A stretch of DNA of 64,000 nucleotides. It comes from an uncultured Gammaproteobacteria bacterium (lineage in GTDB: Bacteria; Patescibacteriota; Microgenomatia; PFEM01; DATLAM01). The position numbers were made by a program, and so were the translations under genes. Shown here one piece after another: positions 1 to 64,000 of this stretch. How positions within the stretch are numbered: the stretch's first letter is position 1; every line of letters begins with the position of its first letter. The notes under the pieces are model-generated. The model did no database searches. It saw only the letters and a list, made by a program, of their open reading frames with translations, and was not told where the DNA came from. Where the stretch lies: assembly GCA_964566925.1 (NCBI GenBank), contig CAZMIZ010000003.1, positions 30,792 through 94,791 on the forward strand, read 5' to 3'.

Positions 1-875
1 GAAATAAAATCGATCAATTATTGGGTCGTTGGGAAGATGGAAAACCAGTCGATGAGGAGGTTGCTTCTGGTGATGGAAGTGTCCTTGAAGAAAGTGCAAA
101 ATTAGATGGAGCTAATATTTGGGCGCTTAGCGGGTTTAACCATGGCGATCTGATAAAAACCGTCGTCGGCCAAAAAAGAATTCTCGAAATTTTAGGCATC
201 AATAATACAGAAATAACCGAACAGCCAAGCTTTTCTTTTGAACCCGCCCTGGTTCTTACTCTGGCTTCTCCGGCAACTTTGAGGGTAACTGACCCTTTAG
301 GTCGACAGGCTGGTGCCCAAATCTATCTCAGTGAAATTCCTGACGCTATATTCTCAACTCAAGAGAAGACAATCATTATTCCTAAAGCCAGAGATGGAAA
401 ATATAAAATTGAAGTTCTCGGAGAAAATGATGGCGGCTCCTATCAGCTTTTAATTGGACAGTTAACTTACGATCAGGATCTTTGGATTTCATATAAAGGT
501 AAAATTAAATCAGGTGATTCGAATGATTATGCTTTCATTTACGATGCCACTCTCCAAACAACAAGCTTCCATCTTAGCAAACTTGTCAATTTAAAAATTA
601 ATTCTCTCCTTCATCAAATCCGGAAACAAAAGATTAGATCCTACATTAAAGCAAGACTAACTGGTAAAGTTGTCAGAATTATTGGTAAAACATGGCCTTT
701 GCCCATGCTTTTGAATTTTGGAATGAATAAGCGAGCAGCTAAGTTTACCGAAAAAGCAATAATAAAAACTTCGGAAGCAATTAGGTATGCGGAGAGGTCT
801 AATCCTGATTCTCTTCCTAATCTCCGGGAAATAACGGATCTTCTGGCCCAGCTCCACCAGCTTTTGGGAGGTTAA
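1..875 (+). CDS. Hypothetical protein, 5'-partial; frame is open to window edge and the track ORF begins at a TTG at 21
   Basis: Long ORF in frame 3 with no upstream stop before position 1. No motif recognised. C-terminus ...LAQLHQLLGG. Confidence 0.5.
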   Translation, partial: NKIDQLLGRWEDGKPVDEEVASGDGSVLEESAKLDGANIWALSGFNHGDLIKTVVGQKRILEILGINNTEITEQPSFSFEPALVLTLASPATLRVTDPLGRQAGAQIYLSEIPDAIFSTQEKTIIIPKARDGKYKIEVLGENDGGSYQLLIGQLTYDQDLWISYKGKIKSGDSNDYAFIYDATLQTTSFHLSKLVNLKINSLLHQIRKQKIRSYIKARLTGKVVRIIGKTWPLPMLLNFGMNKRAAKFTEKAIIKTSEAIRYAERSNPDSLPNLREITDLLAQLHQLLGG

Positions 876-1211
876 AACTAAAAGGGCGACTTAAATTCCT
901 TGTAAATATTTGGTAAAATAACGTTATCTGATAAACTTAGAAGCCAGAGGAAGAGCCACCTGCCTTGGCTGCCGACACATGAGATATGCTCCAGTCGGGT
1001 CCCTTATGGACTGGGCTCGCTCACACCACGATAAATTAGACCATCCTCCTTATAAACCTTCTACAGAGCCGGACCAACACAGATCGTTCACTCTTGATCT
1101 GCCTCAACAGACCCTAGAGATGTCTGCTTCAGCAATGTTTGTAAGAATTGCGAACGAGAGAGAACTGCTACATGTGGAAAAATATTCTCCTTCTGGCGCC
1201 AAAGAATGAAG

Positions 1212-1280
1212 ATAACTACCAGCGAAGTCTTGAACCTCTTTGCCCAGCTCCACCAGCTTTTGGGGAATGATTATCTATGA
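1212..1280 (+). pseudogene. Degraded duplicate of the 3' end of the 1..875 gene (encodes ...EVLNLFAQLHQLLGNDYL*); the small ORF 979..1209 may be a frameshifted upstream piece of the same relic
   Basis: 24-nt exact nucleotide repeat gcccagctccaccagcttttggg at 847-869 and 1242-1264. Translated peptide AQLHQLLG is shared. Frame-1 peptide VRIANERE resembles AIRYAERS of the intact gene. Confidence 0.35.
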
Positions 1281-1891
1281 AGGGCCTGTGTCCAACCATC
1301 AAGGGTTATCAATTCTTTCTCATGAGCCTTACGTAAAGAGGAAAGGTTAATCGGCACCCTTAACTCTCTGGCTGCAACTGCGATATCCACAACTGATATT
1401 TTCTGACCAGAAAAAGGAACTAGTGCCCTATTAACTAATGGGTGACGGTCTGGATACCGGTCATCTTTAACACCAGGATATTCTTGAATTGTAGAACCAA
1501 GGATCCCAAAAATGTTCTCGTTCGTTTTATCCTGAGTCAGATAATAGGCCGCCAGAGCTTCTTCACTGGTAGCCACAAAGCCTGGTTTACTCTGAATTCC
1601 TACCTCTAAAACCTTACTCGCAATAACCAAGCCTGGAAGATCAAGGGAGTCATAAAAACCGAAAGCCTCAACGCATACCTTTCCTGCTTCATCCTGAATT
1701 CCCAAACCGCTTAAGATTCTCTCTTTTGTTCCAATAGTCATCCTTCTGGCTCCAATTACCACTCTCCCATCAATAACTCTTTCTTTTCCCCCCTCATCAA
1801 TCCGAATTTCTTGAGTTTCAGAAGCTGCCAGAACAATTGGCGGAGAAAAATATACTTCCTCTGTAGATCCTGCTGCTTCTCTTCGAACCAT
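1271..1891 (-). CDS. Hypothetical protein, 206 aa
   Basis: ORF with strong RBS (AGAGGGG) and a consensus promoter cassette upstream. No recognisable motif. Confidence 0.55.
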   Translation of the reverse strand: MVRREAAGSTEEVYFSPPIVLAASETQEIRIDEGGKERVIDGRVVIGARRMTIGTKERILSGLGIQDEAGKVCVEAFGFYDSLDLPGLVIASKVLEVGIQSKPGFVATSEEALAAYYLTQDKTNENIFGILGSTIQEYPGVKDDRYPDRHPLVNRALVPFSGQKISVVDIAVAARELRVPINLSSLRKAHEKELITLDGWTQALHR

Positions 1892-1963
1892 AACCCCTCT
1901 TTAAAAAAACAGCTGCCCTTGAGGCAGCAAGGTTTTTATAACATTATCCTTTCGCTTTGTCAA
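1892..1963 (-). promoter_or_regulatory. Promoter cassette: -35 TTGACA (1958-1963), 17-nt spacer, -10 TATAAA (1935-1940), then perfect hairpin GCTGCC-CTTGA-GGCAGC (1912-1928) plus T7 run and RBS
   Basis: Read directly. About 88% identical over 61 nt to the cassette at 2549-2609. The hairpin lies 16 nt after the stop of the upstream gene, so it could also act as its terminator. Confidence 0.55.
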
Positions 1964-2531
1964 TTTCTGCGTAATAATCCCTAATCGTCCTTCTCTCCGC
2001 TTTCGCCCAATTTTTCCCGTCTTTTCTCCATCTTCTAGTTATTCGGTCGTAAGCAGTCTTTCCCATATTGGTGGTAAAAGCGTCGATAAAAGCCGCGGCG
2101 ATAATCACAAAACCTCTCCTACTGTCCCTAAGGCTTCTGTATCTCCTTGCTACCCAGCACGACAAAGGAAAACGTTCTTCAAAAGTCATTCCCTGAATCC
2201 TATCTTCTGTTGCCCATTCGATTCTCTTCTGAACTTCTTCCCCGCTCGGCTCCCAAACCAGAGTGTAACTTTGCCCTGTTTCAGGGTGAGAGACTTCCAC
2301 TTGACCGCGCTCGCTAACATAGATAGGAAGCCTTGGAGGCGTTAATGGCTCTTCAAAAGTCACCTCACCCTCTATTGTTTCTTGGCTTTTTACTATTACC
2401 CCAGAGGTAGGCAATTCTAAATAGCCACTTTTTGCATCCTCGCCTACATTGACAATCACTTGAGGTTCTTCGATTAAAACAGAACGGCCTAAGGGAAGTT
2501 CTCTCTCTCCTTTTATACTGATCGGTGGCAT
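1944..2531 (-). CDS. Hypothetical protein, 195 aa, basic C-terminus
   Basis: ORF with RBS AAAGGA and the same promoter cassette upstream. No recognisable motif. Confidence 0.55.
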   Translation of the reverse strand: MPPISIKGERELPLGRSVLIEEPQVIVNVGEDAKSGYLELPTSGVIVKSQETIEGEVTFEEPLTPPRLPIYVSERGQVEVSHPETGQSYTLVWEPSGEEVQKRIEWATEDRIQGMTFEERFPLSCWVARRYRSLRDSRRGFVIIAAAFIDAFTTNMGKTAYDRITRRWRKDGKNWAKAERRTIRDYYAEIDKAKG

Positions 2532-2609
2532 TTATTTTTCCTTTCTCTAAAAAAATGGCTGCCCTTGAGGCAGCAAGCTTTTTATAACACTATCCCTTCT
2601 ACTTGTCAA
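2532..2609 (-). promoter_or_regulatory. Second copy of promoter cassette: -35 TTGACA (2604-2609), 17 nt, -10 TATAAA (2581-2586), hairpin GCTGCC-CTTGA-GGCAGC (2558-2574), T/A runs on both sides
   Basis: Read directly; near-identical to 1903-1963. Confidence 0.55.
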
Positions 2610-2641
2610 GAAAGTTATCAAAAAATAAAAACCTTTACCCC

Positions 2642-2670
2642 TTGACCTTATAGTAAAAAACTATTAATAT
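2642..2670 (+). promoter_or_regulatory. Divergent promoter TTGACC-17-TAATAT for the 2682 gene; near-leaderless (ATG about 5 nt after the predicted TSS, no SD)
   Basis: Hexamers and spacing read directly. Confidence 0.45.
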
Positions 2671-2681
2671 CTTCCCAAACC

Positions 2682-3368
2682 ATGAGAGAACCAGATCGGG
2701 GAGAAAAAGGGCTACCAGTATTGTCTCCTCTTGAAGCAGGAACAGTCTTAGCTATTCGTGTAGAAGGAAGGCTGTTTCCATCTCCTGATAGAGAAAGTGA
2801 TCTTTTTAGGGTAGTCCCTCTGGAACTTACCAAAGGAACCTTTTCACTTTGCCAAAGAGCCCTTTATAGAAATGCCAAAGACACTCTTGGCCGATATCCC
2901 AGCTTGATGGAAAATCCCTTGTTAGTTGACATTTCTCAAGCTGGATGGGATAGATTCGCAGACAGTCAACTTAGGGCGTCGATTTGGTGGAATAACCAGG
3001 CTCGAGAGGTTCTTTTTGGAAAACCAGTCTCAACTCCAGCTGATTGGCTAGAATTCGACAAAGAAAAAACAAATCTGGAAATTCCTATCAGGGGCGCTAA
3101 AGCCCTGGCCTTGGGGATCTATACTTCCATTTGTGAATTAGACGCTGTGGCTCCACAATCTAGTTCAAAGGATGAAGCTGAATCAAGAAGGGTGATAAAA
3201 ATCTTTTTGGGAGGTTTAGTGGATGTTTTGAATATCCTCGATGAACATAAAGTTTCTATTGATTCAGAGAAAATTGAAGTTTTGCAAGAAGTCCAGAGAG
3301 AAGTTCAAATTCATCCCTACGCCGCTTTCCCTCTTCAACCTAGGCTTCAGGCTCGTTTGGAGGAATAG
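2682..3368 (+). CDS. Hypothetical protein, 228 aa
   Basis: ORF only; no motif recognised. Confidence 0.5.
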   Translation: MREPDRGEKGLPVLSPLEAGTVLAIRVEGRLFPSPDRESDLFRVVPLELTKGTFSLCQRALYRNAKDTLGRYPSLMENPLLVDISQAGWDRFADSQLRASIWWNNQAREVLFGKPVSTPADWLEFDKEKTNLEIPIRGAKALALGIYTSICELDAVAPQSSSKDEAESRRVIKIFLGGLVDVLNILDEHKVSIDSEKIEVLQEVQREVQIHPYAAFPLQPRLQARLEE

Positions 3369-3940
3369 AAGTCCCGTCCGGTGGATTTCCTGGCTATTAA
3401 GTACCAATTAAGACCCAGTCGTCGAGACTCCATTTCTTCAAAGCCAATCTTTTCGCATCGCCTAAGAGCACCCTTGATCGCTGGACCAGAAATTTCAGAG
3501 ACGATTAGCCTCCCTCCTGGTTTCAAAAGAGGCAAGCTCTGATTAAGAACCTCTGGGCCGCCGCCATAGCTTTGGACAAAAACCAAATCAAAGGTTTCTG
3601 CTTGAAATGGAGGCTTATTCCCATCAGCCACAAAAAACCATTCCCTAGTTTCTCTCCTTAAAAACAGGTCAATCATCCGGCAAATTCTTCTTGAAGCTTT
3701 CTGAATGAAGGGATCAATATCAAGCGATATAAAAAGACCTTGCTCGCCGGTCTTTCTTGAGTAAAAGCGCCAGAGTGGATAGCCAGCCCCCATCTCTAAA
3801 ACTTTTTCTCCTTCCTGGATAGCAGCCACTTGGCCGATAGCTCGATGATAAAGCGGCCTGGCTTCAAATAAGCCAACCATCGGTAAGATAAACCGCCAAC
3901 CATAGAGGTCAATTTTAGCGTCTACCTCTTTACTCATCAA
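3347..3940 (-). CDS. Class I SAM-dependent methyltransferase
   Basis: Motif I VLEMGAGYP and post-I LKPGGRLIV, a Rossmann MTase pattern. Confidence 0.65.
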   Translation of the reverse strand: MMSKEVDAKIDLYGWRFILPMVGLFEARPLYHRAIGQVAAIQEGEKVLEMGAGYPLWRFYSRKTGEQGLFISLDIDPFIQKASRRICRMIDLFLRRETREWFFVADGNKPPFQAETFDLVFVQSYGGGPEVLNQSLPLLKPGGRLIVSEISGPAIKGALRRCEKIGFEEMESRRLGLNWYLIARKSTGRDFYSSKRA

Positions 3941-3946
3941 TCCCTC

Positions 3947-4504
3947 CTATTTTGTGTCTGTCATCCCGGTAACAGTTAGATAAGCACACCGCTTCATTCC
4001 CAACAAGAACCTATCTCCTCTTTTGCTCGCTACAGTTGCTTCGGCTAACAAGGTCTCTGGATCCTTGTCTAGGTCAGAAGGAATTATGGGGTAGCACGAC
4101 CAGCCAAATTCTGTTTCACTATCTTCAACTATTAAACGAAAAACTTCTTCGCCGTATCGAGTGTTTAACTCTTGAATCATTCTTCGGGTAGCTTTCTCAG
4201 CCTTCCCGCCTCCTCCGGGCATCAGAGGAATGGCTACGGCCTGAATCTTTCCCCAAATCTCAGAACTAAGCTCTCCATTAACCACCCAGCCTTGAGGCGC
4301 CCCTACTGATTCTAGGGGCCAGGCTCTTTGCCCATGGTATACCTGCGCAAAAGTTTGAGGATCAAGATATTCCTCTTCCGCTCTTTCGGGAGTAACGTCT
4401 TCCGGTTCTGACCATAAAAACCCCACTATTCTGGGCCCTTTATCTTGACCGCCAAGAGAATATACCGGAATACCCCGATTATCATTTTCTAAAGAACCAC
4501 TCAT
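3947..4504 (-). CDS. Hypothetical protein; weak resemblance to the LOG/SLOG Rossmann family (PGGGGKAEKATRRM resembles PGGxGTxEE). Start taken at MSGSL; the longer 4558 start would abut the tRNA
   Basis: ORF plus one motif-level resemblance only. Confidence 0.4.
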   Translation of the reverse strand: MSGSLENDNRGIPVYSLGGQDKGPRIVGFLWSEPEDVTPERAEEEYLDPQTFAQVYHGQRAWPLESVGAPQGWVVNGELSSEIWGKIQAVAIPLMPGGGGKAEKATRRMIQELNTRYGEEVFRLIVEDSETEFGWSCYPIIPSDLDKDPETLLAEATVASKRGDRFLLGMKRCAYLTVTGMTDTK

Positions 4505-4569
4505 TTTATCCTTCTTAAAAATTAAATTGGCAGGACGGGCTTTGGCGAGGCAGATCATTGACCTTTTTG

Positions 4570-4643
4570 TGGACGATGCAGGACTTGAACCTGCGACCCC
4601 TGCAATGTGAATGCAGTGCTCTGGCCAACTGAGCTAATCGTCC
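4570..4643 (-). tRNA. tRNA-Val (anticodon CAC)
   Basis: Minus-strand GGACGAT-TA-GCTC-AGTTGGCC-AGAGC-A-CTGCA-TTCACAT-TGCAG-GGGTC-GCAGG-TTCAAGT-CCTGC-ATCGTCC-A. Canonical cloverleaf with T-loop TTCAAGT. CCA not encoded. Confidence 0.85.
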
Positions 4644-4669
4644 ATAAAGTAATTTTACCAAATTCCCCC

Positions 4670-4699
4670 TTGCCAAGCAATTATTCTAGGGCATATAAT
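4670..4699 (+). promoter_or_regulatory. Promoter TTGCCA-18-TATAAT for lepB
   Basis: Read directly; the ATG is 8 nt downstream of the -10. Confidence 0.45.
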
Positions 4700-4706
4700 T
4701 AAAACA

Positions 4707-5258
4707 ATGAAAAGAGTAATCAAGCAAATCGGCGCCTTTTTTTTGGACATCATTGAAACCGTTGTCCTGGCCTTAGCTATCTTTGTTTTAGTCTATCTTT
4801 TTTTGGTCCAACCCCATCAGGTGCGCGGCAATTCGATGTACCCCACTTTCCATGATGGCGAATATCTCTTAACCGATAAGCTTTCCTATCGCCTGGGCGA
4901 GCCGGGAAGGGGTGATGTTATTGTTTTCCAAGCCCCCCAAAACCAAGAATATGACTATATTAAAAGGATTGTCGGCCTCCCCGGAGACCGAGTGAAAATC
5001 AAAAATAGCCAAGTCTACATCAACGGTGAGCCGCTTGATGAGTCTTACCTTCCTGGAGATTTTACTACTTCAGGAGGTAGTTTTTTAGGCGAAGATAAGG
5101 AAATTGTCATTCCCGAAGGTGAATATTTAGTTCTAGGTGACAATCGCAGTCACAGCTCTGATTCTAGAGAATGGGGTGACGTGCCGGTCGAAAACATTAT
5201 CGGCAAAGCCTTATTCCGATATTGGCCCCTAAATAAACTCGGGTTAGTTGGAAATTAA
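4707..5258 (+). CDS. lepB: Signal peptidase I (S26)
   Basis: N-terminal TM segment, catalytic Ser box GNSMYPT, and GDNRSHSSDSREWG box. Confidence 0.85.
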   Translation: MKRVIKQIGAFFLDIIETVVLALAIFVLVYLFLVQPHQVRGNSMYPTFHDGEYLLTDKLSYRLGEPGRGDVIVFQAPQNQEYDYIKRIVGLPGDRVKIKNSQVYINGEPLDESYLPGDFTTSGGSFLGEDKEIVIPEGEYLVLGDNRSHSSDSREWGDVPVENIIGKALFRYWPLNKLGLVGN

Positions 5259-6100
5259 GAAGACTTCCTGCCGCAAATTCCTTTGTAGATTTTCTGAAGA
5301 GGCTTCTCAGTTGCTTCAAGATCTCCCTTAAGAACAATCATCAAGCGGGTTTCGGCTCGAGAACGAGTTAATTTGACTCTTGCCTTTTTATCAATTCCTA
5401 AAGCTTGATGAATATCATCTCTAATCTTATCGATCTCAGCACTGATGATATGGGGCTGTTTACCTCTTTTACCTGCAGGCGGCTGACCGGCTGCTTTCCG
5501 CATTCTTCTGGCCAATTCTTCCGCTCGCCTAACGGAGCCTGACTCGCGTAAAACAATTTTATAGGCTTCAACCATTAAGCGGGTATCGCCAATCGCCGCT
5601 AAGGCCCGAGCGTGCCCTTCGGTAATTAAACTGGAAAGGAGCCCGTCTTTGAGGGCATCAGGCAAGGTTAGGAGCCGCAGAGAATTAGAAATAAAAGCGG
5701 GGCTTTTGCTTATTCTCTTGGCAATCTCTCGATTGGTCAGGCCAAACTCCTCCATCAGTCGGGTAAATGCTTGAGCCCGTTCAAGTGGATTAAGATCTTC
5801 TCTTTGGACATTCTCGACTAAAGCCATTTCCAACATTCCCTGAGGACTGGTTTCCTTGACTATGGCCGGGACGTCAGTCAAACCGGCAATCTTAGAAGCC
5901 CTCCAGCGGCGCTCGCCAGCAATTATTTGGTAACCCGCTGGCGTTTTGGCAATTACTAATGGCTCCAAAACTCCATGCTCTTTAATGGAATCAACTAAAT
6001 CAGCTAGTGATTCCGGGGTAATTAATCCCCGCGGCTGCAAAGGGTTTGGCTGAAGAGCATTAATCTCAATTTGAACCACTTGTTGAGCTTTTTTAGCCAT
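5255..6100 (-). CDS. parB: ParB/Spo0J-family partition protein; no adjacent parA
   Basis: ParB box GERRWRA and an N-terminal ParB domain pattern. Confidence 0.8.
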   Translation of the reverse strand: MAKKAQQVVQIEINALQPNPLQPRGLITPESLADLVDSIKEHGVLEPLVIAKTPAGYQIIAGERRWRASKIAGLTDVPAIVKETSPQGMLEMALVENVQREDLNPLERAQAFTRLMEEFGLTNREIAKRISKSPAFISNSLRLLTLPDALKDGLLSSLITEGHARALAAIGDTRLMVEAYKIVLRESGSVRRAEELARRMRKAAGQPPAGKRGKQPHIISAEIDKIRDDIHQALGIDKKARVKLTRSRAETRLMIVLKGDLEATEKPLQKIYKGICGRKSS

Positions 6101-6129
6101 CCTTCAATTCCTTTCAGGATAAATTTTAA

Positions 6130-6375
6130 TTAAGCTACACAAACAACTTTTGTTCCCTGACGCTTTTTGAAAAGGACCTTACCGTCTCTTAAGGCAAAAA
6201 GGGTATGATCGCGACCGATGCCCACTCCCTCGCCAGGATGAAAGCGGGTCCCTCGTTGACGGAGGATGATAGCGCCGGTTTTAATTTCCTGTCCGCCAAA
6301 AACCTTAACCCCCAAACGTTTGCCTGGTCGAGTCGTTTGCTGACTGGTTTTTCCTCCGGTTTTTTTATGAGCCAT
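6130..6375 (-). CDS. rpmA: 50S ribosomal protein L27
   Basis: [10 protein letters not shown]...[12 protein letters not shown] signature. Confidence 0.9.
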
Positions 6376-6378
6376 TTT

Positions 6379-6696
6379 CTAAGAAGAAAGTATAGACAAA
6401 ATTTTCACGCGTGTCAACTGTTGGCGATGCCCTTTGACTCGACGGTAGCGAGATTTGGCCTTGTAAGTGGCCACTCGGATCTTCTGGCCTTTAAAATGAG
6501 AAAGAACCTTGGCTTTGACCCGAGCCCCTTTTGCTTGAGGCTGTCCAATCTTAATTTTTTTATTATCAACCAGTAAAAGAACTTCGGCAAAAGTTACGAC
6601 TTTACCCTCGGGGGTGTCGATTTTTTCAATTTCAATCTCGTCTCCTTCCGAAACTCGATATTGCTTGCCGCCGGTTTTAATAATTGCGTATTTCAT
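6379..6696 (-). CDS. rplU: 50S ribosomal protein L21
   Basis: MKYAIIKTGGKQYRVSEGD signature; TATTATAAT -10 just upstream. Confidence 0.9.
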   Translation of the reverse strand: MKYAIIKTGGKQYRVSEGDEIEIEKIDTPEGKVVTFAEVLLLVDNKKIKIGQPQAKGARVKAKVLSHFKGQKIRVATYKAKSRYRRVKGHRQQLTRVKILSILSS

Positions 6697-6749
6697 AGTC
6701 CCTCATTAGCCTCTAGATTATAATATAGGTAGAAAGCAAGCGCAAGGGG

Positions 6750-7829
6750 TTACCTAATCTGGATTCCTTCTTGAGGTTTAGTTTGCCTAGCAACGCTTTC
6801 CACTAGGCCAAGGCTGACCAAGGTCGCCATCAAAGAACTGCCGCCATAGGAAACTAAAGGGAGGGTTAGGCCAGTGATGGGCACCAAACCAAGATTCATC
6901 CCGATATTAATAAAAACTTGAGAAATAATCAAAGTGAAAACACCAAGACAGATTAAGTAGCCCAACTTATCAATTGATTTCTGGCCTATTTGTAAAATCC
7001 GCCACAAAAGCAAACCGTAAGCAAGAATCAGCAAGACGGCTCCCAGAAAACCCAGTTCTTCAGCTAAAGAAGCAAAAATAAAATCAGTGTGCCTCTCAGG
7101 TAAAAAGCGAAGGTGCGACTGGGTTCCCCTACCCAATCCTCTCCCCACCAATTGACCGGAACCGACGGCAATGATTGCCTGAATCATATTGTAACCGGCG
7201 CCTAGAGGATCTGAAAGGGGACGAAGAAAAGTATAAATTCTTTCTCGTTGATAATCTTTAAGCAGGCGCCAAAAAATGGGCAGCGAAATAACAAAAAAAA
7301 GTAAACCGAAGGCTAGCCATTGCCAAGCTATCCCGCTAGCAAAAATGATCGCCATCCAAACAAAAACTACCACCAAGCTACTTCCCAAATCTGGCTGACG
7401 GAAAATCAAAAAAGCCGGGAGAAAAAACAAAAAAAGGTTTAAAAGTAAAGATTTAAAATCAAAATCCTTCTGAAAAGAAACAAAGGAAGCAAAAACTAAA
7501 ATTAGAAGCGGTTTAACCAATTCAGAAGGCTGAAAAGTAAAACCACCTATTTGGACCCAGCGAATTGAGCCTCTGGTTAAATGGCCAAAGAGAAAAGTAG
7601 AGAAGAGACCTAAAAGAGTAAAAGAAAAAAGGGGCCAAGTTAGCCGTTCAAAAATCCGATAATCAATCCGAGAGACAAGAAAGAAAAGAAAAAAACCTAA
7701 TAAGGCATAGACAAGCTGCTGAGGAAAAAGGGCCGTTGCCACGCTGCCAACGATGGCCAGGCCCATGAAGATCAAAACGATCATGGCTCCCACCATGAGC
7801 CAATCAAAGTTTTTAGAAAGACTCTTCAT
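6750..7829 (-). CDS. rodA: SEDS-family peptidoglycan polymerase (RodA-like; this copy lies outside the dcw core)
   Basis: Polytopic protein with SEDS signatures (GSGQLVGRGLG, PERHTDFIF). Confidence 0.75.
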   Translation of the reverse strand: MKSLSKNFDWLMVGAMIVLIFMGLAIVGSVATALFPQQLVYALLGFFLFFLVSRIDYRIFERLTWPLFSFTLLGLFSTFLFGHLTRGSIRWVQIGGFTFQPSELVKPLLILVFASFVSFQKDFDFKSLLLNLFLFFLPAFLIFRQPDLGSSLVVVFVWMAIIFASGIAWQWLAFGLLFFVISLPIFWRLLKDYQRERIYTFLRPLSDPLGAGYNMIQAIIAVGSGQLVGRGLGRGTQSHLRFLPERHTDFIFASLAEELGFLGAVLLILAYGLLLWRILQIGQKSIDKLGYLICLGVFTLIISQVFINIGMNLGLVPITGLTLPLVSYGGSSLMATLVSLGLVESVARQTKPQEGIQIR

Positions 7830-10747
7830 GAGGAACTAATCTTTAATTTTTTTCCAGAAATGATCTTTTTGGCTAAAGTTTTTCTTTTAAGATAATCTAT
7901 CAGCGATCCTGATTGAGGAATTTTGGGAAGGGAAACCACAATTGACTGATCAAGCCGAAAGCCCGCCTCTTTCCTTAGAGACTGAATTTGACGCACCAAT
8001 TCTCTTGCTTCCCCTTCAGCTTGAAGCTCTGGTGTCATCTTGGTATCCAGCTTAACCTCTGTCTCTTCACCTTTAAGCAATTCGACTTCTTTAACATTCA
8101 ACTCTTCTTTAACTAATTGAGCGAGGGCTTTATCCAGCTTTCCCTTTTCTATTTTACATCTTGCCTTTCTTAATGGCTGACGAACCTTAATGCCCTCTTT
8201 TTTCCTAGCGGCATGACCTAGCTCACAGATGTCCCGGACGAGGGCCATTTGGTTAAGCAGTTTCTGGTCTAAAACCTTCCTGGTTTTCACTTCAGGCCAA
8301 TCACTGAGATGAACTGATTCTTCACCGGTTAAATTTTGGTAGATTTCTTCCGCCAAAAAGGGAGTAAAAGGGGCTAAAGCTTGAGAAAGAACCACTAAAA
8401 CCGTATAAAGGGTCGAGTAGGTCAAATCTTTATCTTCTTTATTTTTGGCGGTCGGGCCCACTCGGTCTCGAGAGCGGCGAACATACCAAGTAGAAAGATC
8501 TTGAACAAAATCTTCGATCGCCAGAGTCGCAGTTTGAGGATCATAGTCATCCAGGCTTCCGGTCACCACAATCATCGTTTCGTCGAGGCGGGTGAGAATC
8601 CAAAGGTCAAGGTTGGTAGGCTTTTTCTTAAACTCAATTCGCGGTTTCCAGTGGTCAAGATTGGCATAGGTAACGAAAAAGTTATAAATATTCCATAAAA
8701 GAAGGTGAAATCTTCTTCTGACTTCATCACCAGCCCGAAAACCAAAATTAAGATTTAGTCTCGGATTTTGACTAAGATACATCCAGCGCATAACATCAAC
8801 GCCCATCTTCTCAGCCGCTTCATTAAACTCAATAGCGTTACCCTTGCTTTTGTGCATTTCTTCTCCTTTTTCATCACGGACTGAAGCATAACCTAAAAGA
8901 ATTTTAAACGGCTCTTTATCCTCTAAGACCGTACTCATGGCAATCAGGGAATAAAACCAGTTTTTAAACTGACCCGGGAAACACTCAGTCACAAAATCAG
9001 CCGGAAACCACTCATGCCAATATTTTTTATCACCTGAATAACTTACTTTGTTTGTCTTAGGTTCCACCAAGGTAGAGAAAGAGACAATGCCAGCATCAAG
9101 CCAAGGATTGCCAACATCGGGAATACGTGAAACCTCCTCACCACACTGAGAACACTTGATCTTAATCTGGTCAACCCAAGGCCGATGAGGACTATGGCCT
9201 TTGAATTTACTCCATCCTTTGGCGGCTCGTTTCTTCAATTCTTCTTTTGAACCAATCAATTCAAAATGGCCACATTTCTGACATTCCCAAATAGGCAAAG
9301 CCAATCCCCAATAGCGCTTTTTAGAAATCAACCAATCGTCCATGTTCCTTAACCAATCCAATTCCCTTTTTAAACCAAATCCCGGAATCCAATGAATCTT
9401 TTTCGCTATAGTTATCATCCGCTGACGATAGTTCTTGGCTGCTTTTTTATTCGTATCATCCATGGCAAGATACCATTCGTCAACCACCCTCCAAAGAAGT
9501 TCAGTTTTACAGCGCCAGCAAATAGGGTAACGATGAGTAAAATTCTCGACTAACCAATTTCTATCTTCTTTCTTTAAAAATTCAATCACCAGTTGAGAAA
9601 CCTTGTTTGCGGGTCGGCCAGAGAAATCCCCAAAACCTTCAAGATAAACACCTGCTTGATCTAGAGGTCCAACTACCGGCAGGTCAAATTCTTTGCCGAG
9701 ATCAAAATCTTCCTCGCCGCCACCCGGCGCGATGTGGACTAAACCGGTACCCTCTTCTTCAAGTACTTCTTTCCAGGGAATAATCTGATGTTCATATTGT
9801 GGCTTTTGGGCAAAGGCCTTTTTGACGGCTGGCAAATGGTCAAACAAACCTTGATATTTTCTTCCCACCAGCTCTTTCCCTTTAATTTTCTTCACCTTCT
9901 TAGCGTTTGGTGCGGTTCTCTTCATATAACTCTCAGTGGCGTAAAAAATTCCCATCTTAGTGGTAAACTTAACGTAATCAAGCTCCGGATTGACGGCGAT
10001 GGCCACATTAGCCGGAAGAGTCCAGGGAGTAGTCGTCCAAACTAAAAGAAACTCATCCTTAGCTCCTTTTAAAGGGTACTCAACGGCGATCGCCTGATGG
10101 GTTAGTTCCTTATAATCCTCAGTCAAAATCTCATGCTGAGAAATGGCGGTCCCGCAGCGAGGACACCAGGGGACTGAATCCCTCCCTTTATAAAGATTTC
10201 CATCTTGCCAGCACTTCTTCAAAAACGACCAAATCATATAGTTATTTTCATCACTCATCGTATAGTAAGAGTGGCCCCAGTCCATAAAATAAGCCAACCT
10301 TTTTGATTGCTCAGTCATTATTCTGGCAAATCTAAGAGTCCGTTCCTTACATTTATTAACAAATTTGGCGATCCCATATTTTTCAATATCCTTTTTGTCT
10401 TTAAAACCAAGCTCTTTCTCAACCTCGACCTCGACCCATAAACCTTGGTTGTCAAAACCATTTTGAAAACGCTGCTGGTAGCCTTGCATGTTTTTGTATC
10501 TTTGGAAAAGATCCTTATAGGTTCGGCCCCACGCGTGATGAACGCCCATCGGGTTATTAGCAGTAATCGGGCCGTCAAGGAACCGGAAGCGCTTTTTAGC
10601 CTTGCCTGCCTCGTCGGCAGACAGGCCACTAGGCGGGTCGTTTCGGTGAAGATATTTTTTGACAATTCCTTTCTTATCCCACCAATCCAAAAGCTTCTTC
10701 TCGAGCTCAACAAAGTCAGGTTTAGTTGTCGTAGGTTTAAAAGCCAT
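7826..10747 (-). CDS. ileS: Isoleucyl-tRNA synthetase, long form (973 aa) with Zn-finger Cys pairs
   Basis: WTTTPWTLPAN (IleS hallmark), HIGH-like GVHHAWG, KMSKS-like MHKSKGN, and CPRCG/CQKCG/CSQCG zinc knuckles. Confidence 0.8.
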   Translation of the reverse strand: MAFKPTTTKPDFVELEKKLLDWWDKKGIVKKYLHRNDPPSGLSADEAGKAKKRFRFLDGPITANNPMGVHHAWGRTYKDLFQRYKNMQGYQQRFQNGFDNQGLWVEVEVEKELGFKDKKDIEKYGIAKFVNKCKERTLRFARIMTEQSKRLAYFMDWGHSYYTMSDENNYMIWSFLKKCWQDGNLYKGRDSVPWCPRCGTAISQHEILTEDYKELTHQAIAVEYPLKGAKDEFLLVWTTTPWTLPANVAIAVNPELDYVKFTTKMGIFYATESYMKRTAPNAKKVKKIKGKELVGRKYQGLFDHLPAVKKAFAQKPQYEHQIIPWKEVLEEEGTGLVHIAPGGGEEDFDLGKEFDLPVVGPLDQAGVYLEGFGDFSGRPANKVSQLVIEFLKKEDRNWLVENFTHRYPICWRCKTELLWRVVDEWYLAMDDTNKKAAKNYRQRMITIAKKIHWIPGFGLKRELDWLRNMDDWLISKKRYWGLALPIWECQKCGHFELIGSKEELKKRAAKGWSKFKGHSPHRPWVDQIKIKCSQCGEEVSRIPDVGNPWLDAGIVSFSTLVEPKTNKVSYSGDKKYWHEWFPADFVTECFPGQFKNWFYSLIAMSTVLEDKEPFKILLGYASVRDEKGEEMHKSKGNAIEFNEAAEKMGVDVMRWMYLSQNPRLNLNFGFRAGDEVRRRFHLLLWNIYNFFVTYANLDHWKPRIEFKKKPTNLDLWILTRLDETMIVVTGSLDDYDPQTATLAIEDFVQDLSTWYVRRSRDRVGPTAKNKEDKDLTYSTLYTVLVVLSQALAPFTPFLAEEIYQNLTGEESVHLSDWPEVKTRKVLDQKLLNQMALVRDICELGHAARKKEGIKVRQPLRKARCKIEKGKLDKALAQLVKEELNVKEVELLKGEETEVKLDTKMTPELQAEGEARELVRQIQSLRKEAGFRLDQSIVVSLPKIPQSGSLIDYLKRKTLAKKIISGKKLKISSS

Positions 10748-10757
10748 TTCCTTGTCT

Positions 10758-10763
10758 ATTATA
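10758..10763 (-). promoter_or_regulatory. -10 TATAAT for ileS (short leader ending in AAGGA RBS)
   Basis: Read directly on the minus strand. Confidence 0.4.
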
Positions 10764-10794
10764 ATAAACTAAAAATCCCTTCTTGAGAAGGGAT
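10764..10794 (-). terminator. Rho-independent terminator (8-bp stem ATCCCTTC/GAAGGGAT, then TTTTTAGTTTAT) ending the ftsZ operon
   Basis: Perfect hairpin plus T-run on the minus strand. Confidence 0.6.
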
Positions 10795-10914
10795 AAGTGG
10801 CCAATTAAGATGCTTGAGCACCCCAAAAGGCCTAAGGGCTAATAATAATTTCTTGAACTAACGGTTTGCTTCCGCTAATTAACTTCCTCATCACAATTAA
10901 TTTTACCACCATCA

Positions 10915-11478
10915 TCAACGTTTAGGCAAGAAACGTCTCCTGCCTAAGAAACGGGGCGATAGTCTCCCTTCTTTAAACATTTGATCTTCAAATCTTTGAT
11001 AATATGCGGATGGAGTTAGCCTTCCGCCTTTCAAGTCGCGGATAAAAGCATCAATCAGAACAGGGCCTAAAAAGCCAAGATGGCTACAAACTAAAGGGTT
11101 GATCACTTCATGGTCTGAAGGAAAGGCAAAATGAAGCAATTTCCGTTCAGCCCTGGTACAGTCTTCGTTCAACTGAAACCCGCATAAGAGGATATCGTTT
11201 CCCATGTCACCAAAACGCTCTTTTTGGAGCCAAAAAATCCGACCCTTTTCCCTGTTAATGATACACACTTCCCAGTACTCATCACAGAGTTCATCTCCAT
11301 ATTGAAATAAATCATTAACCACAGCCGCTAAGTCTCTCAGGGAGTCGAGGGTCTTCTCGTCGGGGAAGCGACGAATCGAACCTTCTCTCGCGTAAGGAAA
11401 AAGTATCCGCCGGAGGTAACGGGGAAGATAGGTATTAAGAGAATGCGAAATATCGAGCGGGTATTCAGGGGTGAACAT
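10915..11478 (-). CDS. Hypothetical protein, 187 aa, Arg-rich tail; translationally coupled 3 nt downstream of ftsZ
   Basis: ORF abutting the ftsZ stop; no motif recognised. Confidence 0.55.
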   Translation of the reverse strand: MFTPEYPLDISHSLNTYLPRYLRRILFPYAREGSIRRFPDEKTLDSLRDLAAVVNDLFQYGDELCDEYWEVCIINREKGRIFWLQKERFGDMGNDILLCGFQLNEDCTRAERKLLHFAFPSDHEVINPLVCSHLGFLGPVLIDAFIRDLKGGRLTPSAYYQRFEDQMFKEGRLSPRFLGRRRFLPKR

Positions 11479-11480
11479 CT

Positions 11481-12632
11481 CTATCTCCCCTGCCTTAAAA
11501 AGGCGGGGATGTCCAGTTCTTCAAACTCTTCAGGCGGTTCTTCTTCTTTAGGGGGCTTAGCTTTCTTCTCCTCTTCCTCTTTTTTCTTCTTTTCCTCTTC
11601 TGGAACTTCACTCACGATTCCTTCTGGTTCGACTGGCTGAACAGGCTTAGTCATCAAACCGGCTAGCCTTACTCGGGCCTCATCAAAACCAGTGGCAATA
11701 ACCGTAATTTTAATCTGATCAACCATCTCTTCGTCAATGGTGGCCCCAAAGATAATATTGGCATCAGCATCAGCTGTCTGGGAAATGAGCTTAGCCGCCT
11801 CATCCACTTCAGCCATGGTTAAATCTTTACCACCGGTTATGTTGAAAAGGATTCCTTTAGCGCCTTCAATTGAGATTTCCAATAAGGGCGAAGCAATCGC
11901 GCTTCGGGCAGCAGTCTGAGCTCGGTTCTCGCCCACCCCGGTACCCATACCCATCAGGGCACTACCGGCATTACTCATAATCGCCCTGACGTCAGCAAAA
12001 TCAATGTTGATCAAACCGGGAACGGTAATCAAATCAGCGATCCCTTGAACTCCATGGGAAAGAACCGAATCGGCCACCTTAAAAGCCTCCAGGAGAGTCA
12101 TTTTCTTATCAACCATATCTAAGAGGCGCTGGTTAGGAATAACGATCAGCGTATCAACTTTATCTTTTATTTTGTCGATGCCCTCTTCGGCGACGACCAT
12201 TCGCCGGGTGCCTTCAAAATTGAACGGTTTGGTCACCACCGCCACGGTTAAAGCTCCTTGTTCGCGAGCAAGCTCAGCAATCACCGGCGCACCACCAGTT
12301 AAAGTCCCACCCCCTTCACCGCCAGTGATAAAGACCATATCGGTATCTAAAAGAAGCTCTTTTATCTTTTCTCGGGATTCCTCAGCGGCTTGCATCCCAA
12401 TTTCAGGGTCGCCGCCAGCCCCTAGGCCGCGAGACAAATTTTCGCCAATCTGAAGCTTGGTAGGCGCCTGGTTAACTAGAAGAGCCTGAGCATCGGTGTT
12501 AACGGCAATAAACTCCACGCCTTTGATTTGGCCTTCTTCAATCATGGAGTTGATCACATTACCACCACCGCCACCCAAACCAATCACTTTAATCTTAGCA
12601 AAGCGGGCAACATCAGGTTTAACCAGTGCCAT
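11481..12632 (-). CDS. ftsZ: Cell division GTPase FtsZ with a long charged K/E linker and C-terminal DIPAFLR peptide
   Basis: Tubulin signature GGGTGTG and conserved C-terminal FtsA-binding peptide. Confidence 0.95.
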
Positions 12633-12703
12633 TTATTTATCCTTTGGGCAGGAAATCGGCAGAAGTAAACTTATTATAACTTATACCACCAATTAGTCAA
12701 TCA

Positions 12704-14062
12704 CTAAGGCAGGAATGATTTTATCAGATCAACCGCCCGGCCGGCAAGTCCACGAACCGGAATCCGTTCCAGACTCTTGCCTAGAGAGGCTAAGGAAAAG
12801 CCGCCTTCTTGCCAGCCTTCCTCTTTACTGCCATGAAGGACTAAACCGGTTGAAGAGGCAAAATCCGGAGTTTGAACATCGTCAATCAAACCGGTCAAGC
12901 CAACAGGCGTCCCAATTCGAACAGGCATGGAAAGCGATCTTTTAGCCGCCTCTTTTATCCCTATGGTTTGGGCGCCACCACCGCAGATGACAATTCCGGA
13001 AGGAGTTAGGCCGGCAAAACCGCTTTTTTTAATTTCTATCCCTACCATGGTAAAAATTTCGTTCAACCGAGGCTTGATTATCCCTTCAACCAAAGTCTTC
13101 CGAGAAACAGTTCTTTTTTCTTCTAAAATTCCCATTTCGCTCAGATTAAGCTCGTCTTTGTCGCTCTTAGAATGGCCTTCGTCTTTCTCGGCCTCTTCAT
13201 CCTTTGTTTTTCCCTTTTTCTTTTCTTTATCAATGGTCTCTTCAGGTAAAAAGGGAGTAGTTATCTTTTTTGGCTGATCAGAAAGAGCTATTTTTATTTT
13301 TTCCGCCGCTTCTAAGGGCAACCTTAAACCAATGGCTAGATCGTTGGTCACATTTTTAGCCCCAATAGGAAGAACGGTGGTATAAGCCGGCGCTCCTTCC
13401 ACGAAAATAACAATATCGGTAGTGCCTCCCCCAACATCCACTAGAATAACCCCTAATTCTTTTTCTGTTTCCGATAAGACGCTCTCGGCCGAAGCCAAGC
13501 CCGAAGCCACTAAGCTTTCAATATCCGCTCCCACTTCGGAAACACACTTTGACAAATTTCTGATGGCGGTTGAAGAACCGCTGATGATATGAGTCTCTAT
13601 CTCAAGACGGACCCCACTCATCCCAATTGGATCTTTAATTCCCTCTTGACCATCAACCGTAAAATCACGTGGTAAAACATGAATAATTTCTCGCGAAGAA
13701 GGCAAAGAAATGGCTTGGGCCGCGTCAATTACCCGATTAACATCATCTCGGTTAATCTCCCCTTCTGGTTCGGCCACAGCCACCACTCCTTTTGAATTTT
13801 GAGAGGCAATATGAGGTCCGCCCACGCTCACTAGGGCTCGGGTAAGATTGTAGCCAGCCATCCTTTCGGCTGACTCAACCGACTCAACGACGCTATCCGC
13901 CGCCTCTTCGATATTGACAATCTGACCCTTTCTAATGCCCTGAGAAGGAATGTTGGCCGCCCCGATAATCTTGACTTTCTCTTCTTCGTCCACTGAGGCA
14001 ATAACGGTCGCTACTTTTGAGGAACCAATATCGATACCGGCAATAATCCGTGGGCGGGCCAT
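12704..14062 (-). CDS. ftsA: Cell division protein FtsA, with a ~45-aa charged insertion
   Basis: Actin-fold N-terminus IIAGIDIGSSKV and a C-terminal amphipathic tail. Confidence 0.9.
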   Translation of the reverse strand: MARPRIIAGIDIGSSKVATVIASVDEEEKVKIIGAANIPSQGIRKGQIVNIEEAADSVVESVESAERMAGYNLTRALVSVGGPHIASQNSKGVVAVAEPEGEINRDDVNRVIDAAQAISLPSSREIIHVLPRDFTVDGQEGIKDPIGMSGVRLEIETHIISGSSTAIRNLSKCVSEVGADIESLVASGLASAESVLSETEKELGVILVDVGGGTTDIVIFVEGAPAYTTVLPIGAKNVTNDLAIGLRLPLEAAEKIKIALSDQPKKITTPFLPEETIDKEKKKGKTKDEEAEKDEGHSKSDKDELNLSEMGILEEKRTVSRKTLVEGIIKPRLNEIFTMVGIEIKKSGFAGLTPSGIVICGGGAQTIGIKEAAKRSLSMPVRIGTPVGLTGLIDDVQTPDFASSTGLVLHGSKEEGWQEGGFSLASLGKSLERIPVRGLAGRAVDLIKSFLP

Positions 14063-14063
14063 T

Positions 14064-14819
14064 CTATTTTTCTATAATAACAGGCTTATCGAAACGCAGA
14101 TCAACGCGCTTCAATCTTTTGCCTTCTATTTTAGTCCGGGATAAAATCAGTTGTAAAGAGCCAACTTGGGCGGTGGCTTCTTTTTGAAAAGAGAAAAAAA
14201 CTTCCAGCTCATCCTTCAATCGAACTAAAATTCCTTTCTCTGAAACTTCGATTGTTTCTGGTTTAAGATCTAACTTTAAGAGCAAAACAATGAGGCTCAA
14301 AGTTTGGGTTAACTCTTTAGAAGTAATCTGTTGTCCCACGCTGATCCCCTCTAGGTTGGTTAATAAGATTCTAGGAAGATCCAAAGAGGAAGTCGTTTTT
14401 TGGAAAACCATTCCCTCTTCATCGGCGATAAAAAAATCAGCGGCGGGCATCGCCGATTCAGTCGACGATTCAATCTTCTGGGTAAAAGCGACGCTCGCTT
14501 TCCTTAGTTTAAGGGAAAACGCCAAAGTTTCAGGTAAAATTTTAGCTACGGCCACCTCGCCAATCTGAGGAAAAGAAACCCTGATTTCCTCCCCTAGGGG
14601 GCGTTGATGAAAAAAGAGGATATTTTGGCCGATAGACAGACTTAAAAGTTTTGTCCAAATTTCTCCGGGACAAGCTGCCTCGCCGATTAAACAATTCACT
14701 TTTTTAATTTTGAAAAAGTCACCCTTAAGGATAAAAAAAGAGCTGGTGACGAGGAGACCAAAGACGGCAACAACGACAATCACCTTTAAGAATAAAGAGA
14801 GGTATTTTCTTCTCCTCAT
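14064..14819 (-). CDS. ftsQ: Cell division protein FtsQ/DivIB
   Basis: Single N-terminal TM segment with POTRA-like region; position between murG and ftsA. Confidence 0.7.
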   Translation of the reverse strand: MRRRKYLSLFLKVIVVVAVFGLLVTSSFFILKGDFFKIKKVNCLIGEAACPGEIWTKLLSLSIGQNILFFHQRPLGEEIRVSFPQIGEVAVAKILPETLAFSLKLRKASVAFTQKIESSTESAMPAADFFIADEEGMVFQKTTSSLDLPRILLTNLEGISVGQQITSKELTQTLSLIVLLLKLDLKPETIEVSEKGILVRLKDELEVFFSFQKEATAQVGSLQLILSRTKIEGKRLKRVDLRFDKPVIIEK

Positions 14820-15913
14820 AACTTTTCAACCAATTCAACCATCCTCTCAACCGCATCCAGTCTTACTAATTTTTGGGCTTTGGCCCGATTCTTCTTATAT
14901 GAATCCAGCTTGACCATCATTTTCTCAATTAACCGGGCAAGTTTTTGGCTGGTAAGATTCTTCTGAGAAAGAATCTCGGCCAAACCCACTTTAGTAAGCA
15001 TCTTAGCGTTCTTTTCTTGCTCTTGAGCATAACTAAAAGGGAGGGGAATAAAAAGGGCTGGCTTACCTAGAGCCGCCAATTCATAAACGATATGGGCGCC
15101 AGCTCGGGTAACCACCAGGTCAGCAGCCGCAAAAACAGCCCCAATCTCTGGTTGAAAAATATAGTCGTAAACCAAATAGCGATTTCTAAGCTCTAGAGGA
15201 AGTTTCTTTTTAATTTTTCTTAAGCGGGCAAAGTCATTATAAACAGTGCTACTCCCGGACTGGTGAATTAAATTATATTTTTTAAGTAAATTCGGAAGGA
15301 GTTTAGCAATGGTCAAATTGAGGGTATGAGAACCTTGTTTCCCACCGGTAATATAGATGATAGGTAAATCATTTTTGAAACCAAACCTGCCCCTGGACTG
15401 CTTGAAAATACCCGACCTTAAAGGTAAACCAGTAAAAACCACTTTTTTAAAAGGGAAATGCTGGCAAGAGTTTTTCCAAGAAACAAGAATTTTTTTGGCA
15501 AAAGGCTGGATAACTCGGTTAGCCAAACCATAGACTACCGTCTGCTCATGAGTTAAACTGGGAATCCTTAAAAGCCAACCACAAATGACCACAGGAACAG
15601 CTAAATAGCCGCCAAAGGAAAGAATCAGGTGAGGCCGAAATTTAAGCAGATAATAAGATGCTTGGAGAAAACCAAGCGGTAAACGAACCAGGTTGAGAAG
15701 ATGATAAGGGCGGTGCCCCTTGCCAGCCTTAATCTCAATAAACTTAAAGCCGGCCTTAGTAACCTCACGATATTCCGCTCCTGGCTTTTTATCGCCCCAC
15801 ATGGTAAATCTATGGCCAAACCAAATTATTTCGTGACCCCGTTTTCTTAATTTTTCGGCTACGACCAAAGCGCTATTGTGGTGCCCACCGGTAATAACAA
15901 TTCTTTTTTTCAC
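14816..15913 (-). CDS. murG: UDP-GlcNAc:lipid I GlcNAc transferase MurG
   Basis: N-terminal ITGGHHNSAL glycine loop and GT28 C-terminal pattern. Confidence 0.85.
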   Translation of the reverse strand: MKKRIVITGGHHNSALVVAEKLRKRGHEIIWFGHRFTMWGDKKPGAEYREVTKAGFKFIEIKAGKGHRPYHLLNLVRLPLGFLQASYYLLKFRPHLILSFGGYLAVPVVICGWLLRIPSLTHEQTVVYGLANRVIQPFAKKILVSWKNSCQHFPFKKVVFTGLPLRSGIFKQSRGRFGFKNDLPIIYITGGKQGSHTLNLTIAKLLPNLLKKYNLIHQSGSSTVYNDFARLRKIKKKLPLELRNRYLVYDYIFQPEIGAVFAAADLVVTRAGAHIVYELAALGKPALFIPLPFSYAQEQEKNAKMLTKVGLAEILSQKNLTSQKLARLIEKMMVKLDSYKKNRAKAQKLVRLDAVERMVELVEKL

Positions 15914-17034
15914 TTTTTAACTACTCGATGTTTAGAAATATTAACTAAAATTCCCATCCCTGCCAAGGCGACGATTAAAGAAGAGCCGCCATAAGAGATA
16001 AAGGGTAAAGGAACGCCGGTAAGAGGAACTAGGGCAACCATTGCCGCCAAATTAATCAAAGCTTGTAAGCCAATCCAGGCAGTGATTCCCACTGCCAAGA
16101 GTCGACCAAAACGATCGGGTGCTTCTTGAGCGACTTTAAAACCCCGCCAAATAATGATTAAAAAAGCGAGCAGAATTAAGCCGCCAGCAAGAAAACCAAG
16201 TTCTTCAGCAATGACTGCAAAAATAGAATCGGTCATCACCGCCGGCAAATATTCATATTTTTGGCGGGATTGGCCTAAGCCTAAACCCCAAAGACCACCG
16301 GAGCCTAAAGCTAAAAGTATCTGGCGGATATGATAAGAAGCGCCTAGGGGATCGCGGCCTGGGTCAAAGAAGGTTAAAAGCCGTTCACGACGATAGGGAG
16401 AAAAATAAATCAGACCTAAGCCGCCCAAAAGACCCAAAAAAACAAAGACGAGAATCGCCAAAAGCGGCGCCCCTGAGGCAAAATAAACAACCAAACCGCT
16501 AGCCACGATAACCACGGTTGTCCCTAGATCTGGTTCCAACATAACCAAGCTCACGATTAAGGCAGAAAGGATCAAAAAAGGAAGAGCCTTCTGCTTATTA
16601 CCTAAAAAAGCGGCTAGATAAAGAACAAAAGCTAGTTTCGTTATCTCGGCTGGTTGAAATCGGAAACTCCCAAGAATAAGCCAACGTCGAGCACCACTAA
16701 TTTGGGTCCCTATGCCTGGAATAAGAACTACGGCTAAAAGAAAAATCGCCCCTAACATGATAAAAGGCGCAAACTTTTCTAAAAGAGAATAACGAAAAAA
16801 GGAGGCCAGGGTGAAAGCCAAAATTCCTAGAGCCGCCCACTGGATTTGAAGTTTCAAGTAATAATATTTGTCGCCAAAATCCCGAAAAGCCTCAACCACT
16901 GAAGCATTACCGACCATGACTACGCCAAGAACGGTTAACCCTAAAGCCAAGCCCGCAAGAATGAGATCTGGCTTCCTGATAGGTTTTTTGAGAATAATCT
17001 TTCTTGACTTTTTCTTTTTCCTTTTGGAACGCAT
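15910..17034 (-). CDS. ftsW: SEDS-family lipid II flippase/polymerase FtsW
   Basis: SEDS signatures; position between murD and murG. Confidence 0.85.
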   Translation of the reverse strand: MRSKRKKKKSRKIILKKPIRKPDLILAGLALGLTVLGVVMVGNASVVEAFRDFGDKYYYLKLQIQWAALGILAFTLASFFRYSLLEKFAPFIMLGAIFLLAVVLIPGIGTQISGARRWLILGSFRFQPAEITKLAFVLYLAAFLGNKQKALPFLILSALIVSLVMLEPDLGTTVVIVASGLVVYFASGAPLLAILVFVFLGLLGGLGLIYFSPYRRERLLTFFDPGRDPLGASYHIRQILLALGSGGLWGLGLGQSRQKYEYLPAVMTDSIFAVIAEELGFLAGGLILLAFLIIIWRGFKVAQEAPDRFGRLLAVGITAWIGLQALINLAAMVALVPLTGVPLPFISYGGSSLIVALAGMGILVNISKHRVVKK

Positions 17035-17046
17035 TGGTTTAATTAA

Positions 17047-18369
17047 TTAAAGAGAGTTGACGAACTGTTTAAATTGATCTCCTCTTTCAAATTCATTTTT
17101 AAACATCCCAAAAGAGGCACAGGCTGGTGAAAGTAAAACAATTTCTCCTGGTTCCGCCAACTTTCGGGCAGTCAAAATCGCTTTTTTAAAATCATTAAAA
17201 CGGCCGGCCACCAGCTCTTGGTTCAAAACCCTTTCCAGCTTATCGGTAGCTGATCCCTCTAAAAGGACAACCGCTTTAACGGTTGAGGCTTTGATTTTCC
17301 GGCCGAGCTGACTAAAATTCAATCTCTTATCGGCGCCGCCGGCAATTAAGACAACTGGTTGGTCAAATGTTTCTAAGGCGGCCATGGTCGCCTCAGGAAT
17401 AGTTGCACAGGTATCATTATAATAGGCAACCCGGTTTACCTGACGAATAAACTCTAACCGATTAGGGACGCCTTTAAACTCTTTAACTGCCCGCTGAATT
17501 ATTTTTGGCTCCACCTTCATGATCTTGGCCGCCGCCATAGCGGCAGCAATATTTTCCAAATTATGCTTGCCTTTAAGTTTTACTGAAGCAGCCAAAGAGC
17601 TCGAAAGTTGAGAAGGAGAAAAGTAAACCACTCTACTTCGGGCTAAATCAGCCATTTTTTTGGTTAGTTGATTGTCGCGATTTAAAATCAGATAGTCGGT
17701 CGGCTTTTGGAAAGCAAAGATGAGTTTCTTCGCTTCAAAATAATCAACCATTGAAGAATAGCGATTCAGATGGTCGCGATAGAGATTGGTAACAACAGCA
17801 ATATGGGGACTAATTTGATGACCAGCCAATCCCTCAAGTTGCCAAGAGGAAAGTTCTAAAACAATCATTGTCTCAGGCTTAATTTTAGGAAGAAGGGCGA
17901 GGGCGGGTTTTTCCGGAATATTGCCCCCCACTACCACCTTAAAACCGGCCTCCTTAAGAATTTCACCAATTAAGAGGGTAGTGGTTGTTTTACCTCGAGT
18001 ACCAGTGATGCCAATCAGATTTTCAGACTTAATCTGGGCGAGTAAAAAGAAAAGGCCAATTTCCATTTCAATAGGAATCCTTTTGCCCTTGGCCATTTTC
18101 AAAAACTTCGAATTTTCCGGGACAGCCGGATTACGGATAATCAGCTCGCTGTTAAGAAAATCTTCTTTCCGGTGTTTGCCCAAAACATATTTGATAGGCA
18201 ATCCTTCTAGCTTTTTGAGACTGGGTGCCAAATCCTTAGCCGTTCTTAAATCGGTCACCGTCACCTTCGCCCCTTGTTGAGCCGCGACTTTAGCGGCCCA
18301 AAGGCCTTGGCCTTGGAGGCCTAAACCCATGACCGTCACTTTTTTTCCTGAAAGATTAATCTTTTTCAT
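17047..18369 (-). CDS. murD: UDP-N-acetylmuramoylalanine--D-glutamate ligase
   Basis: Rossmann N-terminus VMGLGLQGQG and P-loop GITGTRGKTTTT. Confidence 0.85.
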   Translation of the reverse strand: MKKINLSGKKVTVMGLGLQGQGLWAAKVAAQQGAKVTVTDLRTAKDLAPSLKKLEGLPIKYVLGKHRKEDFLNSELIIRNPAVPENSKFLKMAKGKRIPIEMEIGLFFLLAQIKSENLIGITGTRGKTTTTLLIGEILKEAGFKVVVGGNIPEKPALALLPKIKPETMIVLELSSWQLEGLAGHQISPHIAVVTNLYRDHLNRYSSMVDYFEAKKLIFAFQKPTDYLILNRDNQLTKKMADLARSRVVYFSPSQLSSSLAASVKLKGKHNLENIAAAMAAAKIMKVEPKIIQRAVKEFKGVPNRLEFIRQVNRVAYYNDTCATIPEATMAALETFDQPVVLIAGGADKRLNFSQLGRKIKASTVKAVVLLEGSATDKLERVLNQELVAGRFNDFKKAILTARKLAEPGEIVLLSPACASFGMFKNEFERGDQFKQFVNSL

Positions 18370-19169
18370 AGTTTGTCTAAACTGACCTCTTTTATTCTAA
18401 CACGCCCCAAATCCCCAGCAAATTTCTCTAAACTTCCCAAACCTTTATAAGAAATATCGGTAAAATAGAGCTGATGGGCTGGTTTTTGGGAGTTTCCTTG
18501 AAGTTTGTTTCTAGCTAAAAACCGTTTCAAGGCAAAAGCGGTGGCTCTTCCCGGATTGATCAAAGTCACCTTCCCCACTACCTCTTTAATTGTTTTTTGG
18601 AGGAGAGGATAATGGGTGCAACCCAGAATTAAAGTATCAATTCTTTTCTTTAATAAAGGCCGAAGGTATTCTTTAGCTAAGATTCGGGTTACCCGATGAT
18701 TGACCAATCCTTCTTCGACTAGAGGAACAAAAAGAGGACAAGCAACAGAAAAGACTTTTATTTTAGGGTTGGTCTTTTTTAATGCTTTGCTCCAGGCACT
18801 GGCCTTAATAGTGGCCTGAGTGCCGATAAGGCCAATCCTTAGATTTCTACTTCTTTGGGCTGCTTCGCGGGCGCTAGAATCAATCACTCCTAAAAGCGGT
18901 TGACTAAATTCCTTTTTTAAGCTTAATAAGGCCACACTTGAGGCGGTGTGACAAGCGGCCACAATTACCTTAATCCTTTTTTTTACTAAAAAATCAGCTA
19001 GTTGGTGAGAAAAATTAATAATCGTCTTTTTTCCTCTGGTTCCCCAAGGAACCCGGGCGGTATCACCAATAAAGATAATTCTCTCTTGGGGGAGGATTCG
19101 AATAATTTCTTTGACAACCGTCAAACCGCCCACTCCAGAGTCAAAGACGCCAATAGGCCGCTTATCCAT
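18366..19169 (-). CDS. murI: Glutamate racemase
   Basis: IGVFDSGVGGLTV and two Cys-containing catalytic boxes. Confidence 0.85.
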   Translation of the reverse strand: MDKRPIGVFDSGVGGLTVVKEIIRILPQERIIFIGDTARVPWGTRGKKTIINFSHQLADFLVKKRIKVIVAACHTASSVALLSLKKEFSQPLLGVIDSSAREAAQRSRNLRIGLIGTQATIKASAWSKALKKTNPKIKVFSVACPLFVPLVEEGLVNHRVTRILAKEYLRPLLKKRIDTLILGCTHYPLLQKTIKEVVGKVTLINPGRATAFALKRFLARNKLQGNSQKPAHQLYFTDISYKGLGSLEKFAGDLGRVRIKEVSLDKL

Positions 19170-19195
19170 TGGGGTTTATTATAGCAAAATGAGGA

Positions 19196-20227
19196 TTAAA
19201 TCACTGCTAGCCAAAGGCCAAAAAGGGCCAAAATAATTCCCGCCAGCCAGGCGCGGGCCACCACTTTAGGCTCTTCCCAACCTCTGTTTTGGAGCCAAAG
19301 ATGAGCCGGAGCCACTTTGAAAAGTCTTTTTTTCAGGAATTTTTTAGAAAGAATTTGAAAGAAGCTGGAAGCGCCTTCGACCATAAAAAAGCCGCCGATT
19401 ACCCCCAAAGCGACAATCTTGCCAATCAAAAGGCCAACCACTGCGAGGGTGGCCCCAAAAGCCAGGGCGCCGACATCACCCAGCCAAATACGAGCTGGAT
19501 AAACATTAAAATATAAAAAGGCGATCAAAGAACCCAGCCAAAGAGCCAGAAAGACCGATAAGGTTGTATCCAGGATGGAAGCCGAGAGAGCCCAAAAAGC
19601 AAAAAGGCAGACCATTAACAAACCGCAAGCTAGCCCATCTAAACCATCGGTGATGTTAAAAGCATTGGCAAAAGCGACAATCACAAAGGCACTGAAAGGA
19701 ACATACCAACCACCAATCTTGAGGGTGCCTAAAAAGGGAATATGGACAAAGTCAATCCCCAGATTTTGCCAAAGTAAAAGGCCGATGACAAAAGCTAAAA
19801 TCCACTGAATAACAAACTTATGGCGGAATCTTAAGCCAAAGAAGCCGGTCTGGGCAAAACCAAAGAATTTCATTAAATCATCATAAAGCCCTAAAAGGCC
19901 AAAAGAGATAAAGGAGAAAAAAAGAATATTCAACTCGTCTTTAATCGGGTAAGCGGTGGTAATGTAAACCCCAAGAAAAGAAATTAAGGGAAAGAAAAGG
20001 ACGTATAAAAGACTAACGACGGCAATGATTAAAAGCCCACCCCCGACCGGCGTGCCGGCTTTATGGGCGTGAAGTTTATCAAAGATTTTTGTTCGCCAGC
20101 CTAAAAGATCTTTGGTAATCTGCTTTTGGCGTAAGAATCTCAGGTGATAAAGAAGATTGATAAAGGGAACAATCAAAATACCGGTGAAGATAAAAGAAAA
20201 AATTAAAAGTCCGAGAATAAGAGCCAT
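19196..20227 (-). CDS. mraY: Phospho-N-acetylmuramoyl-pentapeptide transferase
   Basis: NAFNITDGLDGLA and DD-containing loops; polytopic. Confidence 0.9.
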   Translation of the reverse strand: MALILGLLIFSFIFTGILIVPFINLLYHLRFLRQKQITKDLLGWRTKIFDKLHAHKAGTPVGGGLLIIAVVSLLYVLFFPLISFLGVYITTAYPIKDELNILFFSFISFGLLGLYDDLMKFFGFAQTGFFGLRFRHKFVIQWILAFVIGLLLWQNLGIDFVHIPFLGTLKIGGWYVPFSAFVIVAFANAFNITDGLDGLACGLLMVCLFAFWALSASILDTTLSVFLALWLGSLIAFLYFNVYPARIWLGDVGALAFGATLAVVGLLIGKIVALGVIGGFFMVEGASSFFQILSKKFLKKRLFKVAPAHLWLQNRGWEEPKVVARAWLAGIILALFGLWLAVI

Positions 20228-20243
20228 AGGTTAGATATTAGTT

Positions 20244-20271
20244 AATAGGCATTAGGCAATAGGCATTAGGG
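20244..20271. repeat. 14-nt tandem duplication aataggcattaggc/aataggcattaggg at the dgkA 3' end; the second copy supplies the TAA stop
   Basis: Read directly. Confidence 0.6.
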
Positions 20272-20629
20272 CTAGAATTTTTGGGCCAAAAATCAAAAAA
20301 CCGACAATAACCGAGCCGATAACGGCAATCAAAACCATCCCTGAAGCCACATCCTTAGCGATTTTGGCATCCTGCCGCCATTCATAGGTAACCAGATCGG
20401 TGATTGATTCAACCGCGGTGTTAATCAGCTCGGACAACATAACAATAAAAATAGCGGCGATAATAATCGTGATTTCAATCCGGGAAAGCTGAAGTAAAAA
20501 TGAGGTGATTAAAACTAAGATGCCAATAACGACCATCAGGCGAAAGTTGGGCTGGGTGCGAAGGCAATAGCGAAGGCCAGCAAAGGCGTTTTTAAAGGAG
20601 ATCTGGTGATTTTCGTTGTTTTTAGGCAC
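20252..20629 (-). CDS. dgkA: DgkA-family lipid kinase (diacylglycerol/undecaprenol kinase)
   Basis: SFKNAFAGL and ELINTAVESITD motifs; 3 TM segments. Confidence 0.8.
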   Translation of the reverse strand: MPKNNENHQISFKNAFAGLRYCLRTQPNFRLMVVIGILVLITSFLLQLSRIEITIIIAAIFIVMLSELINTAVESITDLVTYEWRQDAKIAKDVASGMVLIAVIGSVIVGFLIFGPKILALMPIA

Positions 20630-20677
20630 AATCAGCCTCTATCAAACTTCGCCATATCGATCGAGTGATTTCTTCAA

Positions 20678-21925
20678 TTATAACCCCACCTGCAAATAGG
20701 GGCAAATCGGACACTGATGGTAGTGGTGGCAAACAGTTTTTTGGCAACTCACTTTTTTACCTTGGAGAATGAGCATCACTCGCTCCATGTGTCTCAGGAG
20801 AGAACCTTTAAGATAAACCAAATCGTCTTTTTTAAGAATCTTTTTTAGGATTTCGGCCGCTGCCTGAACATCTTTAACCCAAAAAACTTTATCTGGGTTC
20901 ATTCCGTTTTTTTTGGCCTGTCCAGCCACTAATTTCTGTAAAGGACCAACGCTAATTAGATAATCAAGTTTAAGTTCGGCCACCTTCCTGCCTACCTCTC
21001 GATGACTGGTTTCCGCCAAATCCCCTAGCTCGCCCATTTCCCCTAAAACAGCAATCCGGTGACCTTTAACAGGTAAATCGGAAAGGGTCTCTAACCCGGC
21101 TATCGTGGAAGCCGGATTGGCCCGGAGGGCATCATTAAGAAGAACTGAACCCCGCGGTCCTTTTTCAACGCTCATCCTTCCCTTTAGGGGCTTCAGTTTT
21201 GCCAATCCCTTTTTAATTTCTGACCAGCTTAAGCCTAAATTTCTGCCAACCGCCGCCGCCGCCAAACACTCATAAACAAAATGCCGCCCAATCAGCCCGG
21301 TTTTAATCTTACACAATTTTGTCCTTAAGGATAATTTTGTGTAACTTAGCTTGAAACTTGTTCCTGAAAAATCAACCTCGATGTCTTCTGCTCTAAAATC
21401 ACAGTTTTCGGCGGTTCCATACCAAACAACTTTGGCTTTGGTTTTTTTCGCCATTGGCCGCACTTTTTGATCATCATAATTTAAAACCGCCAAGCCATTT
21501 TTAGGCAAAGCTTCAACCAGTTTCCCTTTTTCCTTAATGACCCCAGCCAAAGAGCCTAAAAGCTCTGGATCTGAATGAGTTGGGTTGATGCCGGTGACCA
21601 CCCCGATTTGGGGCTTAACCAAGCCAAGATGAAAATCCATTTCGTTCTTATGATCAACCCCGTATTCTAAAACCAAAATCTGGTGACCGGGACGGAGTTT
21701 TAAAAGGGTAATCGGCAGATTATAGACCGTATCCAGGTTGAGATCGGTTTGGAGGGTGTGGTGTCTTTCTGAAAGAACTTGGGTAATCGCCCGAGCGGTA
21801 TTGGTTTTACCGTAACTGCCGGTAATCCCAATAATCTTAACTTGGGGATTCAGCTTGAGCCAAAGTTTGGCGACCAAGCGGCGCGTTTGATGAAGGGGTT
21901 GTTTCCAGGCTGAAGTCTCGGCCAT
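20678..21925 (-). CDS. murF: UDP-MurNAc-tripeptide--D-Ala-D-Ala ligase MurF with an unusual Cys/His-rich C-terminal tail. Start uncertain: the ATG at 21925 is preferred, while the longer 22012 start would overlap the upstream gene by 55 nt
   Basis: P-loop GITGSYGKTNT and Mur ligase middle/C domains; tail CQKTVCHHYHQCPICPY. Confidence 0.8.
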   Translation of the reverse strand: MAETSAWKQPLHQTRRLVAKLWLKLNPQVKIIGITGSYGKTNTARAITQVLSERHHTLQTDLNLDTVYNLPITLLKLRPGHQILVLEYGVDHKNEMDFHLGLVKPQIGVVTGINPTHSDPELLGSLAGVIKEKGKLVEALPKNGLAVLNYDDQKVRPMAKKTKAKVVWYGTAENCDFRAEDIEVDFSGTSFKLSYTKLSLRTKLCKIKTGLIGRHFVYECLAAAAVGRNLGLSWSEIKKGLAKLKPLKGRMSVEKGPRGSVLLNDALRANPASTIAGLETLSDLPVKGHRIAVLGEMGELGDLAETSHREVGRKVAELKLDYLISVGPLQKLVAGQAKKNGMNPDKVFWVKDVQAAAEILKKILKKDDLVYLKGSLLRHMERVMLILQGKKVSCQKTVCHHYHQCPICPYLQVGL

Positions 21926-21957
21926 GAACTCTATTCTACCACGGGGGAGTGAAGAAT

Positions 21958-22311
21958 TTAAGCTTCTGTCTCTGTTAGTTCTTTTTTCTTGAAACCAAAT
22001 TTCTCTCTCCATTCATCAGCTTCTTCAGCCGTCAAGTTTCCTTGCGCCACTCCCAGATCAATTTCTCTTTTTACTTGACTGAAAAAACCTACTAGGTGCC
22101 CTTCTTGTAGAGATAAGTTAAATCTCTCTTCAAGCTCCGCAGGAGAAAGTTCGCTTGCTTCTTCAGCTATAACAACAAGCTCTCCTTGTCTCTCTGGGGA
22201 ACATTCAGACCCTCGGAAATAGCCTTGACTATTTTCATAGACCTCTTTAAAATAGGTCCCATCAAAATCTGACTTCCCTTTTACAGGTGTCGAGTTTTCT
22301 TTATCTTCCAT
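21958..22311 (-). CDS. Hypothetical acidic protein, 117 aa
   Basis: ORF only. Confidence 0.45.
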   Translation of the reverse strand: MEDKENSTPVKGKSDFDGTYFKEVYENSQGYFRGSECSPERQGELVVIAEEASELSPAELEERFNLSLQEGHLVGFFSQVKREIDLGVAQGNLTAEEADEWREKFGFKKKELTETEA

Positions 22312-22372
22312 TTCAGTTTTTATGAGCTTCTTCCAAAAAAATTATATCATTCTAGGCTAAATTAGCAAAAGG

Positions 22373-23026
22373 TTATGCTTCTATTGTCCCTAATTTAGAT
22401 ATGGCCTGCACCGCCTCTCTCTTTTGGATGATCCTCCCCTTTTTCCTATCGATAATTGATTCAAGTTCGGCCTTGGGTGCACCCTGGAAAAGGGCGGCTG
22501 AGAAAATATTGGCTAAGCCTTTGATACTCCTTACCCACCCTTTAAACTCCTCGCTTTTTCTATCAACGCCAATTTGGCCAGCGTATTCTCCTGAAAGAAT
22601 GTCCAAACAATTGTCAGCAACCTCAATTGCTTGGTCAAGGAAGCTTTGAGCGTGATGAACTTTTATTGGATCTTTTGACCTAGCTTTAGCTTTCTCAAGC
22701 TTTCCCAAATCTCGGGAATCAACATCAACTCTTAAACGGCTACCTTCTTGATACCTTGCATTCTTTAATAATCTCTCAGTCAAAGCCAGCTCGAAAATCG
22801 CCCCTTCAATGGGTAAAAAATCGTCTGGAGTAACAGGAAAAAATTTACTTCTCAACTCTTGTGCCTTATCAAGATGCTCTTTGGCTTTCTCCCAAAATAT
22901 TCCCTTTTTGTCTTCCAGCGCCGGGAAATAGGTTTCCTCAACCCTTTCTATAGCCAGAAAACCGCAGAGGACCTCCTCTGTTTTACTCAAGCTGGTTGTG
23001 GAAAACTTTTCGCGTTCAAACTTCAT
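22373..23026 (-). CDS. Hypothetical protein, 217 aa
   Basis: ORF only; overlaps the upstream GNAT gene by 11 nt, suggesting an operon. Confidence 0.5.
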   Translation of the reverse strand: MKFEREKFSTTSLSKTEEVLCGFLAIERVEETYFPALEDKKGIFWEKAKEHLDKAQELRSKFFPVTPDDFLPIEGAIFELALTERLLKNARYQEGSRLRVDVDSRDLGKLEKAKARSKDPIKVHHAQSFLDQAIEVADNCLDILSGEYAGQIGVDRKSEEFKGWVRSIKGLANIFSAALFQGAPKAELESIIDRKKGRIIQKREAVQAISKLGTIEA

Positions 23027-24023
23027 TGTTTCCTCTCTGTCTTAACTCCTGGGCGTATTGGCTGTAAAAATCTAATTCTTCGAATGCGCGGATATCTCCC
23101 ATGGCTGCAAAAGTCTGCATTTGCCTTCTCTTAAGCTCTAAATAACGATCCAGCTTGCCATCTCGATAAGCCATTTCCAAGGCTCTCCGAATCGCCTCAT
23201 AATGATCCGGACCAAAAGAATCGACCTCTCTCTTCCATCTGGTTAGCCAAAGTTCCTGGGCCTCGTGTTCAATCTCATAAGGAATGCAGTCTGTAAAATC
23301 CTCACCTAGTCCTCTCTTATAATGGTCGTAATTTATCACTATTGTCCTAATAGGGTCATTCCCCAACCTAAAGGCGGCGGCTCCGGCAAGTGGTTCTTCA
23401 CCAAGATATTCCCTGGTAATCATCACAAACTCTGGAGCCTCTAAAATTAGAGCTCTTTCTCTTTTTTTGGCTAAATACTTTTCTTCTAGTCCTTTTGACC
23501 AAAAGTAAAAAAGGTGATCTCCCCGGTCTTGGACCGGAAAATAACCAGCTCTTTCCAAAACCCTGGCTGAGGCCAGGTTATCTTCATGAACCTTAGCAAA
23601 AAGATCAGTATAACCCAGCTCATCAGAAACATAGGCGCTTAAAAGACGCACCGCTTCGGTCATGTATCCCTGACCCGTGAATTGGGAACCAAGATAATAG
23701 CCAATTTCCGCCCTGTCAGGGGTCAACTCATCTGGGGTCAAGTCAATGCTCCCGACCATCACCCCTTCTTGATTACGGATCGCTAACCAAAGATTTTTGG
23801 GATTCGGAGGATCAACGATGCTGTTAAGGACGAGCTCTAACGTAGGATACTTAGCGGCCGTCTGATCACCATATTGCGAGAGATGAGGCCTGTTAGCGTC
23901 AATCAAAGCAAAAATTTCTTCGGCGTCCTCTGGAGAGAACTTAACCAGGCGCACCCCCGAGTTGGGGGATAAAATCTCAAGAGGAACGGTAGAACCAGTG
24001 TTTCGCAAATCTTCTGCACCCAT
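23016..24023 (-). CDS. Two-domain protein: N-terminal GNAT N-acetyltransferase (RimJ/RimL-like) plus a C-terminal uncharacterised domain
   Basis: GNAT core pattern (IGYYLGSQFTGQGYMTEAVRLL...ARVLERAGY). Confidence 0.6.
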   Translation of the reverse strand: MGAEDLRNTGSTVPLEILSPNSGVRLVKFSPEDAEEIFALIDANRPHLSQYGDQTAAKYPTLELVLNSIVDPPNPKNLWLAIRNQEGVMVGSIDLTPDELTPDRAEIGYYLGSQFTGQGYMTEAVRLLSAYVSDELGYTDLFAKVHEDNLASARVLERAGYFPVQDRGDHLFYFWSKGLEEKYLAKKRERALILEAPEFVMITREYLGEEPLAGAAAFRLGNDPIRTIVINYDHYKRGLGEDFTDCIPYEIEHEAQELWLTRWKREVDSFGPDHYEAIRRALEMAYRDGKLDRYLELKRRQMQTFAAMGDIRAFEELDFYSQYAQELRQRGNNEV

Positions 24024-24094
24024 AGAAAAGTGAAATCAATTATATCTAGAAAGAAGCGAAAGATCAATGTTATAGGATATATATTGGCCAAGGA

Positions 24095-24562
24095 ATGGTA
24101 AAATTAATAAAAGAAATGGCCAGATCAGAAAGTTATTTTTATTTTGGCAGATTTTTAGAAGATTCGGAACGGAATAAGGAAATAATCCTGGCAGGCGAAT
24201 TCCTTAAACCCCTCCGGGTGGGAATCGAACACGGATATATTCAAACCGTGGACGATTTCTACGAAGAGCTGGAATCAGATCAGCAACTGGTTGGAACAGA
24301 GATTAATCTCGCTATCTCATTCGCTATTGTCGCTGTAGAAATGCAAGATGCTCTTGAAGAGAATCAGGCTGGCCAACCGCCTCTTGATTTTTGGGAACGC
24401 TACCATCTTTTTTCTCTCATCGGCAAAGCAATTGCCGACGATGAAAGAGTCTTTCTGCAATCAAACTTCCAGCCAGGAAAAGAAGAGGATGAAAAATTTA
24501 TAGAAATAGTGAGAAAAGTAATGGGAAAGGTTGAGGCGGAGATAAGCCAAATCGGCGACTAA
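24095..24562 (+). CDS. Hypothetical acidic protein, 155 aa
   Basis: ORF only. Confidence 0.45.
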   Translation: MVKLIKEMARSESYFYFGRFLEDSERNKEIILAGEFLKPLRVGIEHGYIQTVDDFYEELESDQQLVGTEINLAISFAIVAVEMQDALEENQAGQPPLDFWERYHLFSLIGKAIADDERVFLQSNFQPGKEEDEKFIEIVRKVMGKVEAEISQIGD

Positions 24563-24650
24563 GCTTCCTTTCATCTTTTTTCCAATTCCTTTATATTTCA
24601 CTTCAACAATTCTATCAAATCCAGAGGGAAATTTTCCGAGCCATTTTTAG

Positions 24651-25445
24651 TCAGATGGAGGAGATGGGTGCTGATAATAATCTCTCGAGAACTCTAGGAT
24701 TTTCTTTACTCGAAGAATAAAGTCCGAGATTAAAATCCTGGGCTACCCTGACGTCTAAATTTAAAATTTCTAGAGGACGCGACCTCGACAAAAGTTCTTC
24801 TCCTGAAATCTCCGGTTTCTCCTTTTTAATCTCGGCCAACGCTTCTCTTTGACTTAGCATGTTTAATTGGAGTAAATAAGGTTTGAGCTCATCATGATGA
24901 CGATCTAACGAAATAGAGCCCTGGCCAGTCTCTAAGGATTTAAGAACAAGCATCAGGTTTTGTTCAGAAACTACGGCCATCAAAAAGTCTTCCAAATGGC
25001 TAAAATAATCCGAGTAACCAAGAAAATAAATTAAGTCTGATCTACTTAACAAAGCCGGTCTATCATAAGCATGAGGATGGACTGTTCCTAAAACGACAAA
25101 ATCATATTTTCTGATTGTCCGCTTGCTGGCCTTTTCCAATTTTATCCACGTTCTTCCAAAATCAGGCCTACCCCCTCGTTGACCAGCAACAATACCAAAA
25201 CCCGGTTTATAAAAGAGGGGTTTGTAAGTTTCCATGCGCCTATTATCGAGTGAATATTGAAGTTCTTGTTGGAAAAAGCTTTCCAGTGTTTCATTTAGAG
25301 TAATCCGGAGAGGCAAAGAATCAAATGGGGGAAAAACTCCTTCCCGTAAACTTTCAAAAATGTCGTGAAGTTCGACCGGAGGGGCACCCGCAAATTCATA
25401 CCCTCTAGGAATTTTTATTTCTTGTGAAGGAGATTCATTCGTCAT
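24651..25445 (-). CDS. Hypothetical protein, 264 aa; contains HPHAYDRPALLSRSD, loosely JAB/MPN-like (HxH..S..D)
   Basis: ORF; the motif is off by one residue from the canonical JAMM spacing. Confidence 0.45.
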   Translation of the reverse strand: MTNESPSQEIKIPRGYEFAGAPPVELHDIFESLREGVFPPFDSLPLRITLNETLESFFQQELQYSLDNRRMETYKPLFYKPGFGIVAGQRGGRPDFGRTWIKLEKASKRTIRKYDFVVLGTVHPHAYDRPALLSRSDLIYFLGYSDYFSHLEDFLMAVVSEQNLMLVLKSLETGQGSISLDRHHDELKPYLLQLNMLSQREALAEIKKEKPEISGEELLSRSRPLEILNLDVRVAQDFNLGLYSSSKENPRVLERLLSAPISSI

Positions 25446-25508
25446 AAGATAAATGACCTTTTGGGCAGTCAGTAATTATACCACGAGGCATAGTTTTGGA
25501 GTAAAATT

Positions 25509-25769
25509 TTAGGGAAGTTCTCCTCTAGACATTCTTTTGCTGGCGTCTCCGGAGGTTCCAGTCCCTGGGGTACCTGATCCAGGCTGTGTTTCCTCAAGCT
25601 CGGTTTCAAGTCCCTCCTCTTTTTCCAATAAGTCCATCAGTTCTTCTCCTCCCGCAGTGCTCAGTTGACTTCTAACTGAGTCTAGCTCTTCAAGAAGTTT
25701 GGCCCTTTTTTGTTCGGGCGTCAATTTTCTCTTGCTTTTTAGATCTTCCTGCTTTTCTGAAAATGCCAT
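25509..25769 (-). CDS. Small acidic coiled-coil-like protein, 86 aa
   Basis: ORF only. Confidence 0.35.
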   Translation of the reverse strand: MAFSEKQEDLKSKRKLTPEQKRAKLLEELDSVRSQLSTAGGEELMDLLEKEEGLETELEETQPGSGTPGTGTSGDASKRMSRGELP

Positions 25770-25810
25770 TTCCCCTCCACGATAGGATTTTAAGTTTAAC
25801 GGACTGACGG

Positions 25811-26008
25811 CTACCTGGTTAATTTTCTATATTGGAGACACCTTCTCGCAAACTCAGCCCCATAGATTAAGGTCGGTCCTAAGGCTACTGGCCAATATCG
25901 GGAAGCCATCGCGCCGCCAAGTAAAAAAAGCCCAGAGATGGCCGTTTTCTCGTAGGCTCTTTTTTGCTCAAGATCGTTGCTGCTTGTTGGTGCCTGCTCT
26001 TTTCCCAT
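25811..26008 (-). CDS. Small protein, 65 aa, with a hydrophobic segment
   Basis: ORF only. Confidence 0.3.
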   Translation of the reverse strand: MGKEQAPTSSNDLEQKRAYEKTAISGLFLLGGAMASRYWPVALGPTLIYGAEFARRCLQYRKLTR

Positions 26009-26009
26009 T

Positions 26010-26027
26010 TGTGAAAATTATATCACA
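26010..26027. promoter_or_regulatory. Palindrome TGTGA-N8-TCACA in the divergent promoter region (CRP/FNR-like half-sites with non-canonical spacing)
   Basis: Read directly; a TTGACT-16-TATATT promoter for the 26111 gene lies 50 nt downstream. Confidence 0.35.
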
Positions 26028-26110
26028 AGGCAGGGTTTTAGGGGCCTAAATTAGCTGACAAACTAGCTAAATCTTGACTTTAACCTCGGAAATGATATAT
26101 TGGACCCAAG

Positions 26111-26449
26111 ATGATTCGGGTAGAAAACCCAATTTCCTGGTTCCGCCCCAAAAGACATTACCAAAAATTCGAAGAATTTGCTCAAGGATTAGACAATCAA
26201 GCGCTGGTTGAGAAAAGAGAAAAATACGACCACACTCTTCGGAATACAGCCATCATCTCGGGCCTAGGAGTAGCTGCTGGCGTTGGCGTGCTTGGGGTTT
26301 TAGCCCCTATCATTCCTGAAATTTGGTTGACAAGTGGCCTAATGGCTGGTGGTGTAAGTGCCATTGGACCTACAAGACATACCATTAGAGTGGGAGAAAA
26401 GGCCATCCTCAACGAAGAAATAGAAATAAGAAATTTACCTCAGAAATAA
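26111..26449 (+). CDS. Small membrane protein, 112 aa
   Basis: Gly/Ala-rich TM segments. Confidence 0.45.
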   Translation: MIRVENPISWFRPKRHYQKFEEFAQGLDNQALVEKREKYDHTLRNTAIISGLGVAAGVGVLGVLAPIIPEIWLTSGLMAGGVSAIGPTRHTIRVGEKAILNEEIEIRNLPQK

Positions 26450-26457
26450 ACATCTTT

Positions 26458-27045
26458 ATGGCAGAAACAAAAGGTTTAGCTCCAGCACCCCCAAAAGACC
26501 TCCAGCCTCTCCCAGAAATACCAGATCTTCAACAAAAATTTGAAGACCTTTTACAACAGTTTGTTTCTGAAGGGGGCAATCAAGAGGTTAGACAAGAAAT
26601 CGAAACATTTCAAGATGTAAATGAAGAGGGGGTTGAGCAAGCAATGTTCGTGGCGCCAGGTTGGTCAAAAGAAAGTCCTCCTAATGTTGGTGTCGCTTTT
26701 GAGGTTAGCCGAGGTCGCGCCAGCTACACCGGTAAATTTTATGAAAGCAATCCTCCCGCTTACGGAAGAGTAACAGCCAGTGAATTTCATTTCGATTCAG
26801 AAGGGGAAGGTAAAGGCATTTCAGGACCGCCAGGAATATTCGACCCACTAGGAGAGACATTAACTGATCGGTATGATGCTCCAATCATTCAAGCAGTAGC
26901 CAACGTTTTTAAAAAGAGAATCTTACATTCTTTAGAGGCTCGGGATCAAAAGAGAATAAGGGAACTAGTTCAAAAGGGTTATCGGCGCCGAAAGGGCTAT
27001 CCTCAAGTCTTCGATAAATTCTACGAACCCCAACCTGGCAGGTGA
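26458..27045 (+). CDS. Hypothetical protein, 195 aa
   Basis: ORF 9 nt after the previous gene. Confidence 0.45.
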   Translation: MAETKGLAPAPPKDLQPLPEIPDLQQKFEDLLQQFVSEGGNQEVRQEIETFQDVNEEGVEQAMFVAPGWSKESPPNVGVAFEVSRGRASYTGKFYESNPPAYGRVTASEFHFDSEGEGKGISGPPGIFDPLGETLTDRYDAPIIQAVANVFKKRILHSLEARDQKRIRELVQKGYRRRKGYPQVFDKFYEPQPGR

Positions 27046-27071
27046 AAGCAAGATTTTAATTTCTCAAAAAC

Positions 27072-27602
27072 TTAACCACCTGGACAGATATCTTCGGCCC
27101 AAAGGCCGCGGTCATTTTCTCTTGCCTCCTGTTCGGCTTCTCTAAATAACTCTTGATATTTGACATCCGGCGGATAGGTGGCGGTTTGAGCGTATCCCTG
27201 CCTTACCAGATAATCGTTGACGAATAAGTTATCCACATAGACATAGCGCAAAAGCCGATGATACTGATCCGTTTCGGAAACATCCTTTTCTAGCCTAACC
27301 TCTTTGCCTTCAACCAATTCTTTGTTCTTTTCGGTGGCCTCATCAGCCAAACAGCCGCTTTCCGGCGTATCAATGCCAATATAACGCACTCTTTCCCCAC
27401 CCTCGACTTCAATCGTATCCCCATCAATCACCCGAGTAACTGTGAATGTCTGTTCTTCAACCGGAGACGTCTCGATTGTCGGAGTTGGCTCTGAAGTAGT
27501 TTCTTTTGGACTAAAACCCTGGCCAAGAGCAAACCCAATAAGGAGCAACGCCCCACCAAGGATTACAAAAAGGATTTTCTTAGGAATCTTCACCTTAGTC
27601 AT
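27072..27602 (-). CDS. Membrane-anchored thermonuclease (staphylococcal nuclease/SNase family)
   Basis: N-terminal TM segment, then VTRVIDGDTIEV...RVRYIGIDTPE SNase core. Confidence 0.75.
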   Translation of the reverse strand: MTKVKIPKKILFVILGGALLLIGFALGQGFSPKETTSEPTPTIETSPVEEQTFTVTRVIDGDTIEVEGGERVRYIGIDTPESGCLADEATEKNKELVEGKEVRLEKDVSETDQYHRLLRYVYVDNLFVNDYLVRQGYAQTATYPPDVKYQELFREAEQEARENDRGLWAEDICPGG

Positions 27603-27885
27603 TTTTCTCCGCTCGACGGAGCTTAAGTTTTAGTTTTTTGAAAAAAAGAACGAAAGAGAAAATGACATACAAATAAACAACAATAACCCAATCGTCGTAT
27701 AAACCTCGAAGTGTAGGGGGCGTAACTAAAATGAAAAAGAATAATGCAAGGGGGAGATTCAAAAATGCGAATAAATTGATAATTCGCACTCTATTCATTG
27801 GGTATATAATAACATTTTTCGCGGAATTCTTACTTTTGCCATTTTTAGCCCCCGAATTTACACTGAGTTTGCCAAAGTGCCACAA
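27595..27885 (-). CDS. Small membrane protein, 96 aa, overlapping the thermonuclease start by 8 nt
   Basis: ORF with a TM segment. Confidence 0.4.
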   Translation of the reverse strand: MWHFGKLSVNSGAKNGKSKNSAKNVIIYPMNRVRIINLFAFLNLPLALFFFILVTPPTLRGLYDDWVIVVYLYVIFSFVLFFKKLKLKLRRAEKND

Positions 27886-27894
27886 TTTTAATCT

Positions 27895-28815
27895 CTACCT
27901 GTCTGGAGCGACTTCGCAGGATTCCTTAACAATTTCTAAAATATAATTAATCTTTTCCTCTTTTAAGACATCAATCCACCAAAGAGGAGTTTTCCCCCAT
28001 TCATAAGAAGCTGGGACTCTCTTAAAAAGCTTCTCCTTGTCTGATTTAAGCTTTTTCTTCCTGACATAGATTCTAAGTTTGTTTTGGTATACGTGAATAG
28101 AGGCAAAATTGTACCAATTAAATTTGTAACCGATGTAAAACTTAACTGGCTTTTCCTTGATATTCTCATCAATAGAGAAAATCTTTTCTCTTAACTTCTC
28201 AAACAACTCCCTAATTTTAGGCGAGGCCTTTTTCCTGTGATCTTCGATTGTATATTCTCTCACCTCACGACTAACGGTGGCGACGGCCTTACCTTTGGTT
28301 ACTGTTTTGATAGATTCTTTAGCTTCAGGGGATTTAAGTTGATTGAAAAGAATAAGATTATCTTCAAAAATTTCCACTTCCCACAACTCTATTGGCAAAT
28401 CCTTAAAACCAATTGCCCCTCGTTGATGAGGGGTAAAAGAAGGGGCGACGAATAAAACCCTGGATTGAGACCAGTCGACATCGCCGCGCTTTAGATTCTT
28501 TTTCTTCTTTTCATTGTATTCAAGAATGAAATCGGACTTATTATTGAGCATCAAGGAGAGATAGTTCAAACCTTGATCAACAACACTAAAACTTTGATCT
28601 CTCTTATATTCGATGACAACAAAGGAGCGCGTTTCTGAATCAAAAGCTAGGGTATCGATGTAGAAGTTATGGATTCCGAATTCACTGCTGATAAATTCTA
28701 AACCAAAAATTATTTCAAGGTTTTCCTCGGTTAGTTTCTGTAAATCCTTTTCAAAATCAAATTTCTTTTCTTTAACCTGGCTGAGTTTCTTATTCTTTAT
28801 CTGAAAAATCGGCAT
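27895..28815 (-). CDS. Putative PD-(D/E)xK-fold nuclease-like protein, 306 aa
   Basis: N-terminal FYIDTLAFD...(16 aa)...VVIEYK matches hh-D...ExK; Lys-rich C-terminal half. Motif-level only. Confidence 0.45.
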   Translation of the reverse strand: MPIFQIKNKKLSQVKEKKFDFEKDLQKLTEENLEIIFGLEFISSEFGIHNFYIDTLAFDSETRSFVVIEYKRDQSFSVVDQGLNYLSLMLNNKSDFILEYNEKKKKNLKRGDVDWSQSRVLFVAPSFTPHQRGAIGFKDLPIELWEVEIFEDNLILFNQLKSPEAKESIKTVTKGKAVATVSREVREYTIEDHRKKASPKIRELFEKLREKIFSIDENIKEKPVKFYIGYKFNWYNFASIHVYQNKLRIYVRKKKLKSDKEKLFKRVPASYEWGKTPLWWIDVLKEEKINYILEIVKESCEVAPDR

Positions 28816-28847
28816 TTGGGGATATTATAGCATGAGCAGGGTGGAAG

Positions 28848-29624
28848 TTAAGAGATCTTTTCTTGAATCATTGGCCCAAGCTGTTCAACCTCATACAAAA
28901 TCTCAGCGTTATTATCAGTAGTAATTTTATATCTCGCGTTTTGAATCTCAACGATTGTGGAAAAGCTTAACTTCCAAGCCTCCTCTCCCTCCGTTTTTAT
29001 GAAATTTATGACAGGAATGTTTGGAAGAGCATTGTTTTCTATGGCAAGGCCTATTGCCTTTGACACCCTTCGCTTTCGACGATCTCTCCATTCCTGTAGC
29101 CTAACCTGTTCTTCGTAAATAATTGTTGCAGTAAGAACAGTAAGGATTATTACAAGGATGTAGATTATTGCCTGTAAATATGTATAAAAGAGTGGAGGGT
29201 TCATTGACAAAGACATCCCAAGCCAAATAAAAATTAAGCCCAAAAATAGTATAGCCACTATAAAAATGAGAACCAGCCTATGATGATCTATTCTAAAAGG
29301 CGGCCCAACTCGTTTAACTTTCTTAATCTCTTCCGGTGTATGTCTTTGAGGGTTTATACGATCAAGATAGTCTCTGTATTTTTTATTCTGCCACCAAAAT
29401 GGCTGAATCGAAATAAATGGTCTCTGTCTATACCAGAAAATTACAAGAAATGAGACTAACAGCGTCAAAACTGACGCCGCTAGAAATACTTCTCTATTTA
29501 AGAATATTCCAGCCGTAGTACCTGGAAACAACAGATAAAAAAACTGAATCAGCGGGAGCGCATAAGAGAGAAAGCCGGCTAAGCTTTTAGAAATTTCATT
29601 TACACTTTCTTTTGTTTTGTCCAT
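28848..29624 (-). CDS. Membrane protein (about 4 TM) with a cytoplasmic C-terminal domain, 258 aa
   Basis: Hydrophobic segments; no motif recognised. Confidence 0.5.
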   Translation of the reverse strand: MDKTKESVNEISKSLAGFLSYALPLIQFFYLLFPGTTAGIFLNREVFLAASVLTLLVSFLVIFWYRQRPFISIQPFWWQNKKYRDYLDRINPQRHTPEEIKKVKRVGPPFRIDHHRLVLIFIVAILFLGLIFIWLGMSLSMNPPLFYTYLQAIIYILVIILTVLTATIIYEEQVRLQEWRDRRKRRVSKAIGLAIENNALPNIPVINFIKTEGEEAWKLSFSTIVEIQNARYKITTDNNAEILYEVEQLGPMIQEKIS

Positions 29625-29635
29625 TAATTTATTAA

Positions 29636-29667
29636 ATCAAAAAACAAAGCCTGCTTTCTGAGCAGGC
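29636..29667 (-). terminator. Rho-independent terminator after the RM gene (stem GCCTGCT/AGCAGGC, then TTTGTTTTTTGATTT)
   Basis: Hairpin 29649-29667 plus T-run read on the minus strand. Confidence 0.6.
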
Positions 29668-29773
29668 AACTTGATTGTACACTTTAAGTTATTAAAGGTC
29701 AACTTTTCGTAATTCCAATTTCTCGATTTAAATCAAATTTTTCTCAACTTCCGGGTGAAGTTTGGCGAGTTGG

Positions 29774-32287
29774 CTATGTCGTTATATCGCCGAATTCACT
29801 TCTTAGCTTTTTAATAGCTTGTTGTGCCCCCCATTTCTTTCCAAATGCTTGGCGTATTCTTTCCGAAATATATTTTCTTTTTTTACGACTTTTAGAGACG
29901 GGTAGATAAATTTCTTTCCATCTATTCCCAATATTCGGAAGAGTTGTTTCTATAAAGATTTTGTTGCGCAGCTGTTTTTGGGCTAGTTCATGAGATAGTA
30001 AATAAATTAAGTAGTAAGGGTTTATATCCCACTGGTTCTTATCATTGATTACCCTGATTACAAGCAATTCCCTGGTTAATAAAATTTCGTTTTCGTCGGG
30101 AGAAACCATCGCTACTGTGCCAATTCTGTAACTTCCTCTTCTAACGAAAATAATATCTTTTTCTTTAAGGCTAACTCCGCTGCCCTTTATCTTTAAATAC
30201 ATCTTTCGGGGAATCAAAGACGTCGGGTTTTTGTAAATCTCCCAATTAACAATATCCTTAACCCTTATATACGGAACTTCCCCTCTGCCTTTATAATGTC
30301 CAGGAGGAGAACCATGTCCATCGGAATATTCGACTACTTTATGCCTAATTAATTTCGATAAGCCTACCATCTCAAAACTTCCTTCCTTGGCAATTTTTTT
30401 CAGCTCTTTTTCTCTTTGCCCCCAATAATAGCGAGGAATGTAGATGTCCGTTTTAATTGCGGAGGTGTTGATAGCAAAAAGATTTTTATTACCTTTTTTA
30501 TCTGGGTTGTTTATTTCTTCCCTTATTATTTCTGTGTCGTCCCATAATTCTTCTGTAAAGCCTTTTGTCTTTTGGTCAAATCTATATATTGGCTTGCCGT
30601 TGTGGTCATGTCCAACCTCCTCGGCTACTGCCATGATAATTTTCTCTTCTTGGGGTTTGTTTTTTTGTAACACTAAAAGCATAGTTTTAGCATTACAGTG
30701 GGGTCTAAATGTATTGTGTGCAAGATCAATAATTGCTTTTATATTGTGCTTTTTTAGAAATTGTAAGATATAGCGGGTCTTTGGCGCATGGAAATATGTC
30801 TCAGGTAAAACTATGCCCAATATACCCCCATCTTTAAGAAGTTGTAAGCATCTCTCAATAAAGAGAATTTGAGGTTCCTCGCTATCTTTAAGTTGGGCTG
30901 TTTTCGCATAGCCTGTCCCTGATTTTTTCCACCGGTAAGCAAGGTCATATTGTTTAAGTTTTTCTTCTCCTTCTACTTTTATCTTTGAACCAAAGGGAGG
31001 GTTAGTCAATACAATATCAAACGAGCCAAGCTGTATTTTGTCTCTAGCTTGCATATCCCAATTTTTGGGACTATCAAGGCTGTCTTCACAAAAAATACCG
31101 CCTTTTCCATCCCCAACTATCGCCATATAAGCCTTAGTGACTTTACTCAAGAAATAATCTTTATCGACGCCCTTAAAATTAGAATTGGCCACTGTTAGCT
31201 TTTCTAGCTCGATATTAGTTTTCTTCCATTCATATCTTTTCCCTTGATTCTCAATCTTATTCCATACATACCTTAAACTGTCAATCAAAAATCCTCCTGA
31301 CCCACAAGCAGGATCAATGATAAGATGTTTTGGCGAGGGATCAACTAATCTTACAAGGGTTTGAATCACGTTCCGCGGAGTAAAAAATTGTCCCTGAGAT
31401 CCCTTTAACGCTGGGCCTATAAAAACTTCAAAGGCCTCAGCTATAACATCCCTCTCTGCGTCCGTTAAACAGAAGTTTTGCAGTTCACCCACAATGTAAG
31501 TTAAGGATCGGGCATCCAAATTTAGTGAGTCGCCTACATCTATAATCTCGGGGTATCTTTTCTTAACTTTCTTAAACAGGTGAAGAATTCTTTCTTTTAC
31601 TTCTCCAGTGCTCTCTTTTATTCCAGCCCTGAATTGTACTATATTGTCTTGTTTAGTAAATTTTTCATCATAAATCTTGCAAAAAATAACGTTAATCAAC
31701 TGTTGAGCAAGAACCTCGTCTCTAGTAGCGCCCACAGCCATTCCTGCTAAATAATTCCTCATAGCATTAAACGTAGATTTTAAGTTACGAGGAGGCTTTA
31801 AGTCTTTCCTTTTAAACAAGCCTATATCTGCTATTCTTTGGCCTGCTCGAGGGATAATTGGAATCTCCTCGAAGTAAACTTTTCCCTCTTTCTCTGTTTT
31901 TTTGAGAAAGAGCCTTTCCTTTCCGTTAAACCAAACACCTAGTTGAGCTTCGGACAGTCTCAGGTAGTCTTTCAACTGTGATTCTCCGTCTTTTCTAGTC
32001 TTTTTTTTACATTCAACTATTATCCATAAATTATCATCGATCTTTCTCTCTGACTTAAAAACAGCAATATCTACCGGGTATTCTTTCTTTTTATCAGAAG
32101 GTCTTGCTTTTACTCTCCATTGGGAATGGGTCTGTATTTGTGTTTTCTTATAGCCATAATCTTCGACAAGGGATTTAGCGAATACCTGAACAGCCTCGAT
32201 TTCTTCTGGAGTTGCCTTTACCCACTTATTAGTAATATAGTCTTGGATGTGCCCTTCCTTAGTTTCAACCCTTTTCTTCTTTGCCAT
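29774..32287 (-). CDS. Single-chain Type IIG (MmeI-like) restriction-modification enzyme: N-terminal PD-(D/E)xK endonuclease, gamma-class N6-adenine MTase, and a C-terminal target-recognition region
   Basis: VDIAVF...IIVECKK nuclease motif, MTase motif I IDPACGSGGFL, motif IV NPPFG, about 380 aa after motif IV. Region markedly AT-rich. Confidence 0.65.
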   Translation of the reverse strand: MAKKKRVETKEGHIQDYITNKWVKATPEEIEAVQVFAKSLVEDYGYKKTQIQTHSQWRVKARPSDKKKEYPVDIAVFKSERKIDDNLWIIVECKKKTRKDGESQLKDYLRLSEAQLGVWFNGKERLFLKKTEKEGKVYFEEIPIIPRAGQRIADIGLFKRKDLKPPRNLKSTFNAMRNYLAGMAVGATRDEVLAQQLINVIFCKIYDEKFTKQDNIVQFRAGIKESTGEVKERILHLFKKVKKRYPEIIDVGDSLNLDARSLTYIVGELQNFCLTDAERDVIAEAFEVFIGPALKGSQGQFFTPRNVIQTLVRLVDPSPKHLIIDPACGSGGFLIDSLRYVWNKIENQGKRYEWKKTNIELEKLTVANSNFKGVDKDYFLSKVTKAYMAIVGDGKGGIFCEDSLDSPKNWDMQARDKIQLGSFDIVLTNPPFGSKIKVEGEEKLKQYDLAYRWKKSGTGYAKTAQLKDSEEPQILFIERCLQLLKDGGILGIVLPETYFHAPKTRYILQFLKKHNIKAIIDLAHNTFRPHCNAKTMLLVLQKNKPQEEKIIMAVAEEVGHDHNGKPIYRFDQKTKGFTEELWDDTEIIREEINNPDKKGNKNLFAINTSAIKTDIYIPRYYWGQREKELKKIAKEGSFEMVGLSKLIRHKVVEYSDGHGSPPGHYKGRGEVPYIRVKDIVNWEIYKNPTSLIPRKMYLKIKGSGVSLKEKDIIFVRRGSYRIGTVAMVSPDENEILLTRELLVIRVINDKNQWDINPYYLIYLLSHELAQKQLRNKIFIETTLPNIGNRWKEIYLPVSKSRKKRKYISERIRQAFGKKWGAQQAIKKLRSEFGDITT

Positions 32288-32356
32288 ATTCGGGTTTTGT
32301 TCGTATATCTAGACTACCTTCTTTAAGAATCTTTGTCAAGAGCTAGTCTCGTCCTA

Positions 32357-32389
32357 ATTCTACCTTATAAATTTGCTTTCAGCAACTTA
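32357..32389 (-). promoter_or_regulatory. Promoter/operator module copy 1 (TTGCTG-17-TAGAAT, with inverted repeat TTGCT-TTC-AGCAA over the -35) upstream of the RM gene
   Basis: 29-nt repeat 32361-32389 identical at 28 of 29 positions to 32736-32764. Confidence 0.5.
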
Positions 32390-32437
32390 TCACGTCAGAC
32401 GTGACAAGCAGGCCAAGCCACGCTTGTGTTAGGGTAT

Positions 32438-32472
32438 GATGTATGATTTAAGATTTAAGATTGAAGATTGAT
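32438..32472. repeat. Five tandem degenerate heptamers: GATGTAT GATTTAA GATTTAA GATTGAA GATTGAT
   Basis: Read directly; lies between the small regulator ORF and the RM promoter. Confidence 0.5.
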
Positions 32473-32500
32473 GAGGTTCTTGATTTCCTTAATCTCGTGC

Positions 32501-32713
32501 CTATTGAGGCCATTCAGAATAGGGTAACTGAGCGTCCAAGTAAGTGTCTTCGGGAGCCGCATCGGGAAATCTAATTCCTGCCGGTCCTTCTAATTTCGGT
32601 CTGAAAATCTTTCCTCCCTTAGTAACTAACTCCACAGCTGCCAAATTTAAAAACTGGCTTGCAGGAACAATCATACCAACAACTCTTCCTCTCTCTGGCC
32701 CTTTTTCTGGCAT
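32501..32713 (-). CDS. Small AbrB/MazE-like (swapped-hairpin) DNA-binding protein, about 70 aa; candidate controller of the RM system
   Basis: RGRVVGMIVPASQFLNLAAVELVTKGGKIFRP parallels MazE/AbrB (GNSPAVRIPATLMQALNL..DEV....GKLIIEP). Own copy of the promoter/operator module and a GAGGTG RBS. Confidence 0.4.
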   Translation of the reverse strand: MPEKGPERGRVVGMIVPASQFLNLAAVELVTKGGKIFRPKLEGPAGIRFPDAAPEDTYLDAQLPYSEWPQ

Positions 32714-32731
32714 CTCTTTCACCTCGCTCTT

Positions 32732-32764
32732 ATTTTACCCTATAAATTTGCTTTCAGCAACTTA
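32732..32764 (-). promoter_or_regulatory. Promoter/operator module copy 2 (TTGCTG-17-TAAAAT with the same TTGCT-TTC-AGCAA palindrome) upstream of the small regulator ORF
   Basis: See copy 1. Confidence 0.5.
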
Positions 32765-32807
32765 AAGGGCAGGCCATACCATGATTAAGGTTTAGTGTCT
32801 AGAAGGG

Positions 32808-33128
32808 TTAGAAAAAGTGTTTTTGAAGTTCAATCAATTTCTCACAGCGATATTCATCACAATCTTTACAATTTTTAATCTTTTTCTTCAAGCCACAGTT
32901 TCTCACTTCACAACTATGGCAATAAAAATAAACAGCATCTTTAGACAAACAACCATGACAGTTAATCTCCTCTGGTTTAACCGGAGGCCGATTGCGGCTG
33001 GTAACGTACCTTTTCGTCCACTCTTTGGCCGTTTTTTCTCTCAGTTTATGATCGTTGTTTTTGGTGGCAATAAAAGCCGGACAAGAAGAGCAATCTAAAC
33101 CACACATGGCAAGGTGTTTTTGGGCCAT
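32808..33128 (-). CDS. Cys-rich DUF3795-family protein
   Basis: MCGLDCSSCPAF...CHGCLSKD...CHSCEVRNCG...CKDCDEYRCE, the typical DUF3795 Cys pattern. Confidence 0.6.
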   Translation of the reverse strand: MAQKHLAMCGLDCSSCPAFIATKNNDHKLREKTAKEWTKRYVTSRNRPPVKPEEINCHGCLSKDAVYFYCHSCEVRNCGLKKKIKNCKDCDEYRCEKLIELQKHFF

Positions 33129-33204
33129 CTTGAGTTAATTTTATCCTTTTCTTGCAATAACCTCAAGGTAAACTACTTAAGAAGGGGGAATGAAGATTTT
33201 TCGC

Positions 33205-33552
33205 CTACATTCTTTCTGGGCCTTTGGGGGTAGAGGTTTCTAGGGAAAGGGTACCCTCAGCCATCTGTTCTTGGTAATTACGAACAAACTCTACTGCCGC
33301 GGGAACTCTGGTCCCTCCCTCTCTTACCGCTTCAACGAAACTATCAATGATTGCTTGTTGTTGTTCTGGAGAAAGACTCCTGACCATCCTGACCCAGGAA
33401 GCGCCTCTTTTGTTACGAACAATTATTGGCTCTTTTAACTCTTTGCCAGGCCATCTCTCCTTTTCTTTAAGTCTTATAATTCTAGTGCCAACATCACAAG
33501 GCCTAACCCCAATTCCTTCTGCAAATTCAGCGACAGTGGTCATTTGAGCCAA
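33205..33552 (-). CDS. Hypothetical protein with a putative N-terminal HTH (excisionase/MerR-like: TTVAEFAEGIGV)
   Basis: ORF; weak HTH pattern. Confidence 0.4.
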   Translation of the reverse strand: MAQMTTVAEFAEGIGVRPCDVGTRIIRLKEKERWPGKELKEPIIVRNKRGASWVRMVRSLSPEQQQAIIDSFVEAVREGGTRVPAAVEFVRNYQEQMAEGTLSLETSTPKGPERM

Positions 33553-33578
33553 TTATAACCTATAGCGTCAAAATTTTC

Positions 33579-34619
33579 CTATTTCTTTAAAGCCAGTTTA
33601 ATGATCCGGTCAAGAAGCTTAGGATAGCTGATGCCGGCCGCAGCCGCTTCTTTAGGTAGTAAAGAAACAGGCGTTAACCCCGGAATGGTATTGATTTCCA
33701 AAACATAGGGCTTGCCTTGAGAAATAATCATGTCTACCCTGCCAAAACCCTGGCATTCAATCGCCTGGAAAACTTTGATCGCCAACGCCTGGACTTTTTT
33801 GGTTAATCTTTTAGCAATTCTGGCTGGGACAATCTCATCACACTGAGTTTCATCATATTTAGCCTGATAATCAAAAAATTCTCTTTTGGGCAGGATTTCA
33901 ATCACCGGCAAAGCAACCGGGTCTTCGTTACCCAAAACCCCGCAGGAAACTTCAATCCCTTTAAGATATTTTTCAATAATAATCTTTGAACTATAGGAAA
34001 AAGCCAGTTTTAAAGCCGGGCCCAACTCTTTTTGATTATGAACCAGGCTAATGCCCACGCTGGAACCCTGATCGCTGGGTTTGATTACAAAGGGAAATTT
34101 AAATTTTTTCAGGATTTTTTTGATAGGATCTTTTTTAGTCAAGACTAGGTAGTCACCAATCGGGATGCCTTCCTGCTCCATGACCTTCTTAAACATGATT
34201 TTATTCATGCCGATGCTCGAGGCCATCACGCCAGCCCCGGTGTAGGGGATTCCCGTTAATTCGAGCATCCCCTGAATCGTCCCGTCTTCGCCAAAAGGTC
34301 CATGCATGGCTATAAAAACTACCTGAGGCGATTGGCCAGGGATTTGTAAAGGCAAGCGCTTACCGCTAGGCAAAAGGGCTTTGCCGCCTTTAATCTTTTT
34401 CTTATGATCAGTTTTCTCTACCCCGGCAGGGGAGTGGAGTAAAATTTGGTTCGGGCTTTTGAGCTGCCATCTTTCCCCGTCTCGGGAAATAACCACCGGC
34501 ATCACCTGATATTTCCGCTTATCCAAATGGCGAACCACTTCCCTACCGGAAACCAAGGAAACTTCATGCTCCGGGGTTTTACCCCCCATCAAGACAATCA
34601 CTCTTGTTTTTCCCATCAA
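33579..34619 (-). CDS. ddl: D-alanine--D-alanine ligase
   Basis: N-terminal EHEVSLVSG and ATP-grasp pattern. Confidence 0.85.
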   Translation of the reverse strand: MMGKTRVIVLMGGKTPEHEVSLVSGREVVRHLDKRKYQVMPVVISRDGERWQLKSPNQILLHSPAGVEKTDHKKKIKGGKALLPSGKRLPLQIPGQSPQVVFIAMHGPFGEDGTIQGMLELTGIPYTGAGVMASSIGMNKIMFKKVMEQEGIPIGDYLVLTKKDPIKKILKKFKFPFVIKPSDQGSSVGISLVHNQKELGPALKLAFSYSSKIIIEKYLKGIEVSCGVLGNEDPVALPVIEILPKREFFDYQAKYDETQCDEIVPARIAKRLTKKVQALAIKVFQAIECQGFGRVDMIISQGKPYVLEINTIPGLTPVSLLPKEAAAAGISYPKLLDRIIKLALKK

Positions 34620-35755
34620 ACCACCTTTCTCGGTAAATAAGGGTTAATTTGGGTGACCACTTCGTAATTGATGGTCCCGATTTTGGTAGCCAGTTCTTCA
34701 GCCGGGATTTCATTTCTCCCCTGCTTACCCAAAAGAACCACTTCATCCTCAATTTTAACCTGAGGAATATCGGTGACGTCCACCAGTACCATATTCATGC
34801 AAACCCGACCGACTACCGGCGCGAATTGGCCTTTAATTAAAACCCGACCGGCATTAGACAGCTTCCGATCATAACCATCCCAGTAGCCGACTGGTAAAAC
34901 GGCAATTTTAGTTTGCCGATTGGTTCTAAAGGTTCGGCCATAACTAATAGTCTCGCCTTTTTTAACTATTTTTATTTGAGCCACTTTGGTTTTCCAGGTT
35001 AAAACCGGCTGAAGATTGATTTTAATCTTGTTTTCTTGGGCAGAAATCTTGGTTTCCCGCGAAGGCCAAAGCCCATAAAGACCAATCCCTAAACGAATTA
35101 GATCAAAAATTGTTTGATCAAAGAGGGTGGCGGCCGCGGTACAGGCCGTATGCTTAACCGGGATTTTAATCTTTGCTTTCTCGAGGAGCTTAACAGCTTG
35201 CTTGAAATTCTCCAGCTGTTGTAAGGGATAAGTGTGGTCCAAAGTGTCTTCGATGTTCGCATAATGAGTGTAAATTCCTTCCAGGAAAATATTTTTCTGT
35301 TTCAAGCAAGTCTGGGCAAAAGAAACAAGTTGGTTGACCTCAATCCCCTGCCGATGGGTGCCGGTCTCCACCTTTAAATGAACCTTGGCAGTCTTGTTTA
35401 ATTTTCCCGCTTCTTGATTGGCTTTTTTAACGGTCTCTTGGTTGTAAACCACAAAACTTAAATCGGCCTTAATCGCCTCTTTGATTTTGGCTAAAGGCAG
35501 ATAACCTAAAACCAGAATCGGTTGATTGATTTTGAGCTGTCTTAAGAAGAGGCCGCCCTCCAAGCTATTCACCCCAAACCAGTCAGCCTGATTTTTAACC
35601 ACCTGGGCTACCTCCCCCACCCCATGACCATAGGCATTGGCCTTGACCACCGCCATTACTTTCGCTTTTGGTCCCACCCTTTTCTTAAATTGGTTAAGGT
35701 TATAGATTAAAGCCTTTTTAGAAACTTCCACTCTGGTTAAAGATGAACTAATCAT
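34616..35755 (-). CDS. alr: Alanine racemase
   Basis: PLP-site AVVKANAYGHG. Confidence 0.85.
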   Translation of the reverse strand: MISSSLTRVEVSKKALIYNLNQFKKRVGPKAKVMAVVKANAYGHGVGEVAQVVKNQADWFGVNSLEGGLFLRQLKINQPILVLGYLPLAKIKEAIKADLSFVVYNQETVKKANQEAGKLNKTAKVHLKVETGTHRQGIEVNQLVSFAQTCLKQKNIFLEGIYTHYANIEDTLDHTYPLQQLENFKQAVKLLEKAKIKIPVKHTACTAAATLFDQTIFDLIRLGIGLYGLWPSRETKISAQENKIKINLQPVLTWKTKVAQIKIVKKGETISYGRTFRTNRQTKIAVLPVGYWDGYDRKLSNAGRVLIKGQFAPVVGRVCMNMVLVDVTDIPQVKIEDEVVLLGKQGRNEIPAEELATKIGTINYEVVTQINPYLPRKVV

Positions 35756-37524
35756 TTGACGGTCACACTTTTGGCAATGTTTCTTGGTTTATCAACATTA
35801 TGATTAAGTTCGACGGCTAGATAATAGGCCAGCAGCTGAAGGGGGATAATGTTGCTGATGGCACTCGTTTCGCCTAGATCAGGCACCTTAAGATGGAAGT
35901 CAAAGCTTTGATGATTATCTGACGAAATTCCGATCACTTCTGCCCCTCGAGCCTTAACTTCACTAACCGCATTTAAGATATCTTTTTTAACCTGGTCATT
36001 AGAGAGAACAAAAATAACCGGTACTCCCTTTTCTATCAGGGTAATGGCATAGTGTTTCAAATCGCCGGCCGGAAGGGCATGAGCATGAAGATAGGAACCT
36101 TCAATAATTTTTACCATTCCCTCTTTAATGATTTGTAAATTCTGGGCTTTGCTTAACAAAAAGATATCCTTTTTCTTAGCTAATTTTTTAGCCAGTTTCT
36201 TTATCAGTCGGTGATTTTTCTTATTCTTTAGATATTTCTTAATAAGAGAAGCGGTTCTGGCTAGGTTTTTAGTCCCCTCTTCTAGTTTATTCTCAACCGC
36301 CTTTGAGACTAAATAACCCCAAGCTAAATGAGAAACAAAAATCTTGGTAGACATCACACAAATCTCCGGCCCGGCTTGGGACATAAACTGATAATCGGAA
36401 ATTCTAGTTATCATTGAGCCCGGCATATTCACCAAGGAGGCAATTTTAACTCCTTTTTCTTTGGCTATTTCCAGGACCTCCAAAACATCAGCCGTTTCTC
36501 CGCTTTGAGATAGGGCAATGATCAAATCGCCTTTTTGGAACAGCTGGCCATACTCTTCGGCCTCAGCCCCAATCAGGCTAACGCTAAAAACCCCACCAAA
36601 CTCCCTTAGATAAAAAGCCATCTGAGCCGCTGAGGCCCCAGACGTTCCCGAGCCAATGGTATAGACATTTTTGGCTTTCTTGATCGTCTTGGCAAATTTT
36701 AAATAGTCGCCTTTGTTTTGCTTGAAGACTCTTTCAATAGCAAAAGGAGCCTCATTGATCTCTTTAATCATAAAATGCTTGTATCCTTCTTTATCAACCC
36801 GGCTGTCCCGAATGTTTATTTTTTCTAAACGGTAGGCAATCTTTTTCCCAGTTTTAGCGTCAAGCAATTTTATTTTTTGAGGCTGACAGATAGCTATCTG
36901 ACCATTATCTAAAAAAATAGTTTTTTCTACGTAAGGAGCAAAAGAAAGAGTGTCGGAGGAAATATAAATCTCGCTAAGGCCTAGTTTAACCCCAATTACC
37001 AAGGGAGAGCCGTTTCTAGCAGAAATAATCTTCCCATCTCTGGTTAAAATGATGATGGTATTTCTACCCTCAAGTTCTAGGAAGGCTCGCCTGACAGCCT
37101 CTTCCAGGCAATTCTTATCTTTAAATTTCTCTTCAATCAGCCGGACAATGACTTCAGTATCTGTCTCTGTTTTAAAGCGAACCTTTTTCCTTTTAAGTCT
37201 TTTTTTAAGCTCTTGATAATTTTCCACAATGCCGTTATGAGCCAGAATAAAACTTTTATCTGAAGAAAAGTGGGGATGAGCGTTGGTATCGTTTACCGCT
37301 CCATGGGTGGCCCAACGAGTATGGCCGATCGCCATTGGACTTGAAGAGAGCTTAACTCGAGCCTCACTAATTTTACCAGCATGTTTATTAACTAAAATGG
37401 CTGAGCCATTTTTGATGCCTATTCCCCAACTGTCATAACCTCGATATTCAAGTCTCTTTAAGCCAGAAAGGACTGCCTGGGTGGCGTCCTCTTTGCTGCC
37501 AATGTAGCCAAAAATGCCACACAT
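35752..37524 (-). CDS. glmS: Glutamine--fructose-6-phosphate aminotransferase
   Basis: MCGIFGYIG Ntn start and two SIS domains. Confidence 0.9.
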   Translation of the reverse strand: MCGIFGYIGSKEDATQAVLSGLKRLEYRGYDSWGIGIKNGSAILVNKHAGKISEARVKLSSSPMAIGHTRWATHGAVNDTNAHPHFSSDKSFILAHNGIVENYQELKKRLKRKKVRFKTETDTEVIVRLIEEKFKDKNCLEEAVRRAFLELEGRNTIIILTRDGKIISARNGSPLVIGVKLGLSEIYISSDTLSFAPYVEKTIFLDNGQIAICQPQKIKLLDAKTGKKIAYRLEKINIRDSRVDKEGYKHFMIKEINEAPFAIERVFKQNKGDYLKFAKTIKKAKNVYTIGSGTSGASAAQMAFYLREFGGVFSVSLIGAEAEEYGQLFQKGDLIIALSQSGETADVLEVLEIAKEKGVKIASLVNMPGSMITRISDYQFMSQAGPEICVMSTKIFVSHLAWGYLVSKAVENKLEEGTKNLARTASLIKKYLKNKKNHRLIKKLAKKLAKKKDIFLLSKAQNLQIIKEGMVKIIEGSYLHAHALPAGDLKHYAITLIEKGVPVIFVLSNDQVKKDILNAVSEVKARGAEVIGISSDNHQSFDFHLKVPDLGETSAISNIIPLQLLAYYLAVELNHNVDKPRNIAKSVTVK

Positions 37525-37526
37525 AA

Positions 37527-38846
37527 TTAATTAATTCTTTTAATCTTCGCTCCCAACTGTCTTAAACGACCATCAAGATCTTCATACCCCCGATCAATAT
37601 GCTCAATGCCCGATAAAATACTTTCTCCTTTGGCAATCAAAGCGGCTAAGGTCAAGGTGGCTCCGGCCCGGATATCCGGAACGCTGATTTCGGCCCCCTG
37701 AAGGGGGGTTGGCCCTAAAACATGAGCGCCGTGGCAATATTCAGGTCGATCATCTTTAAGGTTGAAATTATAAAAGCGGTCGGGGTGAGCCGGTTGAGGG
37801 TTAAAAAGCTTAATCTTCGCCCCCATCCTAACAATTTCTTTAGTAAACTCGAGCCTGTTCGTATGAATGGTTTCCACGACCTTACTTTGGCCTTCGGCCT
37901 GGGTCATTAAAACTGTCCAAAGAGGCTGCCAATCAGTCATAAAACCCGGATAAGGGGCGGTGGTGATATTGGTGGCTTTCAGCTGATCTTCATACCAAAA
38001 CCGAATGGTCGCCTTGCCTGTCTCATAATTTCCTCCGGCTTCTTTGATTTTTTCTAAAAAAGCGGTTAAATGTTTTTTCTCGACATTTTCAATGATAATT
38101 TCTCCTTTGGTCCCTAAAGCCGCACAGGCAAAAGAAACCGCTTCGTTGCGGTCCGCCATGATTTGATGGCTAGTCCCTTTAAGTTTTTTAACTCCCTCAA
38201 TTTTTATTTTCCGATTGGGTAGCCGCTTAATCTTCGCCCCCATCTTATTTAAAAAACTGATTAAATCATCAACTTCTGGTTCTAAAGAAGAATTTTCTAA
38301 AGTGGTTATCCCTTCAGCTAAAACCGCGACCATCATCAAATTCTCGGTACCCGTATGGGTGTTTTTTGGGAAACGATAGTGGCCACCTTTAAGCTTCTGG
38401 CAATTTAATTTAATCATCTCTTTCCCACATTTAACTTTCGCTCCTAAGGCCTTTAGGCCCTCTAAATGACGTTCGACCGGGCGAGCTCCAATCCTGTCCC
38501 CACCCGGAAAAGGAATCGTGGCTTGGCCAAAGCGAGCCAGCAACGGCCCAGCGAACATGATTGAAGCTCGGGATTTCTCGCCAATCGCCTGGTCAATCTG
38601 ATGCCTTTTGAGGCCACGGGGATTAATCAAAACCCTTTGGGGGAACTGAAAAGTAACCTTCGCTCCCAAACTATCAATGATTTTCTTGGTTAAGACAACG
38701 TCGCCAATCTTGGAAACATTGGCGAGGCGAGACTGACCATCAGCTAAAAGCGAAGCGATCATCAACTTAAAACTGGCATTTTTAGCCCCACCCAAACGAA
38801 CGCTGCCTTTTAGGGAGGTGCCGCCTTGAATTAAGAATTTGGCCAT
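37527..38846 (-). CDS. murA: UDP-GlcNAc 1-carboxyvinyltransferase
   Basis: LGGAKNASFKLM N-terminal pattern and EPSP-synthase fold length. Confidence 0.85.
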   Translation of the reverse strand: MAKFLIQGGTSLKGSVRLGGAKNASFKLMIASLLADGQSRLANVSKIGDVVLTKKIIDSLGAKVTFQFPQRVLINPRGLKRHQIDQAIGEKSRASIMFAGPLLARFGQATIPFPGGDRIGARPVERHLEGLKALGAKVKCGKEMIKLNCQKLKGGHYRFPKNTHTGTENLMMVAVLAEGITTLENSSLEPEVDDLISFLNKMGAKIKRLPNRKIKIEGVKKLKGTSHQIMADRNEAVSFACAALGTKGEIIIENVEKKHLTAFLEKIKEAGGNYETGKATIRFWYEDQLKATNITTAPYPGFMTDWQPLWTVLMTQAEGQSKVVETIHTNRLEFTKEIVRMGAKIKLFNPQPAHPDRFYNFNLKDDRPEYCHGAHVLGPTPLQGAEISVPDIRAGATLTLAALIAKGESILSGIEHIDRGYEDLDGRLRQLGAKIKRIN

Positions 38847-38849
38847 AGA

Positions 38850-39758
38850 CTATCCCTGTATTTTATCAAAGCCGACAAGTTTAATCTCTTCCTTAAGTTC
38901 GGTACCAAACTTCTCTTTGACTTTTTCTTTGGCTAATTTGATTAATTGAATAACGTCATTAGCCTTGGCTCCACCTAAATTAATAATAAAATTAGCGTGT
39001 TGGGGCGAAATTTGGACCTGACCGATTGTTTTTCCTTTTAACCCCGCCTGGTCAATTAATCTCCCCGCTAGCTTTCCCGGAGGATTTTTAAAAATACTGC
39101 CCGCGCTTTTTCCTTTTGGTTGATCTTTCCTTTTGGCGAAAATTGCCTCGGTTCGCTCTCTAATCTTTTCAGGATCATCCTTCCTAAGAACCAAAACTAC
39201 TCCGAGAATGATTTCTTTTGTTTTTTTGAATCGACTCGTTCGGTAGCCAAACTGACAATCTTTTCTGGTCAGTTTTTGAATCCGATTGTCTTCATCAAGA
39301 ATTTCAACTGACTCAATCAGATTATCAAACCACTGATCAGCCGTTCCCGCATTCCCGACAATCGCCCCACCCACTGTGCCGGGAATACCAGCGCAAATTT
39401 CCAAACCAGCAAGAGAATTATCAACTGCCGTCCTGACCAGCTCTCCAAGGGATGTCCCTGCCTCAGCCGTAATCTGCGCACTTTTGACTTTTGACTTTTG
39501 ACTTTTGACTTTGATTACCAAACCTCTCCATCCCTGGTCGCTGACCAAGAGATTAGAGCCGCCACCTAAAATAAAAAATCGCACCCCCAGCTGGCGACTT
39601 AATTTAACCGCCTTAATCAGCTCTTCTTTATTTCTTGCCTTATAAAACAAATCCGCTGGCCCACCAATACCAAAAGTGGTCTGCTTGGCCAACGACTCAT
39701 CCAGCTTGACCCGGTCTTCACCTAGGCCTTCAATGATTTGAGAATATCCTTGTGCCAT
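38850..39758 (-). CDS. murB: UDP-N-acetylenolpyruvoylglucosamine reductase; contains an in-frame repeat-encoded K/S-rich insert
   Basis: FAD-binding FGIGG...ILGGGSNLL. Confidence 0.8.
   Translation of the reverse strand: MAQGYSQIIEGLGEDRVKLDESLAKQTTFGIGGPADLFYKARNKEELIKAVKLSRQLGVRFFILGGGSNLLVSDQGWRGLVIKVKSQKSKVKSAQITAEAGTSLGELVRTAVDNSLAGLEICAGIPGTVGGAIVGNAGTADQWFDNLIESVEILDEDNRIQKLTRKDCQFGYRTSRFKKTKEIILGVVLVLRKDDPEKIRERTEAIFAKRKDQPKGKSAGSIFKNPPGKLAGRLIDQAGLKGKTIGQVQISPQHANFIINLGGAKANDVIQLIKLAKEKVKEKFGTELKEEIKLVGFDKIQG
39481..39515. repeat. Heptanucleotide tandem repeat cttttga x4 plus one degenerate unit inside murB
   Basis: Read directly; encodes KSKVKSQKSKVKS. Confidence 0.7.
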
Positions 39759-41134
39759 AAAAAGATATCACCGGCTCCCATGGTAATAATAAGATCATCA
39801 GGCTTGGTTTTCTCAGCTAAATACTCTATCACTTCTTTTTTTCCCGGACAATAAACCGCTTGGGGATGATATTTTTTGGCTTCTTGGGCTAAAAGCCGAG
39901 AGTTAACTCCAGTCAGCGGTTTTTCTCTGGCTGAAGCATAAATATCGGTAAAGATCACCGCCTCGGCCCGAGAAAAAGCCCGAGCAAACTGATTAAAAAG
40001 CGCCTTGGTTCGGGAAAAGGTGTGGGGTTGGAAAATAACGATCAGCCGCCGGCCAGGAAGCCAGGCTTTGGCTGCCTCTAAGGTTGCCTGGATCTCGGTA
40101 GGGTGATGAGCATAATCATCATAAACTCTAATTCCCTTGACCTCGCCAATCAACTCAAACCGGCGCTTGGTGCCCTCAAATAATTTTAAACCTTCTCTTA
40201 ATTTTTCCGCCCCAATGCCTAAATAAGTCCCGACCGCAAAAGCAGCCGTGGCATTTAAAACATTAAATTTGCCAGGAACATTCAGTTTTAATTCTCTAAC
40301 CGTCATCCCTTGATGGCTTAGGTTAAAAAGAGTCTGTTCTTGGCTAAAGTGGACTTTTTCAATCTGCCAATCAACCTTTTGAGAAAAACCATAAGTTTGG
40401 GTGGGCACTTTAATTTTGGCAAGAAGATAGCGAATATTCTGATTATCAAGACAGGCGACCAACAACCCACCATCAGGAATTTTTTGGAAAAAGCTAGTGT
40501 AAGCGGCCATGGTTGATTCAAGATTGGGATAAACATCAGGATGATCGTGCTCAATATTGGTCACAACAATCACTTTTGGCTTTTGAAAAACGAATTTAGG
40601 TCGATTATCAATCCCCGGAGAAGCCACGTATTCATCAGCTTCAGCCACAAAATGTTTCCCTCGATCATATCGGCCGGGCGCACCCAAAGAAGGAATCTGG
40701 CCGGCGCCAATAGCAAAGCTGGGTTGGAATTGGGCTTTCTTTAAAATGGTGGCGATCATCGCCGCGGTCGTCGTCTTCCCACCTACCCCACTGGTAGAAA
40801 TGCCAATTTTCCCCTCCATAAAAAAGCCAAGGGCTTCACCCTGGGTAATTGTTTTTATTTTCAAGCTCACGGCTGTTTTCGCTTCGGGATTAGCCAAACC
40901 GCCATGAGCACCGGTGGTAATCACTAAATCCGGCTGGCCAAGAAGATTTTCTTTTTTAAAACCTTTTTTCCAGTGAATTTTTCGTTTTTTCAAAATTTCG
41001 TCGGTGACAAACTTCTCTTCAATATCGCTCCCGGTTACCTTAATGCCTAAATCCTGGGCACAAAGAGCCAAAGCGGTCATCCCCACGCCTTTAATGCCAA
41101 CAAAATGGATGTGTTTCAGTTTTTTTAGTTCCAT
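39722..41134 (-). CDS. murC: UDP-N-acetylmuramate--L-alanine ligase
   Basis: HFVGIKGVGM and P-loop GVGGKTTT. Confidence 0.85.
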   Translation of the reverse strand: MELKKLKHIHFVGIKGVGMTALALCAQDLGIKVTGSDIEEKFVTDEILKKRKIHWKKGFKKENLLGQPDLVITTGAHGGLANPEAKTAVSLKIKTITQGEALGFFMEGKIGISTSGVGGKTTTAAMIATILKKAQFQPSFAIGAGQIPSLGAPGRYDRGKHFVAEADEYVASPGIDNRPKFVFQKPKVIVVTNIEHDHPDVYPNLESTMAAYTSFFQKIPDGGLLVACLDNQNIRYLLAKIKVPTQTYGFSQKVDWQIEKVHFSQEQTLFNLSHQGMTVRELKLNVPGKFNVLNATAAFAVGTYLGIGAEKLREGLKLFEGTKRRFELIGEVKGIRVYDDYAHHPTEIQATLEAAKAWLPGRRLIVIFQPHTFSRTKALFNQFARAFSRAEAVIFTDIYASAREKPLTGVNSRLLAQEAKKYHPQAVYCPGKKEVIEYLAEKTKPDDLIITMGAGDIFLWHKDILKSLKA

Positions 41135-41871
41135 CCGATTACTCCCAGCATTTCGCCATATGTTTTCTGATTGTCCTGACGATAAGAAAAGAAATCATTA
41201 TTTTGGCAGGCCGTACAAATTAAGGGTACCTCAATGTTTTCTCTTCTTATCCCTGATTTAATTAATTGAACTAGAGTTGGCTTTAGCAAATCAAGATGAA
41301 TCCCCTTTTTATCTTGAGAAATCATTTTAGCTAAATTGCCAAATTCTTTTCTAAACTTTTTAACCAAATCGTCACCAACCAGATAACAACAACTCCCAAT
41401 ATGAGGGCCGATGCCCACGATGATCTTTTGAGGATCAGCGCCTCTCTCCTTCATTTCGCCAACCATCTTTTGACCAATCCTTGATAAAATTCCTTCCCAG
41501 CCGGCGTGGGCAATGCCGATTATCTTTTTTTGGCGATCATAAAAAAATAAAGGCAGACAGTCAGCCGTATTCACCCCCAAGAAAATCCCTTTTTGGCTGG
41601 TAATTAAGCCGTCAACGCCTTTAATCACTTTCCCTTGGTCACCATTACCTACTATTTCAATCTGGTTACCATGGACTTGTTCCATCATCACTAAACGACC
41701 TTTACCGATCTTTAGCTTAGATAAAAATTGGTCTAAATCCTTATTTGAATTCAAAAATGATCTTACCTTTAAGTTGCCTGATTTCCGGGTCGAAAACCCT
41801 TGAATTAACCCAGGTTGATTGGCAAAACTTTCTAAAATCCAATAGCCATCAGCTTTTTTCATCTTCTTCAT
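41125..41871 (-). CDS. pgeF: YfiH/PgeF-family (DUF152) purine nucleoside phosphorylase/peptidoglycan editing factor
   Basis: Conserved His/Cys positions and the C-terminal CTAC...FFSYR motif. Confidence 0.7.
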   Translation of the reverse strand: MKKMKKADGYWILESFANQPGLIQGFSTRKSGNLKVRSFLNSNKDLDQFLSKLKIGKGRLVMMEQVHGNQIEIVGNGDQGKVIKGVDGLITSQKGIFLGVNTADCLPLFFYDRQKKIIGIAHAGWEGILSRIGQKMVGEMKERGADPQKIIVGIGPHIGSCCYLVGDDLVKKFRKEFGNLAKMISQDKKGIHLDLLKPTLVQLIKSGIRRENIEVPLICTACQNNDFFSYRQDNQKTYGEMLGVIGWN

Positions 41872-43184
41872 TGAATTTTCTGCCTCGCTTTCTCTTTTGC
41901 CTCACTCCCTAGGAGTAACGACCTTTTGTCTTTTCTGATGACTAAAGATTGTTTCAGCCGACAAAATTTATTTTCCGGTAAATCTCTTTCGACGATCACT
42001 CCGGGGCCAACAAATGAATTAGCGCCGATTTTAATACCCGGCATGACACTCGCATTGATACCCACTTTCACTTTATCACCAATAATTGCCCCTAATTTTT
42101 CTAAGCCGGTAGCCACTTTTTCTCCTTTGATTTCTGAGTGGACGGTTCTCTCGTCAAACCGCAAATTAGCCAGAACAGCGCCGGCGCCAAGACTAACGTC
42201 ATTTCCTAAAACGCTATCACCGACATAATTACCATGGAACCAGCAATTATTACCAAGGTAACTTCTGGCGATCTCTGTACCATAGCCGATAACGCAATTG
42301 TTGCCAACCATTGATTCGCGGACAAAGGCATTGTTCCCAATAATAGTCCCCGCCCCAATATAAGCTGGCCCCTTTACTTTCGCTCCCTCCAAAATCTTGA
42401 CACCCTTCTCAAAAATTACTGGTCCGGTAATGGTCGCTTTTCGGCTAATGGCCGGTTTTTGGCCTTTTCTTTTGGGAAACCGGTGTTTAAAAAACAGTTT
42501 CATCGCCTTTAAAATATCCCAAGGATACTTAATTGATCCCCAATAGCCTTGATACTCAACCAGACTAATATCCAAGCCGTCTCTGATTAATCTGTTTATC
42601 GCCTCCTCAAAGAGGTTATCTTTTTGCGTTTTTACCTTTCGAATCGCCTCTAGTAAGAGATCGGCGTTTTGGAAATAATCAACATCCAGCTTAACTAAAT
42701 TACTAGGCTCTTTTCCAGGAGAAGGCTTCTCGATGATCTTTTTTATTTTGCCTCCTTTTACTTGGAGATAGCCGCCTGAAAAATAATCCTTGACTTTAAC
42801 GGCGGGAATAACCACCTTCTCTTTCTTAGCTGACTCTAAAACCATCTTTACTAGACTCGAATTAAAGATATCGTTAGCGTTAACAATCAAAATCTCTTGG
42901 TCTTTAATTAATTTCGCTGCTTTCAAAAGAGCATCAGCTTGACCAAAGGGTCGAGGCTGGAGAATAACGGGGATCTTTAGAGAAGCAACCAGCTTTTTCA
43001 CTGAAGCAAAGCTGTCAGGGGTGGTCACGATGATCAAATCATTGATCCCTATTTTTTTAATCCGCCTAACATTATCCAGGAGAAGCGGAGAGCCAAAAAA
43101 AGGCAGAAGCAATTTATTGGTCTTAATGGGCCACATTCTCTTACCAATGCCGCCGGCAAGAATAATTGTCTTCACTTTTTTCAT
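41868..43184 (-). CDS. glmU: GlmU-like bifunctional protein: sugar-1-phosphate nucleotidyltransferase plus left-handed beta-helix acetyltransferase
   Basis: N-terminal LAGGIGKRMWP and C-terminal hexapeptide repeats; placement next to glmS. Confidence 0.6.
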   Translation of the reverse strand: MKKVKTIILAGGIGKRMWPIKTNKLLLPFFGSPLLLDNVRRIKKIGINDLIIVTTPDSFASVKKLVASLKIPVILQPRPFGQADALLKAAKLIKDQEILIVNANDIFNSSLVKMVLESAKKEKVVIPAVKVKDYFSGGYLQVKGGKIKKIIEKPSPGKEPSNLVKLDVDYFQNADLLLEAIRKVKTQKDNLFEEAINRLIRDGLDISLVEYQGYWGSIKYPWDILKAMKLFFKHRFPKRKGQKPAISRKATITGPVIFEKGVKILEGAKVKGPAYIGAGTIIGNNAFVRESMVGNNCVIGYGTEIARSYLGNNCWFHGNYVGDSVLGNDVSLGAGAVLANLRFDERTVHSEIKGEKVATGLEKLGAIIGDKVKVGINASVMPGIKIGANSFVGPGVIVERDLPENKFCRLKQSLVIRKDKRSLLLGSEAKEKARQKIQ

Positions 43185-44443
43185 TTAAGCCTTTTTAATA
43201 GTTTTCTCGTCACTCCCTGGTCACTCCAGGGATACTCAATTCTGCCAAAACAGATACTTTTCTCATGGCCTTTACCGCCAATAACCAGAATGTCGTCTTT
43301 TTTTGCTTTCTTAATTGCTCGGCCAATTGCTTCGGCCCGATCCGGCACCCGAAAAAAAGTTTTCCCTTCAACTCCACCTGCTTTTAAGCAGCCTTGGGCA
43401 ATTTGATCAATGATTTCGTTGACGTCCTCGGTGCGGGGATCCTCGGCAGTCAAGACGGCTAGATCGGCCAGCCTGGCGGCAATCCTTCCCATTTTGGGTC
43501 GTTTTTCCTTATCTCTTTCCCCGGCACAACCAAAAACAACAATCAGGTTTCTTTTTTTCTTCTTCTTAAGACTTTTCAAAACATTTTCTAAACCATTAGG
43601 AGTGTGAGCAAAATCAATATAAACTTCAAAATCCTGACCTTCATCCAGCTTCTCCATCCTCCCCTCTAAACCCTGAAAAGAAGCGACCGCTTTTTTAATT
43701 CTCTCAGTTGGAATTCCCAGCGAAGAAACCGCGGCGATGGCCGCCAAACAATTAGCTTGATTATATTCTCCGGGAAGATTAGTCTTAAAACCAAAATTTC
43801 TGGGGGTAAAATCAGCCTTATTTTTAATCCCGTAGGTAACCACTTTTGCTTTTCTGGGAACCACCGATTTCAGATAACTGAACGATTGATCATCTTTATT
43901 TAAAACGGCGATCTTCACCCTCCGAAAAAGCCTGGCTTTGGCCTGAAGATAGTTTTCGAAAGTCTGGTGATAATCAAGATGTTCACGGGTAACATTAGTG
44001 ATTACGGCCACCAAAAAATTACTTCCGAAAAGGCGGTACTGATCTAACCCGTGAGAGGTTGCTTCAAGAACCAGATATTGATAGCCTTGATCAGCGATTT
44101 CCCGCAGAAGGCGCTGTAACTTCCAGGGGTGGGGCGAGGTGACATGAAAACCGGTCGGGATTTGCTGAGAGCCGATCTTGGCGGCCACGGTGGAGATTAA
44201 GGCTGCTTTCTTGCCTGATTTTGATAAAAGGTGATGAATTAAGGTCGCCGTGGTAGTTTTGCCGTCGGTTCCGGTAACTCCAATCACCTTTATTCGTCTG
44301 GCCGGATAACCGTAAACCAGGCTAGCTAAAAATGCTTGGGGAAAATGATAGAAAAGATTAACCAGCCTATTAGGGAACAAAGAACGGAGGGCTTCCCCTA
44401 AGAAGCTATGACGAAAGGATACCCATACCTTTTTAATCATCAA
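43181..44443 (-). CDS. murE: Mur ligase, probably UDP-MurNAc-L-Ala-D-Glu--diamino-acid ligase MurE, with a short N-terminal domain
   Basis: P-loop GVTGTDGKTTT; the only Mur ligase left unassigned. Confidence 0.65.
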   Translation of the reverse strand: MMIKKVWVSFRHSFLGEALRSLFPNRLVNLFYHFPQAFLASLVYGYPARRIKVIGVTGTDGKTTTATLIHHLLSKSGKKAALISTVAAKIGSQQIPTGFHVTSPHPWKLQRLLREIADQGYQYLVLEATSHGLDQYRLFGSNFLVAVITNVTREHLDYHQTFENYLQAKARLFRRVKIAVLNKDDQSFSYLKSVVPRKAKVVTYGIKNKADFTPRNFGFKTNLPGEYNQANCLAAIAAVSSLGIPTERIKKAVASFQGLEGRMEKLDEGQDFEVYIDFAHTPNGLENVLKSLKKKKKRNLIVVFGCAGERDKEKRPKMGRIAARLADLAVLTAEDPRTEDVNEIIDQIAQGCLKAGGVEGKTFFRVPDRAEAIGRAIKKAKKDDILVIGGKGHEKSICFGRIEYPWSDQGVTRKLLKRLK

Positions 44444-44494
44444 TTAACTGATTATTACACTGCGCCTAATGGCTTGTATAATTTCCATTATAGT

Positions 44495-46249
44495 CTATCC
44501 CGGCAAAATTCCGAAGTAATCAAAAACCTCTTTGGCAATATCAAACCAGAGAGGGGCAGCCGTTTCTGAGCCCCAAGGAGAGGAAGTGGGTTCACGTAAG
44601 GTAACCAGCATCACAAACCGGGGATCATCGGCAGGAGCAAAACCAACGAAAGAGGCGATTGTTTTTTGCTCGTCATAATGACCCGCTACCGGGATTTGAG
44701 CCGTCCCGGTTTTCCCCGCAATCCGGTAGCCGGCGGGTTTAGCCCACTTTGCCTCACCATTATCGGTGGCATTAACCATCATCTCGGTCATCAGCCTAGC
44801 AGTAGTTGGGCTAATCACTTCTCTGATAATTTTTGGCTCAACCTCCATTTCTCCTTCTTCACCAACGACGCGCTTCACCAAAAACGGCCTCATCAAAACT
44901 CCGTTGTTGGCGATCGCCCCCACGGCCCGAACTAATTGGATTGGGGTTACGGCAATCCCCTGCCCAAAAGTAGCGGTGGTTAGATCAATCTGCTTCCAAG
45001 CATCTTTAGGTCTTAAATCTGGGCTCGCTTCCTCTTCTAAGTCAATCCCGGTAAGCTGACCAATACCAAAGTTTTGCAAATAACCAACTAACTTTTCTAT
45101 CCCCAGCCTTTCGCCAACAAAAACCATGCCGACATTATTGGACTGCTGAATCACTTCAATCATGGTGGGCTCGGTCGGATATTCGTTATTCCACGTGCGG
45201 ATCGTATAACCAGAAATATTACGAGGACCGTCACACTGACGACAACGAGTGTCGGGTTTAACAGCCTCGGCGTCCAGAGCCGCGGCCATCACCAACACTT
45301 TAAAAACCGAACCGGGTTCAAAAGAGTCGGCCACCACCGGATTAGCAAATAATTCTTTATCAAATTGGTTAAACTTAACCGGGTCATAGGCCGGCAGAGA
45401 AGACATCGCTAAGATAGCGCCAGTTTTGGCTTCCATAATGACCACTGAGCCACTGATTGCCCCATATCTTTCTAAGCCTTTTTTAAGTTTTTCTTCCACC
45501 ATAAACTGAACCGCCCGGTCAAGAGTTAAAAAGAGATTTCGCCCATCCCGCTTTTCTTCAGCGCTTGCCTCGCCCACCAAAATCGGCTGACCGGCGGCGT
45601 CTTTTTCGCGGCGCAAGAGACCAGTCTTGCCTCTAAGCTCAAGATTATAAAACCCCTCCAGCCCAAAATAGCCCTTATCCCGACCATTGATATCACTTCC
45701 CACAAACCCCAAAAGATGGGCGGCCGATGAAGCTTCCGGATAAGCTCTTTGCTCCTCTTCTTCAAAGCCTATCCCCTCAATAGCCAACATCTCAATGGCT
45801 GCTTTAACTTTTCTATCGATTTTATGTTTTAACGGCACCCAAACTAAATCTTCTCTTCCTAAGCGTTCTTTTAGTTCCTCTTCGGTGTTTTTTAAAAGTT
45901 GCCACCTTTCTTCTTTAGCGCTCGAATCAGTTGCCATTTTTTGCTCATCCAGCTCGGGGGTTAATAAAGGCGCCAACTTAGCCGCAATCTCGGCTGGTTT
46001 TTCTTTTAAATCGGGCAGCGAAGCAAAAACCAAAAAAGCTTCTTCGCTGGTAGCTAAAGGAAAACTATCCGAGGCAAAAATTTCTCCTCTTTTAGCCGGA
46101 ATTTCAAAAGAGACTTGATGTTGTTTTTCGGCGGCGGCGGCCAGATAATCTGAAGCAATTACCTGCCAATAAAAGAGGCGACCACCTACCCCCATCCCGA
46201 GGATTAAAAACCAAATCAGAAGAAGTTTAATTCTTAAGGTGGACTCCAT
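44495..46249 (-). CDS. ftsI: Class B penicillin-binding protein (FtsI-type transpeptidase)
   Basis: N-terminal TM segment, SVFK (SxxK), SNN, KTGT. Confidence 0.85.
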   Translation of the reverse strand: MESTLRIKLLLIWFLILGMGVGGRLFYWQVIASDYLAAAAEKQHQVSFEIPAKRGEIFASDSFPLATSEEAFLVFASLPDLKEKPAEIAAKLAPLLTPELDEQKMATDSSAKEERWQLLKNTEEELKERLGREDLVWVPLKHKIDRKVKAAIEMLAIEGIGFEEEEQRAYPEASSAAHLLGFVGSDINGRDKGYFGLEGFYNLELRGKTGLLRREKDAAGQPILVGEASAEEKRDGRNLFLTLDRAVQFMVEEKLKKGLERYGAISGSVVIMEAKTGAILAMSSLPAYDPVKFNQFDKELFANPVVADSFEPGSVFKVLVMAAALDAEAVKPDTRCRQCDGPRNISGYTIRTWNNEYPTEPTMIEVIQQSNNVGMVFVGERLGIEKLVGYLQNFGIGQLTGIDLEEEASPDLRPKDAWKQIDLTTATFGQGIAVTPIQLVRAVGAIANNGVLMRPFLVKRVVGEEGEMEVEPKIIREVISPTTARLMTEMMVNATDNGEAKWAKPAGYRIAGKTGTAQIPVAGHYDEQKTIASFVGFAPADDPRFVMLVTLREPTSSPWGSETAAPLWFDIAKEVFDYFGILPG

Positions 46250-46257
46250 AAGCTTTT

Positions 46258-46560
46258 TTATTGACCTAAAGCCACGGGAATCTGAGGAGTTAAATGTAAA
46301 ACTTGAGTGGCCCTCTCTAGGCCCAGTTTGGCTGCCTCTGAAGAAACCCGAGAAAGCGAACCCATTTTACTAATTTCCTCTCTCAGTAAAGTATTTTTTT
46401 GAGAGAGGTTATTCGTCTTCACTTCAAGCGCTTTAACCTTTTCTCCGGCCGTGGCCAGGCGATGGGAAACGATCAGTTGGGTAAGGAAAAGAAAAAAGAT
46501 AAGGGTAAAAATCGACCCCAGCAATTTTCTTGATCTCGATTTAGTTTGAGTTGACTTCAT
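46258..46560 (-). CDS. ftsL: FtsL-like small bitopic division protein (start taken at MKSTQ)
   Basis: Single TM segment plus coiled-coil; position between rsmH and ftsI. Confidence 0.6.
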   Translation of the reverse strand: MKSTQTKSRSRKLLGSIFTLIFFLFLTQLIVSHRLATAGEKVKALEVKTNNLSQKNTLLREEISKMGSLSRVSSEAAKLGLERATQVLHLTPQIPVALGQ

Positions 46561-46561
46561 T

Positions 46562-47482
46562 TTAAAGTTTTTCTCCTGCCCGCAGACAAGCACTTCTGCT
46601 CAAAGGATTATCTTTTATTTCTTCGGCTGTTGGCCGAACCGGTTTTTTGGTCAGAATGAGCCACTCTTCTTTCTCGGCTTTGGTTTTCAAAAAATTCTTG
46701 GCCAATCTATCTTCTCCCGAATGAAAGCTAATGATCACCAAACGTCCCCCTGATTTTAAAAGTTCACTGGCGGGCGGCAAGGCCGTTTTTAAATTTTCAA
46801 GCTCGCTATTAACCGCGATTCGTAAAGCCTGAAAAACCTGAGTCGCTGGATGGATTTTTTTAAATCTTTTTCTTTTTTGGTAAACCTCAGTGACCAAATC
46901 TGCCAGCTGGCTCGTTCTGGTAATCGGCTTCAGATGACGGGCGCTGACAACAGCATGAGCAATTGGCCTAGCCAGCTGTTCATCAGCCATTTTTTTAAAA
47001 AGCTCATCTAGCTCTCCTTCGCTCAGGCTATTAATTAAATCAGCGGCGGTGACCCCTAAACAAAGATCCAGCCGCATATCTAGGGGCCCATCAACCTGGA
47101 AGGAAAGCCCGCGTTGAGCATCGGCCAGTTGAAAACTGGCCACTCCCAGGTCAAAGAGAACCCCGGCGATGTTTTCAAAGTGATACTCTTTGGCAATCCC
47201 TTTTAAATCAACAAAATTGCCTTGAACTACCTGCCATGATGAAGCGCTTGGAGAAGCCTGAACCGATTGGTTCAGACTAGAGCAGACTGATCTCAAGCGC
47301 CTCTTCGCGTAAGCCACTGCCTTTGGATCCTGGTCAATTCCTAAAACGCTTCCCCCTCGTCTTAAAATCGCTTCAGCGTGTCCCCCCTCCCCAACAGTGG
47401 CATCAAGGTACTTTTCTCCCTTTTCAATTTGTAAAAACTCTAAAACTTCTTTTAAAAGAACTGGCTTATGACGCTTTTCCAT
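46562..47482 (-). CDS. rsmH: 16S rRNA m4C1402 methyltransferase RsmH (MraW)
   Basis: HKPVLLKEVLE start and SAM-binding pattern. Confidence 0.85.
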   Translation of the reverse strand: MEKRHKPVLLKEVLEFLQIEKGEKYLDATVGEGGHAEAILRRGGSVLGIDQDPKAVAYAKRRLRSVCSSLNQSVQASPSASSWQVVQGNFVDLKGIAKEYHFENIAGVLFDLGVASFQLADAQRGLSFQVDGPLDMRLDLCLGVTAADLINSLSEGELDELFKKMADEQLARPIAHAVVSARHLKPITRTSQLADLVTEVYQKRKRFKKIHPATQVFQALRIAVNSELENLKTALPPASELLKSGGRLVIISFHSGEDRLAKNFLKTKAEKEEWLILTKKPVRPTAEEIKDNPLSRSACLRAGEKL

Positions 47483-47606
47483 TGATGGCTTTCAGCCGAT
47501 ATTCTTTTTCCTCTCTTCCGTTTTTCTTGACTGCTGTTTGCTTAAGGATTTTTTCTAGCTTCTCTCTCATCTCTTCGCCATTAAGACGGACCACGATTGC
47601 CTCCTT

Positions 47607-48038
47607 TTAAATTCCTAGTTCGGTCAATCTTTCGGCAATTGATTCACTCTGACTTTCAATCTTTTTAAGATAATGATTAAATTGTTTTTTGCCCCAAATT
47701 TCAATTCGATCTAGGGCGCCGGCAACGATTATCTTTTTTTCAATTTGAGCCATTTTTCGTAATCTTTCCGGAATTAAAATTCTGCCTTGACGATCCAACT
47801 CAACATCAAAAGCGCCAAAAGTTAAAAGTCGAGCAAAAGCCCGGGCATCTTTCCTGGTCAAAGGGGCGGCCGCGAGCTTTTTGGCTAAAATCTCCCATTT
47901 CCTTTTAGAAAAAAGGAATAAACAGCCGTCAAGTCCCTCAGTAAGAACACCTCCGGTAGCCAACTCTTTCCGAAACTTTTTCGGGATCGAGAGCCTCCCT
48001 TTAGCTTCAAGATGGTGTTCATAATGGCCGAGAAACAT
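47607..48038 (-). CDS. mraZ: Transcriptional regulator MraZ
   Basis: MFLGHYEHHLEAKGRLSIP and duplicated MraZ domains. Confidence 0.9.
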   Translation of the reverse strand: MFLGHYEHHLEAKGRLSIPKKFRKELATGGVLTEGLDGCLFLFSKRKWEILAKKLAAAPLTRKDARAFARLLTFGAFDVELDRQGRILIPERLRKMAQIEKKIIVAGALDRIEIWGKKQFNHYLKKIESQSESIAERLTELGI

Positions 48039-48059
48039 TTGTCCTATAATTTTCTTTTC

Positions 48060-48089
48060 TTACCACTTCTTACCACTTTATACCATTTT
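48060..48089 (-). promoter_or_regulatory. Three 10-bp direct repeats (minus strand: ATGGTATAAA GTGGTAAGAA GTGGTAAGAA), the likely MraZ operator
   Basis: Read directly; matches the known GTGG(G/T)-type MraZ repeats with 10-bp phasing, 20-50 nt upstream of the mraZ ATG. Confidence 0.6.
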
Positions 48090-48276
48090 GAAATACTTTT
48101 ATACCTCTTGTCAAGCCCCAAAACCAGAACAAAGTTCGGTTTGGGGCGCAGACCCCTCCAAAATCGCTCTTCGAGCCGTATTCGAATAGAATTAAAAAGG
48201 CGAGAAGTAAGATTGGTGGGGTCAAGAGGCAATTTTCATGAAACAAATAAGAGAGAGCGAGAAAAACTATCCGAAG

Positions 48277-49071
48277 CTATTCAGGAGCAACAACGATAAA
48301 GGTCGCCAGCTTGGCTACTTCAGCCGAGACAGTGGTCCCTTTAATTATCAAACCTTCAGTCTCTTTTTGCCAGGCCGTGCCTGTCCAACTTAAAAGCTCA
48401 ACTTCTTCGGCTTCTTCTGTCAAAGCCAGATTTACTTCTCCGCTTTTGATCGTCTCCTGACCAGAAGTGAAAAAGCCGTAGGGTCCACCGATAACTTTCC
48501 CTTCCACCTCATCTGGTAAACCCACGGTCGGCATCGTTAGATAAAAATCGCTGGTGGCCAGCTTGCCGCTTAAAGAAAGATCATTGTCAATTGAAGTTAA
48601 CTCGCTTTCTCCTTGCTGAAGATGAAACTCAATGATAAATTTTCTTACCCCTTCATCGCTCCGAAAACGCAAAGTGAGTGTTCCCTCAGTGACCCCCTCG
48701 TCGTAGCGATAGTGACCTCTTGATTCGGTTCCCAAAAGAATTTTCTTAGTGTAACTCGTTTCTCCTTCAAGGTCAACGGCATTAGTGCTACCTTGAGTCA
48801 CTCCACTGGCAGTATCGTAAACCAGCTCATATTCAACCGAGTCCCCATGTCTGATCCTGGTGATTTCTAAAGTCAACCAATGACCGTCCTGGCTGGGAGT
48901 GAGGGTAACATAAGGGCGTTCTTCAAGGGGAGTTTCAATTAATTTTCCTTCAGGGGTGGGTGTGGGAGTGGCCGAACCGCCTTGGCCTTTGCCTCTTAAA
49001 TACCAAAATCCCCCGCCTAAAAGAGCCAAAACAGCAACGACCACCAGAATGATTGTTAACGGCTTTTTCAT
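48277..49071 (-). CDS. Secreted or membrane-anchored hypothetical protein, 264 aa
   Basis: N-terminal TM/signal segment and a TPTPTP linker. Confidence 0.5.
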   Translation of the reverse strand: MKKPLTIILVVVAVLALLGGGFWYLRGKGQGGSATPTPTPEGKLIETPLEERPYVTLTPSQDGHWLTLEITRIRHGDSVEYELVYDTASGVTQGSTNAVDLEGETSYTKKILLGTESRGHYRYDEGVTEGTLTLRFRSDEGVRKFIIEFHLQQGESELTSIDNDLSLSGKLATSDFYLTMPTVGLPDEVEGKVIGGPYGFFTSGQETIKSGEVNLALTEEAEEVELLSWTGTAWQKETEGLIIKGTTVSAEVAKLATFIVVAPE

Positions 49072-50402
49072 TGGTTTAGTTTATTCTGAAAAGAATTTTT
49101 TAATTTGTCAACCTTCAATCTGGTTTGTTTCATTGAGTCCCTGTCTCGAATCGTGACCGTATCGTCCTTTAAAGTCTGATAGTCGATAGTTAAACACCAA
49201 GGGGTCCCAATTTCGTCTTGGCGCCGGTAGCGTTTACCAATATTTCCAATGTCATCCCAGGTGGAAGCAAAATAAGGTTTAAGGGTTTCATAAACTTTTC
49301 TGGCCTTTTTCACTAACTCTGGTTTGTTGGCCAAAAGGGGGAAAACGGCTATTTTATAAGGCGCCAGTAATGGATTGAGTGATAAAACTACTCGAACACC
49401 ATCCTTACCCTGTCCCGTGTTCTGCGCAGCAGAATTTACGGGAGCCTTTTCCTCATGATAAGCATCAATAATCAAAGCCAAAAGCATCCGCTCAACTCCT
49501 AAAGAGGGTTCCACCACATAAGGATAAAACTTCTTTCCTTTTTCGTCTTGGAAATGTAAATCCTTGCCTAAAAACTTTGAATGATTTTTAAGATCGAAAT
49601 CGGTTCGATTGGCAATTCCTTCTAGCTCGGCCCAACCAAAGGGGTATTGGTATTCGATATCCACCGTCCGCTTGGAATAATGGGCTAAAGATTTTTTGGG
49701 ATGTTCAAAATAGTGTAACTTTTTCTGGCTAAGGCCTAATTCCAGATGCCATTTCAGCCGTTCTTTCAACCAATATTCAAACCATTTCTCATCAGTTCCC
49801 GGCCTAACAAAATACTCTAGTTCCATCATGTTAAACTCTCGATCCCGGAAGATAAAATTGCCGGTCGTGATTTCGTTGCGGAAACCCTTACCAATCTGGG
49901 CAATCCCAAAAGGAAGTTTGGGTTGAACAGAGTCCACGACATTGGCAAAATTAATAAAAATTCCTTGACAGGTTTCCGGCCGGAGATAAGCCTTGTTGGC
50001 CGTCTCTTTAGCTGGACCAACAAAGGTTTCAAACATTAAGTTAAATTGCTTGACTTGAGCTAATTCCCCACCACATTCAGGACAGCGGTTGCTCTTAAGA
50101 TGATCAGCCCGAAAGCGCCGATGGCATTTTTTACATTCCCTTAAGGGGTCGGTGAAAGAAAGAGTGTGACCGGAAGCCTCCCAGACCCGAGGGTTATGAA
50201 TAATGGTTGAATCCAAGCCAAAAACTTCATCCCGGTGGCTAACGATCGTCTTCCACCAATGCGCTTTGATATTTTTCACTAGTTCCACCCCTAGCGGGCC
50301 AAAATCCCAAAGCCCACCGATTCCTCCGTAAATTTCAGAGGAAGGAAAAATAAAACCCCTTCTTTTACAGAGACTAACCACTTTTTCCATTAGATTAGCC
50401 AT
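49068..50402 (-). CDS. glyQS: Glycyl-tRNA synthetase, dimeric alpha2 type, with a Zn-ribbon insertion (alternative longer start at 50453)
   Basis: RRGFIFPSSEIYGGIGGLWDFGPLG class II motif; CKKCH...CPECGG. Confidence 0.8.
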   Translation of the reverse strand: MANLMEKVVSLCKRRGFIFPSSEIYGGIGGLWDFGPLGVELVKNIKAHWWKTIVSHRDEVFGLDSTIIHNPRVWEASGHTLSFTDPLRECKKCHRRFRADHLKSNRCPECGGELAQVKQFNLMFETFVGPAKETANKAYLRPETCQGIFINFANVVDSVQPKLPFGIAQIGKGFRNEITTGNFIFRDREFNMMELEYFVRPGTDEKWFEYWLKERLKWHLELGLSQKKLHYFEHPKKSLAHYSKRTVDIEYQYPFGWAELEGIANRTDFDLKNHSKFLGKDLHFQDEKGKKFYPYVVEPSLGVERMLLALIIDAYHEEKAPVNSAAQNTGQGKDGVRVVLSLNPLLAPYKIAVFPLLANKPELVKKARKVYETLKPYFASTWDDIGNIGKRYRRQDEIGTPWCLTIDYQTLKDDTVTIRDRDSMKQTRLKVDKLKNSFQNKLNQ

Positions 50403-50503
50403 ACTCTTAATATCCTTCGGACCCCTCATTGGTCTCGATATTTTTCGTTTCACTCTAAATATAACCCATCCACGCTCAGCAAGTCAAACCAGAGAGAAAT
50501 AAA

Positions 50504-51049
50504 CTAACTAAGTCGGCGGAGAATCTTAGGAGACTTGATCTTGGCTTCAATAATCGTCTCAATATAGTTTTTAAGGCTCTCTGAACGATTCTGAAGCGCC
50601 TCAGGCACGCCGAAACCTAATTCATTAAGGAGCTGTTCTTCAAACCCCCTGACCAGCTCTAAAAGACGCTCTTGGCCAATCTCGGCCAGAGAATCTTTTA
50701 AAAGCTCAAAAACGGCTCGGTTTTCCTGGCCTTCTGGGGTCAATCTATCCACTAACTCGCAAAAATAATAGGCCACCCCCACTTTCTTCAAATCCTGGCG
50801 CCAATTTTTATAGGAGTTTAAAACCTGGGCTTCAGAAAGAAGATCAAAATTCCTGCCTCGAGATAAGAAAAGAGCGACATGATTAAAAACTTCAACATTC
50901 CCCCCTCTTCGGCTGGTTATTTTACGCACCCCTTTGGCAATGGCTTTAATTTTTCCGTAGTGTTTAGTGAAGATGGTGAGGATCCGATCCGCTTCACCAA
51001 TATTAATTCTTTTGAGGATAACGCCTTCGGTTCGATAGGTTTTCCCCAT
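50504..51049 (-). CDS. recO: RecO-like recombination mediator, short (181 aa)
   Basis: N-terminal OB-fold pattern EGVILKRINIGEADRILTIFTKHYGKI. Confidence 0.6.
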   Translation of the reverse strand: MGKTYRTEGVILKRINIGEADRILTIFTKHYGKIKAIAKGVRKITSRRGGNVEVFNHVALFLSRGRNFDLLSEAQVLNSYKNWRQDLKKVGVAYYFCELVDRLTPEGQENRAVFELLKDSLAEIGQERLLELVRGFEEQLLNELGFGVPEALQNRSESLKNYIETIIEAKIKSPKILRRLS

Positions 51050-51050
51050 C

Positions 51051-53051
51051 CTAAATTCTAAACCGGAGCTCTTTGTCTGTTTTCAGTTCAAAGCTCTCTT
51101 CTTGGCCATCAAGGACCACCTGGTACTCATAGCCATAAGTTCCTGGCTGTTTTTGGATAAGAAGTTTATATTCTGAGCCTGACTCTACTTGGAAAGGCAA
51201 CTTATACTTAAAAACTAGCTGGGTTTTCCCTAGCGGCCGTAAGGCCGTGTTGGAGGTTAGGCCATAAAAAGCCTCAAAAACGGTCTTACCCAGCTCCTCA
51301 TAGGTTTCGACCTCCACTTCTGAGCCTTGGGATTCAATCAACTCGCTGCCCTGGGGAACGTAAACTCTGACCCAATCTCGATAAAGTCCGTTAAGGCAGA
51401 GTTCGCCACTTTCCAGGTTACAATCCGAAGCCGGTTCAGGATTTTTGTAGTCAATGGTGATCGTTTTGATTACCTCTCCATTAGAACCAATCTCAATTTT
51501 TTGTTCCACCGTCTCGCGGATATACATGTTCGATTTTGCCCCAGCAAAATTAGTATCGTTAATATGAAGATAGTCACCATCAAAATCTTTAAGATGACCA
51601 GAGGCATTTAAGGCCTCCATTCCCTCCTGAATATCTTCTTCAAAAAAGTAGAAAAGGAGATGTTTCTCCTGAATCGCTGAGAGGGCAACATTAAAGAATT
51701 CCGGCCATTTCTTTCGCGGTGAACCCATGATGTTTAAGAGAATTGAGTGCATTAACGGCCCAATAATTCCCTTTCGATCCTCTCTTAAAGTGCCCACCGG
51801 CTTGTCGGCATAACGCTCAAGTTCATAGAAAACCTGAGGGCAATTACAGCGAGGATCCTCTTCGGCCGAGAAATTGCCAAACTCGGGAACACCAATCGGC
51901 CCCAAAACCTTTATTAGTTCTACCAAAAATTGGGTATCGACAGCAATAATCGCGTCGGCTTCAATCGATCCCGAGGTTAATTGATAGTTTTCCCAAAAAG
52001 TATCCATAGAAACCGTAAAATCAGGCGAAAGGTTCATATCCCGAAGGTACCAATAAGGAACATTAGGCAGATATTTAAGAATCGCTTCTGGCGCCTTAAT
52101 CCGTTTAGAAAAACGGGCGTCAAGAGCATAGATATCATGAGAAGAAACTAAATTAAACTTACCGTTATGAACCGAAAGAATCGCGTAAGCAGTCATAAAA
52201 CCACCGGTCGGTCGAAGTTCGGCATCGTTTTGAAAAAGGAAGAAATATTTTTTCTCGTCAGGAACGCCTAAAAGCGGCCGAAGATAACTAACCACTGGCT
52301 TAATCTCGCTAGCAAGTTGGGCCGAACTGTCAATCATCTTCACCGCCGCAACAATCTTCTCTCGAATTTTTTTACCAAAAAGCGTCTCTGGATAGCGATC
52401 GGGGTTGATCTGATCAATCTCTTCTCTGGCAAGATCCAGTTTTTCACTAATCTGGTCAAGGCTAGGCTGAAGTTTATCTAAAGTATCTAAGGCCAACATT
52501 AACCGCTCTTCGGTGGTCATTTCTTCAGGTTTTTTTACCTCTCCCTCCCCTTCTCCTTCCAAGCCAAGAATGTCAGCATAAGGCTGAAGCGCTTCGAGGG
52601 CGATATCACCGGCCTCTAGGAGATATTCACCACCACCGATAAGATGCTGGCCGTCTTGATAAAAACCTCCCAGGAAGGGGATTGGTTTCAACCAAATTAA
52701 TTTATGGTAATCAGCTTTTACCTTTTCCAGTCCCGCCTTAGTGGTGGCCAGTCTTTCTACTGACTGATTAAAATTCTGAGACTGAATCCCTTCGGCGATC
52801 CCTTTCGCCTCTTGAGTAAGTTGGTTAACATCGTTTTTAATTTGGATTAAGGGTATTAGCCCAAAAAGAACGCCAAAAATCAAAAGGACACCCAAGACGC
52901 CCCCAACAACCAAAAGCTTCTTTTTGCTAAATTTTGGCCGCCAACTCAGCTTTTGTTTAAAACGTTCTTTTAAAGAAAGAACAGGAGTCTCGGTTTCTTT
53001 AGATAATTCGATTTTCTGGTCTAGTGGATCAGCCATTTTGAATCCTCTCAA
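51051..53051 (-). CDS. DUF4012-like membrane-anchored extracytoplasmic protein, 666 aa
   Basis: N-terminal TM segment; LFQNDAELRPTGGFM resembles the DUF4012 core. Confidence 0.5.
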   Translation of the reverse strand: MRGFKMADPLDQKIELSKETETPVLSLKERFKQKLSWRPKFSKKKLLVVGGVLGVLLIFGVLFGLIPLIQIKNDVNQLTQEAKGIAEGIQSQNFNQSVERLATTKAGLEKVKADYHKLIWLKPIPFLGGFYQDGQHLIGGGEYLLEAGDIALEALQPYADILGLEGEGEGEVKKPEEMTTEERLMLALDTLDKLQPSLDQISEKLDLAREEIDQINPDRYPETLFGKKIREKIVAAVKMIDSSAQLASEIKPVVSYLRPLLGVPDEKKYFFLFQNDAELRPTGGFMTAYAILSVHNGKFNLVSSHDIYALDARFSKRIKAPEAILKYLPNVPYWYLRDMNLSPDFTVSMDTFWENYQLTSGSIEADAIIAVDTQFLVELIKVLGPIGVPEFGNFSAEEDPRCNCPQVFYELERYADKPVGTLREDRKGIIGPLMHSILLNIMGSPRKKWPEFFNVALSAIQEKHLLFYFFEEDIQEGMEALNASGHLKDFDGDYLHINDTNFAGAKSNMYIRETVEQKIEIGSNGEVIKTITIDYKNPEPASDCNLESGELCLNGLYRDWVRVYVPQGSELIESQGSEVEVETYEELGKTVFEAFYGLTSNTALRPLGKTQLVFKYKLPFQVESGSEYKLLIQKQPGTYGYEYQVVLDGQEESFELKTDKELRFRI

Positions 53052-53070
53052 ACGAGATCGTCTTCATTCG

Positions 53071-53110
53071 TGGTTGCACTACTCCTGCCCTTAGCAGGAG
53101 CGCCTGGCAA
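53071..53110 (-). promoter_or_regulatory. Nested stem-loop (GTTGC...CTCCTGC-CCTTA-GCAGGAG...GCAAC) between the PGT gene and the DUF4012 gene
   Basis: Perfect 7-bp inner stem plus 5-bp outer stem; no T-run. Confidence 0.35.
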
Positions 53111-53118
53111 CCGATAAA

Positions 53119-53757
53119 TTAAAGCGCTCCCTTCCCTGAAAGCATCACCCAAGGTGTTTTGAAAATAATGGTTAAATCATGAAGGATTGAGCGCCTTCTT
53201 ACATAGTCTACATCCATTTTGACTCTCTTGTCAAAATTAATTTCACTCCTTCCAGTGACTTGCCAATAGCCGGTAATGCCTGGCTTAGCCAGAAGAAGTT
53301 CTTTGACATACCGACGCGTCTTCGGGTATTTCTTTTGTTGCTCTTTTAATTCATCAGGATAATAAGCGCGGGGGCCGACAACACTCATTTCCCCCTTGAG
53401 GACATTAAAAACCTGAGGTAATTCATCTAAGGAAAACCGACGCAAAAAGGTGCCCACTCTAGTTACCCGCGGGTCATCTTTAAGTTTATAGCTGTTTTTT
53501 TTGTATTGCTCGTAGAGGCGGCGAAAGTGGGGATCGGTTCTTAGAAGACGATGGGCGTCGGCAATCATCGAGCGAAACTTATACATACGAAAGCCTTTTT
53601 TATCTTTACCCACCCGCCTGGGAATTTCGGCAAAAACCGGACCCGGCGAATCGAGCTTAATCAGGATAGGAATGAACAAAAGGATAGGAGAGAAAACAAT
53701 AATCAAAACTATTGCTAGCAGAATGTCAATCAGTCTTTTTAGGACGTCATATAACAT
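53119..53757 (-). CDS. Small polyprenyl-phosphate phosphoglycosyl transferase (Bac_transf family)
   Basis: KFRSM...PQ...VVGPR C-terminal catalytic pattern and one TM segment. Confidence 0.8.
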   Translation of the reverse strand: MLYDVLKRLIDILLAIVLIIVFSPILLFIPILIKLDSPGPVFAEIPRRVGKDKKGFRMYKFRSMIADAHRLLRTDPHFRRLYEQYKKNSYKLKDDPRVTRVGTFLRRFSLDELPQVFNVLKGEMSVVGPRAYYPDELKEQQKKYPKTRRYVKELLLAKPGITGYWQVTGRSEINFDKRVKMDVDYVRRRSILHDLTIIFKTPWVMLSGKGAL

Positions 53758-53787
53758 TTTGGGCAGTCAAGATTATAGCACACGCTC

Positions 53788-54906
53788 TCAAAGATATCCG
53801 TTCTTCCCGAGTTTCTTAATCTTTTGGACCAGCTTTTTAACTTCTTCTGCTTTCTCTTTTGGACAAATCAAAAGGGCGTCTTTAGTGTCTATGATTACCA
53901 TTCCCTCAACGTCCACCGCCGCAATCAGTTGATCGTCAAAATGAATCAAACTATTTCTGGTATTAATACCGATAAACTCTCCTCTTTTCCCAAATTGGAT
54001 AACCACATTTCCGTCTTTGTCTTTTTTAGATTCGTCATAAACTACCTTCCAATCTCCAATATCAACCCAGCCAAATTTCCCTTCCACCATTAAGAAATTC
54101 TTTGCCCTTTCGGAAACAGCATAATCAATGGCAATTCCCGTCACTTGTTGATAAACCTTTTGGATCGTTGCCTTTTCATCACTTCGACCAACAGCTGCTT
54201 CTATTCTCTCTAGCCCTTTCCCGATTTCTGGTTCATGTTTTCTAAGGGCTTCAAGAATCGTGTCCGCTCGCCAAACATATTCATTGGCATTCCAAAAATA
54301 ATGACCACTTTCAGTAAACTTTTTGGCTGTTGTCAAATCCGGTTTTTCAGTAAAAGACTCAACCTTGTAAATCGGCATTTTGTCTATTCTTTTAATTACC
54401 TTCTTAGCCTTGATGTGCCCCATTCCGGTATGGGGATAGTCTGGTTTAATCCCAACGGCCACCAACCAATCGCCATCATAGGCAACTTGACTGGCTACCA
54501 AAAGAGTCTTTTGATAGAGGCGTAAATTCTGGATGGGGTGATCAGCACTCTCGTTGAGAATGACCGCTTCTGGGTCAATCTTTTTTATATAAACGGCTCC
54601 TAAACCATGGGCAATGGCCGTATTGCGACGCATTGGTTCAACGATAATATTTTTCTTGGGAATCTTGGGAACCTGCTTCTGAACAATTCGGCCGTAATCA
54701 GCAGTGGTGGTCACCACGAAAATTCTATCCCAAGAGATAAACTCTCCAAACCGCTTGGCGGTTAATTGAAAAATGCTTTCCTTGCCTGTTAATCTGGCAA
54801 ACTGTTTTGGAAATTTATTTCTAGAACGAGGCCAGAGACGAGTTCCTCCTCCACCACAGAGAATCAAGGCAAACAAATGTTTTTTTACTGCCTCCATTTT
54901 CTCCAT
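53788..54906 (-). CDS. manC: Mannose-1-phosphate guanylyltransferase
   Basis: ILCGGGGTRLWPRSR nucleotidyltransferase loop. Confidence 0.75.
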   Translation of the reverse strand: MEKMEAVKKHLFALILCGGGGTRLWPRSRNKFPKQFARLTGKESIFQLTAKRFGEFISWDRIFVVTTTADYGRIVQKQVPKIPKKNIIVEPMRRNTAIAHGLGAVYIKKIDPEAVILNESADHPIQNLRLYQKTLLVASQVAYDGDWLVAVGIKPDYPHTGMGHIKAKKVIKRIDKMPIYKVESFTEKPDLTTAKKFTESGHYFWNANEYVWRADTILEALRKHEPEIGKGLERIEAAVGRSDEKATIQKVYQQVTGIAIDYAVSERAKNFLMVEGKFGWVDIGDWKVVYDESKKDKDGNVVIQFGKRGEFIGINTRNSLIHFDDQLIAAVDVEGMVIIDTKDALLICPKEKAEEVKKLVQKIKKLGKNGYL

Positions 54907-55979
54907 TCTTCCTCGACTATCTTTTTAAATTTAATTTTAAATCTTTCTTGATCAAATCTGGCTGCGCTTTTTCGGCATTCAACTGGATCGTAATTTTCAG
55001 ATTCAAACCTTTTTAAGGCTTTTACTAAGGCTTCAACTGTCTGGGGGTAAAAAAAGCTTCCGGTCACCCTCCTAACAACGCTTTCAAGGGCTCCCCCACC
55101 CTGATAGGCAATTACTGGTCGGCCGCAAGCTTGAACCTCTAAAGGTACGAGGCCGAAATCTTCCTCTTGAGGAAAGATTAAGGCACGACATCCTTGATAG
55201 TAACCTAAAAGCTGGTTGTCTGTCAATTGGCCAAAAAATTCGATGTTTTTTTTGGCCATTCTTTTGAGCCGCTCCATCTCCCGGCCAACCCCAATAATTT
55301 TTAAAGGCCAACCCAACTGGTTGAAGGCCTTAATGGCGAGCTCAACCCGTTTATAGCCAAAATCCAATCTGGAAATAAGTAGAAAATAGGGTTCTGCCTG
55401 CGGCCTTTGGTTTCCTGTTTTCCATTTTTGAGTATCAACTGGCGGATAAACCACTTTCGACTCTCTCCCATAATATTTTTTAATCCTGCCAGCCACATTT
55501 TTGGAAATAGCCAAATAAATATCTGGCCTTTGGGCAGCTACTTGGTCCCAGCGCCGAAGATAAGCCACGATTGGTCTGGTTAGAAAACGGAAAGTTTTGT
55601 TTCGAAAATAATCCTGGTAGCCGCTCCAAAGATAACGAGTTGGCGTCAGGCAATAACAAAGATGTAAAGTTTGGGGTTTAGTAATAATTCCCTTGGCCGC
55701 TTCGCTGGTAACGGAAATAACCAAATCATATTGGTCAAAAGTAAAGGACTCAAAAGCTAAAGGCATTAAAGGGGCTAAGATTTCGTGTTGGGTTTTAACC
55801 AAAGGAAAGCGGTTTAAAAAAGAAGGGATTACCTTGAATTTTTCTGCCCACGGGGCTGTTTGGGGATGATAGACAGAGGTATAAAGGGGCGCTCCTGGCC
55901 AAATTTCATGAAGAACCCCTAGGACTCTTTCGGCTCCTCCGATTTTATTGACTCGATCATAAACTAAAGCAACTCTCAT
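54885..55979 (-). CDS. GT4 glycosyltransferase
   Basis: EDFGLVPLEVQACGRPVIA. Confidence 0.75.
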   Translation of the reverse strand: MRVALVYDRVNKIGGAERVLGVLHEIWPGAPLYTSVYHPQTAPWAEKFKVIPSFLNRFPLVKTQHEILAPLMPLAFESFTFDQYDLVISVTSEAAKGIITKPQTLHLCYCLTPTRYLWSGYQDYFRNKTFRFLTRPIVAYLRRWDQVAAQRPDIYLAISKNVAGRIKKYYGRESKVVYPPVDTQKWKTGNQRPQAEPYFLLISRLDFGYKRVELAIKAFNQLGWPLKIIGVGREMERLKRMAKKNIEFFGQLTDNQLLGYYQGCRALIFPQEEDFGLVPLEVQACGRPVIAYQGGGALESVVRRVTGSFFYPQTVEALVKALKRFESENYDPVECRKSAARFDQERFKIKFKKIVEEEWRKWRQ

Positions 55980-57081
55980 AAACTCCTAGGGTTTGTTTGG
56001 CCATTTTCTGCCAACTGTATTTTTTAACCTGCTTCAAACCTTGTTTTTTCAACCGCTCTCTTAATTTCTTCTTTTGAATCACTTTTTTGATTTTTTTGAC
56101 AAGATCTTCTATATCGGTCGGGTCAAAATATAAAGCGGCCTCACCGTAAACCTCTTTTAAGACCGGAATGGCTGAAGCAAGAACTGGACAACCAGTAGCC
56201 ATCGCTTCTAAGCCAATCAGGCCAAAACCTTCAAGCAGCGAAGGTAAAACAAAGGCTTCCGCCTTTTGATAAAGAGCGGCGAGTTCGTTATCGGGGATAA
56301 AACCGGCAAAATTGACAAACTTCTCGGCCTCCAGGTGGGCAACCTTTCTCATAAACCTCTGGTAAAAAATGCTTCTGGCGCAAACCACCACCAGAACTAA
56401 ACGAAGACGCTTAGCCGCCCTGACTAAGCGCTCAACATTCTTGTGGGGATAGAGGCTGCCAGTATAAATGAGAAATGGCTCCTGAATATCGTATTTTTCC
56501 AAAATCCCATTTGCTTCTCGAGGACTCATGTTGGGCTTCCAAAAAGACTCCCCCACCCCTTCGTAAATAGCGACCACCTTTCCCTGGGAAAGCTTGTATC
56601 GGCTGATCAATTCGCTTTTCCACCACTGGCTGGGAACAACGATTTTAGCCGCTCTTTTAATGGCAATGGCCATCACCAATTTGTAAACCCAATATTTTAA
56701 CCAATAAAATGGTCGCCAACGAGTGGTTGTTTCTGAACCCTTTGACTGATGTTTAATCAAATCATGAATGGTCACCACTTGTTTTCCCCACCAAAAGATC
56801 GGCACATTGAAATGAGGAAAATGGGCCAAGTCAGGTTTCAGTTTAATTAATTGAAGCGGGAGGAAAATTTGCTCTTTAAATGAATAATGGGAATAATCAG
56901 CTAAAATTTTTTTAAACCTTTTATTCTTAAACCTTAAGGCGCGAAAGTATTTTTTTCTTAAGAGGATCAGATAATCATTATTTTTATCCAGCTTTTCAAT
57001 CTGGTTAACCAAATTCATTACATACCGGCCAATACCGGCATGCTCTAATCCATACATCCTAGCATCAATAAGAATTTTCAT
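55957..57081 (-). CDS. GT4 glycosyltransferase
   Basis: EGFGLIGLEAMATGCPVLA. Confidence 0.75.
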   Translation of the reverse strand: MKILIDARMYGLEHAGIGRYVMNLVNQIEKLDKNNDYLILLRKKYFRALRFKNKRFKKILADYSHYSFKEQIFLPLQLIKLKPDLAHFPHFNVPIFWWGKQVVTIHDLIKHQSKGSETTTRWRPFYWLKYWVYKLVMAIAIKRAAKIVVPSQWWKSELISRYKLSQGKVVAIYEGVGESFWKPNMSPREANGILEKYDIQEPFLIYTGSLYPHKNVERLVRAAKRLRLVLVVVCARSIFYQRFMRKVAHLEAEKFVNFAGFIPDNELAALYQKAEAFVLPSLLEGFGLIGLEAMATGCPVLASAIPVLKEVYGEAALYFDPTDIEDLVKKIKKVIQKKKLRERLKKQGLKQVKKYSWQKMAKQTLGVYESCFSL

Positions 57082-57091
57082 AAAAATTTCG

Positions 57092-58027
57092 TCAACGTGA
57101 AGCTTTTAATAATCTTATTTTTTCAAGCAAACCAATTCCCTTCATGACCAGCCAGGCAATAATCTTCGGATATCTATTCTGATAGTGTTTCTGGTAAAAG
57201 ATTCGCATCACCTCAGTCGAAGATCGAGCGGCGCGCATTTTTGTTTCTTTTGTCGCCGTCGTCAATTCTTGAGATTGCTTTTTCATTCCAGAGGCCACCC
57301 CTTTATAATGAATAATTTTTACCTGAGGGAGAAAATAAACCTGCCAACCTTTTTCTTTTAAGCGATAACAAAAATCTAAATCTTCACCATACCAAAAGTA
57401 GTCTTCATCCCACCAATCTATCTGGTCGCCGGCCCGACGACGAACCATTAAAAAGGCGCCACAACCAGAATCAATTTCATGAGCTTTATCTAAGGGAAGA
57501 TATCCCAGTGAGTAACCAGAAAAGAATTTAATTTTAGCCAAAGCTTTGTCTAAACCCAGAAAATGAAAGAAGGCATTGCCAGGAGTGGGAAAGCCGCGGT
57601 GACAAGCGTCATCAAGTTGGCCATCAGGAAGCTCCACCCGACAAGTAGCCGCACCTACCCGGCAATGTTGATCCATAAACTCAATCATTGTTTTAAGGGT
57701 CTTGGCCGCTACTTTAGTATCCGGGTTTAAAAAAAGAAGGTAACGCCCTCGTGAGCGGGGAATTCCCAGGTTGTTGCCAGCGGCAAAGCCGATATTTTTT
57801 TTGCTTTCAACCAGCTGGACCGCTTTAAATTCCTTTTGGACCATGGCCGCTGACCCGTCAGAAGAAGCATTATCAACAACAATTATTTCATCGCTGATGA
57901 CTGATGATTGATGATTGATGGTCAATGATTGATGGTCAATGATTGATTTCAAGCATTGCCTAAGAAAATCTTTGGTATTGAAATTGAGAATGATAATCGA
58001 TAAATCAAGTTTTTTATTTTTCATCAA
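57092..58027 (-). CDS. GT2 glycosyltransferase with a repeat-encoded insert near the N-terminus
   Basis: LSIIILNFN...EIIVVDNASSDGS. Confidence 0.75.
   Translation of the reverse strand: MMKNKKLDLSIIILNFNTKDFLRQCLKSIIDHQSLTINHQSSVISDEIIVVDNASSDGSAAMVQKEFKAVQLVESKKNIGFAAGNNLGIPRSRGRYLLFLNPDTKVAAKTLKTMIEFMDQHCRVGAATCRVELPDGQLDDACHRGFPTPGNAFFHFLGLDKALAKIKFFSGYSLGYLPLDKAHEIDSGCGAFLMVRRRAGDQIDWWDEDYFWYGEDLDFCYRLKEKGWQVYFLPQVKIIHYKGVASGMKKQSQELTTATKETKMRAARSSTEVMRIFYQKHYQNRYPKIIAWLVMKGIGLLEKIRLLKASR
57895..57950. repeat. Tandem repeat block inside the GT2 5' region: 14-mer tgattgatggtcaa x2 flanked by tgattga/tgatga partial units
   Basis: Read directly; encodes IDHQSLTINHQSSV. Confidence 0.7.
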
Positions 58028-59207
58028 CGATCTTTTGAAAAACCTGTTCTAGTTTCTGGCCGATTTTTAACCAATCATAAAGTCTCTCTACCAAGGCTCG
58101 GCTGGATTTCCCTAACTGTTGACAGCGAGCTCTATTGGTTAATAATTTTACCACTTGATTGGCAAATTCTTGAGGTTCATTGGCAACCAGAACCTCTTTA
58201 TCTTTCTTTGCCCTAATACCTTCAACTCCCACTAAGGTGGTCACCACTGGCAGGCCGGCGGCCATGGCTTCTAAAATCTTAATATTCGTGCCGCTGGCCA
58301 CCCGGATAGGGGCGACAAAGATATCGCCTCGATCCAGCAATTCGTTAGCGGAGATTTTTTCCTGAACGAGCTCAATTGAGGAATCAGTCAGATATTTTTC
58401 TAACCAACCGGGCTTGAACCAACTGACTAAAATAAATTTGACGTTTTTTACTCTTCTCTTAATTTCGGGGTAGATTTGTTTAAGAAAAAATTTCATCGCG
58501 TCATTATTGGCTTGATAAATCAGGGTGCCAATAAAAATCAGCGTCCTATCTCCTTGGTGAGTCTTAATCTTTCTAAAAGCCTGAAAATTAACTCCATTAG
58601 GAATAATAAAGCAATTATCCCCGGCGACTTGCCTGATGATCTGAGCCTCTTCCTCAGACAAAGCTAAATTAAGATCGGCTTGACACCAGAGCTTCTCTTC
58701 AAAAAGACGCATCTTGAAAACCTCCAATTTTAATAGCCAACGGAGAAGTGAAAACCTCAATGAGTCGGTATAGCGTCGATAAACCCGATATTCAATATTC
58801 TCATTTCCCATCACTGTCTTTACCCCCAGCTTCTTGGCCACCGGCAGATAAAGGGCGGGGTAAAAAGATTCAAAATGAACCAGATCATATTGTTCCCTTT
58901 GTAATTCCTCAATTAAAGCCTTTTCCAGCAGCGGCGAATAGTAAGTGGCGGCCGGGAAAGGGAGAGACGTTAGCAGGCTTCGCAAGACATTCTGCCAGGA
59001 CCAGGCTTTTTTTCTCTTAAAGAGGCGAATTTGGCGGCAAGATTTTTTCAGTTCAGGAAGATATTTCTTCTGCTCTTCATCCCGGTAATAAGAGAAAAGG
59101 GTAATCTCGTGTTTCTTGGCCAACCCCTTAATCAAATAGTAAGCCCTGATCTTGCCCCCGGAGATCAAAGGATAGGGTAAGTCATAAGTAAGAAAAAGAA
59201 TTTTCAT
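58014..59207 (-). CDS. GT4 glycosyltransferase
   Basis: N-terminal LTYDLPYPLISGGK and EGFG-type C-terminal domain. Confidence 0.7.
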   Translation of the reverse strand: MKILFLTYDLPYPLISGGKIRAYYLIKGLAKKHEITLFSYYRDEEQKKYLPELKKSCRQIRLFKRKKAWSWQNVLRSLLTSLPFPAATYYSPLLEKALIEELQREQYDLVHFESFYPALYLPVAKKLGVKTVMGNENIEYRVYRRYTDSLRFSLLRWLLKLEVFKMRLFEEKLWCQADLNLALSEEEAQIIRQVAGDNCFIIPNGVNFQAFRKIKTHQGDRTLIFIGTLIYQANNDAMKFFLKQIYPEIKRRVKNVKFILVSWFKPGWLEKYLTDSSIELVQEKISANELLDRGDIFVAPIRVASGTNIKILEAMAAGLPVVTTLVGVEGIRAKKDKEVLVANEPQEFANQVVKLLTNRARCQQLGKSSRALVERLYDWLKIGQKLEQVFQKIVDEK

Positions 59208-60616
59208 TGGAGTTTAACAATCACATAATTATTTGTTTTTTCTAAAATTTCATGATTATCCATCACCCACTGGGTTTCTTGATCAAAATTAATGTTAACG
59301 TAGTAATCCGCTCCTAAATTTTTGAACTTTTCAATTTCAATCCCTATTGGCCACCCCTGCCGATTGGTTTGGTACAAAAAGGCGGTATCGCCTCCATAAG
59401 GAGCAATCACCTTGGCTCCCGGGGGCACCAATCGGTCAACCGCCTTACCCGCCTCAACGATAACGGGATTATTGACATTGAAAAAATCGCGGACCTGGAA
59501 CCAAGAAAAAGCAAACATAAACAAAACAACACTAATTAGTAATAGACGACTGGTAATTCGGGAAAAAGATGGCCGGGGAGCCATTAAGAGAAAATGGGCT
59601 CCCTTGGCAAGAAAAACACAAATAAGAGGAATAGCTAAAATTTGATAATAATCATGGCGGACGTTGCCTCCGGCGATGATCACAAAATAGGCAAGAATTG
59701 CCATTAACCACGAATAGAAAAACCAGCCTTCCTTTTTGTTTGGCTTGGCCATTAGTCCTAACCCTAAAAGAATTAATCCCCAAAATCCCAAGATCAATTT
59801 GCCAAGTCTCTCAGCAAAGATCCAATAGAAAAAGGCCCCCTTTAGACGAATCCCGCCTTCATTAAAAAGCCAACCATAAGCCGGGATTCCTTCTGGATAA
59901 TGGCTTATCCACCAACGCCAGAGAAAAAAAGGAAGCAAGGCTATTAAGATATAAAGATATAAGGAAAAATATCTTCTGTAATTAAAACGCCACCTTCTCC
60001 AGGCTAAATAAGTAATCGGTAAAAGCAAAATGAGAGTGAAGGGTTTAATCAGGAAAGAAAAGACGGCGAAGATCCAAGCTAAAATTAACTCTAGGAATCG
60101 CGAATTATTCCCTATCCATTGGTCAAAAAAATAAATCATCCCTAGACTGGTAAAGAGCATCATTGGTTCAGGTAAAATCACTCGACTGTAGTAAATATTA
60201 AAAGGTAAAACAGCAAAGAAAAAAGCAGCTAAAAGAGCCGTCTGCTCGCTTAAATAATGCCTGGCTATTAAATAAAGAAAAAACAAAGATCCCAATGAAA
60301 AAAGAATAGAAACTAGCCTTCCCCAAACTTCCAGGCTGACTACGGGCGCGGCCTTAAAGATGGCTGCTTGGAGAAAGTTATAGATTGGAAATTCAACAAA
60401 CCGATAACCCTCTGGATTTTCCAGTCCAGAAGGCACGTTAGAAAGGTCGTCAAATCTCGGATGGAGAAGATCAAAACCATTTTTAACAAAATTCCGGGAA
60501 ACAGCACTAGTATCCGCCTGACGCCAAGAATGCCAATCAGCTAAAGGTGAATTAATTCGATAAAGCCGTAAACTAAAAGCCAAGACAATAATTAAAACGA
60601 GGGCTAACTTCTTCAT
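59204..60616 (-). CDS. GT-C membrane glycosyltransferase, ArnT/PMT-like (GT39/GT83)
   Basis: N-terminal ADWHSWRQADT loop and about 10 TM segments. Confidence 0.65.
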   Translation of the reverse strand: MKKLALVLIIVLAFSLRLYRINSPLADWHSWRQADTSAVSRNFVKNGFDLLHPRFDDLSNVPSGLENPEGYRFVEFPIYNFLQAAIFKAAPVVSLEVWGRLVSILFSLGSLFFLYLIARHYLSEQTALLAAFFFAVLPFNIYYSRVILPEPMMLFTSLGMIYFFDQWIGNNSRFLELILAWIFAVFSFLIKPFTLILLLPITYLAWRRWRFNYRRYFSLYLYILIALLPFFLWRWWISHYPEGIPAYGWLFNEGGIRLKGAFFYWIFAERLGKLILGFWGLILLGLGLMAKPNKKEGWFFYSWLMAILAYFVIIAGGNVRHDYYQILAIPLICVFLAKGAHFLLMAPRPSFSRITSRLLLISVVLFMFAFSWFQVRDFFNVNNPVIVEAGKAVDRLVPPGAKVIAPYGGDTAFLYQTNRQGWPIGIEIEKFKNLGADYYVNINFDQETQWVMDNHEILEKTNNYVIVKLQ

Positions 60617-63615
60617 CGCTTGATTTCTTTTAATTCTTTATCTTCGTAAAGGAAAACGTAAGTCTTAGGCTTATCTTCAGTCAGCTTAAGAGTTTGATCA
60701 AGGTCGTCAGTCCTCTTGACAACTAAAGTTTCATCTCGATAGATAAACCACAAGCCATCTTCTAGTCCCACAGGAAAAACCCAAGCTCGACTGAGCCGAA
60801 GAGGGAGATTGACAAAATAGAGAACCGCCTCTTGAGGAAACTCAGCGTAATTCGAGCTTAAAGCTAAAAGGGTTTGGTTGGAGAGCTCGCCGGCTTGACG
60901 CCAATCCTCCTTAACCCTAGTAAATTCCCGATTATAAAACCCAGCCAAGAGGCCGATTAACAAGCTGGCAATCACTAAACCGAAGATAAAATGGCGCTTC
61001 TTGAGAGTTTGATAAACCCAGTTTATCCCCAGACCAATCAAAATAAAAAACCCTAGGTTGGCTAAATAAACATACCTCTCGGCGATGTTCCCTAAACCCA
61101 AGAAGGGTAAAAGGAGGATGATCAGCCAGCCGATTGAGAAAAGAGTCAATTTCGTCAACTTCAAACGGGAGAGAAAAAGCTTGACTAGAAAAAGGCCAGC
61201 GATCAACAGGGCGACAGCCATTAGTTTATGAGACCGCAAAGAGACACGGGTAAGATCATAGACCGGCAGAAAACGAAAACCAGCGATGAGCTCACCAAGA
61301 TAGCCAAAAAGATTCCCAACAAAGTTAAGGGCAAAATACCTAAGATTGTAGCTATAGTCTCCACTTAACCAATGGGCCTGGGCAACATTGTTTCTGAGCC
61401 AAAAATAAACTACTGTTAAAAAACCAAAAGGCAAATAGGGAACCATTTTCTCTAACCAGCCAACTGATTTTTTAAACTGATGAAAAAGAAAATCATAAAG
61501 AAGAAGCAATAGAGGAAAAACAACCATCAGTTCATGTGAGGCTAAACCAAAGATAAAAGCTAATAAAACGGCAACGAAGAGAAACGGTTTCCATTTTTTC
61601 TGGCTCTGGCGCCACTGGAGATAAGCAATAAATCCCCAAAGAAGGAAGAAGCGGGCCAGAAGAATTGAAGTCGAAGAGATCCAGAGGACGGCTTCCGAAT
61701 TAACCGGATGGACCAGAAAAATCAGGCTGGCAATAAAGGCAACCAGTTTTTTCTTAGACAGGCGCAGCGTTAAAAGATAGGCGCCAAGAACACAACCAAA
61801 ATGGAGAGCAAAATCAAATAAATGATAACCGGCTGGGTTGAGGCCAAAAAAGGGCTTAACTAAAAGGAAATAGGTTTTGGCTAAAGGCCGATAGAAAAAA
61901 CCCTCAGCCGAAAGAAAGAACTGGGGGATATCAGCTATCCTTGAGGTGGCTGCCCACCGGAGCCAGGTAAAATCGTCGCCAACAAAATAGTTAGCCAAGC
62001 CGGTTAAGAAAACCAGGAAGGTTAAGAAGGCGAAAAAAACAATAGGAACAATCGGCCAATTGATAACTTCAATCGCCTCTTTGACCAAAGATTTTCTTCT
62101 GGGAAGATAAAAATTAATTGTCCCAACGGTAATGCCTAAAAGAATCCAAAGGGAGAAGGCTACTTTTGAAGCCTCAAAAACATCAATCAAAACCGCGTTC
62201 AGCATTAAACCTAGAACGCCGGCAGTCATCCCAATGACCATGCTTCGGCCAAAAAGAGCCTTAATCCTGGCTAAACCCTGCTTGGCTAAAAGCCCCAGAC
62301 TGAAGAAGAGGCCTAAAAAGGCAAAAAAACCTAAAAGGCCCGTCTCGCCTAAAGCCCGAAGATAACTACTATCAGTGCCGACATCGATAGCCGAATAGCC
62401 AGAGCCTAAAAGGGGATTACGTTGAAAAGCTTTATAGGCTCGAGGCCAAGTTCCTTGAAAGCGAGTGGTGAAGGAAATATCATAAACAATCGCCCTTTGA
62501 ATTAAAAACTGGCCTGAAATGGTCGCGATTTCCGAGGACATGGTGGCTGTTTTCAAGGATTTTCTGATCATCGCCACTTCAGTCGCCTCAGGCGCTTCCT
62601 TTTGAACTAACGGTAACTGGATGAAGCCCGTTCCTAAAGGCAGTTCTTCTACTTCCTGAACCGCTTCTTCTTGGACAGCGGCAATTGGTTTACCGGTGCG
62701 AGCATCATAAACCACCTCCTCTACTCTGAAAGTTTTTCCGAAGCGTCCTGAAGCTCCGGAAACATAACTCATTAGAATCAAACTAATTAAGACCACCGGG
62801 ATAATCAGCCATTTCTTTTTCTGGAGATATAAAACAAGAGAAATGGCCATTAAATAAACCATAAAAGAGATTCTAGACGCCGTAAAAAGGAGGAGGATAA
62901 AACTAGCAAAAACCAGAACCAGGAGAGGAATTTTTAAGGCCCATCTCTTTAAACCGAAAAAAAGACTCCCAAAAAGAGCAATCACTAAAACCAAATAGGC
63001 AGCCAGGTCATAGTGGCCAGCAAAGGTAGAGGTAATCCTGGCGGTCTCGGGTAGATATAAAGGCACGCCCTTGGCAAATTCCTCATTCATCGTCAGAAAG
63101 GCGGGCCAGCCCAAGAATTTTTGCCCAAAACCGTAAAGACAAACCGCCCCTAGAGCGACGGCGGCAACCAAGAGATATCTTTTTACTCTCTTGATATCTT
63201 TGATGGTGGAGGCGGCGACAAAGAAAAGAATCATGTATTCAATCCGCCGGAGATAGTGAAGAATGGCTAAATGAGGGAAGAAATTAGCTAAATGAGTCCT
63301 TAAAAAAATTAATGAAAAGAGAACAGAAATACCTCCCACCAACCAATAAACTCCAATGGGGATAACCAAGGGGGGCTTGAAAGTCACTTTCCGTCGCCAA
63401 AGCTGAATCAGCCAAAAACCAACCACGGCCGCCACCAAAACATCTTCAAGCCTGACATAAACCCAAGTATTACTGACATCCACTAAGGGAAGCTTGGGAT
63501 AAAGAGGAATAAAAAATAAAAGAAAGCTAACCCCAATCTCTAAGAGATGTTTATCAAACCACGAAAAAAATTTAGAAAATTTAAACGTGGCAGGCCATTT
63601 TAAAAGCTTTTGCAT
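60613..63615 (-). CDS. 1000-aa polytopic membrane protein: O-antigen ligase/polymerase-like N-terminal half fused to a GT-C (PMT-like) C-terminal half
   Basis: More than 20 predicted TM segments; domain assignment by overall pattern only. Confidence 0.5.
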   Translation of the reverse strand: MQKLLKWPATFKFSKFFSWFDKHLLEIGVSFLLFFIPLYPKLPLVDVSNTWVYVRLEDVLVAAVVGFWLIQLWRRKVTFKPPLVIPIGVYWLVGGISVLFSLIFLRTHLANFFPHLAILHYLRRIEYMILFFVAASTIKDIKRVKRYLLVAAVALGAVCLYGFGQKFLGWPAFLTMNEEFAKGVPLYLPETARITSTFAGHYDLAAYLVLVIALFGSLFFGLKRWALKIPLLVLVFASFILLLFTASRISFMVYLMAISLVLYLQKKKWLIIPVVLISLILMSYVSGASGRFGKTFRVEEVVYDARTGKPIAAVQEEAVQEVEELPLGTGFIQLPLVQKEAPEATEVAMIRKSLKTATMSSEIATISGQFLIQRAIVYDISFTTRFQGTWPRAYKAFQRNPLLGSGYSAIDVGTDSSYLRALGETGLLGFFAFLGLFFSLGLLAKQGLARIKALFGRSMVIGMTAGVLGLMLNAVLIDVFEASKVAFSLWILLGITVGTINFYLPRRKSLVKEAIEVINWPIVPIVFFAFLTFLVFLTGLANYFVGDDFTWLRWAATSRIADIPQFFLSAEGFFYRPLAKTYFLLVKPFFGLNPAGYHLFDFALHFGCVLGAYLLTLRLSKKKLVAFIASLIFLVHPVNSEAVLWISSTSILLARFFLLWGFIAYLQWRQSQKKWKPFLFVAVLLAFIFGLASHELMVVFPLLLLLYDFLFHQFKKSVGWLEKMVPYLPFGFLTVVYFWLRNNVAQAHWLSGDYSYNLRYFALNFVGNLFGYLGELIAGFRFLPVYDLTRVSLRSHKLMAVALLIAGLFLVKLFLSRLKLTKLTLFSIGWLIILLLPFLGLGNIAERYVYLANLGFFILIGLGINWVYQTLKKRHFIFGLVIASLLIGLLAGFYNREFTRVKEDWRQAGELSNQTLLALSSNYAEFPQEAVLYFVNLPLRLSRAWVFPVGLEDGLWFIYRDETLVVKRTDDLDQTLKLTEDKPKTYVFLYEDKELKEIKR

Positions 63616-64000
63616 AAGTCTTTTTAAGGTATTGATTGTTGGTTAAAACGCCTATCAGCCAGGCTCCGGCGGCTTTAACCTTTAAGCAAAATTTTAACAC
63701 ACTCAGCTGCCAGGGGGCAAAGTGTCTTTGGTAAAAATAAATCAAGCCTTGATAAATTCCCCAGACGGCTTTTTGTCTCCCCTGCCAACTGTCGGCAGAA
63801 CTCCCCCGAACTAAATGATAGATTTCCGCCTCAGGACAGAACCAAACCTGCCAACCCGCTTGCTTAAACCGATAACACCATTCGACTTCTTCCATATACA
63901 TAAAAAACTTTTCGTCCAAAGGGCCAGCTTTTTCAAGCGCCTCTTTTTTGACTAATAAGGCCGCCCCCATCAACCAATCCACTGGGGTAGCCTTAGCCGG
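63581..64000 (-). CDS. GT2 glycosyltransferase, C-terminal part only (gene continues beyond the window)
   Basis: FFMYMEEVEWCYR motif. Confidence 0.6.
   Translation of the reverse strand, partial: PAKATPVDWLMGAALLVKKEALEKAGPLDEKFFMYMEEVEWCYRFKQAGWQVWFCPEAEIYHLVRGSSADSWQGRQKAVWGIYQGLIYFYQRHFAPWQLSVLKFCLKVKAAGAWLIGVLTNNQYLKKTYAKAFKMACHV

Follow-up and report, generated by a model that had tools for sequence, protein, structure and literature searches.

A repeated cassette in front of two orphan genes

In the window, i.e., the whole stretch of 64 kb analyzed here, two small open reading frames (ORFs) of 195 and 206 amino acids (aa) follow each other on the minus strand and each is preceded by a copy of the same short element. 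A repeat search of the 64-kb window delimits this element as a direct repeat of 66 nt (1898-1963 vs. 2544-2609) with 86% identity. Read on the minus strand, each copy is composed of TTGACA, 17 nt that include the TGn of an extended -10, TATAAA, 6 nt, the inverted repeat GCTGCC/TCAAG/GGCAGC, 2 nt, T7, a Shine-Dalgarno (SD) sequence and ATG. The elements of the locus are given below in the direction of reading, with the basis of each assignment in brackets.

2642..2670, plus strand: divergent promoter-like site TTGACC-17-TAATAT for a 228-aa ORF at 2682-3368 (promoter scan, ORF list)
2604..2609, minus strand: -35 hexamer TTGACA of copy 2 (sequence)
2581..2589, minus strand: extended -10 of copy 2, TGT + TATAAA, with a 17-nt spacer from the -35 (sequence)
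2558..2574, minus strand: stem-loop GCTGCC-TCAAG-GGCAGC of copy 2 (fold, terminator-like listing, exact 17-mer)
2549..2555, minus strand: T7 run of copy 2 (U7 in RNA), 2 nt (CA) 3' of the stem (sequence)
1944..2531, minus strand: 195-aa ORF behind copy 2, with SD-like AAAGGA at 2543..2538 and ATG at 2531..2529 (ORF list)
1958..1963, minus strand: -35 hexamer TTGACA of copy 1, overlapping the last codons of the 195-aa ORF (sequence, ORF list)
1935..1943, minus strand: extended -10 of copy 1, TGT + TATAAA (sequence, promoter ranking)
1912..1928, minus strand: stem-loop GCTGCC-TCAAG-GGCAGC of copy 1, 16 nt past the stop of the 195-aa ORF (fold, 17-mer)
1903..1909, minus strand: T7 run of copy 1, 2 nt (TG) 3' of the stem (sequence)
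1271..1891, minus strand: 206-aa ORF behind copy 1, with SD GAGGGG at 1899..1894 (ORF list)

The original prediction had placed the two modules at 1903-1963 and 2549-2609 with an identity of about 88%. They are indeed located there, and 53 of the 61 positions (87%) are identical. That they precede the 206- and 195-aa ORFs holds as well, provided that they are read on the minus strand, where copy 2 (2609..2549) leads into the 195-aa ORF and copy 1 (1963..1903) into the 206-aa ORF. In the alignment, five of the mismatches over these 61 nt fall in the promoter spacer, one in the discriminator and two between the stem and the T-run. Counted from the start codon, the repeat covers about -13 to -78 for copy 2 and -7 to -72 for copy 1. 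Both repeats, 646 bp apart, exactly bracket the 195-aa gene, the stop codon of which (1946..1944) falls inside the promoter spacer of copy 1. Nothing co-directional is found upstream of copy 2, since the divergent promoter-like site at 2642..2670 sits back to back with it.

The 17-mer GCTGCCCTTGAGGCAGC occurs exactly twice in the 64 kb, even when three mismatches are allowed, while 0.16 occurrences are expected by chance and none of 100 shuffles contained two or more. A covariance model of the module, run over the 64-kb window with filters off, similarly retrieves the two copies only, at 85 bits each, with the next match at 15 bits. Rfam at its gathering threshold recognizes only a tRNA-Val in the whole window, leaving the module unmatched, and gives no match at E ≤ 1 for positions 1800-2700. 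The gene content of the window (dcw/mur cluster, ParB, L21/L27, DUF4012) points to an ordinary bacterial chromosome.

No family was assigned in Pfam, PHROGs, NCBIfam or PADLOC to the 195- and 206-aa ORFs, nor to the 228-, 203-, 284- and 76-aa ORFs. Word-based and exhaustive representative searches yielded only two distant homologues of the 195-aa protein (P0008 and P0010) and only two homologues of the 206-aa protein (P0006 and P0007, 65-66% identity). The structure predictions that had been suggested for both proteins could be made, yet the AlphaFold2 models are of low confidence (pLDDT 52.9 and 45.4) and Foldseek against the PDB gave no match with E < 0.06. As anticipated, the two genes are unrelated: BLASTP between their products gives E > 7, and paralogy was rejected on this ground. 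A shared upstream coding remnant as the origin of the repeat was likewise rejected upon alignment.

Conservation and reuse of the cassette in relatives

Relatives carrying the module were found via protein homology alone, independently of the DNA motif, at loci in other metagenomes. The module is present upstream of the 206-aa orthologues, at 66% aa identity in L009 and 65% in L010, and of the 195-aa homologues in L011 (46%) and L012 (33-34%; phmmer and alignment), i.e., all four homologues P0006, P0007, P0008 and P0010 have the module upstream of their gene. The -35, the extended -10, the hairpin, the T-run and the spacings are all conserved there, which substantiates the proposal of a promoter-plus-hairpin cassette serving two unrelated genes. 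In L010 an extra copy is located before a third gene, in L011 before a fourth one and in L017 before a helix-turn-helix (HTH) gene. The cassette precedes at least two further unrelated genes beyond those for the 195- and 206-aa proteins and, by a wider count, at least four to five orphans in all. The analysis below is based on nine instances (window copies 1 and 2, L009, L010a, L010b, L011a, L011b, L012 and L017), three of which (L010b, L011b and L017) came from searches requiring or favoring the stem sequence. The L017 gene product is HTH_31-like with E = 2e-4, below the Pfam cut-off. The T-run architecture is seen in L017 and L016/L021, which nevertheless may not belong to the module family.

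The window and the L012/L028 contig have their gene order in common (L21-L27-ParB-S26-methyltransferase-...-195 homologue), and a 15.7-kb syntenic contig of a relative contains one module copy. In L009 and L010 the unit of module and 206-aa gene is present without the 195-aa gene. The window copies are about 85% identical to each other, compared to 57 and 67% for copy 2 against the orthologous modules, and L010a and L010b share 93% compared to 87% for L010a and L009. Since copies within a genome are thus more alike than orthologous modules, the cassette appears to have been copied or homogenized within genomes.

A metagenome scan with a pattern of promoter plus stem returned 14 loci. Many of them are unrelated promoters with the stem at +1 and were judged to be coincidences forced by the pattern, namely ahead of a tRNA (L015, L018, L019) and in rRNA-leader-like sequences (L014, L020, L027, L026), and L022-24, apparently with a SAM-riboswitch-like leader, were judged likewise. 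A scan of the species-representative genome collection, which does not include the source genome, for the hairpin plus T5 gave seven unrelated contigs only. Exact look-ups from the window led to a single 18-kb Logan contig, and two other window proteins had no record. With two copies in 64 kb, one in 15.7 kb and none in the viral, phage and plasmid collections, the module does not behave as a generic dispersed repeat, in agreement with the original prediction. By sequence comparison, the cassette is a real regulatory module that is both conserved and reused, and its kind is broadly familiar.

Promoter and predicted transcription start

In the promoter scan ranking, the two copies are the two best-scoring promoter matches of the 64-kb window. 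The promoter is less than the perfect TTGACA-17-TATAAA match it was taken for: 11 of the 12 consensus positions agree and A replaces T at the last -10 position (-7), though a TGn extended -10 is present. T at this last position is highly conserved, and the automatic promoter scan did not list the window copies because their -10 ends in A (TATAAA). Across the nine instances, TTGACA is found in eight, with spacers of 17-18 nt (17 nt in both window copies), whereas TGTTA is invariant. The sixth -10 position is A in the five closest copies (TATAAA) and T in the four distant ones (TAAGGT, TAATTT, TATATT and TATAAT).

The distance between the -10 and the stem is exactly 6 nt in all nine instances, with a pyrimidine at -1 and G at +1, and the discriminators themselves are unrelated in sequence (AAGCTT, ACAAGC, GAGGCT, ACGAGT and CTTTCT). 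Unlike the stem, spacer and discriminator are scrambled between instances. Based on E. coli rules, the invariant 6-nt discriminator together with the Y-1/G+1 context leads us to predict that transcription starts with the first G of the stem, i.e., G2574 in copy 2 (the 7th nt past the -10, preceded by T) and G1928 in copy 1. The hairpin had been assigned to +8 to +25, but the stem begins 7 nt past the -10 and hence at the predicted +1. Such a fixed 6-nt geometry is the pattern expected of an element that needs the extreme 5' end. Among the stabilizer, operator and attenuator initially considered, the 6-nt distance would therefore favor a 5'-terminal RNA element, while the invariant stem keeps an operator or a protein-binding site alive.

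Hairpin and T-run

The hairpin alone folds at -11.3 kcal/mol in the window copies and at -9 to -12 kcal/mol across the module instances. In seven of the nine, the stem-loop dominates the predicted ensemble of the 5' UTR (probability >0.9 for pair 2-16). The 5' hairpin of window copy 1 is broken up (pairing probability 0.28) when its first 75 nt are folded to minimum energy. Five of the six stem pairs are invariant in the nine instances, even where the proteins share only 33-46% identity. The sole substitution is a basal C to T in six instances, which leaves the gene strand with a G·U pair but the opposite strand with A·C; the 3' base of the stem is accordingly GC in three instances and GU in six. 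No covariation is seen in the stem among the nine instances, a test that is uninformative since the stem barely varies. The loop does vary (TCAAG, CCAAA, TCCAA, CTAGA, TCAAA), and mimicry of an anticodon stem-loop (loop CUCAAGG) was rejected on the ground that the other instances do not preserve this loop.

A T-run (T4-T7) follows the stem in all nine instances, always after 1-2 non-T nucleotides. The earlier statement that T-runs flank the hairpin on both strands stands for the gene strand of the window copies (T7 after a 2-nt gap), whereas the opposite strand has just T5 after a 4-nt gap, making the bidirectional case weak. The automatic scan calls hairpin plus T-run as terminator-like in both copies and on both strands. 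Owing to the 2-nt gap, the GC at the stem base is not adjacent to the U-tract, and the module thus departs from the bubble-edge configuration (GC at -11/-10, RU at -2/-1). A co-directional gene ends about 0-20 nt from the -35 in four instances (window copy 1, L010b, L011a and L012). The hairpin of copy 1, 16 nt past the stop codon of the 195-aa ORF, could plausibly act as the terminator of this ORF, as proposed before. The upstream gene is apparently divergent in four others (window copy 2, L009, L010a and L011b), where the U-run is kept nonetheless, and L017 is a fifth instance without a demonstrated co-directional upstream gene.

The promoter ranking, followed by inspection, pointed to a third site with the same architecture elsewhere in the window:

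29640..29702, minus strand: non-homologous site TTGACC-17-TACAAT-6 nt-GCCTGCT/CAGAA/AGCAGGC-TTTGTTTTTT (promoter ranking, inspection)

It sits between an 837-aa R-M gene and a 258-aa ORF and cannot be aligned to the module beyond the common architecture. Having a different stem, this site argues that structure outweighs any one DNA word.

Discussion

We propose that the module is a lineage-specific, propagated σ70-type promoter-leader cassette that would act mainly at the RNA level by providing an mRNA with a 5'-terminal stem-loop, a reading to which we assign a probability of about 0.45. Here, RNA polymerase would bind TTGACA and TGnTATAAA and initiate at the G that forms the first base of the stem. 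The mRNA would open with a blunt, triphosphorylated, GC-rich stem-loop of 17 nt, followed by a U-rich single strand, the SD and the start codon. Unpaired 5' nucleotides are required by the pyrophosphohydrolase and by 5'-sensing RNases, and such a stem-loop may therefore protect the mRNA against 5'-end-dependent decay. Indeed, RppH of B. subtilis needs at least two unpaired 5' nucleotides, and the ompA, papA and aprE mRNAs are stabilized by 5' stem-loops (review PMC3997798). Together with the U-run, the stem-loop could simultaneously serve as an intrinsic terminator and insulator against RNA polymerases coming from upstream, and each small gene would therefore give rise to a separate, defined transcript. 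When transcription begins at the cassette itself, this terminator is presumably weakened: most transcripts would read through, since 1-2 non-U nucleotides precede the U-run and six of nine instances have a GU stem base. According to a 2026 preprint, termination follows a GC(U)7RU rule and is affected by the loss of C at -10 (bioRxiv 10.64898/2026.05.29.728758). Finally, the cassette now stands before no fewer than four to five orphan genes unrelated to each other, presumably through copying or homogenization within genomes. Of this scheme, the architecture of the sequence with its conservation and reuse is demonstrated, while start site, stabilization, insulation and weak self-termination are inferred.

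Part of the evidence runs against this reading. In a purely structural stem, whether stabilizer or terminator, one would expect compensatory changes to accumulate, yet the stem is invariant. The A at -7 in the five closest copies, the broken hairpin fold of window copy 1 and the recovery of three of the nine instances by stem-dependent searches weigh against it as well. A stabilizer needs no U-run, yet the U-run is kept where nothing seems to need terminating. Much of the promoter's own output could end at the hairpin and U7 (+1 to +26). The initial suggestion that the two proteins rank among the most strongly expressed of the window is not supported, and a terminator-like leader of this kind could lower the expression of the two orphan genes. 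The invariant stem also hints at a sequence-specific partner. In an extended form, which we consider rather unlikely, the invariant GCUGCC...GGCAG, kept at +1 before unrelated orphan genes in diverged uncultivated lineages, would be the site of a dedicated trans-acting factor and define a lineage-specific regulon of small proteins of unknown function. This factor might be an RNA-binding protein controlling antitermination, stability or translation, or else a repressor that recognizes the palindrome in the DNA. If true, hairpin and U-run would form a regulated switch instead of a passive stabilizer.

The same features can be read as a leader attenuator, in which hairpin and U-run end most transcripts at about +24 to +27 and expression of the orphan genes is set by read-through, for example via a factor binding the invariant stem, NTP levels or start-site choice. 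The hairpin followed by T5-T7 qualifies as a terminator on the gene strand in both window copies, the U-run is retained in all nine instances including those without a co-directional upstream gene, and an invariant stem would suit an RNA-binding antiterminator. A stem at the very 5' end, however, permits no alternative (antiterminator) pairing, and both the gap of 1-2 non-U nucleotides and the GU base in six of nine instances are tied to weak termination (bioRxiv 10.64898/2026.05.29.728758). In addition, a near-consensus promoter feeding a constitutive terminator would be wasteful, and this reading comes without a candidate factor, so we regard attenuation as improbable. A similarly low chance is given to a DNA operator, according to which the 17-bp palindrome GCTGCC-N5-GGCAGC (+1 to +17) binds a dimeric repressor (e.g., of HTH/XRE type) of an orphan-gene regulon; the RNA hairpin would then be a by-product. 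Its half-sites are invariant apart from the basal C to T around a variable 5-bp center, and their centers are 11 bp apart, i.e., one helical turn, which is compatible with a dimer and overlaps the predicted start. The location just past the -10 is classical for repression, the occurrence of one site before several unrelated genes is regulon-like, and the HTH_31-like protein behind the L017 site could mean autoregulation. An operator nevertheless leaves the conserved T-run and the strict distance from the -10 unexplained, as operators of one regulon usually shift position, and the only stem change breaks the DNA symmetry while preserving RNA pairing. The non-homologous site at 29640..29702 shows the same architecture with a different stem, no regulator gene adjoins the window copies, and the L017 HTH protein has no homologue in the 64 kb, L017 moreover having been retrieved by a pattern that requires the stem.

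Two further explanations fare much worse. A repeat that merely serves as a (bidirectional) terminator of its neighbors, with a promoter likeness due to incidental AT-richness, would account for the terminator-like calls on both strands and for the copy 1 hairpin 16 nt past the 195-aa ORF. It is very hard to reconcile with TTGACA being kept 17-18 nt from TGnTA in eight of nine instances over very divergent loci and with five instances where the upstream gene is divergent or not demonstrably co-directional, such that there is maybe nothing to terminate. Its plus strand would have to function with a 4-nt gap, just T5 and, in six of nine instances, an A·C-mismatched stem. A mobile or recombination element, be it a MITE/REP-like repeat or a pair of recombination sites flanking the 195-aa gene as a 'gene cassette' (integron-like, with a circular intermediate), is suggested by the exact flanking of this gene by both direct repeats, by its absence from the module-206 unit of L009 and L010 and by the homogenized look of paralogous copies. 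Yet the window holds only two copies, which lack terminal inverted repeats and target duplications, the sole inverted repeat being the central 6-bp stem. The module is always in one orientation, facing the start codon at 17-25 nt 5' of the ATG, and no integrase, attC-like structure or Rfam match accompanies it. Moreover, the 195-aa gene and its module occupy a syntenic position in distant relatives and are therefore ancestral there instead of a recent insertion. Mobility is in our opinion already largely refuted and retains a very slight chance.

If the promoter-leader cassette with its 5'-terminal stem-loop is correct, a compact (~80 nt), dissectable expression cassette has been found in an uncultivated, poorly understood bacterial lineage, in which a consensus -35 and an extended -10 are followed by a hairpin placed exactly at +1 and then by a U-rich spacer and an SD, and the lineage reuses this one cassette to drive several orphan genes. 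It would be a natural example of promoter reuse with orthologous conservation. The position of a terminator-like hairpin right behind a promoter is relevant to how initiation and termination are coupled and to the question of when a hairpin with a U-tract terminates. The cassette does not tell what the 195- and 206-aa proteins do, but in related metagenome-assembled genomes the motif could help to track down orphan genes that are co-regulated or highly expressed, and the module is a candidate expression part for related organisms.

Comparison with known systems

Operators of λ-type HTH repressors are 17-bp palindromic sites. The module likewise spans 17 bp with two inverted 6-bp half-sites one helical turn apart over the predicted start site, whereas its T-run, its fixed position and its RNA-pairing-preserving substitution are unexplained by an operator model. 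With intrinsic (Rho-independent) terminators, including those of the hairpin/U-tract/bubble-edge (HUB) type, it has in common a GC-rich stem of 6-7 bp, a short loop and a U-run. It differs by its location 3' of a promoter at +1, by the gap before the U-tract and by a mostly GU base, and both a non-U gap before the U-tract and a GU stem base are reported to lower termination (bioRxiv 10.64898/2026.05.29.728758). The title and opening of the abstract of another preprint present the initiation and termination signals of adjacent units as physically coupled in bacterial genomes (bioRxiv 10.64898/2026.08.19.745784), and for our promoter-first module with its hairpin at +1 this coupling is taken as a lead, not as a test.

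Putative mobile promoters, as outlined by Matus-Garcia, Nijveen and van Passel (2012; commentary PMC3575422), are repeats of 50 nt or more that lie ahead of non-paralogous genes of one genome and are identical to 80% or more. They are described there as being without associated IS, some families also occurring in other taxa (PMC3575422). At 86% over 66 nt before genes for unrelated proteins, our module falls within this identity range, whereas by position it does not belong, as the repeat overlaps only partly with the survey window of -150 to -50 from the start codon. Unlike the putative mobile promoters of that outline, the module includes the -10 and the leader, is dissectable into promoter, +1 hairpin and U-run, and is orthologously conserved.

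The leader of phage T7 gene 10 is another mRNA leader with a 5'-terminal stem-loop. The 5' hairpins of E. coli ompA and papA and the leader of B. subtilis aprE are similar to our module as predicted here in combining a strong promoter, near-zero unpaired 5' nucleotides, an A/U-rich stretch and an SD. 5'-Terminal hairpins of the ompA/papA/aprE type block 5'-end-dependent decay (review PMC3997798). Unlike in these known stabilizers, the start site of the module is a predicted one and its hairpin precedes a terminator-like U-run. In further contrast to them, the module reuses one hairpin sequence before several genes and keeps it invariant across lineages.

A repeated promoter-hairpin module upstream of two orphan genes

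The repeat search of the window recovered a direct repeat of 66 nt (1898-1963 and 2544-2609; 86% identity, 646 bp apart), in agreement with the pair announced in the original prediction, across whose 61-nt span the identity is 53/61 (87%). Both copies are oriented on the minus strand:

1963..1903, minus strand: copy 1, upstream of the 206-aa ORF (1891..1271)
2609..2549, minus strand: copy 2, upstream of the 195-aa ORF (2531..1944)

Read 5' to 3' on this strand, each copy consists of a TTGACA hexamer, a spacer of 17 nt whose last three bases, TGT, form a TGn extended -10, then TATAAA, 6 nt (AAGCTT or AACCTT), the hairpin GCTGCC-TCAAG-GGCAGC, 2 nt (CA or TG) and T7, ahead of an SD-like run of purines and the ATG. 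In copy 1 the -35 shares sequence with the final codons of the 195-aa ORF, and the stop of that ORF falls inside the promoter spacer. Scored on both strands, no other -35/-10 pair in the window matches as well as these two (11/12 plus TG). The stem-loop 17-mer occurs just twice in 64 kb with up to 3 mismatches (expected 0.16; two occurrences reached in 0/100 shuffles), and a covariance model built on the module and searched without filters scores both copies at 85 bits and the next match at 15 bits.

Sequence comparison leaves the proposed promoter-plus-hairpin arrangement well supported as a real, conserved regulatory module, with corrections in its details. The promoter is not perfect, since the -10 ends in A instead of the normally conserved T, which is why a standard promoter scan skipped both copies. 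The stem, placed originally at +8, begins at the seventh nucleotide after the -10, the predicted +1. T-runs had been claimed on both strands; the gene strand carries T7 after a 2-nt gap, but the opposite strand has T5 only, after a 4-nt gap.

The 195-aa and 206-aa proteins are unrelated to each other and have no family match in Pfam, PHROG, NCBIfam or PADLOC. Two homologues were found for each, at 46% and 33% identity for the 195-aa protein and 65-66% for the 206-aa protein. The structure prediction suggested earlier yielded AlphaFold2 models of low confidence (pLDDT 52.9 and 45.4), with which Foldseek returned nothing below E = 0.06 against the PDB.

The window is an ordinary bacterial chromosome segment, encoding IleRS, FtsW, L21, L27, ParB, signal peptidase, tRNA-Val, a mur/fts cluster, GlmS and a DUF4012 protein. 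On the 3' side of tRNA-Val(CAC) (4569-4643, minus strand), a run of orphan genes (203, 197 [methyltransferase], 228, 195, 206, 76 and 284 aa) lies within 1-4558. The methyltransferase and the 195-aa family hold their position in relatives and the 203-, 228- and 206-aa genes do not; this looks like a variable region adjoining a tRNA. In the same stretch, a perfect 23-nt direct repeat, GCCCAGCTCCACCAGCTTTTGGG, occurs on the plus strand at 846-868 and 1242-1264 (396 nt apart; chance expectation 0). The first copy encodes the C-terminus of the 284-aa ORF (...AQLHQLLGG*) and the second an in-frame AQLHQLLGNDYL* ending at 1280, overlapping the convergent 206-aa ORF. The arrangement looks as though ~396 nt, including the 76-aa ORF (979-1209), had entered the 284-aa gene at its 3' end and duplicated the target.

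Distribution of the module in relatives

Two metagenome contigs with 206-aa homologues (L009 and L010), retrieved via the protein alone, carry the module immediately upstream of the homologue (TTGACAAACCAAAAAGATTATGTTATAAAAAATTTGCTGCCTCAAGGGCAGTTATTTTTT... and ...TTGACAAATTAGAAAGATAATGTTATAAAAACTTTGCTGCCTCAAGGGCAGTGATTTTTTT..., respectively). Their upstream neighbour is a divergent NUMOD3-motif gene, and the 195-aa gene is absent from both. Both contigs with 195-aa homologues also carry the module, in a far more diverged form:

L011: TTGACA-17-TAAGGT-ACAAGC-GCTGCC CCAAA GGCAGC-G-TTTTT
L012: TTGACA-18-TAATTT-GAGGCT-GCTGCC TCCAA GGCAGT-TA-TTTTTT

The L012/L028 contig is syntenic with the window (FtsW-L21-L27-ParB-S26-methyltransferase-...-195-aa homologue); therefore, the 195-aa gene and its module are old residents of the locus. 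Additional copies were found upstream of a third gene in L010, of a fourth gene in L011 (extended -10 only) and of an HTH_31-like gene in L017. A 15.7-kb contig of a relative holds a single copy, and the module is therefore neither a general promoter type nor the generic dispersed repeat envisaged as a refuting case in the original prediction. Its copies single out one group of small orphan genes. No match was found in phage, plasmid or viral sequence collections, nor among Rfam families.

In three relatives, module-bearing genes have neighbours whose products carry NUMOD3 DNA-binding motifs (the motif family is known in homing endonucleases); no homologue of these proteins was found in the window:

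L009:252-920, minus strand: NUMOD3-motif protein
L010:2-667, minus strand: NUMOD3-motif protein
L012:3890-4228, minus strand: NUMOD3-motif protein

The called start of the 195-aa homologue on L011 (P0008; ATG at 2105; L011:2030-2110) is probably too far downstream. Residues matching the N-terminus of the window protein (...RGERELPVGRSVL) are encoded in frame upstream of it, and past the preceding stop no ATG, GTG or TTG is at hand, which suggests either a sequencing error or non-canonical initiation.

The two window copies share 85% identity, whereas copy 2 is only 57% and 67% identical to the modules of its own orthologues. Likewise, the two L010 copies share 93% identity and the orthologous L010-L009 pair 87%. 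The ranking is unchanged when restricted to weakly constrained columns and suggests that paralogous promoters were recently copied or underwent gene conversion, with the caveat that the distant genomes are far more diverged overall. The two copies of L011 are not homogenised.

Conservation pattern and sites of similar architecture

Across the nine instances (two in the window, seven outside it), TGTTA (TGn plus the first two -10 bases), GCTGCC, GGCAG and TTTT are invariant, and the TTGACA -35 is kept in eight. The -10 lies 6 nt from the stem in all nine, the six bases being unrelated among distant copies; a pyrimidine always precedes the first G of the stem, in line with the preferred Y-1/R+1 transcription-start context, and the T-run always follows 1-2 nt past the stem. 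The loop is TCAAG in five instances, and CCAAA, TCCAA, CTAGA and TCAAA once each. The sole stem substitution is a basal C→T (6/9), giving G·U on the gene strand and A·C on the other. Since DNA sequence played no part in finding four of the seven non-window instances, the invariance is not a search artefact. The stem shows no drift even where the proteins share just 33-46% identity. It has no compensatory changes in the nine instances, which renders the covariation test uninformative either way.

Screening all hairpin-plus-T-runs of the window for a promoter-like match at most 15 nt upstream returned the two modules and one further site, and in all three exactly 6 nt separate the -10 from the stem:

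29702..29640, minus strand: third site, TTGACC-17-TACAAT-CAAGTT-GCCTGCT CAGAA AGCAGGC-TTTGTTTTTT

The third site is flanked on one side by an 837-aa restriction-modification (N6-methylase/Eco57I-like) gene and on the other by a 258-aa orphan ORF without obvious SD, and is not alignable with the module beyond the common architecture. The recurrence of this architecture with a different stem therefore favours a structural (RNA-level) rationale.

The surrounding low-GC stretch (~27000-32300; 0.36-0.38 versus about 0.43) encodes the 837-aa N6_Mtase/HSDR_N/Eco57I-type protein, a DUF5655/NucS-like protein and a staphylococcal-nuclease homologue, and looks like an acquired restriction or defence islet. 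Nearby lies a further pair of upstream elements that resemble each other (42 nt, 88% identical, 375 bp apart):

32348-32389 and 32723-32764, minus strand: TAAGTTGCTGAAAGCAAATTTATA(A/G)GGTA(G/A)AAT...

Each consists of a small hairpin and T-run, then a -10-like TAGAAT or TAAAAT. One copy immediately precedes a small ORF; the other lies ~60-100 nt upstream of the 837-aa gene, with that gene's own TTGACA in between. The pair may be another case of promoter or terminator reuse.

In unrelated metagenome contigs (L015/L018/L019, L014/L020/L027, L026, L022-L024, L016/L021), a GCTGCC-N5-GGCAG stem lies 6 nt past an extended -10 promoter, ahead of a tRNA gene, rRNA-leader-like sequences or a SAM-riboswitch-like leader. 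The pattern searched for prescribed both stem and spacing, so that these matches give no true frequency. On L016, the same stem and T-run lie between an M23/LysM peptidase gene and a 115-aa orphan.

Possible function of the module

Under E. coli-type start-site rules, transcription would start at the first G of the stem (2574 and 1928), and the mRNA would begin with a blunt 5'-triphosphate stem-loop, with an unpaired U-rich stretch leading on to the SD and start codon. Folding energies of the isolated hairpin range from -9 to -12 kcal/mol, and in most instances it is the dominant structure of the predicted ensemble. Stem-loops at the 5' terminus are established stabilisers of bacterial mRNAs, with the ompA, papA and aprE leaders as classical cases, and the 5' pyrophosphohydrolase requires at least two unpaired 5' nucleotides (PMC3997798). 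The stem-loop would protect the 5' end, a function that would require the invariant 6-nt spacing. For polymerases coming from upstream, hairpin and U-run would together serve as an intrinsic terminator; four instances have a co-directional gene whose end coincides with the -35 or lies no more than ~20 nt from it. For the module's own transcripts the element would be a weakened terminator: one or two non-U nucleotides always separate the U-tract from the stem, which has GU at its base in 6/9. A recent large-scale study reports that efficient termination needs GC at the stem base abutting (U)7, loss of the C being detrimental (bioRxiv 10.64898/2026.05.29.728758). Because of the fixed spacing, the upstream co-directional genes and these weak-terminator features, we tentatively favour (probability about 0.45) a promoter-leader cassette that protects the 5' end, insulates against transcription from upstream and offers a U-rich region for ribosome loading.

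The U-run is kept also in instances that lack an upstream co-directional gene (window copy 2, L009, L010a, L011b), as an attenuator would explain; yet a stem at the 5' end leaves no alternative pairing, and its features as a terminator are suboptimal, making attenuation unlikely. The palindrome might instead be a DNA operator, which would account for invariant half-sites around a variable 5-bp centre, one-turn spacing and regulon-like reuse, and the HTH gene of L017 would suit autoregulation. An operator is nevertheless doubtful: it leaves the U-run, the rigid position, the RNA-compatible substitution and the third site unexplained, and the surroundings of the window copies yielded no regulator. 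Covariation would be expected of a passive hairpin with a structural role, but the module stem shows none; a sequence-specific RNA- or DNA-binding partner of the invariant stem is conceivable, if improbable. Conserved -35/-10 elements and divergent contexts essentially exclude a terminator-only role, as low copy number and synteny do a mobile element or cassette.

Relation to known systems

Functionally, the promoter-leader cassette would be akin to known 5'-stem-loop leaders, and its evolution recalls that of reused ('mobile') promoters: putative mobile promoters share at least 80% identity over at least 50 nt upstream of non-paralogous genes (PMC3575422), and the within-genome similarity of the module matches this signature. 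The module would also be in keeping with the physical coupling of promoters and terminators that is emerging from recent work (bioRxiv 10.64898/2026.08.19.745784).

Follow-up and report, generated by a model that had tools for sequence, protein, structure and literature searches.

How did a block of accessory and anti-phage genes come to split ddl from murF in the cell-wall cluster of an uncultured Microgenomates (CPR) bacterium, and what does it mean for the genes on either side? In the window, by which we mean the whole stretch of 64,000 nucleotides analysed, the mraZ-to-ftsZ cluster comprises 23 genes on the minus strand and is continuous except for this block. Pfam assignments identified rsmH, ftsI, murE, glmU, pgeF, murC, murB, murA, glmS, alr and ddl in the upstream part, which opens with mraZ (assigned by position), and murF, dgkA, mraY, murI, murD, ftsW, murG, ftsA and ftsZ in the downstream part, confirming the claim of the initial annotation that the block alone interrupts a same-strand run of cell-wall and division genes. 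The ftsL-like and ftsQ-like ORFs had no Pfam match, but they occupy the expected positions and have matches in relatives.

The upstream core flank is ddl (D-Ala-D-Ala ligase; 33579-34619, minus strand; Pfam Dala_Dala_lig_N/C, E 1e-30 and 8e-61), which at full length is 53-86% identical to its counterparts in relatives and 93% identical over the 134 C-terminal residues contained in L162, a contig of the closest relative. The downstream core flank is murF (20678-21925, minus strand; Pfam Mur_ligase_M and Mur_ligase_C), 61-79% identical to its counterparts with the exception of L092, at 38%. Its start is most likely ATG 21925, which predicts a 415-aa protein beginning MAETSAWKQ, as in all relatives (MAETxxWKQ); a start at 22012 is disfavoured, since the N-termini of relatives align with ATG 21925. 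With this start the neighbouring 117-aa ORF is clear of murF, and the true gap from ddl stop to murF start is 21926-33578, or 11,653 bp with 17 ORFs, none of them a cell-wall or division gene. Family searches bore out the content first listed for the block (a GNAT fusion, nucleases, a restriction-modification system and a DUF3795 gene), as well as the presence of three plus-strand genes (24095-24562, 26111-26449 and 26458-27045). The remaining ORFs had no match in Pfam, NCBIfam or PHROG.

Foreign DNA joined into a dcw contig through faulty assembly or binning would suit a metagenome-assembled contig with a single occurrence, in which all block proteins except one are singletons at 90% identity. 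We consider such an artefact extremely improbable. Assembled independently by Logan, run SRR14817123 gave one contig that matches 21841-25267 at 100% identity and extends from the 264-aa gene, past the 117-aa gene, to murF; the junction on the murF side is thus no scaffolding artefact. Furthermore, L162 has a DUF3795 gene right behind ddl, L169 and L170 have a homolog of the block's 217-aa gene upstream of murF, and several block genes have the host-type promoter layout described below, with a -10 box next to the ATG.

The comparison of the junction drew on a small sample, some 15 loci with MurF identities mostly of 60-80%. A ddl-murF junction without the block, which the initial annotation had proposed to look for, was found in six relatives (L001, L083, L084, L085, L089 and L091), where the spacing is 8-90 nt; the two genes abut there, which makes it most likely that they were neighbours ancestrally and that the block is an insertion. 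Within the lineage the junction has at least seven states, with at least six fillings in related genomes other than that of the window. Among these are an opposite-strand gene of 209 aa (L081, L082), 4.3 kb encoding a Cas4-like nuclease, radical-SAM, PCMT and ATP-cone proteins (L086, L087), a DUF218 gene (L092), DUF8173 with DUF952 (L171-L174), and DUF3795 and DUF8173 together with a 217-aa-like gene, APH and a 76-aa gene (L162, L169/L170). In a survey of junctions, ddl|murF was filled in 5 of 11 relatives, versus none at murB|murA, murF|mraY and alr|ddl (0/8 each), ftsW|murG (0/7) or ftsA|ftsZ (0/6).

If a large ancestral gene set had stood between ddl and murF, and relatives had lost its genes to varying degree, the junction might be expected to be filled in the three closest genomes (the window, L169/L170 with L162, and L171), as it is, and DUF3795 and the 217-aa gene are indeed common to two of these three. 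This seems quite unlikely, however, as empty junctions fall across the deeper branches of a MurF neighbour-joining tree (a quick one, drawn without support values), and in the Saccharibacteria locus L003 ddl is likewise followed by murF. The fillings of different relatives are mutually unrelated, and the window holds no remnants of the others, the 217-aa gene being the only trace of those listed above. The defence genes at the core of the block are foreign in composition, and the closest relatives of their proteins are found in unrelated contexts. The same content lineage-wide with uniform composition, a pattern that the initial annotation had named as speaking against insertion, is not what was found.

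The insertion itself appears to be composite. The ends of the block (DUF3795 by ddl, the 217-aa gene near murF) are common to the nearest relative (L162, L169/L170), and the interior differs; the shared part of the block may be larger than is visible, because this relative is known from two short contigs, L162 and L170, that show its junction in part. The DUF3795 gene (32808-33128, minus strand; Pfam E 2e-18) is 88.7% identical to the gene right behind ddl in L162, has its own upstream promoter-like site (TTGAGG-17-TAAAAT, 33138-33166), whose sequence is conserved in L162, and has the most host-like codon usage of the block (z = +1.8). Of the genes on the ddl side it is the oldest resident. 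A 115-aa ORF with a TTG start (33205-33552, minus strand) lies 26 nt past the ddl stop, in a region of 410 nt in the window versus 35 nt in L162, and is a separate gene-sized indel missing from the nearest relative. It had no match in Pfam, NCBIfam, PADLOC or PHROG and its AlphaFold model was unusable (pLDDT 43), so its earlier label as HTH-like was not borne out. A 70-aa ORF (32501-32713, minus strand; no family match) begins at ATG 32713 after a GAGGTG ribosome-binding site, and just upstream of it is copy 2 (32723-32764, minus strand) of a 42-nt promoter-like direct repeat, TAAGTTGCTGAAAGCAAATTTATAGGGTAAAAT... Copy 1 (32348-32389, minus strand) coincides with a break in GC content, about 60 nt ahead of the restriction-enzyme gene. 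The repeat is internal to the block and present in the window in two copies only, with none expected by chance.

Composition divides the block into three segments, with GC of 0.430 (21926-27600), 0.369 (27601-32350) and 0.414 (32351-33578). Windows of the same size outside the block (n = 429) average 0.434 +/- 0.011 with a minimum of 0.406, placing the 4.75-kb core about 5.9 SD down and under all of them; the lower GC first noticed in places is thus real, but restricted to 27601-32350. Synonymous codon usage is less host-like in block genes than in 47 host genes (Mann-Whitney p = 1.9e-5), again unevenly: z is 0.0 for the 264-aa gene and below -1.9 for eight ORFs, and in the core it is -2.5 for the 837-aa gene, -2.9 for the 258-aa gene, -1.1 for the 306-aa gene and -2.8 for the 96-aa ORF. 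The analysis of GC and codon usage that the initial annotation called for therefore found that both depart from the host, to differing degrees across the block, and the low-GC restriction/defence core is its only compositionally foreign part. The murF-side half may be old or derived from close relatives, because its GC is host-like, and its small ORFs may include some that are not genes.

Domain, tRNA, Rfam and repeat searches upheld the reported lack of an integrase, tRNA site or flanking direct repeats: there was no recombinase domain in the block ORFs, no Rfam match in the block, and no direct repeat flanking it, and the window has a single tRNA, at 4569-4643. Phage or plasmid similarity of the block was not found either. 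A single island of about 11.5 kb, inserted once and since stripped of its integrase and attachment repeats, was the original view of the locus. It accords with the six relatives lacking the block, with codon usage that is atypical on average and GC that is low in part, and with the occurrence elsewhere of relatives of two block genes near serine recombinases (L164, L167). Against this, there are three compositional segments, codon usage is uneven with DUF3795 fully host-like, the nearest relative has DUF3795 and the 217-aa homolog but with DUF8173, APH and the 76-aa gene beside them, the 115-aa gene is an indel by itself, and block searches turned up no recombinase remnant. We therefore disfavour a single insertion as unlikely; the notion of an accessory insertion survives, but that of one event does not, given a recurrently variable site, shared ends with an unshared interior, and a core that alone is foreign.

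The core encodes a nuclease-methyltransferase, a membrane protein and a phage-defence candidate. The first, of 837 aa (29774-32287, minus strand), fuses Pfam HSDR_N_2 (residues 34-143) to N6_Mtase (278-563) and contains the motifs PVD...VECK (residues 71-94), DPACGSGGF (325) and NPPF (429), an architecture that predicts a type IIG/IIB restriction-modification enzyme. RM.BsaXI is its best match among solved relatives (E 1.6e-26), and it scored 402 bits against NCBIfam MAD2, under the 720-bit cut-off. Its homologs number over 8000 and come from unrelated phyla, with identities of about 58-60%; the closest (71% and 67%) sit in other gene neighbourhoods, with an SduA_C nuclease or with a serine recombinase and HEPN. 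A terminator-like hairpin (29649-29667, minus strand; GCCTGCTCAGAAAGCAGGC then TTTGTTTTTT) lies 107 nt past its stop codon. The predicted membrane protein (258 aa; 28848-29624, minus strand) has hydrophobic stretches and weak matches only, to PADLOC Aga2 and a PHROG membrane-protein family. The 306-aa protein (27895-28815, minus strand) combines a NucS-like N-terminus with DUF5655 (Pfam E 2.6e-8; NucS_C weak), and matches PADLOC PDC-S18 over its full length (E 1.8e-106); the sequence TGcTATAAT stands 8 nt ahead of its ATG. A small, low-GC hydrophobic ORF (27595-27885, minus strand), which encodes 96 aa or fewer if translation begins at an internal Met, may be spurious.

Toward murF, an SNase (thermonuclease) homologue (27072-27602, minus strand; Pfam SNase, E 1.6e-19; NCBIfam NucI-like, E 2e-25, under cut-off) has a hydrophobic N-terminal segment and is probably exported. 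It is convergent with plus-strand genes for 112-aa and 195-aa proteins (26111-27045), the first preceded by TGaTATATT 9 nt ahead of its ATG; neither protein had a family match or viral relatives. Hypothetical genes of 65, 86 and 264 aa (24651-26008, minus strand) also had no family match, and the 264-aa protein had one homologous cluster, at 37% identity, among 1.84 billion representatives. A 155-aa plus-strand gene (24095-24562) is convergent with the 264-aa gene and divergent from the gene for a GNAT (RimJ/RimL-type) acetyltransferase fusion (23016-24023, minus strand; Acetyltransf_3, E 2e-23, residues 25-161). The C-terminal half of the fusion, about 170 aa, is uncharacterised, and homologs of the protein, at about 50% identity restricted to the GNAT half, lie in accessory surroundings outside dcw clusters. 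The 217-aa gene (22373-23026, minus strand; no family match) is 56% identical to the truncated gene that opens L169/L170 and lies upstream of murF there; on the murF side it is the old resident. Last comes an acidic 117-aa gene (21958-22311, minus strand) with a promoter-like TTGCTA-16-TGaTATAAT at 22341-22368, absent from all relatives examined.

An acetyltransferase, an exported nuclease and membrane proteins might suggest recruitment of the block to the cell-envelope programme, co-regulated with dcw, in place of neutral or defence cargo. The cluster's other additions (glmS, glmU, alr, murI, dgkA, pgeF) do relate to the cell wall, and in relatives a bactofilin-like DUF8173 membrane protein occurs at the junction on the same strand. 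We nonetheless find such a role very unlikely, since no block gene is kept at the junction past the nearest relative, three genes run the opposite way, the core carries a restriction enzyme and a defence candidate, and the GNAT and SNase homologs elsewhere are in non-dcw accessory neighbourhoods.

Why this junction accepts cargo may be explained by murF itself. An extended -10 box, TGgTAGAAT (21933-21941, minus strand), ends 7 nt ahead of its ATG. The box, TGnTA(A/G)(A/G)AT, is kept 6-9 nt ahead of the start in 12 of 13 genomes (the window, L001, L081-L086, L089, L091, L169 and L171), and the sequence upstream of it is unrelated between loci. L092, the most distant relative, has an insert and no box; in L083 and L084, where ddl and murF abut, ddl stops at the box's TGA. 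Such placement is a general trait of this genome: a -10 hexamer ending 5-10 nt upstream was found at 13 of 62 starts versus 5.5% of internal ATGs (p = 2.7e-5), and an extended -10 in the same layout at 5 of 62 versus 0.4% (p = 6e-6). With this predicted promoter murF probably stands first on a transcript of its own that is probably leaderless, and this would make the junction tolerant of insertions. Read-through from ddl is an unlikely driver of murF, given the conserved box, two convergent gene pairs in the block, and the strong hairpin behind the restriction-enzyme gene.

We think it probable that ddl|murF is a long-lived gene-exchange hotspot, independent of any recombinase, and that the block is its current cargo, built by several separate gains, probably with replacements among them. 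The murF gene would be the first of an essential murF-to-ftsZ half, with its promoter abutting the start codon; transcription would begin at or beside the ATG, and inserts upstream of about -18 would be harmless to it. Upstream, ddl would end its unit, so that cargo would leave its expression unaffected, and block genes would rely on promoters of their own, among them several of the -10-next-to-ATG type. DNA taken up by the cell would probably bring in cargo and swap it by homologous recombination through the conserved flanks, ddl and murF, the default view because marks of mobility are absent. Plasticity and defence hotspots flanked by core genes are of a known and ordinary kind; this one is in an unusual place.

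The interval between ddl and murF (window 21926-33578; 11,653 bp) interrupts a dcw cluster whose genes, from mraZ (48038) to ftsZ (11481), are all co-oriented on the minus strand. The upstream half consists of mraZ (47607-48038), rsmH, an ftsL-like ORF, ftsI, murE, glmU, pgeF, murC, murB, murA, glmS, alr and ddl (33579-34619), and the downstream half of murF, dgkA, mraY, murI, murD, ftsW, murG, an ftsQ-like ORF, ftsA and ftsZ (11481-12632); 21 of the 23 flanking genes have Pfam matches, and gene order is kept in relatives. MurF homologs carry names that assign the organism to Microgenomates, within the Patescibacteria/CPR. The genome is on record as one NCBI contig (113,607 bp) and Logan contigs from run SRR14817123, one of which (L176) is identical to window 21841-25267, an independent confirmation that covers the murF-side junction. 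Also found in the flanking regions were a second SEDS (FtsW/RodA) gene (6750-7829), a ParB gene (5255-6100) and a stretch of genes for glycosyltransferases and sugar nucleotides (53119-60616). AT skew is strongly positive at 6.5-8, 15.5-17, 19-20.5 and 59.5-63 kb of the window, peaks that partly overlap minus-strand membrane-protein genes (the second SEDS gene, ftsW and mraY).

Between ddl and murF are 17 ORFs of at least 50 aa, and their content agrees with the initial annotation. Family matches identified a GNAT fusion (23016-24023), an SNase homologue (27072-27602), an 837-aa protein with HSDR_N_2 and N6_Mtase domains (29774-32287) and a DUF3795 gene (32808-33128), while a DUF5655/NucS-like protein (27895-28815) matched the PADLOC family PDC-S18 over its full length (E 1.8e-106); three of the block genes are on the plus strand. 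The remaining ORFs had no match in Pfam, NCBIfam, PADLOC or PHROG, apart from a weak membrane-protein match (E 0.007), and several of the small ones may not be genes. For the 115-aa ORF next to ddl (33205-33552), the HTH-like label of the initial annotation could not be verified and a reading as an excisionase was likewise dropped, as it had zero family matches even at E up to 5; its single-sequence AlphaFold model (pLDDT 43) was unusable. No paralogs of block genes were found in the rest of the window.

Comparison with relatives indicates that this junction behaves as a recurrently used site flanked by core genes, a plasticity or defence hotspot, and not as the site of a one-off event. About 15 informative related loci were assembled from a Ddl scan of genome and metagenome collections and from contigs encoding close MurF homologs; such relatives are few and mostly distant (MurF identity 61-79%, and 38% for the most distant locus, L092). 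In six of them (L001, L083, L084, L085, L089 and L091) ddl and murF are only 8-90 nt apart, bearing out the proposal that the block is an insertion relative to adjacent ddl and murF genes. The adjacency is most likely ancestral and the block derived, because the empty state occupies the deeper branches of a neighbour-joining MurF tree (calculated without support values), because murF also follows ddl in a Saccharibacteria locus (L003), and because none of the block proteins matched anything in the related loci except the products of the two end genes, DUF3795 and a 217-aa gene. Synteny and composition were thus inconsistent with the alternative of an ancestral arrangement, in which the same gene content would be seen across the lineage with uniform composition.

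Over the approximately 15 loci the ddl-murF junction has at least seven states; its flanking genes are constant, and where it is occupied the cargo differs. Two loci (L081 and L082) carry a 209-aa gene on the opposite strand, the products being 33% identical to each other; L086/L087 (11100-15350) carry a 4.3-kb set encoding a Cas4-like PD-(D/E)XK nuclease, a radical-SAM/SPASM enzyme, a 53-aa ORF, a PCMT-type O-methyltransferase and an ATP-cone protein; L092 carries a DUF218 protein; and L171-L174 carry DUF8173 and DUF952 genes. The junction of the nearest relative is split across two contigs, with DUF3795 and DUF8173 on the ddl side (L162) and a 217-aa-like gene, an APH-family kinase and a 76-aa gene on the murF side (L169/L170); L170 and L162 come from one ENA sample, under ERZ27256834. 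These fillings are mutually unrelated, and a search of the window for remnants of the relatives' junction genes found none but the 217-aa gene. The middle three genes of the L086/L087 set resemble a small RiPP-like peptide-modification cluster. The DUF8173 protein, which occupies this junction in the closest relatives (L162 965-1210; L171 3947-5125) and is missing from the window, combines a signal peptide with bactofilin-like repeats (GDVYAAGG...) and a membrane domain at the C-terminus; the L162 and L171 copies share 94% identity, although the Ddl and MurF proteins of these two are more diverged.

The ddl-murF junction is also more variable than its neighbours. When every junction was measured in 14 loci, with gene ends extrapolated from tblastn matches, extra genes were present between ddl and murF in 5 of 11 relatives, compared to none of eight each for murB-murA, murF-mraY and alr-ddl, none of seven for ftsW-murG and none of six for ftsA-ftsZ, all of these being counts from a small sample, given without a formal test. 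The only other repeatedly variable junction was mraY-murD, where L083 (6676-10616) encodes a 455-aa MurL-like UDP-MurNAc-L-Ala-L-Glu epimerase (NCBIfam NF041275, E 7e-69, below the cut-off) beside a divergent murD, 29-33% identical to window MurD, and an Fe-alcohol dehydrogenase. The gene murI is missing from L083, the locus in which ORFs were examined, and from L084 and L086; the window (17047-19169), L169 and L092 have murI and a canonical murD. The variation in L083 is a swap of cell-wall pathway, not accessory cargo, and the lineage seems to switch, within its dcw cluster, between two routes to D-glutamate.

The block had been read as a single insertion of about 11.5 kb, and this was not supported; it falls into three segments by GC content, its codon usage is uneven, and its ends are shared with the nearest relative. 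GC is 0.430 at 21926-27600, 0.369 at 27601-32350 and 0.414 at 32351-33578, and the 4.75-kb windows outside the block, 429 in all, averaged 0.434 ± 0.011 with a minimum of 0.406, so the lower GC that had been ascribed to parts of the block is confirmed for the middle segment, and the rest does not deviate. Synonymous codon usage, scored leave-one-out against 47 host genes, was lower for the block genes as a group than for host genes (Mann-Whitney p = 1.9e-5), with z below -1.9 in eight block ORFs, including those for the restriction enzyme and the membrane protein; the DUF3795 gene (z = +1.8) and a 264-aa gene (z = 0.0) look native. The block resembles genomic islands in its atypical codon usage, in the deviant GC of one part, and in its absence, except for the two end genes, from relatives.

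At the ddl end, the DUF3795 protein is 88.7% identical to the product of the gene directly after ddl in L162, where the Ddl C-terminus is 93% identical and a promoter-like sequence upstream of DUF3795 is also kept; relative to L162, the 115-aa ORF occupies a 375-nt indel between ddl and this promoter-like site. At the murF end, a homolog of the 217-aa gene (56% identity) lies upstream of murF in L169/L170, whose FtsZ, MraY and MurF proteins are 95%, 89% and 78% identical to those of the window, respectively; between this homolog and murF lie the APH and 76-aa genes in L169/L170 and a 117-aa gene in the window. The combination of shared end genes and differing neighbours argues that the junction was already occupied in the common ancestor of this genome and its nearest relative, and that its content has since been altered stepwise by several events.

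The middle of the block contains two clustered genes that profile matches recognize as defence genes. The 837-aa protein has the motifs PVD...VECK (residues 71-94) in its nuclease-type HSDR_N_2 domain, DPACGSGGF (325), and NPPF (429) in its N6_Mtase domain, while the C-terminal approximately 270 aa had no assignment; its best solved relative is RM.BsaXI (PDB 8w0p). PADLOC scored it with MTase_II at E 1e-94 and with REase_MTase_IIG models at E 2e-29. Membership in the MADS system was rejected, since the MAD2 score of 402 bits was below the NCBIfam cut-off of 720 and no other mad genes were found. A single gene, encoding a predicted 258-aa membrane protein, separates the restriction enzyme from the PDC-S18 protein, in which the match covers residues 1-299 of 306 and NucS is matched weakly (Pfam E 0.004, NCBIfam E 0.0065). 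More than 8000 homologs of the restriction enzyme, about 58-60% identical over the full length, were found in taxa that include Arcobacter, Cycloclasticus, Bacteroidota, Saccharimonas and a Woesearchaeota archaeon. Of the genes for the two closest (71% and 67%), one is followed by an SduA_C nuclease gene and the other is flanked by serine recombinase and HEPN genes, and neither has the membrane protein and PDC-S18 genes of the window downstream. We read the gene as a probable promiscuous restriction gene that travels with changing partners, and the varying nuclease-like neighbours suggest that the enzyme may work with a partner.

Several further features of the cargo were observed. A 42-nt direct repeat on the minus strand (32348-32389 and 32723-32764; 88% identical overall, with the first 24 nt identical) reads TAAGTTGCTGAAAGCAAATTTATA(A/G)GGTA(G/A)AAT and is promoter-like, with a -35 element TTGCTG, a 17-nt spacer, a -10 element TAGAAT or TAAAAT, and a small palindrome, TTGCTgaaAGCAA, over the -35 element. 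Its copies precede the restriction-enzyme gene, at the GC break of the low-GC module, and a 70-aa ORF, and neither the rest of the window nor any of 175 fetched loci contained a further copy. Possible readings of the repeat are a shared operator-promoter and a promoter that was captured; the idea that it is a marker travelling with the restriction gene was rejected, as it is missing from the loci of the closest restriction-enzyme homologs. The 264-aa protein (24651-25445) had a single homologous cluster among 1.84 billion representative proteins, 37% identical and encoded on a 1.2-kb contig (L175), and both genes have an extended -10 box and a similar leader with ACTGCCC(A/G)AAAGG. An HPH...S..D string brought to mind JAMM/MPN metalloproteases, an assignment rejected because the first His is not conserved in the only homolog. 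GNAT and SNase genes also occur close together in L163 (8557-10840), in accessory surroundings that include Fic, AAA_14/DUF4143 and CopG-antitoxin genes. The GNAT homolog there is 56% identical over the GNAT half, the SNase homolog, two genes away, is 35% identical to that of the window, and the pairing of GNAT and SNase may be a recurring one.

Searches for marks of mobility agreed with the initial annotation, which had noted no integrase, tRNA site or flanking repeats. None of the block ORFs of 50 aa or more had an integrase, recombinase or transposase domain by Pfam, NCBIfam, PHROGs or PADLOC; neither a tRNA nor another Rfam element was found at the block edges, the sole tRNA of the window being at 4569-4643; and the best direct-repeat matches pairing the edges (20-31 nt, 71-83% identity) were at chance level. 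The block thus lacks both the integrase and the tRNA or attachment repeats by which islands are recognized. Beyond the weak membrane-protein match, the only PHROG hit was that of the GNAT gene to an acetyltransferase family (phrog_1249, E 3.2e-10); two block proteins checked against IMG/VR had no relative there, megablast of the whole block against phage and plasmid collections returned nothing, and nothing mobile was seen among the window's genes outside the cluster (RecO, ParB, tRNA synthetases, glycosyltransferases and the second SEDS protein). Individual pieces may have been inserted by a recombinase that was later lost. The most likely route, by analogy, would be homologous recombination on the conserved flanks, a reading we adopt because constant flanks, changing cargo and the absence of scars match the core defence hotspots of Pseudomonas aeruginosa.

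How a gene cluster of this kind might accommodate cargo is suggested by the start of murF. The deposited MurF (444 aa) begins at 22012, but the start codon is most likely ATG 21925 (415 aa), from which the N-terminus MAETSAWKQ matches all relatives. This ATG is preceded by an extended -10 box (21933-21941) that ends 7 nt from the start codon, the sequence being TGgTAGAAT-agagttc-ATG. TGnTA(A/G)(A/G)AT was found 6-9 nt upstream of murF in 12 of 13 genomes (the relatives L001, L081-L086, L089, L091, L169 and L171 have it, and the most distant locus, L092, does not), with no Shine-Dalgarno sequence between, and farther upstream the sequences of different loci are unrelated; in L083 and L084 the stop codon of ddl is the TGA of the murF -10 box. 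Because the relatives and the conserved box both indicate ATG 21925, the 29 N-terminal residues by which the deposited MurF is longer are probably not translated, and the annotation is probably too long by that much; with this start, the 117-aa ORF (21958-22311) no longer overlaps murF. The position of the box and its conservation, as consensus matches, are those of a leaderless-type promoter, and with spacing of the sigma-70 type we infer that murF transcription would start at or beside the ATG, giving a leaderless mRNA. Across the window, 13 of 62 start codons have a TANN[AT]T hexamer that ends 5-10 nt before them, compared to 5.5% of internal ATGs (p = 2.7e-5), and 5 of 62 have the TG-extended form, compared to 0.4% of internal ATGs (p = 6e-6), which suggests widespread leaderless transcription in this Microgenomates genome. 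Examples of a -10 box next to a start are murI (TGcTATAAT, 8 nt before ATG 19169) and the starts at 28815, 26008, 26111 and 4707, several of which belong to block genes.

Whether transcripts of the upstream half cross the block bears on how it is tolerated. Any transcript from ddl would meet two pairs of convergent genes and, at 29649-29667, a GC-rich hairpin with a T-run behind it, and a promoter-like site, TTGCTA-16-TGaTATAAT (22341-22368), precedes the 117-aa gene. As judged from these sequence signals, transcription of murF and the following genes most likely depends on the box at 21933-21941, with a possible contribution from 22341-22368, and does not rely on read-through. A transcription-unit boundary already present before murF would explain the build-up of cargo at this junction, as DNA inserted between ddl and murF would leave both halves of the cluster expressed. 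We tentatively propose, with somewhat less than even confidence, that in Microgenomates the junction is a lineage-wide, recombinase-free site of cargo exchange, held open by leaderless transcription of murF from an extended -10 box that overlaps the ddl stop. The junction would thereby offer genomes very poor in non-essential DNA a safe 'docking bay' in which to keep defence and other accessory genes. In this proposal, DNA would enter by transformation and then recombine homologously on ddl and murF arms.

The genomes of CPR/Patescibacteria are small and poorly understood, and their few recognizable mobile elements raise the question of how accessory and anti-phage genes are acquired and kept. 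This locus offers a concrete case, in which a restriction and defence module with accessory genes fills a slot, used repeatedly in the lineage, between two cell-wall genes that are essential. The slot would be harmless to the cell for the reason proposed here, the fusion of a promoter to the start codon of murF. If the pattern is general, operon boundaries with leaderless promoters would predict where small-genome bacteria store variable genes, and such sites could help to find new defence genes among unannotated ORFs.

Several parts of the locus resemble known systems. In Actinobacteria, Deinococcus-Thermus and archaea, many genes are known to be transcribed without a leader from -10 boxes that abut the start codon, and the predicted murF promoter is similar in that its extended -10 box ends 6-9 nt before the start without a Shine-Dalgarno sequence; leaderless genes in CPR are not described in PMC12641178. 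The 837-aa protein resembles single-chain type IIG/IIB enzymes (the MmeI family; RM.BsaXI) in joining an N-terminal PD-(D/E)XK-type domain to a gamma-class N6-adenine methyltransferase, and its C-terminal region is large enough that it may be a target-recognition domain. It differs from them in scoring best with MTase_II models and with MAD2 of MADS (below the cut-off), and from RM.BsaXI in that BsaXI requires a separate S subunit, whereas none is present here. PDC-S18 is a computational defence candidate, for which no paper was found that mentions it; its full-length match in the block lies near a restriction enzyme, as defence genes typically do.

The block as a whole is like classical integrase-mediated islands in being missing from relatives, in its deviant composition and codon usage, and in its accessory and defence genes, but it has no integrase or recombinase, tRNA target, flanking repeats or excisionase match, and it is a mosaic whose ends are shared with a relative. 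A closer parallel is found in cDHS1 and cDHS2, core defense hotspots of Pseudomonas aeruginosa that were proposed to move as entire regions by homologous recombination on conserved flanks (Johnson et al., 2023; PMC10250203). Like these, the ddl-murF junction has fixed core flanks and cargo that is very variable in size and content and includes defence systems. In contrast to them, its flanks are two essential dcw genes of a small-genome CPR bacterium and are not tRNA- or tmRNA-adjacent, its cargo is small (0.6-11.7 kb) and mostly not recognizable as defence, and the comparison is at the genus to family level (61-79% MurF identity; L092, 38%), not among strains of one species. It goes beyond them in the reason we infer for its permissiveness, a murF promoter that would abut the start codon. 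A limited literature search found no description of insertions or hotspots in the dcw clusters of CPR bacteria. The kind of hotspot is known, and its setting inside a CPR dcw cluster, with a promoter-based rationale for its tolerance, is unusual.

Follow-up and report, generated by a model that had tools for sequence, protein, structure and literature searches.

The described systems closest to the locus analyzed here are restriction-modification (RM) enzymes and nucleases. RM.BsaXI, of type IIG/IIB, joins a nuclease and a gamma-class N6-adenine methylase in one chain and uses a separate S subunit. PrrC is an ABC-ATPase anticodon nuclease, and the position of prrC in the E. coli prr locus is comparable to that of a gene between hsdS and hsdR. 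NucS/EndoMS is a repair enzyme with a PD-(D/E)xK catalytic fold. Among the PDC families, all 145 of which are candidates according to the PADLOC authors, nominated as embedded in defense systems, PDC-S18 (PDLC04945; "DUF5655 domain-containing protein") is modeled as a single-gene candidate under a label that carries no mechanism, and our literature search found no paper on it. Here we describe a PDC-S18 gene that lies beside a type IIG-type RM enzyme and a gene for a rare membrane protein in the window, by which we mean the whole 64-kb stretch of DNA that was analyzed.

As listed in a first-pass annotation of this DNA, the locus comprises consecutive genes on the minus strand, and all four ORFs were recovered, encoding a thermonuclease (27072..27602), a 306-aa protein (27895..28815), a protein with four transmembrane segments (4-TM protein; 28848..29624) and an 837-aa RM enzyme (29774..32287). 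Across the window, the GC content of 1-kb segments had a mean of 42.8% (sd 2.5), and all segments below 38.5% fell within about 27500-32500, with a single exception at 59751. The 4-TM and 306-aa genes are similarly low in GC, at 37.2% and 36.3%. The description of the cluster as AT-rich relative to its flanks therefore holds for this tract but not for the thermonuclease gene, whose GC content of 46.5% is normal for the window. We consider it likely that the low-GC tract (~27.6-32.4 kb) represents a small accessory islet whose three main genes are independent, self-contained and merely side by side. The islet consists of defense-type genes of known kinds and is not a new two-gene system; "defense-type," as the cluster had been called, is a reasonable term for the 837-aa gene and, given the RM association of its family, for the 306-aa gene.

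Searches with Pfam, PADLOC, PDB and hhalign bore out the type IIG architecture that had been proposed for the RM enzyme. The single chain encoded at 29774..32287 begins with a PD-(D/E)xK nuclease domain (HSDR_N_2, residues 34-143, motif PVD73...E92-x-K94; Pfam 3e-14), continues with a gamma-class N6-adenine methylase (residues 278-563, DPACGSGGF and NPPF; Pfam N6_Mtase 1.2e-34) and ends with a single HsdS-type target-recognition domain at about residues 638-773, the last 248 aa matching an HsdS alignment with an hhalign probability of 93% (E 3.4e-7). The protein matched PADLOC MTase_II at 1e-94, and its top PDB match was RM.BsaXI (8w0p, 1.6e-26), which likewise combines nuclease and methylase in one chain; unlike BsaXI, the window enzyme carries its own recognition domain. 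Its catalytic and AdoMet motifs are conserved, being invariant among full-length relatives that are 38-39% identical and stand alone on plasmids. A further resemblance, to the MAD2 methyltransferase of the methylation-associated defense system (MADS; NCBIfam NF047738), spans residues 10-581 against 2-616 of 654 (E = 3.6e-120), but at 402 bits it falls short of the curated cut-off of 720, and the 837-aa protein continues for about 250 further residues at its C terminus, which make up the recognition domain. Scans of three neighboring proteins (4-TM, 306-aa and thermonuclease) matched no other MADS component. The enzyme would modify its own recognition sites by methylation and cleave incoming DNA that is unmethylated.

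About 70 nt 5' of the RM start codon, sequence reading and a repeat search revealed a duplicated, promoter-like element of 42 nt (copy B, 32348..32389, minus strand), in which 17 nt separate TTGCTG (32385-32380) from TAGAAT (32362-32357); directly 5' of this copy is the palindrome TCACGTCTGACGTGA (32404-32390). The other copy (copy A, 32723..32764, minus strand; repeat family D1), 88% identical to copy B by alignment, is located 375 nt upstream, in front of orf70, and has no palindrome insertion. The 70-aa orf70 between the two copies (32501..32713, minus strand, 45.5% GC), overlooked in the first-pass annotation and taken from the ORF list and public gene calls, has a Shine-Dalgarno-like AGGTGA and is called as a gene in a public collection, and it had no family match. 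The consensus of the element is TTGCTG-N17-TA(A/G)AAT, and its 20-nt core occurs exactly twice in the 64 kb, compared to 0.03 occurrences expected. Although a consensus promoter scan did not call the element, its presence makes it plausible that the RM gene has its own promoter, as had been claimed.

The RM gene is followed by an intrinsic terminator (29637..29667, minus strand) with the hairpin GCCTGCT-CAGAA-AGCAGGC and then TTTGTTTTTT; the hairpin (29667-29649) has a free energy of -14.1 kcal/mol and a z-score of -2.74. The first-pass annotation had used this terminator to delimit a two-gene unit downstream. The hairpin is there, but it does not define such a unit, since there is no promoter space between it and the 4-TM ATG. 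The sole promoter candidate for the 4-TM gene is a putative site, TTGACC-17-TACAAT (29674..29702, minus strand), 5' of the hairpin, and a transcript from there would begin at the hairpin. Hairpin read-through probably provides a low level of expression of the gene.

The 258-aa product of the 4-TM gene (28848..29624) belongs to a rare unannotated family, characterized here by its hydrophobic segments, a homolog search and an AF2 model. We found the four predicted transmembrane segments, arranged as two pairs of helices joined by a basic linker; the first pair has an LPxxQFF motif, the second a conserved Q151 and an invariant Y155. After the fourth segment, a long helix connects to a C-terminal beta domain of four strands (pLDDT of the model, 90.9). 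Searches of Pfam, NCBIfam and PADLOC matched no family, in agreement with the earlier statement that the protein resembles nothing nameable, and no specific fold relative of the model was found. When 1.84 billion proteins were searched exhaustively, 70 hits were obtained, including 47 at <=1e-10; almost all have lengths of 220-300 aa, and most align over nearly the whole query. The family has a size of about 70 clusters. Elsewhere the gene is usually alone or first in its own small transcription unit.

In contrast to its neighbor, the 306-aa protein (27895..28815, minus strand), for which no nameable match had been reported, has clear ones. The full-length protein aligned with PADLOC PDC-S18 (E = 1.8e-106; residues 1-299 with model positions 1-300 out of 302), and Pfam DUF5655 was matched at 2.6e-8. 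The alignment, an AF2 model (pLDDT 89.8) and Foldseek agree on an N-terminal NucS-like PD-(D/E)xK nuclease domain followed at the C terminus by a DUF5655 domain, whose fold is YjbR/YdhG-like: NucS/EndoMS (2vld and 5gke) was retrieved with probability 1.0 (E = 1.4e-4) and YjbR (2fki) with 0.99. The nuclease motif seen in the first reading was upheld, as E22, D54, E69, K71, Q81 and Y85 were invariant among 75 relatives (E69-x-K71, Q81-x3-Y85), and the E, D, ExK and QxxxY-type residues of NucS are accordingly conserved in the family. Membership in NucS itself was rejected: the protein scores 17.5 bits with Pfam NucS_C, whose cut-off is 24, and 15.5 bits with the NCBIfam model, whose cut-off is 216, and its nuclease domain is N-terminal, without the N-terminal DNA-binding domain of NucS.

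Eight nucleotides upstream of the 306-aa ATG is a putative extended -10 promoter, TGCTATAAT (28824..28832, minus strand). The pattern TG(C/T)TATAAT-N8-ATG is conserved in four close homologs whose upstream sequences are otherwise unalignable; these homologs have unrelated neighbors, and the DNA they share extends only from this pattern through the stop codon. On this comparison the gene is a single-gene cassette, made up of the putative promoter and one ORF. There is no Shine-Dalgarno sequence upstream of the gene and the putative promoter lies 8 nt before the ATG, suggesting that the mRNA is leaderless or nearly so.

The thermonuclease gene (27072..27602, minus strand) is a neighbor of the low-GC islet and lies outside it. 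Its 176-aa product is of the staphylococcal type (Pfam SNase 1.6e-19) with one N-terminal transmembrane segment, as expected for the membrane-anchored enzyme that had been included in the cluster, but it is unrelated to the other genes by composition and synteny. More than 316 relatives were found in metagenomes, and the 80 loci kept for neighbor analysis contained no PDC-S18 or 4-TM relative and one weak RM hit. The protein is probably an extracellular, membrane-tethered nuclease. A possible ORF of 67 aa with two transmembrane segments (27595..27798, minus strand, 33.8% GC), likewise overlooked in the first-pass annotation, has a TGA stop that overlaps the thermonuclease ATG (ATGA). It had no relatives in the 80 thermonuclease loci and is absent from public gene calls; it is a possible gene to which conservation gives no support.

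The central claim of the first reading was that the 4-TM and 306-aa proteins form a two-gene abortive-infection or defense module. In such a module a membrane effector or sensor would act with a nuclease. Their genes share a strand, a 32-nt gap with no terminator and a similarly low GC content. However, the two families never co-occurred elsewhere in either direction, with a 4-TM relative encoded in 0/49 PDC-S18 loci and a PDC-S18 relative in 0/8 distinct 4-TM loci. Nor is a membrane protein a recurrent upstream neighbor, two or more transmembrane segments being found in just 3 of 36 same-strand upstream neighbors of PDC-S18 genes. The conserved putative promoter and single-gene boundaries of the 306-aa cassette and its treatment by PADLOC as a single-gene candidate also speak against a module, and an independent assembly of this genome is interrupted precisely where the two genes meet. 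We regard such a module as highly improbable, and these sequence comparisons have largely refuted a conserved one; the two genes may be co-transcribed and may have a lineage-specific functional link. The 4-TM protein could instead be tied to the upstream RM gene, for example as a membrane factor made by terminator read-through. This would fit the missing promoter space, and RM-type methylase genes occur within about 6.5 kb in three of nine family contexts (the window, L056 with an Eco57I-like methylase and L001 with a type ISP enzyme), while further contexts are mobile-element-like (KAP NTPase, Rep and recombinase; or integrase and AlbA_2). Yet the numbers are small, the methylases differ in kind and the remaining six contexts have no nearby RM gene; in most loci the 4-TM gene is divergent from its upstream neighbor and so starts its own unit. 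We therefore find this tie very unlikely, and favor three genes that merely adjoin.

The PDC-S18 family itself shows a strong link to RM systems. A type I RM gene lay within 5 kb in 22 of 59 loci and was adjacent in 15, and in 11 the PDC-S18 gene was embedded between RM genes; Pfam scans of the neighbors agree. Such embedding or adjacency is how PDC families were nominated, whereas no type I, BREX or DISARM operon encloses the window gene, which lies beside a type IIG-type enzyme. Could the 306-aa protein guard RM in the manner of PrrC, as a latent nuclease that the RM complex keeps inactive and that is released when a phage inhibits restriction? The embedded genes are flanked by hsdM or hsdS on one side and by hsdR on the other, and stop and start codons of adjoining genes often overlap; one Acinetobacter plasmid has the order hsdS-[DUF5655]-hsdR. 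But in the majority of loci (37/59) no RM gene was detected within 5 kb, most members, the window's included, are not embedded, and the window gene has its own putative promoter outside any type I operon. PrrC has no fold relationship to the 306-aa protein, and the chemistry of the two is also unrelated. A PrrC-like guard is thus distinctly unlikely. We also think it unlikely that the gene has no defense role at all, being a selfish mobile cassette or a repair or housekeeping nuclease found near RM genes through insertion into tolerant, variable regions. The 37 loci in which no RM gene was detected within 5 kb leave some room for such a role. Its minimal boundaries, the nearest fold being that of the repair enzyme NucS, a patchy distribution across bacteria and archaea that includes 33 plasmids and a few viral contigs, and many unrelated or metabolic neighbors (glmS in SAR86 and SAR116 loci, sugar genes on a Staphylococcus plasmid) are compatible with that view. 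Against it, overlapping-codon embedding in type I RM operons of several lineages points to co-expression rather than random insertion, the NucS assignment fails, and the unrelated flanks of close relatives do not fit site-specific homing.

In the reading we prefer, the 306-aa protein would act as an autonomous DNA endonuclease with an anti-phage function. A ligand or a feature of the DNA may be bound or sensed by its DUF5655 domain, which would license the cleavage of invading DNA. The nuclease would supplement restriction-modification or serve as its backup. Such a role would account for the frequent location of PDC-S18 genes next to or within type I RM operons.

All of the minus-strand open reading frames called between 27.0 and 32.8 kb in the first-pass annotation were present at their coordinates, namely a 176-aa thermonuclease (27072..27602), a 306-aa protein (27895..28815), a 258-aa protein with four transmembrane segments (4-TM; 28848..29624) and an 837-aa restriction-modification (RM) enzyme (29774..32287). 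Two minus-strand features absent from that annotation were also found: orf70, encoding 70 aa (32501..32713), and a possible 67-aa ORF with two transmembrane segments (27595..27798; GC 33.8%). The region had been described as clearly AT-rich, which holds for the 306-aa, 4-TM and RM genes (GC 36.3%, 37.2% and 37.4%) in a window with a mean GC of 42.8% (sd 2.5, 1-kb windows). The claim does not extend to the thermonuclease gene, which has a GC of 46.5% and therefore lies outside the AT-rich tract. With one exception at 59751, every 1-kb window below 38.5% GC falls within ~27500-32500. The three low-GC genes have no Shine-Dalgarno sequence before the ATG (28816-28830, 29625-29640 and 32288-32305), while one is present upstream of the GC-normal thermonuclease gene (GGAG, 27603-27615) and a good Shine-Dalgarno-like sequence precedes orf70 (AGGTGA, 32714-32725), whose GC of 45.5% is core-like. 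This contrast is compatible with a foreign origin of the islet.

Pfam and PADLOC searches of the two proteins thought to form a pair gave a family for the 306-aa protein and none for the 4-TM protein. The 306-aa protein, earlier taken to match nothing that could be named, was matched over its full length by the PADLOC model for PDC-S18 (PDLC04945; E = 1.8e-106, 353.9 bits, residues 1-299 against model positions 1-300 of 302), with a further PADLOC match to PDLC04946 (E = 5.3e-56) and the Pfam domain DUF5655 covering residues 190-272. The PDC families are 145 "phage defence candidates" nominated by the PADLOC authors from their embedding in BREX, DISARM or type I RM operons. A literature search found PDC-S18 in no paper and DUF5655 in one, incidentally. 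The family comprises 4,686 clusters at E <= 1e-3 and is patchily distributed among Patescibacteria, Bacteroidota, Gamma- and Alphaproteobacteria, Firmicutes, Thermotogae, Methanobacterium and Nitrososphaeraceae; relatives also occur in 33 plasmid records, 3 phage records and 16 IMG/VR contigs.

The nuclease motif proposed for this protein was borne out by alignment. Across 75 members, E22, D54, E69, K71, S77, D80, Q81, G82 and Y85 are invariant, so the D...ExK motif is retained and is both real and selected. An AlphaFold model (pLDDT 89.8, pTM 0.84) has an N-terminal domain that Foldseek matched to NucS/EndoMS (2vld, 5gke; probability 1.0, E = 1.4e-4) and more weakly to the nuclease domains of Shedu, SfsA and LmuA, followed by a C-terminal domain like the small alpha/beta domains of YjbR and YdhG/DUF1801. 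As modelled, the protein combines the catalytic residues with the restriction-endonuclease-like alpha/beta core of the PD-(D/E)xK superfamily. Although its N-terminal domain is predicted to share the nuclease fold of NucS/EndoMS, the protein consists of a nuclease domain plus DUF5655 rather than NucS_N plus NucS_C. We rejected membership of NucS itself, with scores of 17.5 bits against a cut-off of 24 for Pfam NucS_C and 15.5 against 216 for the NCBIfam NucS model.

To place the family in its genomic setting, we surveyed 59 distinct PDC-S18 loci from genomes and IMG/VR, in which all counts are lower bounds as detection depended on seed sequences. A type I RM gene lies within 5 kb of the PDC-S18 gene in at least 22 of the 59 loci (37%), is directly adjacent (<=300 bp) in at least 15 (25%) and occurs on both sides in at least 11 (19%), and the commonest Pfam families among the neighbours are Methylase_S, N6_Mtase, HsdM_N, ResIII and HSDR_N. 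Several Bacteroidota loci show the order hsdM, PDC-S18, hsdS, hsdR, in which the stop codon of one gene overlaps the start of the next, and the Acinetobacter plasmid pRBH2-4 carries the PDC-S18 gene between hsdS and hsdR. The family does have defence neighbours. For such embedded members a guard role like that of PrrC is possible; it is not general, however, since most members, the window copy included, are not embedded, and the window copy adjoins an RM gene. Other PDC-S18 genes lie in unrelated contexts, for instance next to sugar genes on a plasmid of Staphylococcus or beside glmS in SAR86 and SAR116 loci, and the role of the gene may also be selfish or housekeeping. We propose that the PDC-S18 protein is a DNA endonuclease acting autonomously, in which DUF5655 would bind or sense a ligand or some feature of the DNA, and that it would complement restriction.

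The glmS gene is a classic insertion hotspot. In the SAR86 and SAR116 loci (L033, L045 and L049, from marine single-cell genomes or MAGs) glmS is immediately followed by the PDC-S18 homologue, and glmU-like genes lie one gene further away. The window has its own glmS at 35752-37524, ~7 kb from the PDC-S18 gene and ~3.5 kb from the low-GC tract.

The limits of the PDC-S18 unit were examined by comparing the window with three loci carrying close homologues, L005 (82% identity), L004 (83%) and L003 (77%), in which the upstream genes are unrelated. Upstream of the gene, the four sequences can be aligned only over the last ~20 nt, TG(C/T)TATAAT-N8-ATG, and downstream the similarity between the window and its close homologues stops at the stop codon. 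TG(C/T)TATAAT is a predicted extended -10 promoter, and the mRNA is probably leaderless or nearly so because the promoter lies close to the ATG and a Shine-Dalgarno sequence is absent. Judged from the varying neighbours over the 59 loci, the conserved promoter of its own and the end of shared DNA at the stop codon, PDC-S18 appears to be a single gene with no obligatory partner, and in this clade it would move as a minimal cassette of promoter and ORF. Upstream of the homologue in L005, at 9437-9922, there is a fragment of a membrane protein with CPBP/Abi-protease-like motifs recognized by eye (EILFRY...AIHW...HALVN), and this protein is unrelated to the 4-TM protein of the window.

In a Logan assembly made independently for this genome (SRR14817123), the sequence is broken at two places. 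One contig ends 19 nt past the 4-TM stop codon, and its successor starts with the T of TGCTATAAT. The breaks (loci L052 and L146) correspond to window positions ~28829-28832, the start of the PDC-S18 cassette, and ~32761, the first base of the copy of a duplicated promoter-like element that precedes orf70. Between them, orf70 and the RM and 4-TM genes are left on a single contig of 3.9 kb, and the breaks may reflect strain-level heterogeneity at both junctions.

The proposal that the 4-TM and PD-(D/E)xK proteins form a two-gene abortive-infection or defence module did not survive comparison with other genomes, as the two families were found together in no locus outside this genome. No relative of the 4-TM protein is encoded in any of 49 PDC-S18 loci, and tblastn detected no PDC-S18 relative in the eight distinct 4-TM loci examined besides the window. 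Among 36 same-strand upstream neighbours of PDC-S18 genes, three have at least two transmembrane segments (161, 685 and 232 aa), the L005 ORF being one of them, and these show no similarity to the window 4-TM protein. A word-indexed search returned only one relative of the 4-TM protein, and one with the family profile only five proteins, while an exhaustive search of 1.84 billion representative proteins gave 70 matches at E <= 1e-3 and 47 at <= 1e-10. Nearly all are 220-300 aa long, and for most of them the alignment spans almost the entire query. The family is small but real and well folded, with ~70 clusters and no annotation or fold relative. Its members have two transmembrane helices (LPxxQFF), a basic linker, two further transmembrane helices (with a conserved Q151 and an invariant Y155) and a long helix that runs into a four-stranded C-terminal beta domain.

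The neighbours of the 4-TM genes vary from locus to locus. In L001 they are glycosyltransferase and polysaccharide genes, with a type ISP enzyme 6.4 kb away; in L056 an unknown 320-aa protein and an Eco57I-like methylase; in L061 a Methyltransf_23 protein and a nucleoside deoxyribosyltransferase; and in L057 and L060 unknown proteins. Some members reside in integrative or mobile elements, such as L058 and L059, with a tyrosine integrase, an HTH regulator, GP3_package and AlbA_2, and L053, with a KAP NTPase, a rolling-circle Rep protein and a serine recombinase. In a distant branch the 4-TM gene is followed by a conserved, beta-rich protein of 142 aa in L053 (8843-9271) and 143 aa in L055 (2803-3234), 56% identical between the two, whose start codon touches or overlaps the 4-TM gene. 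These two genes may form a separate two-gene unit, which is absent from the window. We considered this partner as a nuclease domain and rejected it, as it shows only a weak FlgT_C-like match, no PADLOC match and no relative in the window. In L056, which carries the closest 4-TM relative, the 320-aa protein upstream resembled the start of the 306-aa protein by eye, and was likewise dismissed at an hhalign probability of 0.5% and with nothing found in Pfam or PADLOC. Homology of the 4-TM protein to Aga2 appeared in 1 of 54 family members only (E = 1.1e-4, over the transmembrane helices) and was rejected as an artefact of hydrophobic composition; other members match unrelated transmembrane models.

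The 4-TM family recurs in variable or mobile regions, beside RM methylases, a KAP NTPase, or an integrase with AlbA_2, and it could be a new membrane factor that acts alone in defence or exclusion in uncultured bacteria with small genomes. We regard such a role as quite improbable. No functional evidence was found for this family, the sole truly uncharacterised element of the cluster. In a weaker version of this reading, the 4-TM protein would have been newly combined with the PDC-S18 nuclease in this lineage only.

The RM enzyme kept the type IIG assignment given to it at first. Pfam identified HSDR_N_2 at residues 34-143 (3e-14) and N6_Mtase at residues 278-563 (1.2e-34), and among solved structures its best match is the RM subunit of BsaXI, a type IIB enzyme. 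The C-terminal 248 residues had no Pfam or PDB sequence match; only profile comparison with HsdS proteins gave one, aligning them to the second HsdS recognition domain (hhalign probability 93%, E = 3.4e-7). With nuclease, methylase and HsdS-type domain in one chain, and no S or R gene adjacent in the window, the predicted architecture matches a type IIG enzyme built as a single chain. Full-length relatives (38-39% identical) occur as solitary genes on plasmids of Aerococcus and Ligilactobacillus, with "N-6 DNA methylase" as their only annotation, and PVD73...E92-x-K94, DPAxGxxGF and NPPFG are invariant among them. The enzyme also resembles MAD2 of the MADS system. We rejected membership, as its score of 402 bits falls short of the 720 required by the NCBIfam equivalog. 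A PADLOC scan of the three adjacent proteins on the side away from orf70/DUF3795 (4-TM, 306-aa and thermonuclease) detected no MADS components.

The clean terminator reported after the RM gene is credible as an intrinsic terminator: the hairpin at 29637-29667 (GCCTGCT-CAGAA-AGCAGGC followed by TTTGTTTTTT) folds at -14.1 kcal/mol, with a z-score of -2.74. The conclusion drawn from it, that the next two genes are transcribed separately, does not follow. Between the T-tract and the ATG of the 4-TM gene there are only ~12 nt, too little for a promoter to fit, and the sole promoter-like site near the 4-TM gene (TTGACC-17-TACAAT, 29702-29674) is upstream of the hairpin; the terminator therefore does not show that the two genes have a unit of their own. 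Further upstream, a 42-nt promoter-like element (TTGCTG-N17-TA[A/G]AAT) occurs twice on the minus strand, 375 nt apart, before the RM gene (32348-32389) and before orf70 (32723-32764), and its 20-nt core has only these two occurrences in the 64 kb. The RM-proximal copy carries a 14-nt insertion that creates a perfect palindrome, TCACGTCTGACGTGA (32390-32404), immediately 5' of the -35-like box, and this palindrome could be an operator. orf70, which lies between the two copies and which public assemblies annotate as a gene, matches no family and has no cluster relatives; it may be a remnant of the gene to which the duplicated promoter belonged.

The 176-aa protein is a membrane-anchored member of the SNase family, probably an extracellular nuclease. 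More than 316 relatives were found in metagenomes, and 80 loci were kept, 30 of them at least 8 kb long. None of the 80 contains a relative of PDC-S18, of the 4-TM protein or of the small 67-aa ORF, or any of the window's flanking genes, and one has a weak RM match. Given this lack of linkage and its normal GC, the thermonuclease gene is an unrelated neighbour and does not belong to the defence cluster in which it had been placed. The TGA stop of the 67-aa ORF overlaps the thermonuclease start as ATGA, which suggests translational coupling; this ORF has no relatives in the 80 loci and is not called in public annotation.

Scans for tRNAs and Rfam families gave no match in or near the cluster region, and the 42-nt duplication was the sole repeat found in a search for repeats flanking the islet. 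We also looked for an empty site through the thermonuclease loci and found no close relative of the genome, so the islet boundaries cannot be fixed by comparison. Directly beyond the thermonuclease gene, six small ORFs (65-264 aa) lie on both strands at 24095-27045; five of them, leaving out the 155-aa ORF, have no significant Pfam match, and no relative of any of the six occurs near other thermonuclease genes. This stretch may be a further variable region.

Taken together, the cluster is best read as a small accessory islet of independent units, comprising a type IIG-type RM gene, a stand-alone 4-TM gene and a single-gene PDC-S18 cassette. It is defence-flavoured, real and made up of known kinds, and a new two-gene module is not supported. 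What had looked like a new abortive-infection pair is a chance juxtaposition of independent genes, and a false lead is thereby stopped. The analysis adds detail to PDC-S18, a candidate family that joins a NucS-like nuclease to DUF5655 and extends over more than 4,600 clusters in bacteria and archaea. Its invariant catalytic residues, its minimal cassette and its proximity to type I RM genes in over a third of sampled loci make PDC-S18 a well-defined single-gene target.
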